Notes under the pieces: model-generated
What the model was told of the DNA's origin: nothing
The model's input: only the letters and a program-made list of their open reading frames with translations
The model's database searches: none
Translations under genes and position numbers: made by a program
Shown: in pieces, positions 1 to 56,527 of the stretch
Layout: every line of letters starts with the position of its first letter
How positions within the stretch are numbered: position 1 is the first letter of the stretch
Source of the DNA: a virus
Lineage: Duplodnaviria; Caudoviricetes
Strand: one strand, 5' to 3'
IMG/VR virus record: IMGVR_UViG_3300003888_000070
Span: 1-56,527 of that record
Length of the DNA: 56,527 nucleotides

Positions 1-504
1 CTACTGCGCGCCGGTTTCCCCGGCCCCGGCCACGTAGGGCTCAAAGCGCAGGGGATCGTACACGTCGGTCCGGAAATGGCCGTCCCGGAACCGGCCGATG
101 CGCAGCGTTTCATGGGCCGCATCATCCGCCGCCGGCACTGCATGGGGATCAAGGACCACGCCAAAGGGTCCGTTGCCCGCCTCTTCGGTCCCGAGACGCT
201 TGGGAACAACCAGTTGCCCGGGCTGGAAGGCGTTGGGCCTTGCGTAGTCCGCATAGGCCGCCAGCAGCCGCGCGGTTTCCTCTTCGGGCGAAAGCGCCGG
301 CTTCGGGGTTTCCCGCCGGTCGGCCATGGCCTGTATGAGGCTCATGGGGATCGCCGCCAGCCCGAGGGACATGGGCCCCTGCCCTTCCCCGGCCTCGCCG
401 GGCCTGCCGTCTTCCGCCTCCATCTGCCGGGCCTCATCCCGGCCGTCCGTTTCCTGGTCCGCCCCGCCGGCCATCCCGTCCACGTTGGTTTGCAGATCGT
501 CCAT
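1..504 (-). CDS. Hypothetical phage early protein (167 aa)
   Basis: ATG at 504 with CAGGAG RBS, inside ORF 1..621; part of the leftward early gene string. Confidence 0.65.
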   Translation of the reverse strand: MDDLQTNVDGMAGGADQETDGRDEARQMEAEDGRPGEAGEGQGPMSLGLAAIPMSLIQAMADRRETPKPALSPEEETARLLAAYADYARPNAFQPGQLVVPKRLGTEEAGNGPFGVVLDPHAVPAADDAAHETLRIGRFRDGHFRTDVYDPLRFEPYVAGAGETGAQ

Positions 505-560
505 TGCTGTCTCCTGTTGGTCAGTATGTGCAGCCACAATCGGCCTGACATCCTTCCCCA

Positions 561-845
561 TCATCGCCGGGCCGATGGTCCGGCCCGCACGCAGCCGCCG
601 GCCATGCCAGCGCCGGCACAAGCGTCCAGCCCATCGCCCGCCTCCTTGATCTTGCAGCGCAGCAGCTCCCGGCAGTCGCCGGTTGCGGTTTCAAGCCGCT
701 CCACCAGTTCGGCCAGCGGCTGCGGCTCCAGCACAAATCCGGGGCGCAGGCTGCGGCCAAAGCGGCGGTAATCCGCCAGCAGCCGGAACATCAGGTCGTA
801 GACAATGGCCGCCGCCGCTTCCTCGCGTTCAATCATCGTCAGCAT
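561..845 (-). CDS. Hypothetical phage protein
   Basis: MLTMIEREE start after GGAGG; overlaps the upstream small ORF. Confidence 0.55.
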   Translation of the reverse strand: MLTMIEREEAAAAIVYDLMFRLLADYRRFGRSLRPGFVLEPQPLAELVERLETATGDCRELLRCKIKEAGDGLDACAGAGMAGGCVRAGPSARR

Positions 846-942
846 CGTGCCGCCTCCTGGCCCGTATGAGCCATTCGATTGCAAAACAGGCTGCCCCGGC
901 CAGGAACCACGCGGCTATGCCCGCCACCGCCCAGACATTCAT
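829..942 (-). CDS. Small membrane peptide (37 aa)
   Basis: One hydrophobic segment followed by RARRR; ATGA coupling to the upstream ORF. Confidence 0.45.
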   Translation of the reverse strand: MNVWAVAGIAAWFLAGAACFAIEWLIRARRRHDADDD

Positions 943-1160
943 TCCCTGTCCCCTTCCGGCAGACTCCGTTCGATGCCATAGAGCCGCCTGGGTTCCGGTT
1001 CCTCCGGCAGGATCAGCCGGTCCTGTACGTGCCGCACCGCGCCAAGCGCCCCCTTCATGGCCCGATGGTTGATGCCCGAGAGGTCCGGGTGCTTCAGGCA
1101 CAACTCCATCTTGGCTATGGCCACGGCCAACCGGCCGATCAGTTCAGGGTCCGCCGGCAT
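939..1160 (-). CDS. Hypothetical phage protein (73 aa)
   Basis: MPADPELIG start with GGAG upstream; tightly packed with neighbours. Confidence 0.55.
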   Translation of the reverse strand: MPADPELIGRLAVAIAKMELCLKHPDLSGINHRAMKGALGAVRHVQDRLILPEEPEPRRLYGIERSLPEGDRE

Positions 1161-1164
1161 AGGG

Positions 1165-1344
1165 TCACTCCGTAAACATGGCTGCCCGGTCCAGCAGCGT
1201 CCGGGCCGCCGGTTCCCGCTCCAGGGGGACCAGGCCATGGTCGAGCATGTCGCGCACGAGTCCCGCCAGCTCCCGGACCAGGGTCCGGCACCGCAGCGTT
1301 TGGGCTTCGGCCGCAGCCAGGTCTTTTTCTCTGATATCATTCAT
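1165..1344 (-). CDS. Hypothetical phage protein (59 aa, below the ORF-track cutoff)
   Basis: Read by hand: MNDIREKDLAAAEAQ...AMFTE-stop; fills the gap in the operon. Confidence 0.45.
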   Translation of the reverse strand: MNDIREKDLAAAEAQTLRCRTLVRELAGLVRDMLDHGLVPLEREPAARTLLDRAAMFTE

Positions 1345-1420
1345 GCGATATTTATTTTTACTTCACCCTTCGCTATTGAGTTGTTGTGTCCCCAACCCAA
1401 ACCGTAGGAGAAGCGACACC

Positions 1421-1609
1421 ATGGATGACCAAATCAAAAAGGCCATGGAAACGAAGTGGACGCAGGCGAGCGGGTATAACGGCATCACAAAAGCCTTCGA
1501 GTTGACCCTGGCGTATGCCGGCACTCCCGGGGCTGTCGCCGAAGCCATTCCGCGACTCTTCATGGATCTTGCCGATATGTTCGTGCTCATGAAGGACCCC
1601 CGCAAATAG
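1421..1609 (+). CDS. Small counter-oriented protein (62 aa, moron-like)
   Basis: AGGAG RBS before ATG 1421; AT-rich upstream segment. Confidence 0.5.
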   Translation: MDDQIKKAMETKWTQASGYNGITKAFELTLAYAGTPGAVAEAIPRLFMDLADMFVLMKDPRK

Positions 1610-1610
1610 G

Positions 1611-1787
1611 CTACTTGTCGATGCGATCCCAGACGGCCCTGACAACCTGCTCCTCCGGGGTCCCGAGGCCCCGGAGGACATTCACAATATCCACCAGCTC
1701 CATGCCCAGGGGGGATTGAACCTGAAGCAGAAAAGGCTTCCCTTTCTGTCCGGACTTGGTGCTTTCGATCTTTGGCTTGTCAGACAT
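1611..1787 (-). CDS. Hypothetical phage protein (58 aa, below the ORF-track cutoff)
   Basis: Read by hand: MSDKPKIES...WDRIDK-stop with AAGGAGG RBS. Confidence 0.5.
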   Translation of the reverse strand: MSDKPKIESTKSGQKGKPFLLQVQSPLGMELVDIVNVLRGLGTPEEQVVRAVWDRIDK

Positions 1788-1812
1788 GACGCCCTCCTTC
1801 GGTTTCAGGTTT

Positions 1813-2661
1813 TCAGTGCGATTCGCTGAACCGCCCCTCTTTGCCCTGCCCTTTCAGCAACGCCTCGCCCTCGGCCAAGAGCCGCTCGGCCAGCTCCCGC
1901 AGCTCCAGCCGCAGACACACGCCTTCCCGCAGCAGATAGCCCATGGCCCCCATGATCCGCCGCGTCTCATCCAGCTCGACCCGGTACAGCCGTCGCATTT
2001 CCAGGGACGTTTCCAGCTCCTTTCGCAGTTGCCCAAGAGCGCGCGCATACGCCTCCCGGTCCCTGGTCCATTCCCAGGAGCCAGCCAGCCACGTCCAAAG
2101 CCTGCGCCACCACGGCATCCCGGAGGGTTGTGCCGCTGCCGTGGCTGCATCCGCCTCGCCAGCTGGGGAGCGGTCAAATCGCACTTGCTTGGGCGCGTGG
2201 GGAAAGGAGCCGCGAGCCTCACGCGCTGCTGCAGCCAGCGTGGCCACGGCCAGAAGCGCTGCCTCGGAAACCTGCCGGCCCTGGGAGGGCGAAAGTGTGC
2301 CGCCCATGTCGCGCAACAGCTCCAGGGCGTTGCCGGCCTGGACCAGACCGCGTAGAAGCAGCCCCGTTGTCGCGCCGGCCGTCCCACTCCACTGCTGCGG
2401 CGGATCGTCGCGCAGGCACCGCTCGTACTGGGCCACCAGCCATTCGATGAGCAGCGGCGTGCCCAGGGCGTGGCAAAACCTGGGCACCAGCGGCAGCGGA
2501 ATGAACTTGTCCGCCGACGCCTCGCCAAACCAGCAGCCCACGGTCTGGCGGTTGCGGTCCATGGCCGTGGCAATGGCGTCCAGGTCCAGGCCGGACATGC
2601 GGCGCATGACCTGGATCACCTGCAAACACGTCGCGTCTTCAAGGGCTTGGCCGGGGTTCAT
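1813..2661 (-). CDS. Phage regulatory protein, CII-like
   Basis: N-terminal HTH-like segment and LPLVPRFCHALGTPLLIEWL; lies directly downstream of the cro-like gene. Confidence 0.6.
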   Translation of the reverse strand: MNPGQALEDATCLQVIQVMRRMSGLDLDAIATAMDRNRQTVGCWFGEASADKFIPLPLVPRFCHALGTPLLIEWLVAQYERCLRDDPPQQWSGTAGATTGLLLRGLVQAGNALELLRDMGGTLSPSQGRQVSEAALLAVATLAAAAREARGSFPHAPKQVRFDRSPAGEADAATAAAQPSGMPWWRRLWTWLAGSWEWTRDREAYARALGQLRKELETSLEMRRLYRVELDETRRIMGAMGYLLREGVCLRLELRELAERLLAEGEALLKGQGKEGRFSESH

Positions 2662-2798
2662 GAAAGATTCCTCCGGAAGTATTCGCGGTTTCCGCTTGCC
2701 AAGGCGGCTACGTTCGGCCCATGGGCCACGGTTCCGTGCCTATGCTGCCAACGCCCATTGGCCGGCCAGCCCGTGCGGCCGTCCTATGTCAGGGCGGT

Positions 2799-3071
2799 TT
2801 AGCTCTGGCGGAGGCGCGCCCGCCGCTTGGGACCGGGTTTCCCCGGTGCACGCGGTTCAGGCAGCAGCTCGGCCGGCACACCAAGCGCAATCAGCTTTTG
2901 GATATGGTCAGGCGTGGCCCGCCGGCCGGCGATGATGTTAGAAAGCGTGGTCTTGGACATGCCGGCGTCTGCGGCCAGATCCTTGAAGACAATGCGTCTT
3001 TCGACGAGCCAGGCGCGGCACCGATCTTGACGGGTGGGGGTAATTGTGTGAACAGGTTCACAGTATTTCAT
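2799..3071 (-). CDS. Cro-like XRE HTH regulator
   Basis: FKDLAADAGMSKTTLSNIIAG HTH; divergent from the repressor. Confidence 0.75.
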   Translation of the reverse strand: MKYCEPVHTITPTRQDRCRAWLVERRIVFKDLAADAGMSKTTLSNIIAGRRATPDHIQKLIALGVPAELLPEPRAPGKPGPKRRARLRQS

Positions 3072-3191
3072 AGCGTAACCTCTTTTTGGGCCGCTGACAG
3101 GACGGGCAAGGTCCATGTTGGCGAAAACGTGTCCCGTTGTTTTGGGATTAGTGAAAACTCCGTACTTCTGTCAACAGGTTTGATGTAAAAA
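3072..3191. promoter_or_regulatory. Divergent cro/cI control region
   Basis: Intergenic between divergent HTH genes; minus-strand TTGACA at 3174-3169, with only a weak -10 (ACTAAT). Confidence 0.55.
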
Positions 3192-3689
3192 ATGAATTCT
3201 TGCGACCACCCCTCCTTCGCCGAAAGGTTGCGCCAATTGATCCAGGAACTCCGGGTCAAAGATATTGAGTTCGCTCAACAGGGTGGAATCACGAAACAAA
3301 CGTTGAGTACATATCTCAAGGGACGGAGCGAACCCTCCCGTGCAACCATGGCAAATTGGGTCAAAACTTTTAATGTGGATGGCACGTGGTTGTTGACAGG
3401 TGAAGGGAATATGTTTCGCGGAAAGACGTCTGGTGACCCGCTGCCTATCCCTGCTGAAGAAATTTCGCCGAACCTATCCCCTGGCCAACGAGAGATGCTG
3501 ACCTACAAGCGGCTTCAAACCGAGCTGGGGACGTCGAAGGAGCGGATCGCCGACGGCATTGACGCCATCGTCATGGGCAAACGCCACGGCGCACGTAAAC
3601 ACTCAAAGGAGTCCGCATTCGGCGAGGACGTTGGCTTCAGTGAGAGGGATGGGGATGGAGTTGGGGATGAGGCGGGGGTTGGGGGATAG
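3192..3689 (+). CDS. CI-like XRE phage repressor (no S24 peptidase domain)
   Basis: FAERLRQL...ITKQTLSTYLKGRSEP...WLLTGEGNMF, a typical phage repressor N-domain. Confidence 0.8.
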   Translation: MNSCDHPSFAERLRQLIQELRVKDIEFAQQGGITKQTLSTYLKGRSEPSRATMANWVKTFNVDGTWLLTGEGNMFRGKTSGDPLPIPAEEISPNLSPGQREMLTYKRLQTELGTSKERIADGIDAIVMGKRHGARKHSKESAFGEDVGFSERDGDGVGDEAGVGG

Positions 3690-3928
3690 CAGACAATTTC
3701 CGAGGCAACCCCCAACGAGGGCCCCGCTTGCTCCAAACTCGAAGGCAAGACCATGACATTGAAAGGCGACGAATTGGGAGGCTTCCTCGGAGTGATGGTC
3801 ATGAAGCTGAAAAAACAGCGGCCGTAGGGTTTGACTGGTCCTGTGATTCAGGGATGAACGCTGGCGTGGCCGCAAGCTAGTGGCGGCGGAACCACCCTAC
3901 CCGCACGAGTTCCAAGCTGGCCAGGGGC

Positions 3929-3991
3929 AAACAGCGTATCGTCGAAGGCATTGAGGCCATCGTCATGGGTAAACGCCCAGGAGCACGTAAG
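3929..3991 (+). pseudogene. Degenerate second copy of part of the repressor C-terminal region
   Basis: 52/63 nt identical to 3537-3599; KQRIVEGIEAIVMGKRPGARK vs KERIADGIDAIVMGKRHGARK. Confidence 0.7.
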
Positions 3992-4088
3992 CCCTTGAAG
4001 GTTTCAAATTATTTACGACCTGTAAGCCATATTTTTATCACAACCTTTTAACGACAATCAAAATTGACCAGCATAATAGAGGGTATAT

Positions 4089-4535
4089 ATGTTTAATCCA
4101 CAAGCAATTTTCTTGGGACTTGTGTGCTCACTTGATGCGCCTGAATTTAAAAATTGTTCTCAGATTTCATTAGTCAAGGACAGCATAAATGCCCCCGGAC
4201 GTATTGATAGAGCAGGGCCATTTGTTTGTGTTGGAATCCTGAAAAGCGATAGCCAATGGGCAGAAATAACTACGCAATGTGATAACTATAAGTTGCCAAT
4301 TAAGACTGAGTGGAGGTCAGGATGTGGTGTAGGCTGTGACATATCCAAGATGAAAGCATGGATGACTAGACCACAGTGCATTCATGGTGCGGTATTTCAA
4401 GGACCTACTCAAGAATTTGCAAAACTTTCCCAAACTGAAGACCCCCACAATCTCAACATACACCGGATGATTACTTCAATAGGGATGGATGCCGTTCGTG
4501 TATTTTTAACAAATCGTGGAAACGCACTTTATTAG
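4089..4535 (+). CDS. Hypothetical Cys-rich protein (148 aa)
   Basis: Only long ORF in this AT-rich segment; GAGGG RBS. Confidence 0.6.
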   Translation: MFNPQAIFLGLVCSLDAPEFKNCSQISLVKDSINAPGRIDRAGPFVCVGILKSDSQWAEITTQCDNYKLPIKTEWRSGCGVGCDISKMKAWMTRPQCIHGAVFQGPTQEFAKLSQTEDPHNLNIHRMITSIGMDAVRVFLTNRGNALY

Positions 4536-4798
4536 CATAAACATCAAATTCTGTGCAAAGTGCATGGATGTCAATTCCGAATCTTCACTGCTAAGAATGC
4601 ATGATGCGATTATAAGTCTGAAAAAATATCTGAACATAATTCTTATTGCGGAGCACATAAACCAGTACGAAATCTGCGTGACAGCTAGATAAAACCAGGA
4701 GGATAGGGTGAAGGATCCGGAAAAGACAAACTACAGTATTTGAAAATGCATGACAAGTTGAAATTCACAATATCCTTACCAAGCAGTATACTTAAATT

Positions 4799-6430
4799 AT
4801 GAATAGCGCACCAGGGATATCAATAGAAGCAGTCCTTTCTTCAGCACCGGAACAAGCGCTTCGGGGCTACATTGGTTCATCCACGATCAATATACTAAGG
4901 GCACTCAATCCCAAAGAACTATCCCGCAAAGACCTCATTAATCTTGCGGTGCATGCTGCAGATCCTTGGCAAGTTTTAAAAAACCAAAAATTTCGTGAAC
5001 AAATAATACAGTTACTGCCGACATTGAAAGCGCAGGAATTAGCTAACAATATAGGGCTGCAAGCACAAGGCACGGCACTTTATGCACAACTAGTTAAAGC
5101 TTTTAATAGAAGAGACTTTGATACTCAGCTTTTTTTATTTTTTGGAGTAACAATCCCAGAACGATCTCCCTATTACCATGAAAAGTCAGAGAAAAAAATT
5201 CTTCCTCAATACAGTTTATTTCCTTACCAACAGCTTGTCGCAAAACGGGCACTCTTTGCCCTAGAGGAGCACCCCTACACTACAGTTGTTCACATGCCTA
5301 CTGGTTCTGGAAAAACTAGAACGGCAATGCACATAATTTCAAATATATTAAACAAAAACCCTAATAAATTAGTAATTTGGTTAGCTCAAACATCTGAACT
5401 ATTAGAACAAGCTGCCAGCGAGTTTGAGAGAGCGTGGTCTTCACTAGGCTCTTTCCCCACTACAGTCTACAGATACTGGGGTTCTTATAACCCAAATATT
5501 ATGGATGCACGATCAGGCTTTTTGGTCGCTGGCCTTGGCAAATTAAATGCGCTTTACAAAAGGAACACTCATAATTTTTTATGCCTTGGAGACCGTGCAA
5601 TCTTAACCGTTATTGACGAAGCACATCAGGCCATAGCTCCAACCTATAAATTGTTAATTGATTTGTTAAAATCAAAGAAGCCAACAAATGCTCTGTTAGG
5701 ATTAACCGCCACACCAGGACGAACCTGGGCTGACATTAACGTAGATGCGACACTTTCTGCTTTTTTTGGCCATCACAAAGTAATGCTTGAAATCGAGGGT
5801 TATTCTAACCCGATCACCTATTTAATTGAAAATGGTTACTTAGCAAACCCAACATTTAAAACCCTCAACATAGAATCTGGAATCGAACTAACGACAAAGG
5901 ATTTGCAAGAGCTAGCAGATATATATGAAATACCACCAGCAATTCTCGACCAAATTGCATGCTCAGACAAGCGCAACATTCGAATAATAACAACAATAGA
6001 AAACCTTAAAGACAAACACAAAAGAATAATTGTATTTGCAGCCACTGTAAATCATGCCTACTTAATATCGTCTATTCTTAACATACGAGGAACTAAATCA
6101 TTCGTTGTGACAGGGGATACCGACCAGACAACACGTGAAATTATACTTCGAAAATTTAAAAGTGAAACTTCTGAACCTCTTATACTATGCAATTATGGAG
6201 TTTTAACAACTGGGTTTGACGCACCTAAAACAAATGCGGCTGTGATTGCACGACCAACAAAATCATTAGTTTTATATAGCCAGATGGTTGGCAGAGCCCT
6301 TCGTGGTGAAAAAGCTGGTGGCAACAAAAATGCAGAGATTATCACTGTCGTAGACCCTGAACTGCCAGGATTCGGAGATATCGCTGCAGCATTTACAAAT
6401 TGGGAGGATGTCTGGACCAATGAAGACTGA
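4799..6430 (+). CDS. SF2 DEAH-box (ResIII-like) helicase/ATPase
   Basis: MPTGSGKT Walker A, DEAH, LTATP motif III, QMVGRALR motif VI. Confidence 0.92.
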   Translation: MNSAPGISIEAVLSSAPEQALRGYIGSSTINILRALNPKELSRKDLINLAVHAADPWQVLKNQKFREQIIQLLPTLKAQELANNIGLQAQGTALYAQLVKAFNRRDFDTQLFLFFGVTIPERSPYYHEKSEKKILPQYSLFPYQQLVAKRALFALEEHPYTTVVHMPTGSGKTRTAMHIISNILNKNPNKLVIWLAQTSELLEQAASEFERAWSSLGSFPTTVYRYWGSYNPNIMDARSGFLVAGLGKLNALYKRNTHNFLCLGDRAILTVIDEAHQAIAPTYKLLIDLLKSKKPTNALLGLTATPGRTWADINVDATLSAFFGHHKVMLEIEGYSNPITYLIENGYLANPTFKTLNIESGIELTTKDLQELADIYEIPPAILDQIACSDKRNIRIITTIENLKDKHKRIIVFAATVNHAYLISSILNIRGTKSFVVTGDTDQTTREIILRKFKSETSEPLILCNYGVLTTGFDAPKTNAAVIARPTKSLVLYSQMVGRALRGEKAGGNKNAEIITVVDPELPGFGDIAAAFTNWEDVWTNED

Positions 6431-8222
6431 AAACGATATTATACCTACTGAGTTGGCCATACGCGCTATGCGCGACAGTGGATACAAAAATACAGCTTAC
6501 GCATTATCTGAACTAATAGACAACTCTGTACAGGCAAGTGCAAATCTTGTTGAAGTATTTTGTATCGAAGATACAATACAATTTGAGCAAAGGTCTGGAA
6601 GACGAATTACAAGTATAGCTGTCCTCGACAATGGAAGTGGAATGCCCCATGATATTTTACGACTCGCTCTGCAATTTGGAAATGGCACATACCTAAACAA
6701 TCGATCAGGCATTGGCAGATTTGGAATGGGACTACCAAATGCATCAATTTCACAGGGAAAATGTGTCGAGGTCTGGAGTTGGCAAAGCGGCCCAGAGAAC
6801 GCTTTGTATTCTTATCTTGACATAGATGAAATTGAGTCAGGTTCAATGCGACATGTGCCTGAACCGATTGCAAAGCCTGTACCAACAACGTGGAGGGAGA
6901 TTGGCAAAGGATTTTGCACTCATGGAACATTAATAGTATGGAGCAAACTTGATTTTGAACGACTTACATGGAAAAGATCTAAAGCTACTCTAGAGCACAC
7001 TGAAACACTTGTCGGACGTATTTATCGCAAATTTATAAATAATGGCGATTTGACAATTCGTTTGACAGCACTCACTAAGGATACCGAAATATTTTGTCAT
7101 GACGTCAAGGCAAATGACCCTCTATATTTAATGAATTCAACTTCAACACCTGTTCCTTTCGATAGCATACCAATGTTTTATAAATATGGAGAAGAGGACC
7201 AAATTTATAATATTTGTCTAGGGGAGTCTACACACAGCGTTACGATTAGAGCCTCTGTTGCCAAGATTGAGACTTTGCCTGAAGATGGGATAGACAGAGG
7301 ATCCAAACCTTATGGAAAACATGCCGCTAAAAACATTGGAATATCTATTGTCCGCGCGGATCGTGAACTTGAGCTAGATTCTTCATGGTCAAGCGGCTAT
7401 GATCCAATCGATAGGTGGTGGGGCATAGAAGTCGATTTTCCACCAGAACTAGATGAAATATTTGGTGTCACAAACAACAAACAAACTGCGACACTACTCT
7501 CCAGTATGGTTAATTTTGATTGGACAATAGAAGCTGAACCTGGTGAAAGCTATCCTGACTTCAAAAAACGAATTGCTGAGGAAGGAGATCCACGAGCAAT
7601 TTTAATTCATATTGTTGATTATATTCGCGACACTAAATCGAGTCTTGTCAAAATACTTAGAAGCCAGACCGCAGGGAGACGGTCAGGTGGAAAACGACAT
7701 GAAGACACTTCGGTAGAAGACCGTGCCACAACAAAATTTAATGACCGTGCTAATGTAGGAAAATCTATTGATTCTGACAGTGAGATTTTCGATGACAAAG
7801 CGAAGCAAGAGCTTGTGAAAGATCTTGTTTCGAACAAAAGCTATCCAGAATCTGATGCTAAGGAAATCGCAGAAGCTGTACAACGACGACATAGGAAAGT
7901 CATTTTTGTTGAAGTGGACAATGACATGGACGCATTCTTCGGAGTAGAACAAAAACCAGGAGGTATAACAGAAATAGTTTTCAACAGAAACCATCCAGCG
8001 TTTAACTATTTAATCAAAACGCTTGACCACAAAACAGAGAATGCTACGGATCTTGAACTTATTGCACGAATTGAAAATGCCTCAGCGACCTTAAAAATGA
8101 TTTTTGCTGCTTGGGCTCGACAGGAGATGGAAGACGTACCAAATCGTGAAAAATTACGACGTATGCGCCAAGATTGGGGCAGAATGGCTTACGACTTTCT
8201 TAACGACGAAGTTTTAGGTTAA
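6420..8222 (+). CDS. MORC/HSP90-like GHKL ATPase
   Basis: ELIDNS, DNGSGM and GRFGMG GHKL motifs; MKTEND start at 6420 follows GGAGG and overlaps the helicase stop. Confidence 0.88.
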   Translation: MKTENDIIPTELAIRAMRDSGYKNTAYALSELIDNSVQASANLVEVFCIEDTIQFEQRSGRRITSIAVLDNGSGMPHDILRLALQFGNGTYLNNRSGIGRFGMGLPNASISQGKCVEVWSWQSGPENALYSYLDIDEIESGSMRHVPEPIAKPVPTTWREIGKGFCTHGTLIVWSKLDFERLTWKRSKATLEHTETLVGRIYRKFINNGDLTIRLTALTKDTEIFCHDVKANDPLYLMNSTSTPVPFDSIPMFYKYGEEDQIYNICLGESTHSVTIRASVAKIETLPEDGIDRGSKPYGKHAAKNIGISIVRADRELELDSSWSSGYDPIDRWWGIEVDFPPELDEIFGVTNNKQTATLLSSMVNFDWTIEAEPGESYPDFKKRIAEEGDPRAILIHIVDYIRDTKSSLVKILRSQTAGRRSGGKRHEDTSVEDRATTKFNDRANVGKSIDSDSEIFDDKAKQELVKDLVSNKSYPESDAKEIAEAVQRRHRKVIFVEVDNDMDAFFGVEQKPGGITEIVFNRNHPAFNYLIKTLDHKTENATDLELIARIENASATLKMIFAAWARQEMEDVPNREKLRRMRQDWGRMAYDFLNDEVLG

Positions 8223-8223
8223 T

Positions 8224-9153
8224 ATGATGTCGCTCGGTGACGAACTTATTATTGCGGCTAAGGCAGCTTCCAAAGAAGTGACGTTAATAGCACCGTTTAT
8301 TAAAGAGGACGCCCTAGCCAAAATACTAGCAAGCATTCCGACTGGTACTTCCATTAAAGTAGTTGCGAGATGGATTCCAGCAGAAATTGCTGTTGGCGTT
8401 TGCGACATCGAAATTTTTGACCTTATAAGTTCACGACCAGGAGCAAATCTTTATTTGCATCCATTGCTACATGCAAAGATGTATCGCTTTGACAATGTGG
8501 TCTACTTCGGTTCAGCAAATCTTACACGAAAAGCACTAGGATGGACTGGCCTAGTCAACATAGAGCTACTGCACTCTCCAGTTGAAACGGCATCAAAATT
8601 AAGAGCGTTTGAAGATAGACTCCTCAGCGTTGCACATCTTGCAGACAGATCTTATCGTTCGTATATTCAAGCACAGGTTGATCAATTTAAAGAGCATCAA
8701 TGCTCTGGTATTGATTATTTTGAAACGGAAATACGAGAAATCCCTTTACAGTGGCTGCCTACTTGCATCCAGCCCCATTTATTATGGTCGGTATACAAAG
8801 GGGATGTTGTTATGCAGAAAAGGATGGTTGAATCATCTTTCCAAGCTGCAAAATCTGACTTAGCCATGCTTGGAATTAAACCTGGTCTTTCTTTTCAACA
8901 ATTTCGATCTTATGTATCTATTGTCTTGGGAGAGATATCTATTATTAAAAATATTGATGCAAGTTCACGCGACGGCTTAACAGATGATGACGCCATTAAA
9001 ATAATTAACGACACCATCAACGACTCGGACTCCCCATACTCAGCAACTGACTTATGGGAAGTTTTTCAAGAGTGGCTTATATTTTTTTTCCCAAATAGAT
9101 ATAAACGTCAAGCATCTTCAGAAATTTTTACAATAGACAGGACTATCGCGTAA
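8224..9153 (+). CDS. Phospholipase D-family (HKD) nuclease-like protein
   Basis: HAKMYRFD (HxKxxxxD) followed by GSANLT; APFI N-terminal motif. Confidence 0.85.
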   Translation: MMSLGDELIIAAKAASKEVTLIAPFIKEDALAKILASIPTGTSIKVVARWIPAEIAVGVCDIEIFDLISSRPGANLYLHPLLHAKMYRFDNVVYFGSANLTRKALGWTGLVNIELLHSPVETASKLRAFEDRLLSVAHLADRSYRSYIQAQVDQFKEHQCSGIDYFETEIREIPLQWLPTCIQPHLLWSVYKGDVVMQKRMVESSFQAAKSDLAMLGIKPGLSFQQFRSYVSIVLGEISIIKNIDASSRDGLTDDDAIKIINDTINDSDSPYSATDLWEVFQEWLIFFFPNRYKRQASSEIFTIDRTIA

Positions 9154-9186
9154 GAACTTTTTAAAATTTTACATTTGACGCATTGT

Positions 9187-10020
9187 CTATTTATGACAGA
9201 GGACACACCCCTTAGTCGTTCCATAAATATCGTCGTTATCAACAATGTCCAAACATTGCCTTAAAGGATTCTGCCTATGTGCTGCTTTTATTTTTTTCAA
9301 TCTCTGTGCGTAGTCTTTTTGAATACTTTCTATTCTTTTAGGACAAGATAATTGTTCTAAGGATTCGCCCTGACTCCATGTAAACGGGGAACCATGCTCT
9401 ATAGCTGTTTTTTCATATTTCATAGCTTCTTCAAATTTATCAGGGTGCTCATCAATAAGCCTTACCCATTCTATTTTTTGTTGAAAAAAACAAAAAGTAC
9501 ATCCTGACCTCGAGCGCCACCTATAGTATTTTGGCAACCCAAGTCCAGATGCATCTAGAATTTCCAATATACCGTTTTTATCGACCCCGTTTTCTCTAAA
9601 AGGAAGTCTTACTTTCAGACTAGGATGAGTCGAGCTGTAACCTTCTCGGTAGTTTTCATCAGCACGTATCGCTACAAAACTTTCAACTTTTTGATTTTCA
9701 TTCAATGAAGGCTTTATCCATTGCTCAAACGGACGTAATTTTAATTGCCGTGTACACCAACGCGATTGGGCTGAAGGTAAAAAATTCTTGTATTGCTTAA
9801 GCCAAAAATCAAAGTCACGATCCGGGTTTAAATATTCTATTGGTTTTCCCAGAAAACCCTCAAGCTGAATGAGATATTTATAGACTTCCGGAAGCTCCTT
9901 CCCAGTATCAGTAAAGAAATAGTCAATGTCCAAATCGGGATGATTTTGTCGCATATACACAGCCAACGCTGCGCTATCCCGTCCTCCAGAAAGACCTAAG
10001 ACATACCGAGTAGCTGTCAT
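9187..10020 (-). CDS. sspD: PAPS reductase-family ATP pyrophosphatase, SspD
   Basis: LSGGRDS PP-loop, RWCT, RSGCTFC and terminal CVLC; last gene of the DUF4007-ATPase operon. Confidence 0.85.
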   Translation of the reverse strand: MTATRYVLGLSGGRDSAALAVYMRQNHPDLDIDYFFTDTGKELPEVYKYLIQLEGFLGKPIEYLNPDRDFDFWLKQYKNFLPSAQSRWCTRQLKLRPFEQWIKPSLNENQKVESFVAIRADENYREGYSSTHPSLKVRLPFRENGVDKNGILEILDASGLGLPKYYRWRSRSGCTFCFFQQKIEWVRLIDEHPDKFEEAMKYEKTAIEHGSPFTWSQGESLEQLSCPKRIESIQKDYAQRLKKIKAAHRQNPLRQCLDIVDNDDIYGTTKGCVLCHK

Positions 10021-13000
10021 GACTGAGTCTCTTGCCTGTTGAACTGTTCCGCTATTATTTGTGTACTAGTCACCTCATCAAGATACCTGGCGCTAATCTC
10101 TGCCAGAGCCGCAAGAATGATATTTCGTTTGGATCGGTCCGCTGTCTTCAACGCCGTATCGACGTGACGAATGACCGTCTCGACATCTGCCCGATCCGTA
10201 TCCGTAACTTCGAACTCGCCAGAGACTGGCGTCGGTCGACCACCAATCCCAACCACGACGGCCATGGCTTGACGCTTGTCAGGCCTTCCCTTAACCCGGG
10301 CAAACGCTTCTGCACGGATGAATTGCTGTGAAATAGCTGCTAGCTCTAAATTCGCTTGATCAAGGTCGGCATCAACCCAATTCTTTGGAGATTTACTCAC
10401 GACAAGCGCGGCGATGCCGTCCATATCTGCTTCTGATCCAGAAAACTTCATAAGACGACTTATGAATGCATCCAGACGATAATCACCCGTTAGTTGATGA
10501 ATATTCTTTGCCCGCCCTCTTAAATCTGCCAAAGCACGCGTCGATTCGTTTGGCACCTGAAGTTCCGCCATCATTACCGCGCGAAGACGATGCAGCATAT
10601 CGCTATAAGCAATAGTCAATTCATCAATTCCGTCTTTTATTCTCAAAAGCACATCATCAATTGCAGTAGCATCAGACGCATCGTCAAGAAATACCCGAGG
10701 GATATCATCAAAAATGAACTTATTCGGATCGCGTGCTTGCTTAAACAAATTTCGAACCGTTGTTGCATTTTTTGACAACAAATGAGTCCGTTTAGCCCAC
10801 TGTGGCAAACCATCATAAATTGAAACGAGACCTCGAGCGACGTCAATCGGTTCCATGCCTACAAGCTGTTCACCACCGCCTTGGCCCTGGACCACTTGGG
10901 CGAGCCCGGACAAGATATGCCGAGAGGTATCGGACAACTCCATCCACCGGATCTGAATGGAGCTCGGGTCAATAGCAAGATAATCCACGTCAAGGTCGGT
11001 GAAACGGGCTTGGAAAACTCCCTCTCGATAAAAAGCCAACTGGTTTTTATACCCAAGGATAAAGGCGACGCCGAGGATTGGCAGCATTCCCTCTTTGATC
11101 CCGAAGGGAGCGGCCCGCCAGCACGAGTACAGCTCCGACAAATTAATCGATCGATCAGAAATCGAAGACACAAGCTCGAATGCGGCCTTCCAAGCAGGGG
11201 CGAGATAGGATGGGTCATTGTCTGGCTCAGGAGCAGTAAAATGCCAGCCTTGCTCCGCATTCTCCCGGTACAATCGGGACTTCAACAGAATCGAATCAAA
11301 AAGACCGCCCTCCGCCGGATAGCCCTCGATACCCAGGCGAAGCTCACCTTCCCCTTGGACCATTCGCTTTAATAGAGCTTTCTGCGCTGCGACTGCATTC
11401 GACGAAGGCTTGACGCGATTTACGAGTTCATTTGGAAGACGCGGACTTTCCGAAAACATCTTATCGGCAAGAGTCGAAGCAAGAACATTGAGTCCCGCAA
11501 AGGAATGACGTTGCGGCTTTTCGTTAAGCTGAAACCAATCAGCTGTATCAAATATTTTTTGGAGATCTGTCTCTAAACGCGTTCGCAAATTTGCTATTCT
11601 TGCAAGCACCTCACGCCGTGCGACACTATCTCCAGCCAATTCAGGACGCTCTTCACGCACTCTGCTGATCGCTAAAAACTCCTTAGCAAGCTGAAGCACA
11701 TGCCAGGCCTGTCCCGACAATCCTATTACTACACACCCTTTCGCAGTTGATACTGCTTCATGACAAACTGAATGCGCATAAGCCGCTGATTCATTGGCGG
11801 TTGGAATCGCGAGTAAAAACTTTCCGATTCCTCCCCCTGGAAAAGGAGCCGCTGAAGCTGTTGCAAGAGCATCGCTAAGAGGGATCAAGTCGGCATCGAA
11901 CCATCGAAGCGCCCCTGTCTTATGATAGTGGCGTTTTGCCAAAATAGGCTGAAGGCCCGCAAGGGCTCGGAGTTCATGAAAATTGACATCAGGCAGATTC
12001 GCAAGCGCTTCAGTCAGGGCTCCTTCTATGTCAAAGTCACTTCCTGCATAAATGGCGTAAGAACCAAGATGTTTTCGAAAAATTATAAAAGACCAAGCGA
12101 CTAAATTTTCTAGCGCTTGCGCAACTTTTTGCGGGGGTTCGTTTGCAAAAGCAGCTTCTACCAGCTCGGGAGTGGCTATCAATCCAGATCGTTCGCGAAA
12201 TAAATCAATAAGCGAGATTGTTTTTAACAGCAAGACTTGCAGTGGCTCAGTCCCAATGGCCTCACACCGTTCGATAACTTCGACGGCCATTGACCACCTA
12301 TGCCCATCTGGTGAGGCCAAGATAGCCGACTCAAGGTTGGATCGCAGATAATCCCAAAGACGATCAGGGGTGTAGAGATCCTCTTCCCTGGCACTGCGAA
12401 GAAAATCTTGAAAGCCATACGGTTCAGCCGAACTAAGAAATCCAAAGAGCGAACGCTGGTTCTGCCCGAAGCGACGCCGCGAGATCGGTCCGAGGAGACT
12501 GGACACGACTGGATGCAGCGGCCAGCATTTTTTGAGAAATTTTGAAAGATCAGCAGACGCTGAACGATTCGCTCTGATCACTTCAGCAACAGCATTTATA
12601 CTCAAAATATCTGGGACATCACCCTGCACTTCAATCGCTCTCGAAAGAAGTTCAAGGTGTTCATCGCCACTGACATTGACAGCAAGGTCAACAAAACGCC
12701 CCTGAACTTTGGCCCATTCATCGCGCAGTTCTCGTGCGATCCGCTGTGCGTACTCATCAAACGCCTGATGCAGAATGCCAACGATGACGAGACGGCCATT
12801 GCTCCGGGATGCTGCTTCAGCAAGTTGCTGAAACAAATAAATATCTGTGCCACGTTGGGACGCTGATTCAAGAAATTTACCCATCTCATCAAGAATAACA
12901 ACGAGACCATCCTGGCTTCTGGATTCAGCTTCAACCAAATCAGTGAGAAGCTGGACAATCTGGGTATCCGTCCAGGAAGATGTTTCCTCCGCCGGAATGA

Positions 13001-13406
13001 ACCCTCTGGCGACCAAGGCTTCGCCGATCACTGCGGCAGGGTCTCCCCTGCGTCCAACCACGGGCAAAATTCGCCAGCCCTTCCCCCCCGGTGGTAACGC
13101 TTCCCACAAGGTCTGAGCGACCTTGCTTCCAACGATGTTCGCGGCTTCATCGCGCAGTTGCACATTCCCGTTCAACAAAGCGCCAAGTGCAACAACAAGG
13201 CTCGACTTCCCGCTGCCGTAAGGCCCAGTCCATGTGAATGCCGCCTGCCCAGTCTCTTGGACATGTCTTGCCATCGAAAGAATGACTTCCGCAGAGGACT
13301 GTGGGCACACAAACCCTTCGAGCGCGCGAGGATCACCGAGATCCGTGTCGATGCGGATCGAGCGTTGAAAACGACGCGCGACATGAACGTAATCAGAAAG
13401 TGCCAT
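10017..13406 (-). CDS. sspC: Large P-loop ATPase, SspC
   Basis: RFQRSIRID N-terminus, GPYGSGKS Walker A, ILDEMGK Walker B, WPLHP, FGQNQRSLF. Confidence 0.85.
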   Translation of the reverse strand: MALSDYVHVARRFQRSIRIDTDLGDPRALEGFVCPQSSAEVILSMARHVQETGQAAFTWTGPYGSGKSSLVVALGALLNGNVQLRDEAANIVGSKVAQTLWEALPPGGKGWRILPVVGRRGDPAAVIGEALVARGFIPAEETSSWTDTQIVQLLTDLVEAESRSQDGLVVILDEMGKFLESASQRGTDIYLFQQLAEAASRSNGRLVIVGILHQAFDEYAQRIARELRDEWAKVQGRFVDLAVNVSGDEHLELLSRAIEVQGDVPDILSINAVAEVIRANRSASADLSKFLKKCWPLHPVVSSLLGPISRRRFGQNQRSLFGFLSSAEPYGFQDFLRSAREEDLYTPDRLWDYLRSNLESAILASPDGHRWSMAVEVIERCEAIGTEPLQVLLLKTISLIDLFRERSGLIATPELVEAAFANEPPQKVAQALENLVAWSFIIFRKHLGSYAIYAGSDFDIEGALTEALANLPDVNFHELRALAGLQPILAKRHYHKTGALRWFDADLIPLSDALATASAAPFPGGGIGKFLLAIPTANESAAYAHSVCHEAVSTAKGCVVIGLSGQAWHVLQLAKEFLAISRVREERPELAGDSVARREVLARIANLRTRLETDLQKIFDTADWFQLNEKPQRHSFAGLNVLASTLADKMFSESPRLPNELVNRVKPSSNAVAAQKALLKRMVQGEGELRLGIEGYPAEGGLFDSILLKSRLYRENAEQGWHFTAPEPDNDPSYLAPAWKAAFELVSSISDRSINLSELYSCWRAAPFGIKEGMLPILGVAFILGYKNQLAFYREGVFQARFTDLDVDYLAIDPSSIQIRWMELSDTSRHILSGLAQVVQGQGGGEQLVGMEPIDVARGLVSIYDGLPQWAKRTHLLSKNATTVRNLFKQARDPNKFIFDDIPRVFLDDASDATAIDDVLLRIKDGIDELTIAYSDMLHRLRAVMMAELQVPNESTRALADLRGRAKNIHQLTGDYRLDAFISRLMKFSGSEADMDGIAALVVSKSPKNWVDADLDQANLELAAISQQFIRAEAFARVKGRPDKRQAMAVVVGIGGRPTPVSGEFEVTDTDRADVETVIRHVDTALKTADRSKRNIILAALAEISARYLDEVTSTQIIAEQFNRQETQS

Positions 13407-14383
13407 TATACAGCCTCCTTGAACTTTTGCGAATTATAAACCTTTCGCATTAGTTCAAACAAATCATCCTCACTCAACGGCACCTTCCGAAAAGCCTGCT
13501 TTAAACCTGCCGTCTCTGACCAAGAATAAACTCCTTTTGTAAGCTCATCCATAGCCAACAACCGATCCGAAAGATCTATCTCATCCAGCAAAAACACTCG
13601 CCCTGGCGATCCCGGTTCATGAGCAATTGTCTCAAAGGACAAAGTTTTCCTGTCACCATACTGATTCCAGAAACTATTTAATGCATAGATAAAAACTTCG
13701 TCTGGCAGAGAACGCTTCGATCCACGTATAAATTGAAAATTCCCTTTTAATCCACGAACAAGTCCAAGTTCTGCGAGTGAACTCTCAAGATTATCTTCTA
13801 CACTTCCAACATCTCCAGTCGGTCTACTTTCGTATGTTCTAACAAAACATTCTACATCGCGCTGCACAGTTGTCCGTGAGACTCGTGACCAATTTCGTGT
13901 TTCTGCAAGCTTCATTAATCCGTCAACCAGAGCATCTCTTCGAAACGTAACACCACTAAAGTAATTAAATGCCCAATACCAAGTCGTCTTGAGGCTTTGA
14001 AACGAGCTTCCTGAACACAGATTCCAGTGCAATAGCCATAAGCTAGCAGGGTGCTCAAGATATTTATCTACACCTTTTTTCGATCTGAATAAAAATTTAC
14101 CGAACTCAGTCACAACTAACTGCCCAGTTTTTTCTTTTTCCTTGATCACGTTACAGGCTGCCGCCCAATGCCGCATCGACTTAACCATATTCTTACCAAC
14201 GCCAAAGCGAGCAATAGCTTCATCACTTAAAAAAATAGACTTATTGTCGGGATCATTGCGTGATGCAAACACCGCGTCATAGGCCTTTTTAAGCCACCCA
14301 TAGCGCAGAGGAAAGGTTTCATGTCCAGAAAACAGGGGTCGATACTCAGCTTGATGGAGCAGTCCGCGTCTCATTTTTACCAC
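13406..14383 (-). CDS. sspB: DUF4007-family protein, SspB (nicking component)
   Basis: FSGHETFPLRYGWLKK and FGVGKNMV signatures; start codon uncertain. Confidence 0.85.
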   Translation of the reverse strand: MVKMRRGLLHQAEYRPLFSGHETFPLRYGWLKKAYDAVFASRNDPDNKSIFLSDEAIARFGVGKNMVKSMRHWAAACNVIKEKEKTGQLVVTEFGKFLFRSKKGVDKYLEHPASLWLLHWNLCSGSSFQSLKTTWYWAFNYFSGVTFRRDALVDGLMKLAETRNWSRVSRTTVQRDVECFVRTYESRPTGDVGSVEDNLESSLAELGLVRGLKGNFQFIRGSKRSLPDEVFIYALNSFWNQYGDRKTLSFETIAHEPGSPGRVFLLDEIDLSDRLLAMDELTKGVYSWSETAGLKQAFRKVPLSEDDLFELMRKVYNSQKFKEAV

Positions 14384-14484
14384 CTGGAAGGTTTATCCAG
14401 GTCGACAATACCGAGGCTCGGAGGTATAGTCAACCGAACTGGCCCAATCCTCCAGGCGGGCCAACAGTCCTACGAGCAAAGACA

Positions 14485-15651
14485 ATGCCCACCCAAAATT
14501 CAGTTCATATTTACTTGGATTATCAGGCCACAACCCCTGTCGACCCTCGCGTCGTAAACGAGATGGCACCTTATTGGTCTGATTTTTTTGGTAATCCGCA
14601 CTCTTCAGACCATTCTTTCGGATGGCAAGCCCATGAAGCTGTTGAGTCGTCACGCGCTCAAATTGCCTCACTCATCGGGGCTGATCACGAGGAGATCATC
14701 TTCACGTCCGGAGCGACTGAATCAAACAACCTCGCCATCCTCGGAATCGCTAGGGCAATGCCCTCAACCCGACGGCGCATCATTATCAGCGCAATCGAGC
14801 ATAAATGCGTCATTGCCGCTGCCCATGCTGCTATTCGCGAAGGTTTCGAAATAGTAATGGCACCGGTCGGCAGGGATGGAATCATTGACCTGCAAGCCCT
14901 TGAACACTTGATTGACGAAAGAACTGCTCTCGTTTCTGTTATGGCTGTGAACAATGAAATTGGGACCATTCAGCCAATTCGTGACATCTCAAAATTATGC
15001 AATAAACATGGCGTATTATTGCATTCAGACGCTGCCCAAGCGCTTTCTATTCAAGCGATAGACGTTGATGACAGTGGCGTAGACCTCATGAGCTTGTCAG
15101 CGCATAAAATTTACGGGCCTAAAGGCATTGGCGCTCTCTACATACGAAAAGACATCGCAATCAAGCCTGAACCGATAATTCACGGTGGTGGACAAGAATT
15201 AGGATTTCGGGCTGGTACAGTGCCAACCCCTCTTTGCGTTGGATTTGGAAAAGCTTGTTCCATACTTGAATCAGAAATTGACATCGAAGCATCTAAACTA
15301 AAGAAATTACAATTATATTTTACAGATGTTCTTCGTTCTCTTGACGTTCAATTTTCAATAAACGGATCGCTGACACATAGGCACCCAGGAAATTTAAATA
15401 TATTATTCCACAAAATTGATGCAAGCTTATTATTAAACGCTATTCAGCCAACGATTGCAGCATCAACAGGTTCAGCTTGCAGTTCTTGGATTCCACATCC
15501 TTCACACGTACTCCGAGCTATCGGACTATCTGCAGAGGAATCTGAATCGTCTATCAGATTTAGCATTGGAAGATTTACAAATCATGACGACATAACATAT
15601 GCATGCAAGAGATTGAACACTGAAATACAAAGGATTTCTGAAATTTTCTGA
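14485..15651 (+). CDS. sspA: Cysteine desulfurase (IscS/DndA family), SspA
   Basis: YLDYQATTP, SAHKIYGPKG (PLP Lys), STGSACSS (catalytic Cys); divergent from sspBCD. Confidence 0.9.
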   Translation: MPTQNSVHIYLDYQATTPVDPRVVNEMAPYWSDFFGNPHSSDHSFGWQAHEAVESSRAQIASLIGADHEEIIFTSGATESNNLAILGIARAMPSTRRRIIISAIEHKCVIAAAHAAIREGFEIVMAPVGRDGIIDLQALEHLIDERTALVSVMAVNNEIGTIQPIRDISKLCNKHGVLLHSDAAQALSIQAIDVDDSGVDLMSLSAHKIYGPKGIGALYIRKDIAIKPEPIIHGGGQELGFRAGTVPTPLCVGFGKACSILESEIDIEASKLKKLQLYFTDVLRSLDVQFSINGSLTHRHPGNLNILFHKIDASLLLNAIQPTIAASTGSACSSWIPHPSHVLRAIGLSAEESESSIRFSIGRFTNHDDITYACKRLNTEIQRISEIF

Positions 15652-15683
15652 CCACATCAGTCATAATATTTTACTGTATCGCG

Positions 15684-15917
15684 TCATGGAAAATACTCTA
15701 TTGGTACTCCCATTGCTAACATTTCCCTCTGCCGCCTCTCCGGCAACGGCTCCGTACAACTCACCAGCCACTTCCCCGGTGCAGACTTATGCACCCCCAT
15801 CTTCTGCGCCAGGGCAGCCAAAGTAAGCCCCTCCCCGCGCAGCCAGAGCTTTAGCCGTTGCTCCCGTGGCAATGCCGACCAGTCCGTTGGCAGGACCATG
15901 CCGCTTGGTCTGCTCAT
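15684..15917 (-). CDS. Second Cro-like XRE HTH protein (77 aa)
   Basis: LTLAALAQKMGVHKSAPGKWL HTH; C-terminus LAMGVPIEYFP resembles LIALGVPAELLP of 2799-3071. Confidence 0.7.
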   Translation of the reverse strand: MSRPSGMVLPTDWSALPREQRLKLWLRGEGLTLAALAQKMGVHKSAPGKWLVSCTEPLPERRQREMLAMGVPIEYFP

Positions 15918-16072
15918 ACCCACACGTATCTGCGGTCGAAGAATCTGATCCGACCGGCCGCCAGGAGTTGCTGCACCGTAAGGACCACATGCGCCCACAC
16001 CCGACAGAGACAGGCCCGGACATCGATCACCCCTGATCGGACGGTGCGCCAGGCTGTTTTCGATGTCAGCAT
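15914..16072 (-). CDS. Small hypothetical protein (52 aa)
   Basis: Start overlaps the upstream stop and its stop overlaps the next ATG (coupling at both ends). Confidence 0.4.
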   Translation of the reverse strand: MLTSKTAWRTVRSGVIDVRACLCRVWAHVVLTVQQLLAAGRIRFFDRRYVWV

Positions 16073-16842
16073 GCCATACCCTCCCGACGGGGCCTGAAGC
16101 AGGCGAATTCCCAAAAGGTGGCGTCCGCCCAGCACAGGCGTATCCCTTCAACGCCGGCATGATAGGTCGGCATCGGCTTGAAAAACCGGCATTCGGGACA
16201 AGGGGCAGCGCCGGCCAATGGTTTGGACCGGACAAAAGGCTGTGCAACCGCCGTTGCTTCCTCCGTGGCCACCGACTCTGCCGCCTCACGCTCTTCCGAT
16301 TCCACCGGCTCTTCCTCTGGCAGCGGCGCGTCCTGCTTCAAGCCGACCACGCCCAGCAAACGATCCAAGGCCGCAACATCGGTACGCTGCAGTACAGCAA
16401 ATCCCTTCTCCCGGACGAATCCTTCCACCAGTGAATCCACCCACAGGCAACGCAGGCCGCTCACACCCTGGAACTGCTCCTGGTGGAGCACCCGAAAGCC
16501 GAGCATGACCAGCCAGTCCGCCATCAGCAGAGACCGGCGTTTGCGCAGCTCCGGCATCACCCGCCGGTTATAGGCCGTCAGGATAAACTTGACCCCGAGC
16601 CTGCCCTCATCGATGTCGGGCCATAAGGTGGCCAGGGTCTCGGCCAGGGCCAGCTCGGCCGGGTCCGTCACATTCGCCGGCGGATCAAATTCATGCCACT
16701 GGGAGCAGGACAGACAGGCCTTTGGCCGCGTCGGCAGATTCGACAGCGAAGACGACACCGGCCGGGTCCGATTCGCCTTGCATTGCGTCGGGCTGAGCCG
16801 GGCCTTCAACCCCAGGCAATCAAACAGCACCACATGATCCAT
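16066..16842 (-). CDS. Hypothetical protein with Cys clusters at both ends (possible Zn-binding)
   Basis: C..C..CLSC at the N-terminus, CPEC..C..C at the C-terminus; AGGA RBS. Confidence 0.65.
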   Translation of the reverse strand: MDHVVLFDCLGLKARLSPTQCKANRTRPVSSSLSNLPTRPKACLSCSQWHEFDPPANVTDPAELALAETLATLWPDIDEGRLGVKFILTAYNRRVMPELRKRRSLLMADWLVMLGFRVLHQEQFQGVSGLRCLWVDSLVEGFVREKGFAVLQRTDVAALDRLLGVVGLKQDAPLPEEEPVESEEREAAESVATEEATAVAQPFVRSKPLAGAAPCPECRFFKPMPTYHAGVEGIRLCWADATFWEFACFRPRREGMAC

Positions 16843-16868
16843 TCAGTCATCCTACGGCCAGATTGAAG

Positions 16869-16921
16869 GGCTTGATCGATTAAGCCGCGCGTCGCGGCAC
16901 GCAACGATACCGGACCTAGCT
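16869..16921 (-). ncRNA. Putative guide RNA: eight period-5 NGY-NN units plus 3' hairpin (vrRNA-like)
   Basis: Minus strand AGC-TA GGT-CC GGT-AT CGT-TG CGT-GC CGC-GA CGC-GC GGC-TT, then hairpin GGCTT-AATCGATC-AAGCC; begins 2 nt after the RAMP gene stop. Confidence 0.65.
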
Positions 16922-16922
16922 T

Positions 16923-17573
16923 TTACGTCGCACCCTGGGGGACAAGGTCAAAGGCGAACCGACCGAATCCCCCGCCCCGAAACTGACCAAGCCCTTTAAT
17001 CTGCCCATATTCCAGAATCTGCTCCACAACGCCCCATTGCACCTCGCCGTGCGGCAACAGCCCTATCCAGACGTCAAACGAAATCCCGGCGTTGATGATC
17101 TCGGAGGTGGCGATGCAGCTCATAGGCCCCTCCTTGGTGATCCGCCGCAGCGGCCTCCGGAATATCCCGTTCGGCTCCTTTTGCAGCGGAATGATCCGGG
17201 GACCGCAAAAGAGATAGCGAGTCAGTTTGTTGCGCAGAGCGGCAATGCCCTGCTTCGTGGTTTTGGTCCGTTTGACCATGGTTTCATGCTGCACAATATC
17301 CTTAAGTGTATTGCCGGCCTCCTTGAGGAACCCAAAGAACTGGTAATCCAGGATGGAGCACCAGCCATCCTGGTTGCGCAGAAACACGGTTGTGCGTTCA
17401 TCCACGCCTTCCGGCAACATGGCAGCCTCTTCAGCCCCCTCCACGTCGGGTTCCGGAGCCCTGGCCGCCACCAGATCCTGGTACACCTGCCGCTGCGACG
17501 GCAACGAGCCCAATATCGGCTCAACCAGGGTGATTTTGTATGTCCGGTATTCAATCCGGTCCGATAACGACAT
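16923..17573 (-). CDS. Stand-alone Cas7/RAMP-superfamily protein (Vipr-like)
   Basis: N-terminal strand YKITLVEPILGSLP, helix YQFFGFLKEA, C-terminal glycine-rich loop GLGQFRGGGFGRF typical of RAMPs; no other cas genes in the window. Confidence 0.8.
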   Translation of the reverse strand: MSLSDRIEYRTYKITLVEPILGSLPSQRQVYQDLVAARAPEPDVEGAEEAAMLPEGVDERTTVFLRNQDGWCSILDYQFFGFLKEAGNTLKDIVQHETMVKRTKTTKQGIAALRNKLTRYLFCGPRIIPLQKEPNGIFRRPLRRITKEGPMSCIATSEIINAGISFDVWIGLLPHGEVQWGVVEQILEYGQIKGLGQFRGGGFGRFAFDLVPQGAT

Positions 17574-17582
17574 ATCGCCCCC

Positions 17583-20500
17583 CTACTCCCCGTTTGCCGC
17601 CAGAGCGCCCCAGACCCGTGCCGCCCGGTCCATTTCCCGCTTCTCCCGCTCCCGCAAAATCTCCATGCGCCGGGCCTTCACAACGTCATTCAGGCGCAGC
17701 CTGCGCAGTTCGGCCATGTCTGCATGGATCGACTGCACCCGGCCGACCAGGGCGCGCAGCCGCGGCAGCCGCATTTCGCTGCGCACAGCCATGGCACCTT
17801 TCATATCCCCGGCATCGCGCAAGGCGTCATAGCGCCCCTTGGCGTCCAGATAGGTGCGCCGCAGCTCGTAATAGGGGTGGGACAAGCCTTCGATGTCCCC
17901 GGCGTCCACAGCGTCAACGACTGGGGCGGCCACTGTTTGGCCGCCTAAGCGCGCCTGCTCCCGCTTGGTGGGCCGGGACAGCCGTTCGGTCTGGCGGAGC
18001 AAGGATTCCCTGGTAATGGGCGCAACCCGGCCGGCCAGCCCGGCTTCGGCCACGTCCTGGTTGTAGTCGGCCACGGCTTCGACCAGGGCCTGCCGTTCGC
18101 CGGCATCCCGGCCGCCATCCAGGGCAAAGGCCCGGAACCGGGCATAGAGCCTATCCCGGCGGTCGCCAAAGCGCCTTTCCTCGGTGATGGCCTCGCTGGT
18201 GCGGTCCCTGGCCCGGGCCTCGCGAAGCGGCCGGAACCCCAGCGCCTTGGCCACGGATTCGCCGGCCGTGGGCCGAAGCGGCTTCCCATCCTCGCCGATG
18301 ACCGGATAGTTCTTGCCCGTGGTCACACCCTGGTTCGATTCGCGCACAGCCTGGAGGAACTTGGATACGCCTGACGGCAAGGCCTTTTCCGCCGCCCGCC
18401 CGGGCTGGCCGCCGGCCAGATAGCCCACGGCCGAAAGCACGTCCTTGGCCATGCCGCCCACGGGGCCAAGCACGTCGGTCCAGGTATCCGGCATGTCGAT
18501 CATGGTCCCCAGGCTGCCGGACAGGTCCGCGCCGGTAGCCAGCCCCAGCAGGCCGAACCGGGCTAGGTCTTCGGCCCCGCCACCGAGGTTTTTGACCAGG
18601 AAATCGTACACCCACCTTTCCGGGTCATCGTCGCCGCCGCCGGCCGCAACCAGCGCCTTGGCCAGCGACGTCAGCACATGTCCGCCAAGCCCGCCCAGAA
18701 CAGCCGGCGCAGCCAAAGCGAACGTGGCCGCCTGCCAATCCTTCCTGGCAAACAGCTCATGTACGAGTTGCAAATAGTTGTGGCCGTACTTTTTGTAGAC
18801 GTACCACGCCTGCCCGACCCGCGCCCCGGCCCCGGTCCCCCAGGTCCAGGTGGGTTGGGTGGCCCGGTCGTAGACGCCGTGCGCCCGGTCCGACGCCTCC
18901 CTGGCCCGGGCCACGGCCGTGGCATGGCCGGCCCCGCCGGCCCCGCCGGCCCGGGCCAGCCGGTAGCCGGCCAACAGCGTCGCCCCCCGGTTTAGCTGTT
19001 CCGTGGCCCCGAAAAGGAGCATGGATTTGCCCATCAGCCAGGACCAGCCCCGGCCGGCCGTGTCGCGGTAGACGCTCAAGGCCTCCCGGGCAAACTGCGG
19101 ATCATCCAGGGATTCCCGCCGGATTTCGTCCAGGAGCTGCTGTTCATCCGCCGTAAACCGGCCCCATTTGCCGGTCATGCGGCCCAGGTAATCGACCATG
19201 CTCCGGGCAATCTCGCGCCCGACCCGCGCCCAGCCGCCCTTGCCCTGCATGGCATAGGCATGGAGCGCCGCCGGCACCGACGTGGCCATGCTGCTCAGGT
19301 TGACGAGCGCACTCTTGGGATTGAGGCCCAGGTATTTGAGCGACGCCACCGACTTGGCCAGGGCAAACACCCGGTCCCCGGACTCGGCGTTGCGCAGGTT
19401 CTCGGCCAGATAGTCCACAGCCAGCCGGTACGTGTCGCGCTCCTTTTTGATGTCCAGGCCCGGCGTCTCGGCAGTGCCGAAAAGCACCTTGGCCGCCTTC
19501 TCTGCCGCCTCCATCTTGGCCAGCCCATAGGCCGTGGACCCGGCATAGCGGGCAAAACGTTCCACCGCGTCCTTGAAATAGCCCTGCACCACGTCGCCGT
19601 GCCGGCCGCTGCGCCGAATGGACTGCGACCGGAAGCCCCGAGCCTTCACCTCGTCAGCCAGGTTCTCCAGGATCTCGCCCACCAGCCCGGCGTCCACATC
19701 CTCGCCCACCTGGTTGACCGCCGACTCGACCGTCTTGGCCAGCTCCAGGGTCTTGATAAGCCCCTGTGTCGCCTCGGGCAGCTTGTCCAGTTTGCCCACC
19801 GGCTCCATGTCCCAGCCGTCCCGGGCCATCGTGGTGCGCAGCTTTTCAGCCGACTTGCGCCATTCCTTGTGGGCCCGGAACCGCTCCACCGTCCCGTCCG
19901 CAGCCGTGCGCTGGCCGCGCACCACATAGTCCCCGGCCTCGCGCAGACGCGGCGCATAAAAGCCCCGCAACTGGCCCATCTTCTCCACCATTTCGGCAAA
20001 GGAAAACGCCGTGCCGTTTTCGTCGTGGAGCTTCACATCCGAAAGCTGGCCCTTGATGGTCACCCCGGCCTTGCGGGCAGCGGCCACCACGCCTTTCACT
20101 TCGTCGGCGTAAGGAGCCAGTTCGTCGGCCAGGGTCTTGTCGGTGTTGTAGCCGGCCGCATCGAAAGCCTTGGCCGCATCGGCCGGGATGCCGGCGTCAA
20201 TCAACCGGCGCACGATCTTGCGCTCATAGCCGCTACGCGCCTTGTCGATGAGCTTGCGATAAGAGGCCAGCCGCTCATCCAGCAGCATGTCGTAGCGTTC
20301 GCGCATGGTGCGCCACAGGCCGATGGTGGCCTCGTTGGCCCCATGCTCGGCAAACCACGTCTCCATGGCCTCCGGCCCGACCTCGTTGACGTCGGCGTAG
20401 TCCACGCCCTCGTTGAGGATGTCGCGTTGTTTCTGGTCCTTGAGGACGACTTTGGCTTCCTGGTTGATGGTGCGCCCGTCGCCCAGGTCAAAGGCCTGGT

Positions 20501-23500
20501 GCAGCAGTTCATGGGCGCGGTCGGTGCGGCCCCGGAACGTCTCGTACAGGCGCTTGAGCACCGGATGCTGCCAGTATTCCGGCGACCGCACCATCTTGCC
20601 CAGCACCCCGGTTTCCGACAGACCATGTACCCCGGCCAGGATGGAGCGGACATTGGCCGAGGCCTCGTCTTTGAGCCAGGTGGCCACGTCGCGCTTTTCT
20701 TCCGGGACGCCGGCCAGATCGCCGGTGCGGGCGAAGCGGGGGCCACTTCCTTTCTGGGGCAGCCCCTGTTCGTACTTGACGAGATCAACTTCCGTGAATA
20801 TCTTTCTCTTGTCCCTGGTTGGCATCTCTGTGGGCAATTGCAGCCCGAAAGATCTCTGCCAACCAGGGACTTTCGTTTTATCCCTGTAGAGTAACCCACC
20901 ATCACGAATCTGGTTTGATACCCACTGCGGCTGTGTCCCCCGGGCATGGACGCTTGCGACCTCGTTGATCTCCGCACGCCCTTCCCGAACATTCAGATGT
21001 ACTGCTGCGACCAGGAATGAACCCTGATGCGGCAACTCCGTCACCAGCACCAGACTATCGGCCCAGGTGGCAGACTTCAGGACAACGACAGGTCGCTCCA
21101 ACGCTTGCGGCAACTGTTTCAGCACTTCCGGTGAAACCCCGTGCTTCCCGCCTGCATCCGCCCCCTTCAATATTTTATTCGCTTTCGACTGGGTCATTTG
21201 CAGGGGCAGATCATGTCCGCCAAGCAGCCCGATCACCGGCGGTGTTCCGCCAAGGTCGAGACGCTCGTGGGGATGAAACCGATTGCCCAGGAAATCATCC
21301 ACCTGCTGCGCCCAGGAAGCCCCTTCCCCGCGTGAAAACGCCGGCGCGACGTTCAGCGGCTGCCCCAGCGGCGCAATGAAATCCAGCCCCTTGCCGTCCA
21401 CAAAGTCATCGGCCTGGGCGAGCAGCTGCCGCAACTCGGCCCGGGTTAATTCCAGCGTCGGAAAGATTGAGCGCACCCAGGCGGCGATTTTGGACAGCAG
21501 CCGGTCCAAGGCGCGATGCACCGTGCCGTCCTTGGCCCAGGACACCAGGATTTCCTCGGCTGCCTCAGCCCGGGTTTGCCGGGTGGAGTCCAGACCGTGG
21601 CGCGTGAGCCAGCGCGACACCTCCCGGGGCATGGCCTGGGCCGCCTTGCGCATGTACTCCTCGCGCTCCTGGGAGCCGCCCAGTACCCGATCCAGCCCGG
21701 CATGGCGGCCTTCGTGCCGCAACAGCGTCTGCACGAACGCCGCCTGCCCTGCCTTGACCGTGGGGATGTTCCCGGCCACCAGGGCAATGCGCTTCGTCTC
21801 GGCGTCATAGGCCCCGTGGAACCGCCCGGACACCCCGGCATCCTCCACTGCCTCGCGCAGATCCGCCGGCATGTCGGCCTCGGACTGGTACACGTCCACG
21901 ATGCCCCGCAAGGCCGGAAACTGCGCCACCCCCCGGCGCAGTTCGGCCGCCACTGCCCGAGCAATCGGGGAAGACACGGGAGGCGTTGGGCCGTTGCCAC
22001 GCCGATAGAGCGGCTGGCCTTTCATGGCCGTCCGCTTCATGGCATCGGTCAGGTCGAAGGACCAGACTTCTGGGCCGCGCAATTCCTGGAGTGCCTGCTG
22101 CGCCTTGGCTTCCGTCCCGAACGGCCCGGCTACGTCTCGGCCGTCCTGGCCTCCCTGGCTGAAATCAGAGACAAACCACTGGCTGCCGTCCGTGCCCTGC
22201 ACCACTTCATAGACCCCAGGCAGCCTCGCTGTTTCAACCTTCCCACCAAACTGCTTGATATACTTGGCGACTTCCTTGGGCAAAATCTGGTCGTAGAAGC
22301 CACGCATCCCTTCGCCGCCGACCTTGAGGTCCAGGCCGGAAAGCGCCTTCCAATCTCGATACGGTGACCTGTTGGTGGGGCGGCCTTCATCACGTTGTAT
22401 TTTGTCCGCGACCTCTTTGCCGGCGAGTTCCTCAATACGGGAAAGTGGAATCTCATCTTCGTGGACGACTTCGATGCCAGTCCTGTCGTAGGCAATAAAT
22501 TCGTACTCCCCAGTCGGATTGCCGCTGTCTTCGTCATAGACCGCCTCGTATTCGACGCGATCAAGCTGCTTCGACAAGTCATACCGCGCCGCCTGCATCT
22601 CTCCAGGGGTCCAGGACACTCGATCAAAGCCCTTTTCGGCGGCGTAACGGATCATGCGCTTCATGGCCAACATGGCCCAAGAGGAGGTGTTCTTGAATGG
22701 AGCGTCGGGGACGCCAGTGTCTACGGCAGTCCCCCGATTCTGATCTGCATCTGCGAGAGCCTCTTCGCGCGTGTCCCCAAAGCCGATGGCGTCGCCGTTA
22801 GCGTTTCGAATCTCCCAGGCAGGGCCGCTTTTGGTTTGAATCTCGTTGACCGTCTCCTCGCCACGATACCCTTTTCTCTTCCCCTCCTGATGCCAGTCGC
22901 TTTGAATCTCCTCGATATGCAGGACGCGTTTACCGTCGTGGTCGACTCGCTCGTTGAAGCGGATGTGGGCAAGAACACCTTCCTCGTCCCAATGCTCAGT
23001 TGCGTATGCTCCATCAGGGAGTGTAAGCAATAACTCCTTGTATTTATTGCCACCTGGACTTTGATAATTGGAATACTGAGTCTTTCCGTTGCCACCTGAC
23101 ACCTGGGAGGCAAGGACATCGCTTTCAAGAAGCCCCTCAATCTTTTCTTCACGACTCAAAACATCAAAGTAGGCCGGGTCTACGCCTGGGAAATAACGAT
23201 CAATCCAGTCTGGCGTATCAATGATATATTCGGCACGTCGCCGCATCGCATCTTCAATAGTTTTGTCCTCTGGTGAAACGTCCTTCACTACCTCCACCAC
23301 ATCAATTTGCCGCGTCGCGATTTCATCCAGCACGTCCTGGCGCGTAACCAGCCGTTCCTGCAGCCCGGACAGCCAGGACTTTAATCCAGACTCTTCCAGC
23401 TCCACGCCCTTGAACTTGCCGACGTGCTTTTCGATGGCCGCCAGCATTTTTTCGGCCGGCGCGGATTTGGGCAGCATTCCCGGCATCTCCAGGACGCGCT

Positions 23501-26500
23501 GCATCTGGGAATAAAAAACCGGGGCCACGGTACCATCTGTGGAGGAAGAAACGGCAGAAAACTCGCCGCTCCGGCTGAACATGGCCACGCCCCGGCCCGT
23601 CTCCTTCGTCTTGACCGTCTGGAAGAACTTGTCGAAAGCGGCGTTGATGGCTTCGCGTTCCGCCCCTTCAGGGAACGGCCGGACGTTGAACAGCCGGTAT
23701 TCCAGCATGGCGTTGTTCGCACCATAGACAAGGAAATCGCTGCGGCCGCCGTCCTGCGCCACCCTATCTTCCACGTAAGAGGAAAACGCCCGGGCGGCCA
23801 ACTCGTGGGGTTCGCTCCAGTAATCCGACGTCCTGCCCTGGTCCATGAGATAGGCGGCGCGCCGGTATTCCGTGGGAATCTGCTTGGTCTTTTCCGTCTT
23901 ACTCCTGGCGTCTTCCAGCATCTTCGCTCGCCTGGCGAAGTCCTGGACATTGGCCGCCAGCGAGTTGAAGGGGCCTGTCCGTTCCGCATTGAATCCGCTA
24001 CGGCCGCGAACCTCCTTGTAGATCGCCGCAAGGCCGTCGAGAATGTCGTTGCTGGAGCGGTAGGAGCCAAACCGGCTGCGCTGCCGCCCCCCGGCCTCAT
24101 TGCTGCGCATCTCCAGGGCCAGATTGTCGCCGCTTAAAAGCTGTTCCGCCAGGGCGTCAAACCGCGCCAACTGCTCGGCCGTGGCCGGTGCGCGCTTCCT
24201 TCCCCACTGTGCTTCCTCGGCGAGGCCAGCGCGGATGTCCTTCAGACTCCGTTCCAGATAGCCCCGGGCGCGACGAACAAACTGCTCGGCCTTTTCCGTG
24301 TCTTCCTTGTACTGTTCCGCCTTGTAGGCGATGTCGCCAAGCAGCTTTTCATAGGCCCCCCGCAACGCTTCGCGCACCTGGGACTTGCGGCTTGCCCCGT
24401 GGCTCAAATAGTCCCGCGAAGGGGCATCACTGGCGGCGAAAACCTGATCGCCGCGCTTGTTCTCCACCTTCTCCGACGATGCCTTTGTATCCTGCCGCCC
24501 GAGGTAGTGATCCAGCGCATGGTACCACTCATGGGCTAGGGAGCCGGCCCCGGTCAGCTTAGTCAGGTTGATGACGCCGTAATCCCGCTCGTAATGGGCT
24601 TTGGCGCTGGAAAGGCCCCGCCCGCGTGAGCCAAAGGCCAGGGCCAGATCACCATTAAGGGAAAGCGCTTTAGGTGGAATATTGAGGATTTCGGCCAGAT
24701 CAAGCAGACCGTCATAAGCATGGTTGAGCACTTCCTGCCGCTCGGCCTGGTCGTTCCACTCCCCGAATTCCACGCCACGGAAGCCAAAGGCATCCAGGAA
24801 ATCCTGGCCCTTCGCCGGCCCCTCGCGCCGGGGCGCACCCTTCCGAAATACCTTTTCCGGTCTGGCCAGGATCTCCTCGCCAAACCCGGTCTTGGTGTTG
24901 AGGATGTCTTCGGCATGTTCGGCCATGTACCGCTTGGCGTCTTCCTCCGTGGCGAAGCCGTCCTTGATGACCACGGTCTTTCTGTCCGTGACCTTTCGAT
25001 AAATCTCCCAGGCGTCGCCGCGCTTCGTGACCCGGTGCTTTAAGGATACGGCAGCCAGCGGGATGGCCGCTTCGGCTTCCTCCTTGGAGTCGAACTTGAA
25101 CCGCCCGGTGCGCAGCGTGCCCTTCTGGTCGGCAATGGACCAATAGGTTTTGTCCTCGCCGGAGCGGAACCCGGTTTCACTGACCTGGACAGCCACGAAC
25201 CGCTTTTTCCAAGCGGGCACGGAGTCGTCTTTCCCAGGCAAACGGACGCGAGGGCCGGTCGGCGCAGCCGTATCCTTGCGGGAGCCGCCAATCTTCTCCC
25301 CAAGGGCGAGACCGATCTTTTCGCTTGGCTCCGGGGTCGCCGCACCAGCAGCTTCTTCAGGCCGACTTTCGGCGGCAGAGGACTCGTTCTGTTCAACTGC
25401 CGGCGACGGCTCGATAGCAGCCCCAGCGTCCCCGGGCAGCACGGCGGCCTGATCCTGGACACCACCTTGCACTTCGCCGGCGGCCACGCCTTCGGCCTTG
25501 CCCACCTTAGCCGGCTGTTCGGCCTCGCCGACTACCGCGTCATACGCCGCGCGCAGCTTCAGTTCCGGCGTATCGAAAATCGCTTCCAGAAACCCCAGCC
25601 GCGACTTCCGGCCCGGCTTGACGCCAAGGGCCTTGCCCAGGGCGTTTTGCTGGTCAGGGGTCAAAGCCTGCAACGCCTGCCCGCGTGTGGCGGCGTTCAT
25701 GGGATGCGGCGGTTCCGGCGGCCGTCGCGCAGCAGCGACTGCTTCCGCCGGGGTGTTGCCGCTGTACTGCGAAATCTGGTGCTCATCCGAACCGGCAAGA
25801 GCGTTTAGAACGGCATAGCGCGGCGGCATCCCCTGGCCCATGACGTTGATGGTTTTGACGCCTTCGTGCTCAACAACAGGCACCTCCCGCAATGTGTCGC
25901 CGGACCAGACCTTGGCCGTCTGCGGTGCGCCAACGGCACCGGGCTGCTCCTGCCCCGGCCCGGCCGCCGCCTGCCGCGCCTGCTCGATCCGTCCCACCAG
26001 ATCGTCCCGGCGAATCGCCACCGGCCGCTCGATGCCAAGCGACGTGGCCAACGCATTGAGTTCCTTCTTGCTCCTGGCCTTGAGGTCTTCGGCCGCCGGG
26101 GCGGCTTGCGCTCCCTGGATATCGGCTTGGGGCTGCCCAGTATCGACTGGGGGGTATCCAGCGACGTCCCGGGCCTGTCCAGCAACGTCCTGCCCCGCCG
26201 CCTGCCGTGCCTGCTCGATCCGTCCCACCAGATCGTCCCGGCGAATCGCCACCGGCCGCTCGATGCCAAGCGTTGTGGCCAGCGCATTGAGTTCCTTCTT
26301 GCTCCGGGCCTTGAGGTCTTCGGCCGCCGGGGCGGCTTGCGCTCCCTGGATATCGGCTTGGGGCTGTCCAGTATCGACAGAGGGGTATCCAGCGACGTCC
26401 CGGACCTGTCCAGCAACGTCTCCTGCCGGCTTTTCTCCCACTGCCAAAAGCGGCACTTCGCCGGTCGGCAGCACCCCGGCCGGGGACTGCTCCACCAGGG

Positions 26501-28613
26501 CCGGGCGCGGCTCTTGCTGCGCAGCCGGTTCCGCCGCCTGCACCGTTTCCGGCGCGGCCCCGACTTCCACCAGCGGGATCTCATCGGTGACGCTGGCCGC
26601 CGGGGCCGGCTGCTGTTCAACCACGGCCTTGGGCTGACGCTGGCGCGAGGCCCTGCCCTCGGCCGGCTGCGGCTGGCCCACCGGCGTAACGCCGTCCAGA
26701 AAACCATCTATCTGGCCCGGGAACGGCGCGGCATGCCCTTCCTGGTAGCGCGCTTCCAGGTTGGCCGGATCGTAGAATTTCCGGGCCTGCTCTTCGGCTG
26801 CCACAATGGCCGGCACCAGGGCATCGCGCCTCAGCCGGCCGGGCTTCTCCACGCCAAGCGACGAAGCCATGTTGCGCAACTCGGAATAGGCCAGCCCGGA
26901 AAGTTCGGCCGCCCGGTCCACAGTCGCCTGCCCCGGTTCCGGCGCGGCCGCCGGCGTTTGCTGCGGCGGCGCGACCGGGGCCACGCCGTCCAGGAAGCCG
27001 TCGACTTGGCCCGGGAACGGCGCGGCATGGGATTCCCGATAGCGGGCGGCCACGGCCTCCGGTTCGTTCCAGCGCCGGGCCTGTTCTTCGGCTTGCAGTA
27101 CCGACGCCACCAGTTCGTCGCGCTTGACGCGCCCGGGCTTGGCGATGCCGAGCGCAGCAGCCAGGTCGTTGAGCTGGCTCTTGGACAACGCGGTCAGTTC
27201 GGCCCCGCGATCCGGCCCGGCCGGCGCGGCCGCGTCCTCGGGCAAGGGGACGGTCGCGTCCTGGGGCTGCTCGACCTGCTGCGCCGCAGCGGCCCGGGCC
27301 GCGTCGTCGTCGGCCAAAAAATCATTGAGCGGGAAGCCGCGGGTATCGCCCTGGCGGCGGCGCTGCTCGGCATTGAGTTCCAGCAGGGCGTCGCGCAGCC
27401 CGATGCTCGGATGCTCCTTGAAAAGCGTATCCGCCTGGGCATAAACCTGATTCAGATCGGCGTCGGACAAGTCCCGGTGGCCGCCGGCCTGCACGGCCTC
27501 AACCACCGTCTTGGCGTCACGCCGCGCCGCCCGCGCGCCGGGCATCACATGTTCGGCCGCATGGCCCAGGCCCAGGGTGGCCAGGGTCGTGACCGCCGTC
27601 TGCGGGCCGATTTCCCCAAACGCCTCGCCCCAGGTCGGCGCGTTCTCGCGCAATCCCTGTTTGGCTTCGATGGCGCCCTGTTCGTGTTGGGTCCAGGTTT
27701 CGGTCCCGAGTTCAACCGGCAGATCCATGCCGAGCTTCACGCCGGCCGAAGCCGCCGCCCGGGCTATGCCGTTTTTAATGAACGGCACATTCTCGACAAT
27801 CTTCCCCACCGGCGTCTTGATAATGCCCCAGGTCAGGGCGCTGCCCACGGCCTCGGGGACGGCTTCCCACATGCCGTAGAGCTGCGCATCGCTCTCTATG
27901 GCTTTCTTGGCGTCCGCCCACCGTTCTTCGCTCAGGTTCGGATCGGCTTTGAGCATCCGCTGCCGAATGTCCTCGACAAACTGATCCTTGGTGGCCCGAT
28001 AGCCAACGGCGCCGCCGGCCAGACCGGCCCCGACCGAACCAGCCACCACGCCGGCAAGGTTGCCAGCCCCGGGGATAACGGAACCGGCTGCGCCGCCGGC
28101 CAGTCCGCCCGCGACCATGGAGCCGGCCGAATAGCCCAGGTTCTGCAACCCGGCCTGGACGTCCTTGGCTTTGACGATGCCGAACAAATCCCTTTCGGCC
28201 TGTTCGGGCGGCAGGTTCCACCGCTCCAGGTCTTTCTGCTGTTCGGCGATCATTCGCCCGGCAGCCGTCTCCTCGGGATGCAATGGCACGTCGCCGCCGC
28301 GCAGCACTTCGGCCGCCGTCTTGGGCAGCACGTCGACCGCAGCGGAATAGAGGCCCTGGCCGATAACCTTGCCGGCCAGCTTCGTGTCTTCCCAGAATCC
28401 CGGCAGCCCGTATCCTTGCTGCGGCTGCTGCTTCGGCTGGCCTGCGGCGGCAAGCTGGCCGTCAAAGCCGTGCTGCTTGGCAAACTGGTCCAACGGCACG
28501 CCGGAAGCGGCGGAGCCGCTGCGTTCGTGCAGATCAGCGGCCACGTCGGCCAGGGAGGCGTTGCCGTAATACTCCGGATTTTCGGCGCGGTATCTGGCGA
28601 GATCGACGCCCAT
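17583..28613 (-). CDS. Giant polyvalent virion/ejected protein (3676 aa)
   Basis: LPD1-like region with AHEWYH zincin motif, second HEGRH motif, EEIQSDWHQ domain, MuF-C/PBECR-like segment (HGVSPEVLKQLPQALERP), repeated small helical modules; follows internal virion genes. Confidence 0.85.
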   Translation of the reverse strand: MGVDLARYRAENPEYYGNASLADVAADLHERSGSAASGVPLDQFAKQHGFDGQLAAAGQPKQQPQQGYGLPGFWEDTKLAGKVIGQGLYSAAVDVLPKTAAEVLRGGDVPLHPEETAAGRMIAEQQKDLERWNLPPEQAERDLFGIVKAKDVQAGLQNLGYSAGSMVAGGLAGGAAGSVIPGAGNLAGVVAGSVGAGLAGGAVGYRATKDQFVEDIRQRMLKADPNLSEERWADAKKAIESDAQLYGMWEAVPEAVGSALTWGIIKTPVGKIVENVPFIKNGIARAAASAGVKLGMDLPVELGTETWTQHEQGAIEAKQGLRENAPTWGEAFGEIGPQTAVTTLATLGLGHAAEHVMPGARAARRDAKTVVEAVQAGGHRDLSDADLNQVYAQADTLFKEHPSIGLRDALLELNAEQRRRQGDTRGFPLNDFLADDDAARAAAAQQVEQPQDATVPLPEDAAAPAGPDRGAELTALSKSQLNDLAAALGIAKPGRVKRDELVASVLQAEEQARRWNEPEAVAARYRESHAAPFPGQVDGFLDGVAPVAPPQQTPAAAPEPGQATVDRAAELSGLAYSELRNMASSLGVEKPGRLRRDALVPAIVAAEEQARKFYDPANLEARYQEGHAAPFPGQIDGFLDGVTPVGQPQPAEGRASRQRQPKAVVEQQPAPAASVTDEIPLVEVGAAPETVQAAEPAAQQEPRPALVEQSPAGVLPTGEVPLLAVGEKPAGDVAGQVRDVAGYPSVDTGQPQADIQGAQAAPAAEDLKARSKKELNALATTLGIERPVAIRRDDLVGRIEQARQAAGQDVAGQARDVAGYPPVDTGQPQADIQGAQAAPAAEDLKARSKKELNALATSLGIERPVAIRRDDLVGRIEQARQAAAGPGQEQPGAVGAPQTAKVWSGDTLREVPVVEHEGVKTINVMGQGMPPRYAVLNALAGSDEHQISQYSGNTPAEAVAAARRPPEPPHPMNAATRGQALQALTPDQQNALGKALGVKPGRKSRLGFLEAIFDTPELKLRAAYDAVVGEAEQPAKVGKAEGVAAGEVQGGVQDQAAVLPGDAGAAIEPSPAVEQNESSAAESRPEEAAGAATPEPSEKIGLALGEKIGGSRKDTAAPTGPRVRLPGKDDSVPAWKKRFVAVQVSETGFRSGEDKTYWSIADQKGTLRTGRFKFDSKEEAEAAIPLAAVSLKHRVTKRGDAWEIYRKVTDRKTVVIKDGFATEEDAKRYMAEHAEDILNTKTGFGEEILARPEKVFRKGAPRREGPAKGQDFLDAFGFRGVEFGEWNDQAERQEVLNHAYDGLLDLAEILNIPPKALSLNGDLALAFGSRGRGLSSAKAHYERDYGVINLTKLTGAGSLAHEWYHALDHYLGRQDTKASSEKVENKRGDQVFAASDAPSRDYLSHGASRKSQVREALRGAYEKLLGDIAYKAEQYKEDTEKAEQFVRRARGYLERSLKDIRAGLAEEAQWGRKRAPATAEQLARFDALAEQLLSGDNLALEMRSNEAGGRQRSRFGSYRSSNDILDGLAAIYKEVRGRSGFNAERTGPFNSLAANVQDFARRAKMLEDARSKTEKTKQIPTEYRRAAYLMDQGRTSDYWSEPHELAARAFSSYVEDRVAQDGGRSDFLVYGANNAMLEYRLFNVRPFPEGAEREAINAAFDKFFQTVKTKETGRGVAMFSRSGEFSAVSSSTDGTVAPVFYSQMQRVLEMPGMLPKSAPAEKMLAAIEKHVGKFKGVELEESGLKSWLSGLQERLVTRQDVLDEIATRQIDVVEVVKDVSPEDKTIEDAMRRRAEYIIDTPDWIDRYFPGVDPAYFDVLSREEKIEGLLESDVLASQVSGGNGKTQYSNYQSPGGNKYKELLLTLPDGAYATEHWDEEGVLAHIRFNERVDHDGKRVLHIEEIQSDWHQEGKRKGYRGEETVNEIQTKSGPAWEIRNANGDAIGFGDTREEALADADQNRGTAVDTGVPDAPFKNTSSWAMLAMKRMIRYAAEKGFDRVSWTPGEMQAARYDLSKQLDRVEYEAVYDEDSGNPTGEYEFIAYDRTGIEVVHEDEIPLSRIEELAGKEVADKIQRDEGRPTNRSPYRDWKALSGLDLKVGGEGMRGFYDQILPKEVAKYIKQFGGKVETARLPGVYEVVQGTDGSQWFVSDFSQGGQDGRDVAGPFGTEAKAQQALQELRGPEVWSFDLTDAMKRTAMKGQPLYRRGNGPTPPVSSPIARAVAAELRRGVAQFPALRGIVDVYQSEADMPADLREAVEDAGVSGRFHGAYDAETKRIALVAGNIPTVKAGQAAFVQTLLRHEGRHAGLDRVLGGSQEREEYMRKAAQAMPREVSRWLTRHGLDSTRQTRAEAAEEILVSWAKDGTVHRALDRLLSKIAAWVRSIFPTLELTRAELRQLLAQADDFVDGKGLDFIAPLGQPLNVAPAFSRGEGASWAQQVDDFLGNRFHPHERLDLGGTPPVIGLLGGHDLPLQMTQSKANKILKGADAGGKHGVSPEVLKQLPQALERPVVVLKSATWADSLVLVTELPHQGSFLVAAVHLNVREGRAEINEVASVHARGTQPQWVSNQIRDGGLLYRDKTKVPGWQRSFGLQLPTEMPTRDKRKIFTEVDLVKYEQGLPQKGSGPRFARTGDLAGVPEEKRDVATWLKDEASANVRSILAGVHGLSETGVLGKMVRSPEYWQHPVLKRLYETFRGRTDRAHELLHQAFDLGDGRTINQEAKVVLKDQKQRDILNEGVDYADVNEVGPEAMETWFAEHGANEATIGLWRTMRERYDMLLDERLASYRKLIDKARSGYERKIVRRLIDAGIPADAAKAFDAAGYNTDKTLADELAPYADEVKGVVAAARKAGVTIKGQLSDVKLHDENGTAFSFAEMVEKMGQLRGFYAPRLREAGDYVVRGQRTAADGTVERFRAHKEWRKSAEKLRTTMARDGWDMEPVGKLDKLPEATQGLIKTLELAKTVESAVNQVGEDVDAGLVGEILENLADEVKARGFRSQSIRRSGRHGDVVQGYFKDAVERFARYAGSTAYGLAKMEAAEKAAKVLFGTAETPGLDIKKERDTYRLAVDYLAENLRNAESGDRVFALAKSVASLKYLGLNPKSALVNLSSMATSVPAALHAYAMQGKGGWARVGREIARSMVDYLGRMTGKWGRFTADEQQLLDEIRRESLDDPQFAREALSVYRDTAGRGWSWLMGKSMLLFGATEQLNRGATLLAGYRLARAGGAGGAGHATAVARAREASDRAHGVYDRATQPTWTWGTGAGARVGQAWYVYKKYGHNYLQLVHELFARKDWQAATFALAAPAVLGGLGGHVLTSLAKALVAAGGGDDDPERWVYDFLVKNLGGGAEDLARFGLLGLATGADLSGSLGTMIDMPDTWTDVLGPVGGMAKDVLSAVGYLAGGQPGRAAEKALPSGVSKFLQAVRESNQGVTTGKNYPVIGEDGKPLRPTAGESVAKALGFRPLREARARDRTSEAITEERRFGDRRDRLYARFRAFALDGGRDAGERQALVEAVADYNQDVAEAGLAGRVAPITRESLLRQTERLSRPTKREQARLGGQTVAAPVVDAVDAGDIEGLSHPYYELRRTYLDAKGRYDALRDAGDMKGAMAVRSEMRLPRLRALVGRVQSIHADMAELRRLRLNDVVKARRMEILREREKREMDRAARVWGALAANGE
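25964..26420. repeat. Near-perfect 231-bp tandem duplication (2 x 77 aa) in the giant gene
   Basis: TGCTCGATCCGTCCCACCAG at 25981 and 26212; duplicated peptide LKARSKKELNALATxLGIERP. Confidence 0.92.
26679..27212. repeat. Diverged 294-bp (98-aa) duplication in the giant gene
   Basis: GGCCCGGGAACGGCGCGGCATG at 26714 and 27008; HAAPFPGQxDGFLDGV twice. Confidence 0.8.
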
Positions 28614-28615
28614 TT

Positions 28616-29569
28616 TTACAGCCCGCCCGCGCCGTTTCCGTACGGCATCCGGCCCGTTCGCTGCGGGCGGTATCGCTGCGAATCATCAAGATACGGAACC
28701 TTCGGGGCGTTTGGATCGTTGCCGCCCTTCAATCCGGCAATTCTCGCGCCCAACGAGGCGCTGTCAGGCGGACTGACGACCCGACGAACTTCATTGGTCG
28801 GTCTGTCCGTCGCATACGTCCGAGTCCCTTCCCGGTCTGGAACGAAGGCTTGCGGCGTATCGAGGTACGGAACGCGAGGGGCAGAGCCAGGCAGCCCGTA
28901 TCCCGGTTGTCCGCCTTGGCCGCTACCGGCAACCGAGGTTATCGCCGCCGGCGCAACCGCCGCCCCGCCCGGCAGGCCCAGCTCAGGCTGGGTCAATCCC
29001 TGTCCCATGCCGGCGGCAGGGCCAGACGGCAATCCAGTTGGCTGCATCCCCGTTCCCTGCGTGCCCATCCCTTGGGGCAACGCCGGGGGCGTGCTCAAGT
29101 ACTCACTGCCAGAAGCGTTTTTCGGCATGAGGAGATACGGTTTGGAACCTTTTTGCCTGGGGTCATGGTCCGGATTCGGCATCACATCAAATTGCGGCTG
29201 CATCATCGCCTGCGCCCGGGTCTTGGCATCTTCCAGTCCCCAGCCGCCCTGAATGTTGGCCACATTGGCCGTGTTCTGGCCGGCAATACGCTGTTGTTGC
29301 AGCCCAAACCCGCCACGCAGATTCTCCACATTGGCGGAATTCTGCCCGGCCAGGGCTGTCTGTTGCAGGCCAAACCCGCCCTGAATCTGCTGGGCGTCAA
29401 GTTGGGCCTGCGCGGTCAGCCGCGCCCGCTCCATGGCCGCCGCATCGGCCGCGCCCTGCATCTGCGGTCTCTGGGTCACGTCCTGGTTGGCCGTGTTGGC
29501 CTGCTGTTGCAGGATGTCGTATTTGCGCGCCAGGGCTTGCTGGAAAAACTGTTCGTCTTGAGCGGCCAT
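28616..29569 (-). CDS. Putative internal virion (ejection) protein
   Basis: Q/G/A-rich with 22-aa GGFGLQQ repeats; lies just before the giant gene. Confidence 0.65.
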   Translation of the reverse strand: MAAQDEQFFQQALARKYDILQQQANTANQDVTQRPQMQGAADAAAMERARLTAQAQLDAQQIQGGFGLQQTALAGQNSANVENLRGGFGLQQQRIAGQNTANVANIQGGWGLEDAKTRAQAMMQPQFDVMPNPDHDPRQKGSKPYLLMPKNASGSEYLSTPPALPQGMGTQGTGMQPTGLPSGPAAGMGQGLTQPELGLPGGAAVAPAAITSVAGSGQGGQPGYGLPGSAPRVPYLDTPQAFVPDREGTRTYATDRPTNEVRRVVSPPDSASLGARIAGLKGGNDPNAPKVPYLDDSQRYRPQRTGRMPYGNGAGGL

Positions 29570-29578
29570 AATTTCCCC

Positions 29579-31510
29579 CTACACGCTGGCGGTATAGTTG
29601 TAATTTTTGCTTTCGCCGTAGCTTGTGCTTCGCTGTGTGCTGGTGCTTGTGCTGGTCTGGGTGCTTTCAGATACCGAGTGCCCCTCGCTCACGGTATCGC
29701 CGTAGCTGGCCCCAAGACTGACGGCGGCGTGAACCATCGCTCCAGCCGAGGCGAATCCCTGGCCGGCCACCTGCGCCGCCGTGGCGGCCGCGCTCTTGCG
29801 CAGCTCGGCGACGGCCTGTCCCCATTGCAGGCTCAACCCGGCTTCTTTGATCGAAGCTTCCAGCCGGGCCGACCATTGCTGCACCCGGGCCAGGGCGTTT
29901 TGCACCTTGGCCTGATTTTCCGCCGACACGCCGCTGATGGTCGCCTGATGCAGCGCCACAAGGTTGGCCGCGTGCCGGGACACGGCTTCGGCCTGTCCGA
30001 GACGACCCTGCCAGACGGCTTGGTAGCCCTGCATTTCGGCCTGGAAGAGATTGACGTTGGAGGCATTGAGCTGGCCGGCGATGTTCGCCCGGATCTCGCC
30101 GATCCTGGCCGTGGCCGCCGCTGCCTCGACCTGGCTCTGGAAGGCCCGGGCCTGGACCTCGAACACATCGGCTTTTGCCTTTTCTCCGGTAATCCGCGCC
30201 ACCCGCGCGTTGATCTGGGCCGTTGAGGCATTCACGCGCGCGGCAAAGGCCTGGACGGAAGTTTCGTAGGCCTGGATGCGCGCCTTTTGCACCTCGGCCT
30301 TGACGGCCGCGCCCTCCATCCGGGCCTTGTAAATCTGGATGAGTTCGCCAACGGCCTGGACGCGGGCTACATAGAGAGCCACTTCCTGCTGGTTCAGCTC
30401 TCCCCGGACCCGCGCCCCCTCCATGGCCGTCTTGTAAGCCTCCAGCTCCGACAGGCTGGCCCGGATGCGGGCCTCGAGCACCGCCGCCTCGGCGTTGTAG
30501 GCAGCCACCTGGCAGTTAAACAGGGCCACCCGGGCGTCCACGTCCTGGTAGGCAGCGGCGACCGTGGCCTTGGCCGCCTCCAGCGCCCGGTTGTTGCCGG
30601 AATTCCAGACATCGAGGCACACCCCAACCACGGCAGCCAGTGCCTTTTCAATGACAAACTGCCGGTTCTGCACCGTCAGCTCGGCTTTTTTGGCCGTGAT
30701 CTGGTTGAGCAGCGCCTCCAAGGATTTTTCGGCGTCCTGCTCAATGAGGCGGATGCGCGCGTTATCCACGGCGGAAAGACGCTCGAAACCCCGGGCTGCG
30801 GCTTCGGCGTAAACTTCTTCCTTTTTGCGTTCCCGCTCATCGACAATCCACCGTTCCTGCTGGGCGAAGATGCCGGCCGTCTCCAGGATGGCCGACACGT
30901 TGCCGCCATGGAGCAGATCGTCGACCAGTTGCCCCTGCAACGCATCCCACAACGGCGACTCGAACTGCCCCTCGTTGTAGACAAACACCTGCCCCGGCGT
31001 GTCCATGGCCGGCAGCGTTGGCCGCACGCCCTCGAACTGCGGGATCACCAGCGAGGGCATGGCCGGGACGTCCACCTCGGACAGCGACGGCGCATCCGGC
31101 AGCGTGACGTCCGGATCGGCCGGCAGATCCACATCGGCCAACACCGGGGCCTCGCCGGGCGACTCCGGAAACACGATGTCGTCAAAGGTGGGGAATGCGA
31201 TCTCCGGCGGCACGGCGTTAAAAACCGGAACCGTGACGTCCGTGATTTCCGGCTGCACGAGCGACGGCGCAGTCGGCGCGGTCGGAGCCACGACGTCCGC
31301 CGCCGGCAATCCGGGAGCACTCGGCAGGGAGGCCAGCGACGCCCCCTCCGGCGCTTCCGGATAGGACACGGCCGGCATGGCCGGCATCAGCACGCCGGCC
31401 AGAAGTTGGCTGATGCCGGTCGTCACCGATGTATAGAGCTGTTGCTGGTATTGCAGCGCGCTCTGATGGATTTCCCCGACTTTCTGCCCGGCGGAATCAA
31501 TGCCGCTCAT
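29579..31510 (-). CDS. Putative internal virion protein (Pro-rich N-terminus, long coiled coil)
   Basis: Composition and position in the late operon. Confidence 0.7.
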   Translation of the reverse strand: MSGIDSAGQKVGEIHQSALQYQQQLYTSVTTGISQLLAGVLMPAMPAVSYPEAPEGASLASLPSAPGLPAADVVAPTAPTAPSLVQPEITDVTVPVFNAVPPEIAFPTFDDIVFPESPGEAPVLADVDLPADPDVTLPDAPSLSEVDVPAMPSLVIPQFEGVRPTLPAMDTPGQVFVYNEGQFESPLWDALQGQLVDDLLHGGNVSAILETAGIFAQQERWIVDERERKKEEVYAEAAARGFERLSAVDNARIRLIEQDAEKSLEALLNQITAKKAELTVQNRQFVIEKALAAVVGVCLDVWNSGNNRALEAAKATVAAAYQDVDARVALFNCQVAAYNAEAAVLEARIRASLSELEAYKTAMEGARVRGELNQQEVALYVARVQAVGELIQIYKARMEGAAVKAEVQKARIQAYETSVQAFAARVNASTAQINARVARITGEKAKADVFEVQARAFQSQVEAAAATARIGEIRANIAGQLNASNVNLFQAEMQGYQAVWQGRLGQAEAVSRHAANLVALHQATISGVSAENQAKVQNALARVQQWSARLEASIKEAGLSLQWGQAVAELRKSAAATAAQVAGQGFASAGAMVHAAVSLGASYGDTVSEGHSVSESTQTSTSTSTQRSTSYGESKNYNYTASV

Positions 31511-31513
31511 GCC

Positions 31514-31960
31514 CTACCCCCTGGCCCGGCGGCCGAGCGTTTCAACGTCGAGCACCACGCTGGAAACCTCAAAATCCGAACCGTCCCCCTCCAGTCGCCA
31601 CTGGACCTCGCGGCCGGCGTTGTCGCGGCCGATGGAAAACCGGCCGCCGCCCAGGGCCATGGCCTCGCGCCAATCGCCGTCGCCCGTGCGCGTGGACAGG
31701 GTCAGGCCGTCAATCTTCCGGCCTGTGATCGAGGCGGACCGCAGCCGCTTGTAGGCGTCGTCGCCGCCGTCCGTGCGCGGCCCTTCCAGGATCGACGGGA
31801 TCGGTTCGCCCGCGTCGTCGTCGCCGCCGATCAGGTACAGGCCGTCCGGGGCCGTGCCGTAGCGACGACCGCCGATGACCACAAAACTCGTGAACGGCTG
31901 GCCGGCGTGTTGGCTCACGGCGCCGGAGTCGGCCGCATAGGACAGGGTCAGGGTGCTCAT
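31514..31960 (-). CDS. Putative virion structural protein
   Basis: MSTLTLSY start with GAGGTG RBS, ATGA-coupled to the upstream gene. Confidence 0.6.
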   Translation of the reverse strand: MSTLTLSYAADSGAVSQHAGQPFTSFVVIGGRRYGTAPDGLYLIGGDDDAGEPIPSILEGPRTDGGDDAYKRLRSASITGRKIDGLTLSTRTGDGDWREAMALGGGRFSIGRDNAGREVQWRLEGDGSDFEVSSVVLDVETLGRRARG

Positions 31961-33339
31961 GACCACCTCTCGGAATCGTATTGGAGCGGATCGGACCAGG
32001 GGAAGGCCTGGACGGCATGGGCGCGGATTTCCAGCGGAGGCAGGCAAAGATCTCCCCGCGCCACGGATTCCGTGTGCGCCTTTGCAACTATCTGGAGCAT
32101 GGGGAGCGGCGCCCTGCCCCGGGCAATCGGTCCCTGGGAGGCCCGGGCGGTGAGCAGCAGCAACGGCAGATCGCATCTGCCATTGCAGACAGCTCCCTGC
32201 TTGGCCGTGGCCTTGATCACCAGCAGCGGCAGAGGGATATTTCCCGAAGCGAGATTTTCACTGCCGGCCGCGGCCAGGATTCCCAGCAGGGGCAGCGCCA
32301 GGGCTCCCCGGGCGGCATGGCCGCACCGCCCCTGGGCCGACAGGGCCGGAAGCCGCACCTCTCCACGCGCCCCGCTCCGCGCTTCCACGGAAAAATACGG
32401 CAGCGTCAGGACGCCGTGCGCCACATTCTGCTGGGTGGCCGTGGCCGTAATTTGCAGCATCGGCAGGGAAAACGACGCTCGGGCGCCTGTCCTTCCCTCC
32501 ACCGTGATGGACAGCCCGCCAAGCGGATCGACAAACAGATCAAGCCGGCCGGAAGCATGGTTGCCCGTCCTGGCGGCCACGGAGAGCGCCGGCAGCGGCA
32601 GCGTCCCGGACGCCCGATTGACTTCCAACTGGGAAAGGTAGCCGACGCTGTCCACCGCGCCAAACGTCGCGTGCGTCAGCACATAGCTGATCCGGGTATA
32701 GGAATCCGTCTTGTCGATCTGGCGGACGATCTGCCCGGCTTCGACGTCATAGGGCGACGGCTGCCAAGTCCATTCCAGCGGTATCCATTCCTCGTCAGAG
32801 AGCCGGCGATACATGACCCAGGCGTGGCCTATCTCGGTCAGGGCCGTGGTCATGGCCTTGCCGCAAGCGGTGCGAACGCGGTTGGGGTTGACGCCGGCAG
32901 CGAGCAGCAGGGCATGAATCAGGATGGCCCCGTCTTCGCAATCGCCGTACCGGCGCGTCCAGGTGGCCACCGCGCCGGTCCATCGGTCGCCGATGCCGCC
33001 TCCGTCGTTGATGTAGGTCAGCAAATTGCTGACAAAATAAACCACCGACATGGCGCGCTGGTCGTCGGTCTCGTCATAGGCGCAGATTTGGGCGGCAACC
33101 CGGGCCAGGGTTTGGTTGCCCTGCCGGAGCAGCGCGACAACCGCTGCGGCGGCGGCCCCGTTGTCGATGGGTTTGTCCAGACCGAAGGAGATGCCCTCGA
33201 CCGTGAGCAGCGGCAGGGTCAGGATGCCGGCCGGCGCCGTCCTGGCGCTGACAAACAGGGCCGGCAGCGCGGTTTCGTCGGCTGCCGGGACGATGGACAG
33301 CGCGTCCATCGTCTCGAAGTAGTCAAAGACGTTATCCAT
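31957..33339 (-). CDS. Transglutaminase-like Cys peptidase domain fused to LPxL repeats (tail-associated)
   Basis: GDCEDGA, GHAWV and PLE catalytic triad pattern; C-terminal ~20-aa repeats. Confidence 0.75.
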   Translation of the reverse strand: MDNVFDYFETMDALSIVPAADETALPALFVSARTAPAGILTLPLLTVEGISFGLDKPIDNGAAAAAVVALLRQGNQTLARVAAQICAYDETDDQRAMSVVYFVSNLLTYINDGGGIGDRWTGAVATWTRRYGDCEDGAILIHALLLAAGVNPNRVRTACGKAMTTALTEIGHAWVMYRRLSDEEWIPLEWTWQPSPYDVEAGQIVRQIDKTDSYTRISYVLTHATFGAVDSVGYLSQLEVNRASGTLPLPALSVAARTGNHASGRLDLFVDPLGGLSITVEGRTGARASFSLPMLQITATATQQNVAHGVLTLPYFSVEARSGARGEVRLPALSAQGRCGHAARGALALPLLGILAAAGSENLASGNIPLPLLVIKATAKQGAVCNGRCDLPLLLLTARASQGPIARGRAPLPMLQIVAKAHTESVARGDLCLPPLEIRAHAVQAFPWSDPLQYDSERWS

Positions 33340-33961
33340 TGGTCACCACAAAATACGGGTGCCTGACAACGTACGTCGGCATGCTGATATACGTCAGCGT
33401 CTTGTATTCATTGTCGGGAGTCGTGATCTTGATGACCGAGTTATGAACGAAGAGGAACCATTGCCCATAAAAGAAAATGTACTGCGGCAGCGGGTCAAAG
33501 GCATCGGAGTAGATGAATTCCCGAACCGCGAAGGCCGGCGGGAAGGCCAACGGATCGTCGCCGGAAGCGGCAACGCCGGTGGCGCAGTCAATGGTGGCGG
33601 CGCAGGCATCCTCGTTTCCTGCCGCGTCGTGCCGGACAAGGCGCTTGGCGGCATTAAAGCGCAGCGTCGTATCCAGCGCGTTCTCCCGATAAAAGCTCAT
33701 GACGCCGTCAAAGGAGACCTTGACCTGGAAATCGGCGTCGCCGCCCGTATCGGAATAGACCATCCGCAGTTCAGGCAACGGGCTGCCGGCGGCAACCACC
33801 CCCTGGACAAAGCCGCTGGCCGGCGTCTGCCTGAGCACCACCTTTGAACCACGGCTCGCGCCCGGTTTGACGACCGCAGCCTGCACGCCCAGACGGACAT
33901 CGAGCGCCTGGGGGAAATCCGCAAAGGCGCAGTGCAGGGAAGACGGATAGTTAAACCGCAT
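33332..33961 (-). CDS. Hypothetical tail-region protein
   Basis: MRFNYPSS start after GGAGGTG; overlaps both neighbours. Confidence 0.6.
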   Translation of the reverse strand: MRFNYPSSLHCAFADFPQALDVRLGVQAAVVKPGASRGSKVVLRQTPASGFVQGVVAAGSPLPELRMVYSDTGGDADFQVKVSFDGVMSFYRENALDTTLRFNAAKRLVRHDAAGNEDACAATIDCATGVAASGDDPLAFPPAFAVREFIYSDAFDPLPQYIFFYGQWFLFVHNSVIKITTPDNEYKTLTYISMPTYVVRHPYFVVTNG

Positions 33962-34733
33962 CGTACACCTCCAGGGAACAGGCCTGGACGGCATAGAATG
34001 AATCGGGTCTGGACTCTGCGAAAATCTGAATATTTGGATTTATGAGCTTTCCATCCCAGGAACCTTCAGAAGACGAATAGGAATAGATGCCGTCAATAAA
34101 AAGGCTGGAAGAAGCATTTTTATATAAAATAAGATCGTAGGTGTGCCAAGCTCCATCAAGAAAAGTCAATCCTGATTGTCTTTGGACAGATTGATTCAGT
34201 GCCATCGCCGCGACAAAGCCCATGTCCCCCATTGAATAAAGATTTATATTCGTATTTATATGGGTTGCATCACTTACGGCAAAAACAAATCGTATGGTAT
34301 CTGTATAATTATCCTCAACAAGGCGTTCGCTATGGCTGGGGTTTTTGACAACAACCCGCAAATGGAGTCTGTTTCCGACAAATACTCCGGCTGCATCAAT
34401 CCAAACACTGAATTTACGCGTATACTCTTCATCCGCGTTATAAACGGATTGCGGGCAAAACGCCGGAGCGCCGCGAAATCCCTCCACAACAGCGTAATCC
34501 TGGACAGCGTTTTCAGAGACTCTGAACGACTGCAAATCCTCATCGCGACCATAGCCGACGTAGATGCCGCGCTCGTTTTGGTACCAGCCGGGCCTGGACA
34601 GATGGGGCGGCACATAGACCTCATTGAAGCGATGCGCCCCGGCAGCCGCGACAAAGGCATCTTTTTGACTGATCCCGGCCGCCCCTTTTTTAAGGCAGCC
34701 CAGGGATGTGTAGTTGGCGGCAATCACTGACAT
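33951..34733 (-). CDS. Putative tail/receptor-binding protein (lectin-like C-terminus)
   Basis: DGAWHTYDL...LFIDG resembles the concanavalin/LamG pattern; lower GC than flanks. Confidence 0.55.
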   Translation of the reverse strand: MSVIAANYTSLGCLKKGAAGISQKDAFVAAAGAHRFNEVYVPPHLSRPGWYQNERGIYVGYGRDEDLQSFRVSENAVQDYAVVEGFRGAPAFCPQSVYNADEEYTRKFSVWIDAAGVFVGNRLHLRVVVKNPSHSERLVEDNYTDTIRFVFAVSDATHINTNINLYSMGDMGFVAAMALNQSVQRQSGLTFLDGAWHTYDLILYKNASSSLFIDGIYSYSSSEGSWDGKLINPNIQIFAESRPDSFYAVQACSLEVYDAV

Positions 34734-34744
34734 GGACCCTGCCC

Positions 34745-36595
34745 CTATACGGTGATCGGGGTGTATCCGGCCCCGGCCAATTGCCCGGCTTCATGGTCAT
34801 CGGCCACAAAAACGCCGTCGAACACTTCCATGGTCAAAAGCTGGCACTCGGCGGCCGAAAGTTCTCGGTGATAAAAGCGCAGCAGGCCCAGATCCATCTG
34901 GCAGGCGTATTCCCATTCGGCGGTCTCATCGGATTCAGGACTGTCGGGAGAGGGAGTCTGCGCCCAGTTCATGGCCCCGGCAGCGATTTTCTGTTTGATG
35001 CCGAAGCCGTCTTCATTGGAAAATGACTGCGCCGACTGCCAGGCAGCCTGCACCGCTATGGTCTTGCTGCCCTGCTCCACAAGATACAGTTTGCACAGCC
35101 CTTCCTTTGAACACGTCAGCACCGCATGGTGCCAGGAGCCCAGGGACAAGGGGGCCGACAGTATTGGCGGAGTATCGTAATCGTTTTCAAAGTCCGCGAT
35201 CCGGCCCGCAGCAAGACGCATGGCGCCGTCGTTGAGAAAGCACAGCCCCTGAAAATTGAAACCGATCACGACGCCGTAGGGATTGTTCAATGGGAATGGC
35301 TGCAGCCCGAATCGCATCAGAGCCGTTTCGCCCCCATTGCCAATCGGCTGCTTATGGAGCCAATCCTGCAGGACCAACGTCGTTTTGTCGGCCTCGGCAT
35401 CATAGGATGACGAGAATACCGTGGCATACCGCAACGTCCCGTCATCAAGGCTCCTGGACACCCTGGTTCCGACGCTTTTTTCGTGGCTTCCCTGTACGAC
35501 AAAACGGCAAAACGCCATATATGGCGCGGTATTGTTGAGCGTATCATTGAGCGCCCACACCGCGTCCACGTCACCGGTCAGGGCCTCAAGTCCCCCGGAT
35601 ACGATCTTGTCCCAATACGGAGAGTCCGCATCATAGTCCGTTGCCAGCAACGGCGCTCCCGGGCAGATGCTTTCCAGCTCGACGTAGCCGATCTGCGACT
35701 GCGCGCTGGAAACAAAATCCTGGTTGTACGGATTCCACGGATACGTCAGGCGCACCCAATGGCGAGAGAATCTGGACGGTATGGCGTAGGCCATAAGCGG
35801 AGCGATGCCGCCCGGACATTTGGCATTCCAGGCGACGCCGTCATTGGAAAAGAGCAGGCGGGGCTTGACGACGTTGTTGACCGTGTAGCCATTGCCAAGG
35901 ACGTTCGTCTGGCAGGTCTGGGAGTAATCATACTCCACTGCCGCATGGAGCCGGAAGAGACAGGAAATGGTGAACGGACCATCGACGGGCAGGTTGGCCG
36001 ATCCCAGCTCGAGCCGGTGCCCGCCGTCGGCGTCGTCCAGGCTGCTTCCCATAAATTGCAGGCAGCCGTATCGGCGGGAAATGCTGCCGTCCGGCGACGT
36101 TCCGGGGGCGGGAAGCCCGGCCTGGGCCGGCGTCAGGAAACCGCCCACCACCCCCTCGTTGTAGATTGCGTCGTCTGTAAATGATCCCTTGAGATGCAAC
36201 GGGATCTCGTTTCGCATGTAGGCCTTGGGATTAAAAAAATCGAACCGGGAGGAGCATCCGGGCACATAAAAAAACTGTCCCGTCCGCAACTGCGGGACAA
36301 GCGGCGGGGATTCAACGGCCGGAGCCTGCTGCTTCGACGGACAGGCAATGTGCAGATGATAAAAATTGCTGAGTTTGCGCACCTCGATCACGGTTCCGTC
36401 GTCGTAGCGCCGGACTCTGGCGCACTGCCCAAGCCCCAAGGTGTTTTCCCGGTCCAGACTGGCCTTGAGCTGCAAGGCGGCGCCACGGTACGTCTCGGCC
36501 AGCTGCCTGTCGCCGTGCAGAAACCAGATATCCTGGTCCGCGAAACGGATCAGGTCTGCGCTGTCCGGAAGGTACAGGCTTGCATCGTCGGTCAT
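34745..36595 (-). CDS. Putative tail protein with split LamG-like motifs
   Basis: FTISCLF...WHHAVLT...LYL...LRFYHRELSAAE pattern. Confidence 0.6.
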   Translation of the reverse strand: MTDDASLYLPDSADLIRFADQDIWFLHGDRQLAETYRGAALQLKASLDRENTLGLGQCARVRRYDDGTVIEVRKLSNFYHLHIACPSKQQAPAVESPPLVPQLRTGQFFYVPGCSSRFDFFNPKAYMRNEIPLHLKGSFTDDAIYNEGVVGGFLTPAQAGLPAPGTSPDGSISRRYGCLQFMGSSLDDADGGHRLELGSANLPVDGPFTISCLFRLHAAVEYDYSQTCQTNVLGNGYTVNNVVKPRLLFSNDGVAWNAKCPGGIAPLMAYAIPSRFSRHWVRLTYPWNPYNQDFVSSAQSQIGYVELESICPGAPLLATDYDADSPYWDKIVSGGLEALTGDVDAVWALNDTLNNTAPYMAFCRFVVQGSHEKSVGTRVSRSLDDGTLRYATVFSSSYDAEADKTTLVLQDWLHKQPIGNGGETALMRFGLQPFPLNNPYGVVIGFNFQGLCFLNDGAMRLAAGRIADFENDYDTPPILSAPLSLGSWHHAVLTCSKEGLCKLYLVEQGSKTIAVQAAWQSAQSFSNEDGFGIKQKIAAGAMNWAQTPSPDSPESDETAEWEYACQMDLGLLRFYHRELSAAECQLLTMEVFDGVFVADDHEAGQLAGAGYTPITV

Positions 36596-36621
36596 GGCGT
36601 CGCCTTACGTGCAAGCGCCGG

Positions 36622-37080
36622 CTAGGACGCCGGCGCGGTGACCACCCAGCTGTCGACGGTGGTGGTGGCGTTGAGTGTGATTGTCGTCGTCCCCATTTGC
36701 AGCTGGCCGGAACTGACGCCGCAGACGCCGTCGATACGGGCGGCCGTAGTGCTTGCCCCCGTGGTTCGATCATTGGCGTAATACCGGAACCAGGCAGCCG
36801 TGCCGGCCTGGACCCCGACGCCGGACCAGATCTGCGACGGCAGCTTGACAAGGACGCCGCCTGCCGGCTCATCCAATTGCAGCCCGTTGGCGGGCGACCC
36901 GGGCGTAAACGCCCCGGAGGAAACCGTGATCTCCAGCAGATGGCTGATTCCCTCGGCATCGTCGGCGCTGGTCGGCTGGTTGCCGGGGAAGACTCGGATG
37001 ACGCCGTTGTGCAGGATGTCCTGCACGCTTTGCGAGCCGAGCATGGCATTACGAAAACCGGTGGAGAGACGGATCGGCAT
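36622..37080 (-). CDS. Phage tail/virion protein
   Basis: MPIRLSTGFRNAML, QPTSAD and AGTAAWFR pattern seen in phage structural proteins; AAGGAGG RBS. Confidence 0.7.
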   Translation of the reverse strand: MPIRLSTGFRNAMLGSQSVQDILHNGVIRVFPGNQPTSADDAEGISHLLEITVSSGAFTPGSPANGLQLDEPAGGVLVKLPSQIWSGVGVQAGTAAWFRYYANDRTTGASTTAARIDGVCGVSSGQLQMGTTTITLNATTTVDSWVVTAPAS

Positions 37081-37091
37081 GACAGCCCTCC

Positions 37092-38012
37092 TTATGGATG
37101 CAGGACGACCACGTACCGGCACGTCGTCGGCAGCCAGACAGCCGCCGCCCGTGCCGCCGGCGCGTCGAAGGCCACCTGCGAATGTGTGAGTTTTAAGACT
37201 ATCCCATCCGGCAGGCCGCACAGGATGCCGCGTTGCGACGTCCACAGACATGCGCCGGACGGAGGGGCCTTGGGGGATATTTCATCGGCCCGGACAGCCG
37301 CATCGCCGCCCACGGCCGTGACAGGATCGGCGTCGACCAGCAGCCGCGTCATCCTGGCCGGATCGGAGCCGGCCAGAAAGTACGTGCCCAGGCTGGTGCC
37401 GACGTACAGGCCGTTGTCCACGGGCCGGATCATGGCGATTTCGCCCGGCATTTCGATGGAGCCGGCCGCATCTTCGTAAAAGTGCCAGCGGCCCGGGCCG
37501 GCCGTGAAGCACAGGGCATGGCCGTCGGCAATCCACACCCGGCCGGCGAACCCGGCCAGGACCATGCCCGGCGGCGGGGAGACAAACCGGCCGGCTTCGG
37601 ACGCAACAGGATAGGCCTTGCCGCCCCAGGCCGCCGCCTCGTCGGACTGGACCATTCCGGCCTCGATGCCGTTGGACCAGAAGACCAGCTCGGCCAGAGC
37701 CGTAAAAACCACCGGTCCGGGCGTCTGCAAGGCGACCAGCTCCCGCCGGGAAAGATCGGCCCGCACCTGACACAGCACGTCGTCAACCACGGCATAGGCC
37801 GTTCCGTCCGGGGCGTTCCAGCCGTCGCGCCAATGGCCGCCGGCCGCCCGCGTGCGCCCCGGCCGACGCCGCGCCCGCCGTCCGCCGTCCAGGATGTCCA
37901 CGTCCATGGCCACGGCCAGTTCGCACGATCCGGTGCGCGGATCGTAGCGCAACGCCTCCGGCGAGCTGACCGTGTTGAGGCCGCGCCAGCCCCGAAAAAC
38001 AAAACGCCTCAT
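37092..38012 (-). CDS. Putative tail nozzle/stabilisation protein
   Basis: FRGWRGLN N-terminus, beta-rich; follows the adaptor gene. Confidence 0.6.
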   Translation of the reverse strand: MRRFVFRGWRGLNTVSSPEALRYDPRTGSCELAVAMDVDILDGGRRARRRPGRTRAAGGHWRDGWNAPDGTAYAVVDDVLCQVRADLSRRELVALQTPGPVVFTALAELVFWSNGIEAGMVQSDEAAAWGGKAYPVASEAGRFVSPPPGMVLAGFAGRVWIADGHALCFTAGPGRWHFYEDAAGSIEMPGEIAMIRPVDNGLYVGTSLGTYFLAGSDPARMTRLLVDADPVTAVGGDAAVRADEISPKAPPSGACLWTSQRGILCGLPDGIVLKLTHSQVAFDAPAARAAAVWLPTTCRYVVVLHP

Positions 38013-38860
38013 GCCAGCGTCCTGGCGCGCAGTTCTTGCGGACCGGCCGTGCGCGCCCGATAGCCCGTGGCGTTGATGTCGCGCTTGAGCTGCCGGATGG
38101 CCTCGGCGGCCAGGGCCATGTAGCGGTCGGTGTTTTTCTTGCCCTCGAAGGCGTCTTCCTTGGAGTCAAACGCCCTGGCCAGGATGCCGTTGACCAGCAC
38201 ATCCCGATGCAGATGCTCCGGGACGCCCTCAATAGCCGTGGCCGCTATGTTGACCGCCACGGCCGCCTCATCGGTCAGTGGTTCGGCCACCCGGCAGGAG
38301 GAGCCCGCAGCCGCCTCAACGGTATACTCGCCGTCGTTGGACTGACTGTCCGAGATGACGAACAGATCCCCAAAGTGGAACCGGGCGAACAGCGGACTAT
38401 CCGCCGTCAGGGAACCCGAGGCGGAAAAGGCCACCTTGCCGGCCCCCTGCTCCAACGTGCGCGGCAACCGGTAGTAGCCCAGAGTGATGGGTGCAGCGGC
38501 GTCCGGCGCAGGCCAGACCCGTAGCCGGGTTGTTCCCACGGCCGCCACGTACCGGATCTCGCCGGCCGGGAAATGGGCCGCGTCCAACTGCGCCATGTCA
38601 AACCGCGAAGTCACGACGGCCAGCGGCCGGCCGTCGCTGTTTGCGGTGCTGAACAACTCGCGCTGGAAGTCGCCGGGCAGGGCCACGGTCGAAGCCCCGG
38701 CCGGCACGACGACGACTGCGGCGGCCTCCAGGTCGGGCAGAAACACCCGGGAGGCCGCCGTGCGCAACGCCTCGTTGGCATAGCAGTTCAGCTCGTCGTC
38801 GCCGACGGACGTATCCAGGAGCGGCCGCCGGGCTTCATTGCGCAGGTCAGGGAGCTTCAA
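38009..38860 (-). CDS. Putative head-tail adaptor protein
   Basis: ELNCYANEA, LPGDF, LRVWPAPD and YYRLP motifs; TTG start inferred. Confidence 0.65.
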   Translation of the reverse strand: MKLPDLRNEARRPLLDTSVGDDELNCYANEALRTAASRVFLPDLEAAAVVVVPAGASTVALPGDFQRELFSTANSDGRPLAVVTSRFDMAQLDAAHFPAGEIRYVAAVGTTRLRVWPAPDAAAPITLGYYRLPRTLEQGAGKVAFSASGSLTADSPLFARFHFGDLFVISDSQSNDGEYTVEAAAGSSCRVAEPLTDEAAVAVNIAATAIEGVPEHLHRDVLVNGILARAFDSKEDAFEGKKNTDRYMALAAEAIRQLKRDINATGYRARTAGPQELRARTLA

Positions 38861-39233
38861 AGCCCGCCTCCGCCTCACTTCCCGGCGCGGTCTCGGTTTC
38901 CGGCGAAGTGTCGAAGAAACCGACCGGCACCTGGACCTCGCCATGGACGACATACGAGAAGCGCCGCACACCCTTGACCGCCACAACCCGCCCCTCGGAC
39001 GGCACCCGGTAGCCGCGCACAGCGGCGTTCTCCAGCACCTCAAGCTGGTCCTTGGTCAGATAGACCGGTTCATTGCGTTTGACCTGGGTGATCCGGCCAT
39101 TGATGGTCAGGGACACGTCGCAGTCGCCCCCGGGTACCGGGTCGGCATTAATGGTCACCCGCCACCGGGATTCGGTCCTGGGCGCGGAAGCCGCTTCCGC
39201 CATAGTTGTTTCCGTAGTGTCTGCTTTAGCCAC
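38847..39233 (-). CDS. Hypothetical virion-region protein
   Basis: AAGGAGG RBS; packed in the capsid operon. Confidence 0.6.
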   Translation of the reverse strand: MAKADTTETTMAEAASAPRTESRWRVTINADPVPGGDCDVSLTINGRITQVKRNEPVYLTKDQLEVLENAAVRGYRVPSEGRVVAVKGVRRFSYVVHGEVQVPVGFFDTSPETETAPGSEAEAGFEAP

Positions 39234-39243
39234 AGCGGCCTCC

Positions 39244-39717
39244 TTACAGAGCCTCGCCCGGCACGACGCCGGACAGGCCGGAATAGGTGACGGTCAGGCC
39301 GGCGGCGTCCAGAGCGGTGGCGCCAGCCGTAAAGGCCGAAGCCGAACCATTGGAAACCTTCACCGCGCCGAACAGGCAGGCGCCGGCGGCCGGCTCGGGA
39401 ATCCTGGTCACGCCGTCGGCATCCGGCGACGCAACCACGACGGCGACCGTGCCGGCCGCGTTGATGGCCAGAAAGGCGGTCCTGGCAGCCCCGGCGGGCA
39501 CAACGCCCAGGCCGGCCAGGGACAATGCGGCGATAGCCGCCTTGGCGTAGATTTTACCGCTGAGCCGATAGGAAAAGGCGGCAGCCTGCGCATCGGCGTT
39601 GCCGGCCGCCTTGATGGCCAGCCCGGGCGCGCTGGTTGCGCCGGAGCGGAGATAGTCCAGGACGGTTTGCTGCCCGGCGTCGGGAAAACCGTCTTCCATT
39701 CCGCGAAAAGTGCTCAT
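39244..39717 (-). CDS. Putative capsid decoration protein
   Basis: Ala/Gly-rich 157 aa directly after the capsid gene; AAGGAG RBS. Confidence 0.6.
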   Translation of the reverse strand: MSTFRGMEDGFPDAGQQTVLDYLRSGATSAPGLAIKAAGNADAQAAAFSYRLSGKIYAKAAIAALSLAGLGVVPAGAARTAFLAINAAGTVAVVVASPDADGVTRIPEPAAGACLFGAVKVSNGSASAFTAGATALDAAGLTVTYSGLSGVVPGEAL

Positions 39718-39745
39718 GGTTGCTCCTTGGAATGATCGGAAGTCG

Positions 39746-40771
39746 TTATTCGGAAACGGCCGATTCGACCCGGACAAACCAGAGGTCCTGCAACAGGCCG
39801 CCGGCAGCCCAGGTTTTGTAGCCAACGGAACCGCGCTGCCCCAACGGATCGCCGCCACGCGGCACATTGGGCTGCAGCACCTTCATTTCCACGGGCACCA
39901 CCATATTGCCCTTGGCATCGGCGTTCTTCATTTTGTAGCCCTTGAGGGGCACGTCGGCGAAGCTGTCGCGGCCGAAGATGAACATCGGGAACACGTCGCA
40001 TTTGGTGCCGCTCGTGGACATAAGGCCCGCGGAAACGGCGCCGCCGGCATCGGCAAAGGGCAGCATCAGGTCTTCCTCGATAAACCGGATGGACCCCAAT
40101 GCGCCGATCTCGTTGTCCCAGGGCGAGATGGAGCCGTAATCCTCGGGATGCTTGAAGCCCACGAGGTCTTCCAGGTCTTTGGTCTGGTAGGGATGGCAGA
40201 CGCCGATGAAGGCCGGTTTGATGTTGACCGTGCCGTAGGCATTGGTGGACCGCAGCATTTGCGTGATGCGGCCGGCCCGGTTGACCTTGAGGCTGGCTTC
40301 GATGCGCCGCAGCAGATCCCTGGTGACTTTCCCATTCACCGTCGAACGGGAGGTCACGCCGCCGGCATAAAAAACGTTCGTGCCGGCCAGCAGGTTGGCA
40401 ATCCGGATGTTCTCGATCATCTCGCCGGCCTGCTCGCCGAGCAGCCCCGAAAACTCCTTGAGCACGGGGTCTTCGTGGGTATCTTCCACCACATCGGTCA
40501 AAGACAGGTAGTTGCCGTACTGTTGGAGTTGAAAGAACACGTCGGTCACCTTCGCGCCGTCCGCCTTGGGGGTCACGCCTTCGATCAACGGCTTGGGCGC
40601 GGCCGAAAGCGGCTCGTAGCGACGGGCCTTGAGGGTCTGGCTCTTGTTCTTGGGCATGGGAATGGTCTGGGCAAAATTGCCCAGCATCATTTTGGGCTTC
40701 GCCCGCTCCAGGAATGTTCCGGCCAGACAAATGCCGGTTTCTTCCGAGACATCGCCATAATGCGTCAGCAT
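39746..40771 (-). CDS. Major capsid protein, N4-gp56 family
   Basis: MPKNKSQTL.ARRY, LIEGVTP, QYG, EIG, DPLGQRGSVGYK motifs. Confidence 0.92.
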   Translation of the reverse strand: MLTHYGDVSEETGICLAGTFLERAKPKMMLGNFAQTIPMPKNKSQTLKARRYEPLSAAPKPLIEGVTPKADGAKVTDVFFQLQQYGNYLSLTDVVEDTHEDPVLKEFSGLLGEQAGEMIENIRIANLLAGTNVFYAGGVTSRSTVNGKVTRDLLRRIEASLKVNRAGRITQMLRSTNAYGTVNIKPAFIGVCHPYQTKDLEDLVGFKHPEDYGSISPWDNEIGALGSIRFIEEDLMLPFADAGGAVSAGLMSTSGTKCDVFPMFIFGRDSFADVPLKGYKMKNADAKGNMVVPVEMKVLQPNVPRGGDPLGQRGSVGYKTWAAGGLLQDLWFVRVESAVSE

Positions 40772-40780
40772 AGGAACCTC

Positions 40781-41839
40781 TTATGCCTCCGTGTACGTCT
40801 TCTCGAAGGCCGCTTCCGCCTTGTCCCGGGGCGTTGTGTCGCCGCGAGGCTGGGCGCCGCGCCGGTTGTCCACGCCTGCGGCTTCGGCCGCCCGGCGCTT
40901 GGTCGCGGGATCGAGTTCGGCGTTTCGGGGCTTTTTGTTGGTCGATTGCTTGTATTCGGCGAGCAGTTCGTTGACCTGGCCGGCGCTTCCCTGGCGCAGC
41001 ACTTCGAGGCGGGGTGTGGCCTCCTTGAAGGGAAGGGTCTCGATCCAGGCGGTCACACCGGCCAGGAAAGCATCGGCCGCCTTCGCCTCTTCGGCGTTTC
41101 TGGTGGCGTACCCGCGCACTTCAGGATGCTCGGCCCCAATGCGCTCCAGGTGTTCCTGGCGCGTCCGCGCTTCGGTGCGCGCGTCCACAGCCTGAAACCC
41201 CTGGGATACCAGGGCCTGCAGCCGCATGTTCTCGGCCATGATCCCTGCGATGTCCGCACCGGAATCCCGCAGCACGCGCCGCAGCCGGTCGCCCTGGGGG
41301 CCGGCCGTGCGCAGCAACGGCGACAATTCGGGGAACTGCTGGTCGAACTCTTCCACATCGTGTTTGAGATCCTCAGGGATCTCCACCGACGCCGGCTTGT
41401 CCGATGCGGCCGTGTCGCCGCCGGCAGCCTTGGAATCGGGCCGGCCGGCCCTGGCTGCCTCCAGTTCGTCCTGGAGCCGTTGGTTCTCGGTCTCGATGCG
41501 TTCCTTCTCGGCCTTGGCGGCGGCCAAACGGCCTGCGGTCGTTCTGGCGTGCCCCCGCAGCTGCGCAGGATCGGCCAGGGCAGGATCGTCGTCCGCGTCG
41601 GCATCAGGTTCCTGCCCGGGATCATCGTCGCCGTCCGGATCGTCGCCGCCATCCGGATCGTCGCCGCCATCCGGTTCGCCGGCCGCAAGGACCTTCGTGC
41701 CAGCGGCATTGTCCTGGTCTTGCGGCTGCACAATCGGGGCGTCGCCGTCCACGTCGCCGCCTGCATCCCCGTACACGCTGTCAAAGGCTTTCTCTTCAAC
41801 CGCGCTGTCGCTTTGCTCACCCATGTCTGCCTCCATCAT
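40781..41839 (-). CDS. Putative scaffolding protein
   Basis: Acidic N-terminus plus coiled coil, directly upstream of the capsid gene. Confidence 0.7.
   Translation of the reverse strand: MMEADMGEQSDSAVEEKAFDSVYGDAGGDVDGDAPIVQPQDQDNAAGTKVLAAGEPDGGDDPDGGDDPDGDDDPGQEPDADADDDPALADPAQLRGHARTTAGRLAAAKAEKERIETENQRLQDELEAARAGRPDSKAAGGDTAASDKPASVEIPEDLKHDVEEFDQQFPELSPLLRTAGPQGDRLRRVLRDSGADIAGIMAENMRLQALVSQGFQAVDARTEARTRQEHLERIGAEHPEVRGYATRNAEEAKAADAFLAGVTAWIETLPFKEATPRLEVLRQGSAGQVNELLAEYKQSTNKKPRNAELDPATKRRAAEAAGVDNRRGAQPRGDTTPRDKAEAAFEKTYTEA
41620..41674. repeat. 18-bp tandem repeat (PDGxDD x3) in the scaffold gene
   Basis: CCGGATCGTCGCCGCCAT-type unit repeated. Confidence 0.6.
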
Positions 41840-41892
41840 TCCAGGTGCCGTTGACCGGGCCTGGACTTTCGGGCCTCTTGCGAGGTGCCGTA

Positions 41893-42138
41893 TTATTCGC
41901 TCCGGACTGGCCGGTTGGCGGCATCGTCCCTGGGACTGCCGATCATGGCCTTGCGAAGCTGCCTGAGCTGGTAAATCCGCCCTTGCAGCTGCTTCACATC
42001 AGCTTCGACGGCAGTCTCCAGTCTGCTGCGCAGACGCTCCAGGTCGATCTCGACCAGGTCCATGACCGCCTGCCAGCACGGATCAAACCGGCTGTTGGCG
42101 ATCCTGGCCGCACATTCTGTCCGGGTATCAATCGCCAT
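41893..42138 (-). CDS. Small head-region protein
   Basis: Helical ...KQLQGRI... protein between portal and scaffold. Confidence 0.55.
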   Translation of the reverse strand: MAIDTRTECAARIANSRFDPCWQAVMDLVEIDLERLRSRLETAVEADVKQLQGRIYQLRQLRKAMIGSPRDDAANRPVRSE

Positions 42139-42466
42139 GGCCGTAGACCTTCTGAAACGCAGCCGCTGCCTTGTCGTCTTCGGTCTGCAGATCCATGGCT
42201 TCGATCTGCAAGGCCACGCGCCCTTCAGAACCGCCTTCCTCTTCTTCAATGCCGATGCGGTTGACCTTGGCCTTGCAGAGCAGGAACACGTACCCGCCGG
42301 CTGTAAAATCGCCGACTTTTCGACCGAGTTTTTTCAGCGACGTATCGTCGAGATAGACCGACAGCCCCCAGGGAAACTGCCGTTTTTCATCCACTGCGGC
42401 AGGCGCAAGGCCGGACTCGTGTTTCCGTTCGGCTTTGGTCAATTCCATGCTGGCGAGTTTCTTCAC
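42128..42466 (-). CDS. Capsid staple-like protein
   Basis: FPWGLSVYLDDTSLKKLG...LQI pattern; follows the portal gene. Confidence 0.6.
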   Translation of the reverse strand: MKKLASMELTKAERKHESGLAPAAVDEKRQFPWGLSVYLDDTSLKKLGRKVGDFTAGGYVFLLCKAKVNRIGIEEEEGGSEGRVALQIEAMDLQTEDDKAAAAFQKVYGHGD

Positions 42467-44508
42467 GCCGCCCTCCCAGGTTCCCCTTCCGATCCCGCCG
42501 GCAGGGCTTGAGCCATCCGGCCCGGATCGGGCATCCCGGCGACCGGGGCCGGCTGCCCGGGACCGGCCGCGCCCTGGCCGCCGGCCGCCTGTTCAAGCAC
42601 CCGGGCCAGGAGTTGCTGCAACGAGACATCCGGCGCGATGCCGCGCGAGTGCATTTCGTTAAGCAGCGTTTCCAGCTGCGACTGCTGCTCGGCCTGGACC
42701 TGCATGACCATCTGGCGTTGCTGGTTCTGCCGGATGGTGGCCTCGTCGTTGACGAGTTTGGGCGGCACCTGCATGGAGACGGCAATTTCCTTGAGCAGTT
42801 CCGTGAAGTTGATCATGCCGGCCAGCTCCGGCTGGGAGGCCAGGGACAGGAACTGCATGAGCCGTTGCGACTGGACTTCCTTCTGCATGAGCGCCGTGGA
42901 GCCGGTGGCCACCACGTTGAAGTCGCCCTTGATGTCGCTGCGGGGATTGAAGTCCATGTTCCAGAAATAGAGGGCGGTGATGAACTGGCTGGTCACGTCG
43001 TCGTCGAAGGTTTTGACCATCTCGGCGAGATTGATGCTCATGGCCCCCATCAGCATGGACAGGCCGCCAAGCGTTTTGGCCGCGTCGGATACATTGCCGT
43101 CGCCATGCACCCAGCGCGGCACGGTCAGCACGTCCTGGACGTCCTCAAAATGCTTGGCCATGGCCAGGAACTCGCTGGTATGGCTCTGGGCCTGCCAGAA
43201 TATGAGCGCTTCCCGCATGTCCTTGCCGTCATCGAACTTGAGAATCCGGCGTGCATAGAGGTCGTCAGGGTCTTCGCCCTGGCGCAGCGCCTCGGCGTTG
43301 ACGCCGACAATCGGACCCGAGGTCAGGGCCGCATTGTCCATCATGCTGCGGATGGTGGCGTTGTAGGCCCGGTGGGGATCGCGCATGATGCGCGGAATGC
43401 CCTGGCCGCAAAGCCCGGACTCGTCTTTTTCGATGGAAAAAATCTGGAAGGGAAATTCGACGCCGCGCATGGGCGTGCGCACGGCCTTGATAATCTGGTC
43501 GCCCAGCAGCCAGACATTGCAGAAGTAGTCTTCCTCGACCGGGTCGCCGCCCAGATCCACGCCGCAGGCGACCAGTTCATCGCCGCGCAGCCAACCCCAT
43601 CGTTCCAAAACCCGGAAACGATTTTTCAGCTGCCGCTCATTGTTCTTGTCGCCAAGGCGGCGCAGTTCCGCCTCATAGCTCCGCTCCTGGGCATCGCCGT
43701 CCTTGTTTTTGGCGAGGTAGGCCCGAATGACGTCCCCGAAGAATCCACTGCGCTTGGCCAGATCCAGCACATCGCCGTAGACCATGAGGTACTCTTCCCA
43801 GACGCGCCGGGCGCCCTTGAGTCCCTTGGCCGTCATGTCCCAGAAGAAGTTCCACACAGAGACGGACCGGAAATACGGCCGCAGCCCGACCGGCGACTGG
43901 TCGATCACCCAGGACTCTTTCTCGACGGTCTGCCCGCTTTCATTGGTCGCGATAATGCGCTTGGACGTCCACCGCTTGCGCGTCCGCTCATCCACAAGCG
44001 GCCCCTTGTGGACGCCCATGCCGTACAGGACCGCCGACCGGACCACTTCACGAATGGTCGCGCGGTAGCCGACGCGATCCGGGCTTTCCGCCAGCTGGTC
44101 GGCCACCACCCGGGACATGGCGGCGGACCGTTTGGCGGCCTCTTCCGTCAAAACCTGCCGGGCGGCGTCTTCGCCATCGGAAACGCGGACAGTATCGACG
44201 TAGGCCATAAACGTTGCGTCAAGCGTCGGCTCAGGCGTGGGCTGCAAATCCCAGTTCCGGTCCCCGGCCCGGGGAAAGAGAATATCCATCAGCCGGGCCA
44301 CGACGGTATCCGTCTTGACCTTGGCCTGGCGCATGAACAATTTGCTCCGGCCCTTCTTAATCCCCGCCTCGACTTCGGGATCGTAGATGCCCATGTAGAG
44401 GCGGTAGTCTTCCAACCACCGCAGCTCCAAAGGCTCCCGGTCGCGCTTGTCTTCCTCGAACTGCGACGACAGTTCCTTGGCCAGGGCCGGCAGGCGTTCG
44501 TCAGCCAC
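42463..44508 (-). CDS. Portal protein
   Basis: About 680 aa; RSKLFM..K, YGMGV.KGP, G.GIP, MDNAAL motifs; GTG start at 44508 inferred. Confidence 0.85.
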   Translation of the reverse strand: MADERLPALAKELSSQFEEDKRDREPLELRWLEDYRLYMGIYDPEVEAGIKKGRSKLFMRQAKVKTDTVVARLMDILFPRAGDRNWDLQPTPEPTLDATFMAYVDTVRVSDGEDAARQVLTEEAAKRSAAMSRVVADQLAESPDRVGYRATIREVVRSAVLYGMGVHKGPLVDERTRKRWTSKRIIATNESGQTVEKESWVIDQSPVGLRPYFRSVSVWNFFWDMTAKGLKGARRVWEEYLMVYGDVLDLAKRSGFFGDVIRAYLAKNKDGDAQERSYEAELRRLGDKNNERQLKNRFRVLERWGWLRGDELVACGVDLGGDPVEEDYFCNVWLLGDQIIKAVRTPMRGVEFPFQIFSIEKDESGLCGQGIPRIMRDPHRAYNATIRSMMDNAALTSGPIVGVNAEALRQGEDPDDLYARRILKFDDGKDMREALIFWQAQSHTSEFLAMAKHFEDVQDVLTVPRWVHGDGNVSDAAKTLGGLSMLMGAMSINLAEMVKTFDDDVTSQFITALYFWNMDFNPRSDIKGDFNVVATGSTALMQKEVQSQRLMQFLSLASQPELAGMINFTELLKEIAVSMQVPPKLVNDEATIRQNQQRQMVMQVQAEQQSQLETLLNEMHSRGIAPDVSLQQLLARVLEQAAGGQGAAGPGQPAPVAGMPDPGRMAQALPAGSEGEPGRAA

Positions 44509-44509
44509 G

Positions 44510-44758
44510 TCAGGCCCCCTTCCCCGACCAATGCGTGAAACCAAGGACCAGCAATGCGATCACCCCCGTCACCAAAATGGTGACAATGGCGGTGATGCCG
44601 GCCTTCTTGACCTGACCATAGGTGCAGCAAAAATCTTCGATGAATTGATGGTGTTTCAGATGGGTGGGGCCATCGACAATGTTCGCGGCCTTTAGAGCAT
44701 CGGCAACGGCCTCGCCGGCCGCCTCGCGGACCCACGCCTGAATCTCGTCCTTGGTCAT
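44510..44758 (-). CDS. Small protein with C-terminal transmembrane helix
   Basis: GITAIVTILVTGVIALLVLGF; ATGA-coupled to the patatin gene. Confidence 0.6.
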   Translation of the reverse strand: MTKDEIQAWVREAAGEAVADALKAANIVDGPTHLKHHQFIEDFCCTYGQVKKAGITAIVTILVTGVIALLVLGFTHWSGKGA

Positions 44759-45663
44759 GCTGCCGCCCCCACCAGGGCCAGCGCCCGGGCGGCCTCGGGG
44801 CTTTCCGCCAGCCGCTTGGCCGCGAGCTTCAGCACGGCCAGGGAATTGGCGTCCGTGGCGTCCATGTCCACGACGCCGGGGAGCTCGGCCTGGAGCCGGA
44901 CATACCGATCGACCAAGCTGCCCGCGCAGTCCTGGTGCACCAATTCGGACTGGCCGGAGAACATGACGTCCAGCAGATGCGGCGCCCACTGCGCCAGCCC
45001 GTAAGAACAAGCCGCTTCGAGCAGGATGGGCTTTTCGCATCGGCCAGTGCCCAGAGAAATCAGGGCATAATCGTCCAGGCGGAAATCCATCTCCAGGGCG
45101 GCCAGCAAAGCCAACCGCGCCGGATTGTTGGCCACTACGCCTCCATCAATGCACGGCGTCACCCGTCCGGACAGGCTGGTGATGGCGAACGGCTCGAAAA
45201 ACGTCGGCGCGGCCGAAGTCGCCCGGCCCACGTCAGCCAGCCGGTAATCATCTTCGTCGCTCCAGGATGTGAAAATAACCGGCTCCCGGGCCTCGATGTC
45301 GTAGGCAACAGCCATGGCCCGGGTCTCCACCGAGGACAGCAGACGATCCCCGAACACATCGGCCAGAGCCACTTCCAACTCCCCGGCATCATAGAGTTCG
45401 TCGGCAAGACCGCCCAAAGACTTAAAGCGTTTCTTTAAGGATCGGCTAAAGATGGCTGGGCCTCGTTCCAGGTAAAAATCGGCCATCCTGGCGGCCGGAA
45501 TGCCGGCGGCAATGCCCAAGGCAATAATGCCGCCGGTTGAGGTTCCCGCGATGAGGTCGAAATGCTTGGCAACGGACTGCCCGGTCCTGGCTTCGAACGC
45601 GGCCAGCAGCAGAGCTGCAAGGAGCCCCTTCATGCCGCCGCCGTCGATGGAGAGGATCTTCAC
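44755..45663 (-). CDS. Patatin-like phospholipase
   Basis: DGGGMKG, GTSTG nucleophile, SAAP and DGG motifs; GTG start inferred. Confidence 0.9.
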   Translation of the reverse strand: MKILSIDGGGMKGLLAALLLAAFEARTGQSVAKHFDLIAGTSTGGIIALGIAAGIPAARMADFYLERGPAIFSRSLKKRFKSLGGLADELYDAGELEVALADVFGDRLLSSVETRAMAVAYDIEAREPVIFTSWSDEDDYRLADVGRATSAAPTFFEPFAITSLSGRVTPCIDGGVVANNPARLALLAALEMDFRLDDYALISLGTGRCEKPILLEAACSYGLAQWAPHLLDVMFSGQSELVHQDCAGSLVDRYVRLQAELPGVVDMDATDANSLAVLKLAAKRLAESPEAARALALVGAAA

Positions 45664-45664
45664 G

Positions 45665-45922
45665 TCACAACCCCTTCGCTTTGAGGGCGGCCACGGCCAC
45701 GGCGGAACCGGCCTTGGCCAGATAGGCCAGCCACTGTTTCCAGCCGTCCACCTGGGCCTGGGTCTTGGCGTCGGCCGGGACAGCGGGCAACGCTTCCAGC
45801 GCCGCGACAACGTTGGACGCTTGGTTTTCAACGGAATCAGCGGACACAGGCGCCATACCGGCGCAACCAACCAAGGAGACAATCAGCAAAACGATCAGAA
45901 CGAGAGGCGCGAAACGCTTCAT
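45665..45922 (-). CDS. Lipoprotein (possible spanin component)
   Basis: MKRFAPLVLIVLLIVSLVGC lipobox. Confidence 0.7.
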   Translation of the reverse strand: MKRFAPLVLIVLLIVSLVGCAGMAPVSADSVENQASNVVAALEALPAVPADAKTQAQVDGWKQWLAYLAKAGSAVAVAALKAKGL

Positions 45923-46242
45923 GGCGTGGCTCCTTGTTCCGGGGCCTTGGCCTCGGGTTTGGGTTCGAGGCATTCGACCGCCTGCCGCAAAACCGTCGCA
46001 ACCAAAGGCCCCTTGGCCGTTCCCCGGCCGTAGAGCAGCAACCCGTAAAGAGCTGTGGCCAACGCAGCCAGGAGGCCTGACATATTGAGGGGAACCGAAT
46101 AGATTGTGCCGTCGATGGCGATGCCGAAGGTATGCGCTCCGCCGGAAGCGACGATGTTCCACAGGGACAGCAGGTACAGCCCCGTGCCGCCGTACTGCGT
46201 CTTGGATTTGGCGTAGGCCGCCAGCAATTCCTTAGCGGCCAT
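45919..46242 (-). CDS. Putative holin
   Basis: Two hydrophobic segments; located in the lysis cassette. Confidence 0.55.
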   Translation of the reverse strand: MAAKELLAAYAKSKTQYGGTGLYLLSLWNIVASGGAHTFGIAIDGTIYSVPLNMSGLLAALATALYGLLLYGRGTAKGPLVATVLRQAVECLEPKPEAKAPEQGATP

Positions 46243-46762
46243 GGCCTACCTCCACGCCCGCGCCCATGGTCCAGACGTCGATGGGCAGATTGCCGACTGC
46301 GATGGTGAATCGGAGTTTGTCCAGATACCGTAGGTCTGCGGACCGCTCCAGGATCAGGACGATCCCGGCCCGCTTGCCCGTGGCGCCGGCGTAGGCCAAG
46401 GACTGGCCCACGGCCTCGGCCCACTTGCTGGCGAAATCGAACTCGACGGCATGACTGGCCGTCTCGCAATCCACCCGCAGCCCGTCGCGCGGCCGCGTCT
46501 CCAGCTCCCCGCCGGCCTCGGTGCACCAGATGCCCTGGTAGTATTTTTCCAGATGGTCATGCCCAGCCCGGGCCGACTGGCAGGAGAACAGCACCAGCGC
46601 CGCGACCAGGGCGACGAGCGCCACGCGCGGCCGGGTGTAGACCCACTCCCAGACCACGCAGGCGCGCCGGGCGGCGCACCCGGGCAACCCCAGATCCTGG
46701 AGCCGGCAGAACACATGTAGAGGATTGCAGCGATGGCGCAGCGATTCGAGCAGGTTAGGCAC
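46232..46762 (-). CDS. Membrane-anchored/exported protein with PD-(D/E)xK-like domain
   Basis: Hydrophobic segment, then RVDC...VEFDF..KWAEAVGQSLAY; start uncertain. Confidence 0.55.
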   Translation of the reverse strand: MPNLLESLRHRCNPLHVFCRLQDLGLPGCAARRACVVWEWVYTRPRVALVALVAALVLFSCQSARAGHDHLEKYYQGIWCTEAGGELETRPRDGLRVDCETASHAVEFDFASKWAEAVGQSLAYAGATGKRAGIVLILERSADLRYLDKLRFTIAVGNLPIDVWTMGAGVEVGHGR

Positions 46763-47312
46763 GGGGAAGCCCTCCATCAATGAGAGCGGCAATTTTGAGC
46801 GGATACCGGGGATTGGTGTTGTGCGTGGCCGCGTACGGGCCGCCGTTGTAGGCGCGAAGCACGCCTTCCCAGCCGAACGTGCCGAGGTAGCTCTTCGCGT
46901 AGGCAGCCAGGTGTTTGCAGCCGATGTCTACGTTGACCACCGGATCATGCAGGGCATTGAGGAACCGTCCCGTGAATCCGCGCTCCCGGGCCACGGCTCC
47001 CATGGGCTGCATCAGGCCCCAGGACGCCTGCTGGCCCCACCACTCGGCGTCCGGGTCCACGCCCGGGTAGGCTTTGAAATCCTTGGGCGGCTCCTTGGCC
47101 GCCAGTTCGGCGGCGGAGACAGGGCGAAACGGCTTGCCCGACCGGACGTCCCAGAACCAGCGATAGCGCGGCTCAGGATTCCAGGCCCAGATGTTGCCGC
47201 CGGATTCGACCTCAATGAGGGGTTGAACGACAAGCGGCGGCAGACCGTACCGGCTGGCCGCTTCGTGCGCGATCTGGAGAATCTGTTCTTCGGTGACGTC
47301 GAAAAAGGACAT
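46755..47312 (-). CDS. Lytic transglycosylase (SLT) endolysin
   Basis: VESGG catalytic Glu, SWGLMQ and AYNGG motifs. Confidence 0.9.
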   Translation of the reverse strand: MSFFDVTEEQILQIAHEAASRYGLPPLVVQPLIEVESGGNIWAWNPEPRYRWFWDVRSGKPFRPVSAAELAAKEPPKDFKAYPGVDPDAEWWGQQASWGLMQPMGAVARERGFTGRFLNALHDPVVNVDIGCKHLAAYAKSYLGTFGWEGVLRAYNGGPYAATHNTNPRYPLKIAALIDGGLPRA

Positions 47313-47435
47313 GGCGGCCTCCTTGATTGGCGGCCGCCATGTCCAGGGTCAGGAGAGGGCGTCGTGCGATGGATAACCTACGGGCGGCAACCGTTTCAGC
47401 AGGCCAAACCGTACCATGGGTTTTTTCGCCACTTT

Positions 47436-47506
47436 ACCGCAGGAACCAAAGAGAGCCAGAAAGATACCGGAAGGAACCAGAGAGAAGCCAAAAAGAACCA
47501 GAAAGG
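47436..47506. repeat. Helically phased degenerate direct repeats (about 10.5-bp period)
   Basis: RCC cores at 47436, 47445, 47455, 47466, 47476, 47487 and 47497 in a purine-rich tract. Confidence 0.75.
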
Positions 47507-47548
47507 GCATGAAGATTTTTCTTGACAATATTTCGTAGCGTAATCCCT

Positions 47549-47749
47549 TCACACTGGTATTGCTAATTTCCCTTTTGAATATGATCGTCGCCATTCCAAT
47601 AGCTCATTCCTATCAGCAATATAAGAAAATCCGTCAAAACGTGCAGGCATTGGAGGGTCTGCTTCCAAATAACGGTAAAACCGTTTACGACCAATGCCCA
47701 ATGCCTTGCAAATTTCTTCCCGGTTACAAAGCAGGCCTTCTTCCGCCAT
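47549..47749 (-). CDS. Xis/AlpA-like winged-HTH protein (66 aa)
   Basis: EEICKALGIGRKRFYRYL HTH, then P..R...ELLEW. Confidence 0.7.
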   Translation of the reverse strand: MAEEGLLCNREEICKALGIGRKRFYRYLEADPPMPARFDGFSYIADRNELLEWRRSYSKGKLAIPV

Positions 47750-47750
47750 T

Positions 47751-48407
47751 TCAATACCCCGCCACAGTATCGGCCGAACCCGACCGGGTTTCCCTGCGTC
47801 CGACGGCCGGCTTGCGCTCATCGCAGTAGGCGATGACCCACAGCAGCGCCGCCACGGCCGGAAAATCCTCGATATGCCGCCGGATGTCCCGGCCGGCGTC
47901 CTCCACCTGGGCGATCAACTCCTGCCTCCCCATGACCAAGGCCGCGCGGCCAACGATCCGGGCCGTCAGGTAGGGAGCCAGGTCGGCATGGAGCTGCCCC
48001 CCGGCCCCCACACCGGGGGCGGACCGCAGGGTGATGCGCGGTCGCCCCTGGCCTGTCAGACGTTCGTTGAACGTCCGCAGCCGTTTGGCGTACGGGTGAA
48101 AGGGGTTGCCCACCCAGGCCGTTATCGCCGAGCGGCCGGCCCACTCCCCAACCAGGGGAGCCGCATCCGCCGCCAGCTCCAGGAGGCGTTCAACGTCCGC
48201 GTGGGTCTCGTAGTCCACCAGCCGCAGCGTGCGGTAGCCGTCCACGGGATCGGCGGCCACGTCCTCGGCCAGGGCAACCACCGCCCCGGGCGTGGTCCCC
48301 TTGGGCCAGCACAGCCCGGCCACCACCCGGGTGAACCGCATTTTGGTCTCCCTGTCCCGAATACGCGTCAGGCCGCTGACTGGTTCGACATAGGCTTCCA
48401 GCTTCAT
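47751..48407 (-). CDS. Hypothetical protein coupled to the terminase gene
   Basis: ATGA overlap with the terL stop; 218 aa. Confidence 0.6.
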   Translation of the reverse strand: MKLEAYVEPVSGLTRIRDRETKMRFTRVVAGLCWPKGTTPGAVVALAEDVAADPVDGYRTLRLVDYETHADVERLLELAADAAPLVGEWAGRSAITAWVGNPFHPYAKRLRTFNERLTGQGRPRITLRSAPGVGAGGQLHADLAPYLTARIVGRAALVMGRQELIAQVEDAGRDIRRHIEDFPAVAALLWVIAYCDERKPAVGRRETRSGSADTVAGY

Positions 48408-49981
48408 TGCAAGTTCATCCCTGCGTAAAAACTGTTGCTGGCAAAATCCGCCGCAATGCCCCAATAGTTCAGCGCATGCCGATAATGATCCGGCCCGAGC
48501 TTGACCCAGGTGTAGGTCCTGCTCCCCGTCTCTTCGTCCTCTTCCAGCTTCTTGGCCGTCGCGGCACAGTGGGAAGCGAACACGTCCACCGGGCCGCAAT
48601 GCCTGGGCAACACCAGCCGCTTTCCGGTCAGGGCTTCATGGGCCGCGTCCATGCTTTCCGTCCGGTTGACCGACACCTGCAATTTTTCCTCGTTCCAGGC
48701 GTAAGCCCCCTTCTGGTGCGGGCTGTACCAGTTGAGAAACACCCGCCCCGGGAACCGCGCTGCAAACTCCCGGGCTTTTCGCGTCTCGGGCATCCCGTCG
48801 ATGACGCACCGCGACACGTTAAACTGCCGCATCAACCCATCCAGCTCCTCGAAATCACGGTACTCGCCAAGGTGGATGATGGTGCCGTCCCTCCGCCCGA
48901 TGACCACATGCAGCCCCTTGCCCTGGTCCACGCCCATGCAGCACGGCCCCGTGTCCGAGGCGGCAATGCCGTGGGAACCGCACAAGGCCAGCACCTCTTC
49001 CTTCGTGATGCGGCAATCCGCCTCGACATACGCCAACCCGAGCTTGTAGTTGTAAAACGCGGACATGCTAAGCGTAGTGCGGTACTGCGACAGGATTTCC
49101 GCCGGGGTCACGTACTGCGAAAAAAGCTGGCTGTACTGGTAGCCGCGCCAGTCCGTCACACCGGGTTTGCGCGCCACCCACTCCCCCCGGGCCGGATGCA
49201 GCACGCCATCGCGACAGCGCATACACCGCAGCACCACTGTCCCGTCCGTCCGCTCCCACAAAAGGTCCGGCACCCCCCGCTCCCGGGGGGAGGCTGCGGC
49301 TTCCCATTCTTCCACCGGATCGGTCCAGCCGCCGCAGGCCGGGCACTTGAGCAGCCAGCGCCGCTGGTCCGTGAGCTGGTACAGGCGGTCAATCCCAAAA
49401 TCCGGCAGGGTCGGGTTGGACAGGAAATGCTCCCACTTGTGGTCCGAGTGGGCCATGCGCTCCCGGGCCACGGCGTCAATTCCGGCCGGAAACAGGTCAA
49501 ACTCGTCGTAGATCACGAAGTCCACCGGGTCCGAGCGCAACCCTTCCGTGGACTTCGTTCCGCGAAACAGCAGGTTTTTGCCCCGCACCTGCTTGACGCC
49601 GATGGAGTCGGTGTTCTGCACCCACTTGCCCAGGGTATCAGCGTTGCGGTCCACCAGCGGCCCGACGCGGGTCCGCGAGAAGTCGCCCGAGCCCTTGGAC
49701 GACGGGAACAGGTACAGGATGCCGACAAAGGGCATGAACAGGGCGCACCAGAACGCCCGCAAAATGGCCCGGGTGGTGTTGCCCATCTGGGCGCACTTCA
49801 TTTCGACTTGGCGGCGATGATCGTCGGAATAGGGCTCCTGCAGACATTCGTGACGGGAGAAAGAGAAGGGGCCCCTATCGAGGACCACCCCTTCCTGACA
49901 GGCCCACCCCCCCACCCCACCGGGGGGGGCCTCCGCCGTCGTCTGGACCACCGACTGCACCTTGGTCAGAAAGTCGGTCAT
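48404..49981 (-). CDS. terL: Terminase large subunit (GpA-like)
   Basis: KCAQMGNT Walker A variant, IYDEFD Walker B, SNPT, CxxC pairs, MGVDQG nuclease, DHYRHA. Confidence 0.88.
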   Translation of the reverse strand: MTDFLTKVQSVVQTTAEAPPGGVGGWACQEGVVLDRGPFSFSRHECLQEPYSDDHRRQVEMKCAQMGNTTRAILRAFWCALFMPFVGILYLFPSSKGSGDFSRTRVGPLVDRNADTLGKWVQNTDSIGVKQVRGKNLLFRGTKSTEGLRSDPVDFVIYDEFDLFPAGIDAVARERMAHSDHKWEHFLSNPTLPDFGIDRLYQLTDQRRWLLKCPACGGWTDPVEEWEAAASPRERGVPDLLWERTDGTVVLRCMRCRDGVLHPARGEWVARKPGVTDWRGYQYSQLFSQYVTPAEILSQYRTTLSMSAFYNYKLGLAYVEADCRITKEEVLALCGSHGIAASDTGPCCMGVDQGKGLHVVIGRRDGTIIHLGEYRDFEELDGLMRQFNVSRCVIDGMPETRKAREFAARFPGRVFLNWYSPHQKGAYAWNEEKLQVSVNRTESMDAAHEALTGKRLVLPRHCGPVDVFASHCAATAKKLEEDEETGSRTYTWVKLGPDHYRHALNYWGIAADFASNSFYAGMNLQ

Positions 49982-50047
49982 GATCGACCGGCTGTCCCGA
50001 CCGCCCGCGATCCCAGCAGTTCGTCGTCCCCCAGCCATAATCCCTCC

Positions 50048-50641
50048 TCACACCAGCTCGTAGGCGTAGACTGACCGGATTTCATCCGGCTGGATGCACA
50101 GATAGTCGAGGGTTTGGCGCTGCGTGGCGTGGTTGAAGATCGTCATCAGCGTCGGGATGTCCACGCCGTAGGTCACGCGCATGTGATAGCCCCAGGTCTT
50201 GCGCAGCGTGTGCGAACCGAAATGGCCGGGCAGGTTGACGGCTTCGCACCAGCCGATAACCATGCGTCGCAGCCAGGACGTCGTCAGGCGGCCCCGTTTG
50301 CCCTGAAAGAGCAAATCCGCATCCTGGTATGACCTGGAGGCCAAAAGGCGCTCCACGGCCTCTCTGACGGCCTTGTTGGCGCTGATCCGCCGCAGCTTGT
50401 GCTCTTTGATCTCCCGGATCACGTCGCCGTCGTCCGGATCGGCCAGAATGGCTCTGACCTCGCCGACGGTCAGGGCCAGCAGATCCGAAGCCCGCAAGGC
50501 GGTGTGGATGCCGACCACGAAGAGCGCATGGTCGCGCGGCCGGCCAGCCAGCAGCCGGGCAATCGTCGCCAGATCCTTTTTGCCCTTGATCGGCCCGACA
50601 GCGATCCGCGATCCCTTGGCGGCGTGGTTGTTGCGCGTCAT
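50048..50641 (-). CDS. Small tyrosine recombinase (catalytic domain only)
   Basis: TALRASDLL (R), HTLRKT (HxxR), NH and TLDY catalytic residues; 197 aa. Confidence 0.88.
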   Translation of the reverse strand: MTRNNHAAKGSRIAVGPIKGKKDLATIARLLAGRPRDHALFVVGIHTALRASDLLALTVGEVRAILADPDDGDVIREIKEHKLRRISANKAVREAVERLLASRSYQDADLLFQGKRGRLTTSWLRRMVIGWCEAVNLPGHFGSHTLRKTWGYHMRVTYGVDIPTLMTIFNHATQRQTLDYLCIQPDEIRSVYAYELV

Positions 50642-50806
50642 GCGCAGCCCGCTTTTTTCGTCGTCTTTCAATGCTTGTTCTTGCATTACACGACTTTGAC
50701 CGAGGACCTGGGAACGGGCCATGCCGGGATTTTGCGGGCAACAGGCTGTATTCATTTGCAATCGCCATTTTCCTTTTCGTCGTCTTTTGTATGAAAGACG
50801 ACGAAT

Positions 50807-51349
50807 CTAATCCGACGCCTTCAGTCCGAAATCGAGGGCATTCTGCGAGGCGTCGAGCGCCAGCAGCTCCTCGACGACCTGCCGGGCCAGATCCGGCGCG
50901 GCACGTTGCAAAACTTCCATGACCTTGGCCTGGAACAGCATGCACCGCTCGATGTCGAACTTGGTGCGCTTGATCGTGTTGTCCAGCTCCAGCTGCTTGC
51001 GCATCTCGGCCAGGATGGCGATGTAGGCCTGCAAACCATTGCCCTTGCGCCCCACGAGTTGCTCCAGTCGCCCTTTGGCCTGCCAATCGCCCGCAAGGGC
51101 CTTCTCGCACAGCTCCGCAAGGGCGGCCGCCTTGTCGGCCAGCAGCGAGAGCTTGGTCAGCGCGTCATGCTGCCGCGACAAAACCTCGGCCTGGATCACC
51201 GGCGGCGTCGCAGCCGCGACGCTTCCCTCGCAGCGTTTCTTGACTTTCGAGACGTAGGCCTCGCAAACGCCATGCTCTATGGCCATATGCTTTTGGGACA
51301 GGCCTGCTTTCTTACCCTCGAGGTAATCCGCATCGGTGAACTTCGCCAT
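50807..51349 (-). CDS. Putative terminase small subunit
   Basis: N-terminal HTH plus helical body, upstream of terL. Confidence 0.5.
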   Translation of the reverse strand: MAKFTDADYLEGKKAGLSQKHMAIEHGVCEAYVSKVKKRCEGSVAAATPPVIQAEVLSRQHDALTKLSLLADKAAALAELCEKALAGDWQAKGRLEQLVGRKGNGLQAYIAILAEMRKQLELDNTIKRTKFDIERCMLFQAKVMEVLQRAAPDLARQVVEELLALDASQNALDFGLKASD

Positions 51350-51444
51350 ATGGTGAACTCTGCTTTCCTCGTTTGCAAACTCTACTACACCGATTTACTG
51401 TACTCAACCCGTAAATATTGACCAGCATTCACCCATTTTTGTAG

Positions 51445-52290
51445 TCAAGGAGGCATTGACTTCACCACTACATTGGAAACTGCATGCTGCACTCGGCTTT
51501 TCTTCTTCAACTCTTCCCAGGCTTCAGCGCTCATCCCTTGCCCTATGCCATCAACGCTGCATTGGGCTTGTGCTTCCAGTTCCTTTGCCGCTTGGTCAAC
51601 GATCTGTCCAAAGTTCTCAAAGAACGCTTTCGGTGAAAGGATTCGTGAGCGCCAAAACGAATCCTGCAGGGCAAACCGGGTTGCCCGCTCGATGTCTTCG
51701 ACGGTTTGCCCATCGTCGAGGAGCCCCTGCAGCATCGCCGGCCATTTGTCCGGACTTTTCGGCCTGGCTTTTGGCCGGCTCTCGGACATGAGGGCGAAAA
51801 TGATTTCTCTCGCTCTCTCCCCATCCGGTGGGTGAGAGAGAGCTAAAGGAGCAGGAGAAGGAGCAGGAGAAGGGGCATTGCTAAACGATGCTTGGGGCAA
51901 TGCTTCGGGCATGCTCGGAGCATTTTTCTCTTTTGTGCCCCATCGCGCCTGTGCTGCCTTCCTCGCCTTTTCTGTACGTTTTTCCGCATGGATAGCGTAG
52001 CCCTGGTGATCTTCCCAATCGTGCAGGGCGTAGACGCCGTCCTTGTCCTGGTCGAGAAAACCGCAGAGATGGAGCGCCGAGACGAATTTTTCCGGCTCAT
52101 CCTCCCATCCAGCCTCGAGTGCGATGTCCGTGGCATCCATTCCATGAAGGATTCCATCAGGATGGTTCATGGCCGTGGAAATCCACAGGTCAAGGAGATA
52201 GTCGGTTGAGTCCGGGCCGAGCATCATTCGCAAGCGTTTCCGCTTTCGGTGACCCTTGAAGGAAACGGCGATTCGAATGTCCGTGTTCAT
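51445..52290 (-). CDS. Phage replication initiator (replisome organiser type)
   Basis: LLDLW...LHDWEDHQ N-domain, low-complexity linker with repeats, FWRSRILSPKAF C-domain. Confidence 0.78.
   Translation of the reverse strand: MNTDIRIAVSFKGHRKRKRLRMMLGPDSTDYLLDLWISTAMNHPDGILHGMDATDIALEAGWEDEPEKFVSALHLCGFLDQDKDGVYALHDWEDHQGYAIHAEKRTEKARKAAQARWGTKEKNAPSMPEALPQASFSNAPSPAPSPAPLALSHPPDGERAREIIFALMSESRPKARPKSPDKWPAMLQGLLDDGQTVEDIERATRFALQDSFWRSRILSPKAFFENFGQIVDQAAKELEAQAQCSVDGIGQGMSAEAWEELKKKSRVQHAVSNVVVKSMPP
51875..51923. repeat. Putative origin iterons inside the initiator gene
   Basis: TGCT-containing units at 11-12 bp spacing ending in ATGCTCGGAGCAT. Confidence 0.6.
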
Positions 52291-52304
52291 ACGAAATTCC
52301 TGGC

Positions 52305-52385
52305 GCATTCATGCGTTAGCATTGCTCAAATCCAAAACGAGCATTGCTTGATTATGCTTGGAGCATAACTTCCCGTAATAGCATC
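52305..52385. promoter_or_regulatory. Second iteron-like cluster upstream of the initiator gene
   Basis: AGCATTGCT at 52318 and 52340; ATGCTTGGAGCAT at 52354-52366. Confidence 0.55.
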
Positions 52386-52420
52386 ATGTTCTGAAAAAGC
52401 CGTCCTCTTGCCGCCATAGC

Positions 52421-53782
52421 CTACAAACGGTCATCCTGCTCAAATCGCACATTTTTTCTATTGAACGCGACCGGCACGTCGCCGGTCATGGAGTTGCGGC
52501 TTTTGGCCACGGTCAACTGCGTGAACTGGACATCCTCGCGCCCCGAACGGTCCCAGGGCTGGATCAGGAGGATGATATCCGCGTCCTGCTCGATGGCTCC
52601 GGACTCCCGGAGGTCGGATTCCACGAGTTTCGGCGACTTTCGCTTGGCCACCTCGCGGTTCACCTGGGCCAGCAGCACAACCGGCACGGCCAGATCCTCG
52701 GCCATCAGCTTGACTGACCGCGAGATCGCCGCGATTTCCTGTTCCCGGTTCTGGTGGTGGCCATCGGGCGGGATGAGCTGGGCATAATCGATAAACACGA
52801 TGTCCAGGCCGCTCTCTTGCCGCCAGCGCCGGCAGGCCGCCCGGATGTCGGACGGTTTGCGCGCCGGCTTGTCATAGATGCGAAGCGGCATCTGCTTCAT
52901 GCGCTGGCAGTGGTCGTAGATCCTGGACCAGTCCTCATCGGAAAATTTGCCGTCCCGGAAGCGTTGGGCCGCCACCCCGGCCCCAGAGGAAAACATGCGG
53001 TTCAGCAACTGGTGCCTGCCCATCTCCAGGGAGAAAATCCCGGTCGGATGCCCAAGCCCGACCGCGTGTTCGGCAAAGGTCAGGGCCAGGGCTGTCTTGC
53101 CGTGGCTTGGCCGGGCCCCGACGACAATCATTTCCCCGGGCATGAACGAGCGTATAAGCCCGTTGAGCTTCCAAAACGGCGTGGAAACGCCGCCTCCGCC
53201 CGACTCTTCGAGCTTCTCCAGGTACGCTGTGTATGGGTCCAGAAATTCATCCGGCGTCTCGCCGTGGGTATCCAGCCGGTCCTTGAGCACCGCATCGGAC
53301 GCCGTCTGGGCAATGGACACAAACTCGGCCGGATCACGCTCCGGATCGTAGGCAATTTCGATGATGCGCCGGCCCATGACCGCCATTGACCGGCGCTTGG
53401 ACATGGCCCGCATGATGCCGGCATGGTGCAGGGTGTTGGCGGCCGAAAGGATGCAGCCGGCCAGTTCGCCCAGATAGGCCGGCCCGCCGGCTTTATCGAG
53501 CTGCCCGGCGGCAGTCAGCGCGGCAGCCAGCGTGATCAGGTCCACCGGCTTGTTTTCGCGCCACAGCGTCCCCATAGCCTCCCAGATCACCTGGTGGCGG
53601 GGATCGTAAAAATCCACACGGCGCAGCTCGATCCCCAGTTTGTCCAGGATCGATGGTTTGATGAGCACCCCGCCAAGCACGGCCTGCTCGGCATCAAGGT
53701 TGTGCGGCGGCACATTGCGCAGCAACATCCCTGTCAGGTCTGCCGGCCCGGATTCAGGGCGCCGGTTTCGTGGCGTGGCCAT
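52421..53782 (-). CDS. dnaB: Replicative DNA helicase DnaB (phage-encoded)
   Basis: PPHNLDAEQAVLG, GARPSHGKT, FSLEM, IDYAQL and DLRESGAIEQDAD motifs. Confidence 0.95.
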   Translation of the reverse strand: MATPRNRRPESGPADLTGMLLRNVPPHNLDAEQAVLGGVLIKPSILDKLGIELRRVDFYDPRHQVIWEAMGTLWRENKPVDLITLAAALTAAGQLDKAGGPAYLGELAGCILSAANTLHHAGIMRAMSKRRSMAVMGRRIIEIAYDPERDPAEFVSIAQTASDAVLKDRLDTHGETPDEFLDPYTAYLEKLEESGGGGVSTPFWKLNGLIRSFMPGEMIVVGARPSHGKTALALTFAEHAVGLGHPTGIFSLEMGRHQLLNRMFSSGAGVAAQRFRDGKFSDEDWSRIYDHCQRMKQMPLRIYDKPARKPSDIRAACRRWRQESGLDIVFIDYAQLIPPDGHHQNREQEIAAISRSVKLMAEDLAVPVVLLAQVNREVAKRKSPKLVESDLRESGAIEQDADIILLIQPWDRSGREDVQFTQLTVAKSRNSMTGDVPVAFNRKNVRFEQDDRL

Positions 53783-53848
53783 ACGCTCCCCCTTCGCTAT
53801 CCCGCCCCGGCCGGCCCAAAAGCCACCGGCCGGGGCGGAAACTCCCTG

Positions 53849-54598
53849 CTAATGCACGGTGCCGCCCTTCCTGCCTTTAGGCGTGGCGGCTTTCTTGTCC
53901 CGTTCCTTGTCCCAACGTGCCCGGGCCGCTTTTGCGGCTTTGGCGGAGCGAGCTGCGGCATCGGCCGGACTGCCCAGACCGACAGCCAGGGCAGTTTGGA
54001 CGGCTGCCAGCGTCCGGCCGCGCACTTGGCCCACGTCCTCGGCGACCCGCCCGAGCATGTCGCTGCTGCTTTGGGCGATGTCCCTCAGCGCGCCGGCCAT
54101 GCTTCTGGAAAATGCGTCGGCGTCGCGGGTGAAGGCCAGGGTGTTGAGCACCACGGCCATGTCCTTGAAAAAAGCGACGTTGGCCCGGATGCGGGCTAGT
54201 TCGCCTTCCAGGATGAGCAATGGGCTTTCGGCGGGATGAGATTCGGCATGTGACGGCAAGGAACCGGAAACGGCAGCCTTGGCCCGGCGTTCGCAGTCGA
54301 TGAAATACCGCCGGGCCTGCCGTCCCTTGTCGGTTTTTTCGACCATAGCCAGCTCTTTGGCCATGTCGATGGACAGGTGGTAGTCGACTTGGTTCTGACC
54401 GCCACGGCCCTGTTTGCTACTCAGCTTTGAGTAGCAAAAGTCCTTGTCCGGTTCGAAGCCATACTCTTCAACGCGACGTGTGATCCAATCGTTAAACCTG
54501 GTTTCAACGGCCAGAAACGCGTGCAGATCACGGGCATTGATCGTCTGGACGACTTCGCCGGCCAGCTGGCCGGAGTGGATGGGGATGAGTCTGGTCAT
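53849..54598 (-). CDS. AntA/AntB-family antirepressor
   Basis: INARDLHAFL...FNDWI...DYHLSIDMAKELAMVE...ARRYFIDCE. Confidence 0.92.
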   Translation of the reverse strand: MTRLIPIHSGQLAGEVVQTINARDLHAFLAVETRFNDWITRRVEEYGFEPDKDFCYSKLSSKQGRGGQNQVDYHLSIDMAKELAMVEKTDKGRQARRYFIDCERRAKAAVSGSLPSHAESHPAESPLLILEGELARIRANVAFFKDMAVVLNTLAFTRDADAFSRSMAGALRDIAQSSSDMLGRVAEDVGQVRGRTLAAVQTALAVGLGSPADAAARSAKAAKAARARWDKERDKKAATPKGRKGGTVH

Positions 54599-54636
54599 GA
54601 TGCACCTCGTACTGTTGGGATTTGGGCACGAAAAAA

Positions 54637-54707
54637 GGCGACGGCATGACGCTCCCCTGCAGTACGCAGCCGGGGCCTCGCGGACACCCGGACGTCATGC
54701 CGCCGCC
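54637..54707 (-). ncRNA. C4-type antisense RNA
   Basis: 15-bp closing stem, GCGA-capped arm, CUGC-GUACU-GCAG arm, followed by U6; complementary CAGTACG sites at 54608-54614 and 54811-54817. Confidence 0.72.
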
Positions 54708-54828
54708 AATACGAGCCCTTCCCCAAAGGGGAGGCGCATGGGCGACGAAACAATAAATCCCGCTCTTTCGCTGCCCCCTGGGAAGGGACGGCGGTGGCGG
54801 CAGGACGCCACGTACTGTAGGGACCCCG

Positions 54829-54858
54829 ATAATGCCCGAGCCAGGCCGAGGGCGTCAA
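54829..54858 (-). promoter_or_regulatory. Putative sigma70 promoter for the c4/ant transcript
   Basis: TTGACG-18 nt-CATTAT on the minus strand. Confidence 0.4.
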
Positions 54859-54868
54859 GGACCCACCC

Positions 54869-54898
54869 TTGACAATACACACTCCAGTGCGCATTAAT
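54869..54898 (+). promoter_or_regulatory. Putative hicAB promoter (probably leaderless mRNA)
   Basis: TTGACA-18 nt-ATTAAT, 5 nt before the ATG; no SD sequence. Confidence 0.45.
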
Positions 54899-54903
54899 TC
54901 GCC

Positions 54904-55089
54904 ATGAACAGCGTGGAACTGATTCGGTTGCTCGAAGAGGCAGGGTTCAGACTGGTGAGCATTCGTGGCAGCCACCACAAATACCGCCATCCCGACGGCC
55001 GCGTCACCATAGTTCCACACCCGAAAAAGGACCTGGGGACGGGCTTGGTGCGTAAAATCTTGCGCAAGGACGCCAAGCTCATCGAATAG
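54904..55089 (+). CDS. hicA: HicA toxin
   Basis: LEEAGF...RGSHHKYRHPDGRVTIVPHP. Confidence 0.92.
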   Translation: MNSVELIRLLEEAGFRLVSIRGSHHKYRHPDGRVTIVPHPKKDLGTGLVRKILRKDAKLIE

Positions 55090-55098
55090 GAGGCAATC

Positions 55099-55485
55099 AT
55101 GTATTTTCCCGCCGCCGTCTTCATTGAGGAAGGCAAGGCCTACGGAGTGACCCTGCCGGACATCCCCGGCTGCAACACCGCCGGCGACACCCTGGAAGAA
55201 GCTCTTGCCAACACCCAGGAAGCTGTCGAACTCATTCTTGAAGACGCTTCCGAGAAGCCGGCTCCCAGCAGCCTGGAGCACTACAAGGACGATCCGGTTT
55301 ACAAGGACGCCGTGTGGGCCTTGGTCAATGTGGATCTCGGGTTCATGGATGAGCGCACGGTCCGGGTGAACATCACGGTTCCCGCCGGAACACTTGAGGA
55401 AATCGACCGCGCCGCCAAAGGACGCGGCCTCAACCGCTCCGCTTTCCTGGTCCGCGCCGCCCGGCGTGAAATGGCCTGCCAATAG
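55099..55485 (+). CDS. hicB: HicB antitoxin with C-terminal RHH
   Basis: YGVTLPDIPGCNTAGDTLEEA; RVNITVP...NRSAFL. Confidence 0.92.
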   Translation: MYFPAAVFIEEGKAYGVTLPDIPGCNTAGDTLEEALANTQEAVELILEDASEKPAPSSLEHYKDDPVYKDAVWALVNVDLGFMDERTVRVNITVPAGTLEEIDRAAKGRGLNRSAFLVRAARREMACQ

Positions 55486-55563
55486 CCGATATGCCATCCC
55501 CAACAGGACACTCGTTGCCGACTCGACAAATCGGGTGCAGGCCGTAGCGCCAGGGCCAAAACG

Positions 55564-55905
55564 ATGAACGCCATGACTTACAAGGGCTTCACCGGATATT
55601 TTGATTTCATTCCCGGCGACGATGAATTCCACGGCCAGGTGATAGGCACCCGGGATGTGATTCATTTCTCCGGCCGCTCGGTCGAAGAACTGCGGCAAGC
55701 CCTGGCCGATTCCGTGGAGGATTATCTGGGCTTGTGCGCCCAGGCAGGCAGACCCCCTGAAACGCCCTGCTCCGGGCAATTCCGGCTGCGTCTGTCTCCG
55801 GAAATCCATCGACTTCTGGCCGTCGCCGCCAAGGCCAAAGGCAAAAGCCTCAACGAATTCGTGGTCGATGCAGCCGAAAGGGCGGCGCGGGATGCCGTGC
55901 TGTGA
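55564..55905 (+). CDS. hicB: Second, orphan HicB-family protein
   Basis: MTYKGF...SVEDYL...SGQFRLRLSPEIH...SLNEFV. Confidence 0.85.
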   Translation: MNAMTYKGFTGYFDFIPGDDEFHGQVIGTRDVIHFSGRSVEELRQALADSVEDYLGLCAQAGRPPETPCSGQFRLRLSPEIHRLLAVAAKAKGKSLNEFVVDAAERAARDAVL

Positions 55906-55936
55906 TTTTTGGCGGGTTCTCCTGTAGGGTATCCAC

Positions 55937-56173
55937 ATGGACACCGTGACCATCCCCTTCGAAGTCGCCGAACTGCACCTTGACGGGGCCAGTCTCATCC
56001 AGGCATGGCGCGAATACCTGGGGCTGAGCCAGGATGAAGTCGCCCAGCGGCTGAGAGTCCCCGTCTCGGCCTTTGCCCAGATGGAAGCCCCTGATGCGCT
56101 TTCCGATGTGGCGAACCTCTTAAAAATCGCAGAAGCCTTAGGCGTGGAGTGGCAACAGCTGCAGGTCGAATAA
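55937..56173 (+). CDS. XRE HTH protein (antitoxin-like)
   Basis: AWREYLGLSQDEVAQRL HTH. Confidence 0.75.
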   Translation: MDTVTIPFEVAELHLDGASLIQAWREYLGLSQDEVAQRLRVPVSAFAQMEAPDALSDVANLLKIAEALGVEWQQLQVE

Positions 56174-56194
56174 GCGTGCTGGCGGGGGCAACCT

Positions 56195-56527
56195 ATGTTG
56201 GAAATCACAAAAACCTTCCGCGCTGACGGATTCGTAGTGGTCAGTGTCGTAGTTCCAGCAGATCGGGTCGACGACGTAGTGCGCGCAATCGAAGAAGCTT
56301 TAGAGCCGAACATTCCGGCCGAAGAGGTTTTTGCCGACTCGACGCCGGGGAAAGTTCTTTCCGGTGCACGGGGATTGCGGGAAATGACCCAGGCCCAGCT
56401 CGCCTCCGCAGTCGGTGTGCACAAGTCCCATATTTCCGAGATGGAACGCGGCAAGCGCCCAATTGGCAAGGAAATGGCCAAGCGACTGGGGAAAGCCCTG
56501 AACATGAACTGGCGGATTTTTCTGTAG
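56195..56527 (+). CDS. XRE HTH protein (HigA-like)
   Basis: MTQAQLASAVGVHKSHISEMERGKRPIG. Confidence 0.8.
   Translation: MLEITKTFRADGFVVVSVVVPADRVDDVVRAIEEALEPNIPAEEVFADSTPGKVLSGARGLREMTQAQLASAVGVHKSHISEMERGKRPIGKEMAKRLGKALNMNWRIFL

Follow-up and report, generated by a model that had tools for sequence, protein, structure and literature searches.

The gene vipr, which encodes a stand-alone RAMP, and the 35-nt tract of pentanucleotide units that follows its stop codon very probably form a VIPR (Viral Interference Programmable Repeat) system carried by an SU10-like provirus, with the tract serving as its guide. Both lie in the window, the whole 56,527-base virus record analysed here, and the features discussed below are listed in Table 1. 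VIPR systems, to which the sequence-only reading of this DNA had likened the locus, were made public in 2026 in two bioRxiv papers (10.64898/2026.04.26.720920 and 10.64898/2026.04.26.720927), both of which are preprints. In the accessible part of the first, Vipr is presented as a stand-alone, phage-borne RAMP, and its guides, the vrRNAs, comprise 9-16 YNNGG units and a 3' tail and read DNA by a 1-nt-skip xNN rule (bioRxiv 10.64898/2026.04.26.720920). Seven VIPR types and the accessory genes vap1-6 are distinguished there, and alternative repeats (NNNGG, YNNNG and NNNNG), staggered arrays and single-guide loci are reported (bioRxiv 10.64898/2026.04.26.720920). The comparison with such systems was therefore sound; the strict GGY/NN repeat that came with it does not describe the present tract, in which the repeat is xGY/NN (YNNNG). 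The locus is a genuine VIPR-type locus, and its CRISPR-free, RNA-guided kind, including YNNNG repeats and single-guide loci, is already described in the accessible text of the preprint, whose supplementary type tables may already list the clade to which the window belongs.

Table 1. Position and character of the vipr locus and of the neighbouring genes in the window.
Feature	Position	Strand	Description
vipr	16923..17573	minus	216 aa, ATG start, TAA stop; stand-alone RAMP (Cas7-like), G-loop at residues 194-206
Candidate vrRNA guide tract	16885..16919	minus	seven YNNNG units
Conserved 3' extension	16843..16884	minus	42 nt; candidate vrRNA tail and intercistronic spacer
Cys-rich 258-aa ORF	16066..16842	minus	immediately downstream; candidate accessory (vap-like) gene
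Polyvalent virion protein gene	17583-28613		3676 aa; Pfam MuF_C, LPD1 and Rho_N domains
SspD	9187-10020	minus	identified by PADLOC
SspC	10017-13406	minus	identified by PADLOC
SspB	13406-14383	minus	identified by PADLOC
SspA	14485-15651	plus	identified by PADLOC
PbeA-like helicase	4799-6430		adjoins the Ssp module
MzaB-like HATPase	6408-8222		adjoins the Ssp module
PLD/DrmC-like ORF	8224-9153		adjoins the Ssp module

The 216-aa product of vipr, in which the G-loop is GLGQFRGGGFGRF and the C-terminal end is GLGQFRGGGFGRFAFDLVPQGAT, matched no Pfam, PHROG or PADLOC family. The RAMP character that the sequence-only reading had assigned to this ORF from its glycine-rich loop was upheld by the fold found for the protein. 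The best matches among solved structures and HMMs were CRISPR Cas7, Csm3 and Csm4, the fold library used extending to 2026-04-08 and containing no Vipr structures. The protein belongs to a family of stand-alone proteins of ~200 aa, with 1217 cluster representatives at E<=1e-3 and 601 at E<=1e-10, which carry no Pfam cas annotation, come from many phyla and are called 'hypothetical' wherever their source names them. When aligned by hhalign, the family profile matched the single SUSP1 Vipr sequence (91.6%, E 8.4e-7, 173 columns) and, end to end, a profile of 32 SUSP1-clade sequences (96.7%, E 3.2e-10, 174 columns). An hmmsearch of the profile against the PDB retrieved 36pp_D, 'SUSP1 Vipr protein', with an E value of 0.097, below type VII Cas7 (E 3.4e-5) and Csm4, and tblastn of the 216-aa protein against 50,697 phage records returned four unannotated matches, with SUSP1 not among them. 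The homologue collection of the preprint, according to its accessible text, was built by PSI-BLAST from X1U2U4 (bioRxiv 10.64898/2026.04.26.720920). The profile alignments assign the 216-aa product to the RAMPs of the Vipr family. The identical protein is also encoded on long metagenome contigs (762,859 and 1,128,124 bases).

The context of the vipr locus is non-CRISPR and proviral. The record encodes a large terminase, an SU10-type portal and adaptor, a major capsid protein, DnaB and a replication initiator, and four of the five records of the closest relatives are classed as provirus. The ATG of vipr lies 9 nt past the stop of the 3676-aa ORF, and an 80-nt spacer separates vipr from the co-oriented 258-aa ORF. 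A direct-repeat scan of the whole window (copies at most 120 nt apart) revealed no regularly spaced array; the seven families returned have two or three copies each and, when compared with the ORF lists, all fall within long ORFs. No cas family was detected by Pfam among the 41 candidate ORFs of the window, and PADLOC, applied to 11 ORFs, gave cas-named rows only for the helicase ORF, 11 kb from vipr. These rows were partial, weak matches to Cas3b and type IV DinG (E 1.6e-8 to 5e-6), and both names were rejected for this ORF because the PADLOC model for PbeA scores far better (9e-26). The earlier claim that the window holds neither a CRISPR array nor any other cas gene is borne out by these scans.

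Two further groups of genes in the window are recorded here in their own right. PADLOC identified a complete SspABCD phosphorothioation module (E 1e-106 to 0), and the module and its neighbours constitute a defence island at 4799-15651 within, or abutting, the provirus record. A patatin-like phospholipase, encoded on the minus strand at 44755-45882 between the portal genes and those of the lysis region (Pfam E 2e-28) and named 'Effector Phospholipase' by PADLOC (E 2.7e-69), may be a phage-borne effector or a lysis factor.

On the minus strand three bases, AAG, separate the vipr stop codon from CTAGG TCCGG TATCG TTGCG TGCCG CGACG CGCGG, seven units in which the NN dinucleotides are TA, CC, AT, TG, GC, GA and GC. 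The sequence-only reading had extended a period-5 tract across this region and beyond it. The periodicity holds for 16885-16919, starting 3 nt past the stop, but 16869-16884 is a hairpin-capable tail and not repeat. A possible eighth unit, CTTAA (16880-16884), would have TT, or TC in relatives, as its NN. The seven units form the longest YNNNG run of the window on both strands, the runner-up being a six-unit run at 39242-39271. Canonical YNNGG occurs in just three of the seven (units 1, 2 and 7), with at most two in succession (CTAGG TCCGG); the tract lacks the four or more tandem YNNGG units of the canonical vrRNA criterion and is absent among the window's YNNGG runs of at least three units. 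Because only three of seven units are canonical, the primary screen of the preprint (at least four YNNGG, as given in its accessible text) would miss the tract, which with seven units does match the alternative consensus, YNNNG, that the same text accepts. In block-shuffled versions of the window, YNNNG runs of at least seven units appeared in 50 of 300 cases (mean 0.177 per window, both strands); a seven-unit run is thus found in ~17% of shuffles, and the tract by itself is therefore not significant window-wide. Scaled down to the 80-nt spacer and to one strand, that of the gene, the chance expectation is calculated as ~1.3e-4. No promoter or terminator match was found flanking the tract on the minus strand.

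Comparative data place the tract well beyond chance. Eighty viral loci encoding a Vipr homologue, some of which nearly duplicate one another (for example, L016/L017 and L037/L039), were gathered by profile search with a 12-sequence alignment and scanned for strict, gapless YNNNG runs of at least six units. As a positive control, the same run-finding script recovers all four published SUSP1 vrRNAs on the strand of the gene. The 80 loci contain 258 same-strand runs, compared with 2.55 per 80 loci in shuffles; 226 of the runs are within the 1-kb bins that flank the vipr homologue. The sequence-only reading had proposed a search for five-nucleotide periodicity in homologue flanks, and same-strand runs are present in 65 of the 80 loci. 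The opposite strand carries 54 runs in 23 loci, and by inspection many of these are CNNNG, a pattern that is identical on either strand. The remaining 15 loci have no strict run of at least six units; they include L006 and L009, whose tracts, examined by eye, depart from the strict pattern at a single imperfect unit or through a slip of 1 nt. Run lengths are chiefly six units (138 runs) or seven (71 runs), and runs are commonly chained by one extra base to give periods of 31 or 36 nt, with a frequent ending of CAAAG followed by G. In all nine of the closest loci (L001-L009) a period-5 tract is seen by eye at the place it occupies in the window. These comparisons show the 35-nt tract to be one of the pentanucleotide-repeat arrays associated with the Vipr family, and it is most likely the single guide RNA of Vipr. 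As a separate observation, in L012, L054, L071 and other loci the vipr homologue is bordered on each side by long arrays (at about 2000-3000 and 3600-4500) in which as many as 29 YNNNG runs are chained; such arrays are natural guides useful for deducing the targeting rule of the clade.

In the five closest relatives (L001-L005) Vipr shares 88-97% identity with the window protein, and in each the tract lies at the identical position directly past the stop. At the nucleotide level vipr is 78-79% identical to its counterparts in L002-L004, with dS values of 1.5-2.0 at which synonymous sites are saturated, and dN/dS is 0.03-0.07 (0.03-0.04 for L002-L004 and 0.07 for L001). The 35-nt tract, by comparison, shows 1-3 differences from those of the five relatives. 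The variable columns are position 4 of unit 1 (G/C), position 1 of unit 6 (C/T, a change that keeps the pyrimidine) and position 4 of unit 7 (G/A), while no change is seen at the NN or final-G positions across L001-L005. By simple arithmetic, the probability that three changes would all hit positions 1 and 4 is ~0.06, and the argument from register is therefore only suggestive. The strong point is the overall conservation of the tract, not its register, and this conservation indicates strong purifying selection on it. The NN code is fixed across diverged relatives, and a conserved target would therefore be implied. In the next four loci (L006-L009), where protein identity is 55-61%, the tract occupies the same place and its NN content differs, as would be expected of a programmable element.

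The repeat consensus can be set beside the residues that contact it. In SUSP1, according to the accessible part of the second preprint, G1 contacts H17 and D177, G2 contacts R138 and W178, and Y3 contacts E71, M72 and R179, among others (bioRxiv 10.64898/2026.04.26.720927). In the hhalign alignment D177-W178-R179 of SUSP1 pairs with Q197-F198-R199 of the window protein, and H17 is aligned to a gap. The residue equivalent to Asp177 is Gln in 70 of 73 aligned family members and in 78 of the 78 loci in which the motif was found. Position 4 of the unit is G in 31% of 1598 clade units, against 76% in SUSP1, which has the Asp. This comparison of Asp with Gln, which draws on one Asp-type locus (SUSP1) and on alignment rather than superposition, fits a relaxed recognition of G1 in proteins that have Gln197 for Asp177 and no His17 counterpart, leaving xGY as the constant part of the guide. 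A second position is also of note. Arg151 is kept in 69 of the 73 aligned family members and is Met in the window protein and in L001-L005. The substitution (codon 151, 17121-17123) is accompanied by a nearby 'RRITK' where the family has 'QAMT', again in common with L001-L005, and the two changes may mean that an RNA-contacting arginine of the thumb region has moved.

Beyond the tract, the 3' extension terminates in GTAGGA, the ribosome-binding site of the 258-aa gene, and its 42 nt are conserved in L001-L005. A GGCTT/AAGCC hairpin is possible at 16869-16886, formed by the tail and the last two bases of the tract. Among the few diverged sequences there is one compensatory stem change, in L001 (GGCTC/GAGCC), and L007 and L009 share a GAxCRAGCCC motif with these loci. 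The 83-nt region does not exceed shuffled sequences in folding stability (z 0.31), and a structured tail is therefore not established; Rfam gave no match for the tract and tail region.

The 258-aa ORF lies directly 3' of vipr in all nine of the closest loci and in none of the remaining 71. It matched no Pfam, PHROG or PADLOC family, an Atlas search returned no usable match, and its AF2 model is unusable (pLDDT 43.5). Ten homologues were retrieved, in which eight Cys residues are conserved; the three rows that name an organism are Desulfovibrio or Solidesulfovibrio, and these names point to a host in one of the two genera. From its position and distribution the ORF is a candidate vap of the subclade, a role that is not established. 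Two observations concern its surroundings. P0178 (192 aa) has as its first ~45 residues the Vipr N-terminus (MSLSDRIAYRTYKITLVEPILGSLPSQRQVYQDL...), joined to the middle of a homologue of the 258-aa protein, and is either the outcome of a deletion that joined vipr to its neighbour with loss of the guide tract or a gene-calling artefact. A small ORF at 15684-16289 on the minus strand, which has no Pfam match and whose C-terminal ~80 aa look helix-turn-helix-like by eye, is kept 3' of the 258-aa ORF in L001, L004, L005, L006 and L009; it could be another accessory gene or a regulator, situated at the provirus end.

A natural target of the guide was sought in the window, the records of the relatives and viral_contigs, and none was found. 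Under the published 1-nt-skip xNN rule, as given in the accessible text, the guide pattern is TAnCCnATnTGnGCnGAnGC. Its best match in the window, 11 of 14, equals the permuted-guide null, and in the relatives the search gave a single 2-mismatch match in the five close records and none in the four sister-clade records. A 16-base version of the guide had seven exact matches in viral_contigs, corresponding to three distinct sequences, which without a control pattern are uninformative. In the window, rules with a 0-nt skip, a 2-nt skip or NNN plus a 1-nt skip were all at null. A contiguous-NNN reading (unit positions 2-4), one of ten rule and length combinations tried, matched 18 of 21 bases, 13 of them contiguous, at 35685-35705(+), a score reached by 4 of 1500 permutations. 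This site is within a gene for a 616-aa protein (ORF 34745-36595, minus strand). No counterpart with at most three mismatches was found in the five relatives' records, four of which lack the DNA of the 616-aa gene; the gene had no match in viral_contigs, and neither did the exact 21-mer of the contiguous-NNN reading. We treat the site as a lead only, arising by chance or representing a possible self-target under a rule other than the published one. The guides of L007-L014, searched against the window, were all at null. A search of genome_contigs yielded only three distant loci, and no match turned up in 400 further genomes, all of one phylum.

By analogy with the published systems, the tract would be co-transcribed with vipr, as suggested because no separate promoter is seen nearby, and the transcript would then be trimmed to a small vrRNA. 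Approximately one Vipr protomer would bind each 5-nt unit, holding the constant G-Y and leaving NN exposed, and the filament so formed would read double-stranded DNA as a gapped xNN code of ~14 specified bases in which every third base is skipped. The predicted outcome is that transcription of a competing mobile element is repressed. In the clade of the window, the alignments and run lengths suggest that recognition of G1 would be relaxed to give xGY and that guides would be short, with 6-7 units.

The tract could be viewed differently. Vipr may be genuine and the tract an intercistronic regulatory element, acting for example on translation of the 258-aa gene or on mRNA stability, in which case Vipr would be an orphan with its guides elsewhere or with none. 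A position between two co-oriented genes, with a ribosome-binding site 30-40 nt later, would suit such an element, as would a possible 6-bp GC hairpin inside the tract and conservation that extends beyond it to the whole 80-nt spacer; a run of this length, seen in 50 of 300 window shuffles, is also not rare. The internal hairpin, however, is lost in L002 and L003, where the Y/NN/G pattern is retained, and the substitutions in the tract keep the pentamer register, falling at positions 1 and 4 only. Moreover, a period-5 tract stands at the same place in the nine closest loci despite the differing NN of L006-L009, and arrays flank the gene on its own strand across the family. A purely regulatory role for the tract is thus distinctly unlikely. 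Less probable still, and in our view very unlikely, is a VIPR system in decay or put to another use, whose protein survives in a general RNA-binding or structural role and whose guide has ceased to direct sequence-specific silencing. The signs that could be read as decay are the Met in place of the near-invariant Arg151 in the subclade, a single short guide in which GG is degenerate, the failure to find a target in any record searched, and P0178, in which the Vipr N-terminus is fused to a homologue of the neighbouring protein. Set against these, the ORF is intact and full-length in the window and in each of L001-L009, and this, together with a dN/dS of 0.03-0.07, speaks for a function that has been preserved. 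The NN positions do not vary even though synonymous sites are saturated, and Met151 is common to six diverged sequences and hence itself conserved.

The origin of the protein can be questioned in the same way. The best solved-structure and HMM matches, the fold library containing no Vipr structures, are to CRISPR Cas7, Csm3 and Csm4, which would be expected if the gene were a stray Cas7 captured by a phage from a classical type III, IV or VII CRISPR-Cas system and unrelated to VIPR. Such a gene would nevertheless have to be reconciled with 56.5 kb of DNA devoid of an array or other cas genes, with 1217 representatives of a ~200-aa stand-alone family bearing no Pfam cas annotation, with profile homology to the SUSP1 Vipr clade along its full length, and with flanks that bear pentanucleotide arrays, not CRISPR repeats. 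We regard this origin as extremely improbable. The preferred reading thus remains a VIPR system of which the tract is the guide.

A more specific proposal can be built on the VIPR reading, which we advance tentatively and consider rather unlikely as a whole. In this proposal the Gln-type clade would use a relaxed xGY/NN repeat in short guides of 6-7 units, and its subclade associated with Solidesulfovibrio and Desulfovibrio would have become fixed as a single-guide device directed at a conserved host or self regulatory target, that is, a domesticated programmable repressor. The 14-base code is unchanged while synonymous sites saturate, and a conserved host or self target is therefore suggested, unlike the fast-changing arms-race targets of SUSP1. 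In a bolder variant position 4 would also be read, giving a contiguous triplet code, and 35685-35705(+) would then be the self-target.

The locus extends VIPR to an SU10-like provirus from environmental metagenomes, and three points go beyond what the accessible parts of the preprints contain. Where SUSP1 contacts G1 through Asp the clade naturally has Gln, and the first G of its repeat has been lost in parallel; this residue is a candidate determinant of specificity through which the constant part of the guide could be engineered. A single 7-unit guide placed 3 nt past the stop provides a minimal cassette for expression studies. Finally, a guide that stays constant across deep divergence can, when host contigs are searched with it, reveal the character of a VIPR target outside an arms race.

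The type II VIPR systems of SUSP1 and P. fulva, as far as the accessible preprint text describes them, resemble the present locus in being phage-borne and in having a stand-alone, single-RRM RAMP of ~200 aa with the G-loop GxGxWR..FGRF. SUSP1 (KT454805.2), whose 195-aa gene at 28474-29061(-) has the four published vrRNAs on its flanks, also shares a same-strand, period-5 repeat RNA gene beside vipr and a small ORF downstream, which in the window is a candidate accessory gene. The two Vipr proteins nevertheless have only ~20% identity. Position 4 of the repeat is G in 76% of SUSP1 units, whereas this holds for three of seven units in the window and 31% in the clade. Under the YNNNG criterion SUSP1 has four guides of 12-15 units, in contrast to the one 7-unit guide of the window, which is also shorter than the 9-16 units given for type II in the accessible text (bioRxiv 10.64898/2026.04.26.720920). 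The window guide begins 3 nt past the stop, while those of SUSP1 are in a long intergenic region, and the downstream ORF encodes a Cys-rich protein of 258 aa in the window and is vap1, of 146 aa, in SUSP1. Among the other VIPR types, the 31- and 36-nt chained arrays of the clade resemble the 'staggered arrays' of the preprint, in whose accessible text single-guide loci are also found. The CRISPR Cas7 backbone subunits (type VII Cas7, Csm3 and the Cas7 domains of gRAMP) differ in organization: the window has no array, no Cas5, Cas6 or large subunit, and no spacer-repeat architecture. By the figures in the accessible parts of the preprints, VIPR advances in steps of 5 nt with two guide bases per unit, whereas CRISPR Cas7 advances in steps of 6 nt with five paired bases.

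Follow-up and report, generated by a model that had tools for sequence, protein, structure and literature searches.

A candidate single-guide VIPR locus in a phage of the Desulfovibrionaceae and its predicted target in a conserved gene cluster of the host genus

What does a run of five-base units placed directly behind a phage gene do and, if it is a guide, at what is it aimed? The question is raised by a stretch of viral DNA of 56,527 nucleotides (the window), a 56.5-kb phage genome with an SU10-type portal and adaptor, DnaB and an AntA antirepressor. The minus strand at 16921-16882 reads AGC-TA GGT-CC GGT-AT CGT-TG CGT-GC CGC-GA CGC-GC GGC-TT, eight NGY-NN units exactly as an earlier note on this DNA had written them. 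Of the eight triplets, four are CGY. The rest of the interval marked in the note, to 16869, holds an imperfect palindrome, GGCTT/AAGCC, and a further palindrome, GCCGCG-ACG-CGCGGC, is present within the tract. The note had proposed a gapped guide for which every third target base is skipped.

A system of this general form has been described recently. VIPR (Viral Interference Programmable Repeat) combines a phage-borne stand-alone RAMP protein (Vipr) with vrRNAs, which in the main text of the preprint consist of 9-16 YNNGG units followed by a tail (bioRxiv 10.64898/2026.04.26.720920). Each protomer takes one GGY, the NN pairs with DNA and every third target base is skipped; the alternative repeats NNNGG, YNNNG and NNNNG, and systems with a single vrRNA, are also mentioned there (bioRxiv 10.64898/2026.04.26.720920). 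The GGT-NN arrays of the SUSP1 system (Escherichia phage phiSUSP1, type II) were confirmed in KT454805.2.

As a bare periodicity the tract is weak. It is the only NGY-NN run of at least six units on either strand of the window, where the next longest has five, and a run of at least eight appeared in 8 of 400 first-order Markov simulations of the window (P = 0.02; analytic expectation 0.021). Among 200 patterns with two fixed positions per five-base unit the G-Y pattern ranks about fourth of the distinct ones, so that the run fails multiple testing, and the tract's lag-5 G-Y score of 8 is equalled by other 60-nt stretches of the window. The periodicity is meaningful only because the GGY/NN pattern was specified in advance and because of the genomic context.

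The tract starts one base (A16922) past the TAA stop codon (16925-16923) of an ORF on the same, minus, strand. The next ORF starts with the ATG at 16842-16840, and the tract takes up most of the 80 bases between the two. Units 1-7 of the putative vrRNA (16887..16921, minus strand; dinucleotides TA CC AT TG GC GA GC) form a strictly conserved core. Unit 8 (GGC-TT; 16882..16886, minus strand) keeps the scaffold with an unconstrained dinucleotide and supplies the 5' arm of the GGCTT/AAGCC palindrome. A candidate 3' tail (16843..16881, minus strand) is made up of a variable loop and a conserved block of 24 bases, CAAGCCCTTCAATCTGGCCGTAGG (16874-16851), which overlaps the ribosome-binding region of the next gene. 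Rfam had no matches in the whole window at the gathering threshold, no tRNAs were found in it, and TRF reported no CRISPR-like repeat-spacer array; a terminator and promoter scan of 15500-18000 made no call at the tract. When 12 window ORFs were compared with PADLOC, the only Cas-named matches were weak helicase-domain ones to a single ORF (4799-6430).

Several other features of the phage genome were recorded. Immediately upstream of the gene that precedes the tract is a polyvalent protein of 3676 aa (17583-28613) with LPD1, MuF_C, repeated Rho_N-like modules and an HEWYH metalloprotease-like motif; its gene contains a 231-bp tandem duplication (25964-26420, 96% matching). Directly downstream of the operon is a low-GC island (4089-15651; GC3 0.30-0.46, against about 0.7 elsewhere), which holds a complete SspABCD phosphorothioate-modification set (SspA 14485-15651, SspB 13406-14383, SspC 10017-13406, SspD 9187-10020) together with a PbeA-like helicase (4799-6430), an MzaB-like HATPase protein (6408-8222) and a DrmC-like ORF (8224-9153). 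Next to the portal gene is an ORF for a patatin-like phospholipase (44755-45882) that matches 'Effector' phospholipase models of PADLOC (E 2.7e-69); no cyclase that might partner it was seen in the scanned ORFs.

The Vipr-like protein and its relatives

The gene whose stop codon adjoins the tract (16923..17573, minus strand) is vipr-like and encodes a protein of 216 aa, a candidate stand-alone RAMP (Cas7-like) with a C-terminal G-loop, GLGQFRGGGFGRF. It has no Pfam, PHROG or PADLOC family, and its 39 close homologues are all annotated as hypothetical proteins. A profile search with the family gave 2519 cluster representatives at E <= 0.001, and the C-terminal motif YGxxKGLGQ[FW]RxGGxGRF is invariant throughout the homologue alignment. 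The AlphaFold (AF2) model (pLDDT 88.9) found Cas7-type RAMPs as its top matches in two independent structure searches, in the order type VII Cas7 (E 4.9e-6), Csm3 and Cas7-11 with Foldseek; on this model the protein is predicted to fold as a Cas7-like RAMP.

Profile-profile comparison with hhalign links the protein to the SUSP1 Vipr clade with a probability of 90.2% (E 1.5e-6) over 123 columns of its C-terminal two thirds. Against the single SUSP1 sequence the figure is only 35.7%, and the PDB chain named 'SUSP1 Vipr protein' scores E 0.25. These comparisons place it as a remote, not close, homologue of the characterised SUSP1 Vipr. The alignment puts Q197, F198 and R199 of its G-loop opposite D177, W178 and R179 of SUSP1, of which, as the structural preprint describes them, D177 reads G1, W178 stacks on G2 and R179 holds Y3 (bioRxiv 10.64898/2026.04.26.720927). 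In the homologue alignment the aromatic residue and the arginine are kept and the G1-reading aspartate is replaced by an invariant glutamine, which fits a scaffold whose first position is free.

Arrays of the same kind occur beside related genes. The 91 related loci were reduced to 60 distinct ones by dropping duplicates (identical in the first 60 bases past the stop), five loci that end before the stop and loci with fewer than 100 bases after it, and a strong array was defined as a same-strand stretch of 100 nt whose lag-5 G-Y score is at least 10, no more than 1.3 kb from the gene. Such an array accompanies the vipr-like gene in 48 of the 60 loci and usually begins at its stop codon, as in the window; distant flanks reach a score of 10 in only 2 of 42 loci. 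The 12 loci under the threshold include the seven close relatives of the window, which have short tracts with scores of 8-9 that are not distinct from background on this measure. In one distant relative (L085, 4601-4680) the array opens with a 20-base segment present twice and in phase, which suggests that guide units have been duplicated within the array.

Position 1 is G in just 40% of 3877 array units of this protein family. The family scaffold is therefore NGY and not GGY, and the CGY units of the window, which had been suspected of being a scaffold variant, are normal for it; they also agree with the YNNNG-type repeats already published.

Downstream of the tract, an ORF of 258 aa (16066..16842, minus strand) is a candidate accessory (vap-like) gene. 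Its product has two clusters of four cysteines, both invariant, and a variable, acidic linker, and it has no match in Pfam, PHROGs, PADLOC, a PDB profile search or the Atlas. The ten homologues found all belong to the Desulfovibrio/Solidesulfovibrio clade, and one of them adjoins a Vipr homologue by locus tag (AAGU21_01110, AAGU21_01115).

Conservation of the repeat units

Eight orthologous loci were compared: the window, L001, L006-L010 and L033. Their vipr genes are 76-93% identical in DNA to that of the window, and they vary at 124 of 162 synonymous third positions (76.5%), at 26% of first and at 12% of second codon positions. Against this background 2 of the 35 columns of units 1-7 vary, namely N1 of unit 2 and Y3 of unit 6 (C/T). 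Not one of the 14 NN columns of these units varies, so that dinucleotides 1-7 are kept more strictly than codon second positions. The G at position 2 is unchanged in all eight units, and the G-Y phase that had been described as fixed is retained in 64 of 64 units. Unit 8 changes at N1 and Y3 (C/T), and its dinucleotide is TT, TC, CT, TA or GT.

Further sequences extend this picture. A ninth locus (L206, in G282) has GT in unit 8; over units 1-7 it is identical to L001, L008 and L010, all of which depart from the window there by a single base, the C at N1 of unit 2. In three metagenome runs, contigs show C-to-T at N1 and T-to-C at Y3 of unit 5, C-to-T at Y3 of unit 6, and TT to TC in unit 8; a fourth run (X4) had no coverage of the locus. 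The sole NN variant among the guides is GA to GT in unit 6, seen in two runs (X2 and X3) of one study, which makes one change in dinucleotides 1-7 over 12 sequences of the close clade. In relatives at 55% identity (L011 and L012) the dinucleotides are wholly different.

This is the pattern expected, from these alignments, for a Vipr-bound scaffold and a guide under purifying selection. The expectation in the earlier note that GY would be conserved among orthologues while NN varied is correct in its first half; in the close clade dinucleotides 1-7 are conserved, with the one change noted above, and they differ throughout in L011 and L012. The eight-unit guide of that note is likewise to be shortened, with units 1-7 constrained and the dinucleotide of unit 8 (TT in the window) probably outside the constrained guide. 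Conservation of all 35 bases is also what a functional element of another kind could show.

The predicted target and its gene cluster

The one-base-skip pattern of the guide, TAnCCnATnTGnGCnGAnGCnTT, has one exact 16/16 match in G001, the chromosome of a Solidesulfovibrio sp. that carries a prophage (L001) with a near-identical VIPR locus. This genome was chosen beforehand and was the first to be searched. The reversed pattern, used as a control, has no match in it, and the number of chance matches expected there is 0.0008-0.0018 for 16 bases and 0.03-0.045 for the 14 bases of dinucleotides 1-7. The site lies near the 3' end of a minus-strand ORF of 547 aa, which has no Pfam match and for which phrog_10969 (E 3.8e-77; 'unknown function') is the only family. 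It encodes N-A-S-A-Q-I-G-Y (residues 498-505), and 7 of the 7 skipped bases are codon third positions; the unit-8 TT of the window agrees with the target. A guide in which every third base is skipped, as the earlier note had envisaged, is matched here exactly and in codon phase in a host-type genome.

There are 22 exact and 19 one-mismatch matches in 401 family genomes, compared with 11 for the reversed pattern. The exact matches that were fetched (14 of 14) fall at one site in homologues that are 55-100% identical, and they differ only at skipped bases. Because the 22 exact matches are homologous sites they count as one independent event. Alternative rules were tried in five genomes selected for carrying the match: a 0-nt skip and two permutations of the NN order gave no matches, and a 2-nt skip gave one with one mismatch.

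The target gene was counted in the genus of G001 by a protein search that is independent of the guide pattern; a conservation profile of homologues that the pattern itself had picked out is biased for that reason and carries no weight here. It is present in 25 of 25 genomes at 67-100% identity without internal stops, and the site has the exact allele in 18, NATAQIGY in one and SATAQIGF, which retains 13 of 16 bases, in six. Vipr occurs in just 2 of the 25, both of which have a 14/14 match for dinucleotides 1-7; the VIPR carrier is therefore sporadic and the target universal. The guide variant GT corresponds to the Ser-to-Thr allele of the target that is found in 7 of the 25 genomes, a covariation of guide and target that is modest (about 1 in 16 to 1 in 21).

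The target gene is part of a one-strand cluster of about 27.6 kb (G001:C1:4614118-4641698; L136-L138) that includes portal, major head, virion and fibre-like genes. Colinear counterparts, 72-79% identical in nucleotide sequence, exist in four further complete genomes (G213, G134, G040 and G243). The cluster is flanked by ordinary host genes, on one side SLT, a sigma-54 regulator, a GDSL lipase, PilZ and LPG synthase and on the other a chemoreceptor, a response regulator and a hybrid kinase; each flank is kept in three of the four comparisons at an identity similar to that of the cluster. No terminase or integrase was seen among the cluster ORFs scanned, a set that excludes two ORFs spanning locus boundaries. 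There is no Vipr within 60 kb of the cluster, and a search of IMG/VR found no relatives of the target protein. By comparison of these genomes we infer that the cluster derives from a phage and has been inherited vertically. It may be a domesticated element that forms particles, similar to a gene transfer agent (GTA); one such agent, Dd1, is known in Desulfovibrio (PMC11841831).

The window phage is itself related to the cluster, with which it has a structural module in common at about 35-59% amino-acid identity (tblastx). Its own phrog_10969 copy (29579..31510, minus strand; tblastn E 3e-76) has about 35% identity to the target gene and lacks the target site, the aligned site reading VHAAVSLGASYGDT and the target VNASAQIGYSES. 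The earlier note had seen no full match within the window, and none is present there at up to 3 mismatches (0.36 expected). Of the records of five VIPR-bearing relatives, three hold their own copy at 33-35% identity without a guide match inside, and in the other two (CheckV completeness 93% and 16%) no copy was found.

Other matches were examined and set aside. A guide scan of IMG/VR gave seven exact matches, none in a homologue of the target gene, which look like chance; as a baseline, the 16-base guide of the relative L085 gave 26 chance-like matches in 19 unrelated clusters. Neither of two relatives had a guide with a convincing target. That of L011 (13 units, fixed 1-nt skip) had no match in any of 401 genomes at up to 3 mismatches, a search that is uninformative because two 6-base steps of the array, and its host, are uncertain. 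A group of one-mismatch matches beginning TGCCCGATCTG, in which the first dinucleotide is TG and not TA, falls in a host response-regulator/HD gene of five genomes (L119 and L122-L124, in G040, G243, G182 and G345, and G353; checked in L119) and was judged a chance near-match. This is probably correct; these five genomes fall in the six-genome subclade whose target has the escape-like SATAQIGF allele.

The vrRNA could be real and the phrog_10969 site nevertheless not be its physiological target, the match being a coincidence and the true target lying elsewhere, in an unsampled phage or satellite, or being RNA. Over 14 bases 0.03-0.045 chance matches are expected in G001, and about 0.2 exact 16-base chance matches are expected over the 401 genomes when scaled from the 11 of the reversed pattern (<=1 mismatch). 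The site is near the 3' end of its gene and not at a promoter, the element is vertically inherited and no obvious competitor, and the guide is antisense to the mRNA, so that it may act at the RNA level. Against coincidence stand the exact 16/16 match in the first, pre-chosen, single genome, the skips on wobble positions (1 in 3 by chance) and the nature of the matched gene, a phage-type structural gene homologous to one of the VIPR phage's own. The guide variant GT is also a natural target allele, and the two genomes of the genus that have Vipr each match dinucleotides 1-7 at 14/14. None of the other skip rules or NN orders tried yielded anything comparable. We consider it unlikely that the target lies elsewhere.

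Transcript structure and the proposed role of the locus

The folding of the region bears on whether the 35 invariant bases act as RNA structure. As a single sequence, 16835-16945 folds no better than its shuffles (z = 0.86). The inner palindrome that the earlier note had offered as an ordinary hairpin exists and is 95.8% paired over the eight sequences, but it has no compensatory change and is broken in two of the eight. That note had set a hairpin kept by covariation, in place of the G-Y phase, against the guide; it is the phase that the eight loci keep. The GGCTT/AAGCC helix, which it had assigned to the last unit, is present as an imperfect palindrome, 85% paired with one compensatory change (L006). 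This level of pairing was reached by 188 of 500 shuffles and the RNAalifold covariation term is 0.08, so the helix, like any conserved tail structure, is no more than a candidate. RNAalifold also pairs the first two units (16911-16919) with a conserved CTGGCCGTAG (16851-16860, minus strand), which sits just upstream of the ribosome-binding site and start codon of the next ORF; the paired columns are invariant save for one GU-to-GC change (L033).

A second alternative is that the tract is a cis-acting element of the vipr-ORF258 operon, a protein site or an mRNA structure for translation or stability, with an incidental five-base phase. The near-invariance of 35 bases, NN included, within the close clade would suit it, as would the well-paired inner palindrome and the pairing of units 1-2 with the element upstream of the next start codon. 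The substitutions point the other way: every one in the scaffold is at N1 or keeps the pyrimidine at Y3, and in the covariation view no helix has a compensatory change. With the inner hairpin broken in two of eight loci, a fold no better than shuffles and so low a covariation term, and with the arrays beside 48 of 60 relatives and the codon-phased target match left unaccounted for, a cis element is improbable. That the periodicity is chance in an ordinary GC-rich intergenic hairpin or terminator, as the lack of significance across the pattern family and the equal lag-5 scores of other 60-nt stretches might suggest, is scarcely credible and largely refuted by the want of any terminator-like call at the tract, by conservation far above that of coding second positions, and by the RAMP-gene neighbour, the arrays in relatives and the target match.

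The tract is thus very probably the guide part of the single vrRNA of a phage-borne VIPR locus. As such the locus would add to the VIPR systems of the 2026 preprints one in which scaffold position 1 is relaxed, the guide is short and conserved, and the predicted target is unusual and well defined. It resembles SUSP1 in having a phage stand-alone RAMP of about 200 aa with a G-loop, same-strand five-base G-pyrimidine/NN repeats after the gene and then a small second gene, and in a coding-sequence target with 1-nt skips on wobble positions and no self-target. It differs in having one vrRNA of eight units, where SUSP1 has four of about 12, in its free scaffold position 1 (A, G or C) with glutamine for aspartate, in the lack of an evident pseudoknot tail, and in an accessory ORF that is unrelated by sequence search. 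Guides of the published VIPR clades, SUSP1 included, are hypervariable, whereas that of the window is conserved across orthologues; the characterised clades have 9-16 units and the window eight, of which seven are constrained. Among the alternative-repeat VIPRs, for which the main text of the preprint supplies neither sequences nor taxa, the YNN[G/C]G units of the window fit the YNNNG class, and the window too has a single vrRNA.

Other known systems are also comparable in part. The VIPR clade of P. fulva prophages is like the window in that its guides find their matches in phage-type elements living in the host genus of the prophage. The P. fulva guides concentrate, according to the main text of the preprint, on lysis-lysogeny regulators of mobile prophages (bioRxiv 10.64898/2026.04.26.720920), whereas the guide of the window matches a gene in the structural operon of an element that 25 of 25 genus genomes possess. 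The closest solved folds to the Vipr of the window are the Cas7 backbones of class 1 CRISPR systems (Csm3, Cmr4 and type VII Cas7), which have in common with it an RRM core, a thumb, a G-loop and a periodic interruption of guide-target pairing. Their period is six with five bases read, compared with five and two in VIPR, and the window has no CRISPR array or other clear cas genes.

We propose the following mode of action. The minus-strand late operon would end in a two-gene VIPR locus comprising the Vipr RAMP, one vrRNA and the small cysteine-rich ORF, and the vrRNA would be expressed and assembled into a ribonucleoprotein. By analogy with the SUSP1 complex, one Vipr protomer would cover each five-base unit and hold its G2 and its pyrimidine Y3, and the NN pairs would be available to pair with double-stranded DNA, each unit passing over one base of the target. 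As TA-CC-AT-TG-GC-GA-GC, the guide would read the codons for N-A-S-A-Q-I-G-Y with its skips on the wobble positions, so that synonymous drift of the target could not break the match. Binding at the target, if it takes place on DNA, would be expected to stop transcription of the distal half of the operon and so to silence it. The phage's own copy of the gene, diverged at the site, would be spared.

A further and more tentative suggestion, to which we would give somewhat less than even weight, is that the single conserved guide is aimed at a host-domesticated, vertically inherited particle cluster and not at another mobile phage. The cluster would then be either an element like a gene transfer agent or a cryptic prophage that has become fixed, intact in all 25 sampled species. 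Since the guide reads only non-wobble bases of eight conserved codons, such a resident element could escape only by a change in its protein. If this is true, the Ser-to-Thr, Tyr-to-Phe and Asn-to-Ser alleles (7 of 25 genomes) and the GA-to-GT guide would be traces of an arms race.

VIPR is known from 2026 preprints only, in whose main text the experiments are on an E. coli phage and a Pseudomonas prophage, and 'Desulfo' does not occur in the main text, supplements aside, of bioRxiv 10.64898/2026.04.26.720920. The locus described here would take VIPR into phages of the sulfate-reducing Desulfovibrionaceae. It is a compact natural system with one guide and seven constrained units, its relaxed position 1 and its glutamine in place of aspartate make a testable idea about structure and function, and its predicted target is unusually clear, with a guide that does not change as the vipr gene beside it falls to 76% identity. 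Should the suggestion of a domesticated target be true, this would be the first RNA-guided viral system directed at a domesticated host element. If the cluster is indeed a domesticated particle-forming element, the phage would be silencing phage-derived machinery owned by its host, and the ecological role of VIPR would be wider.
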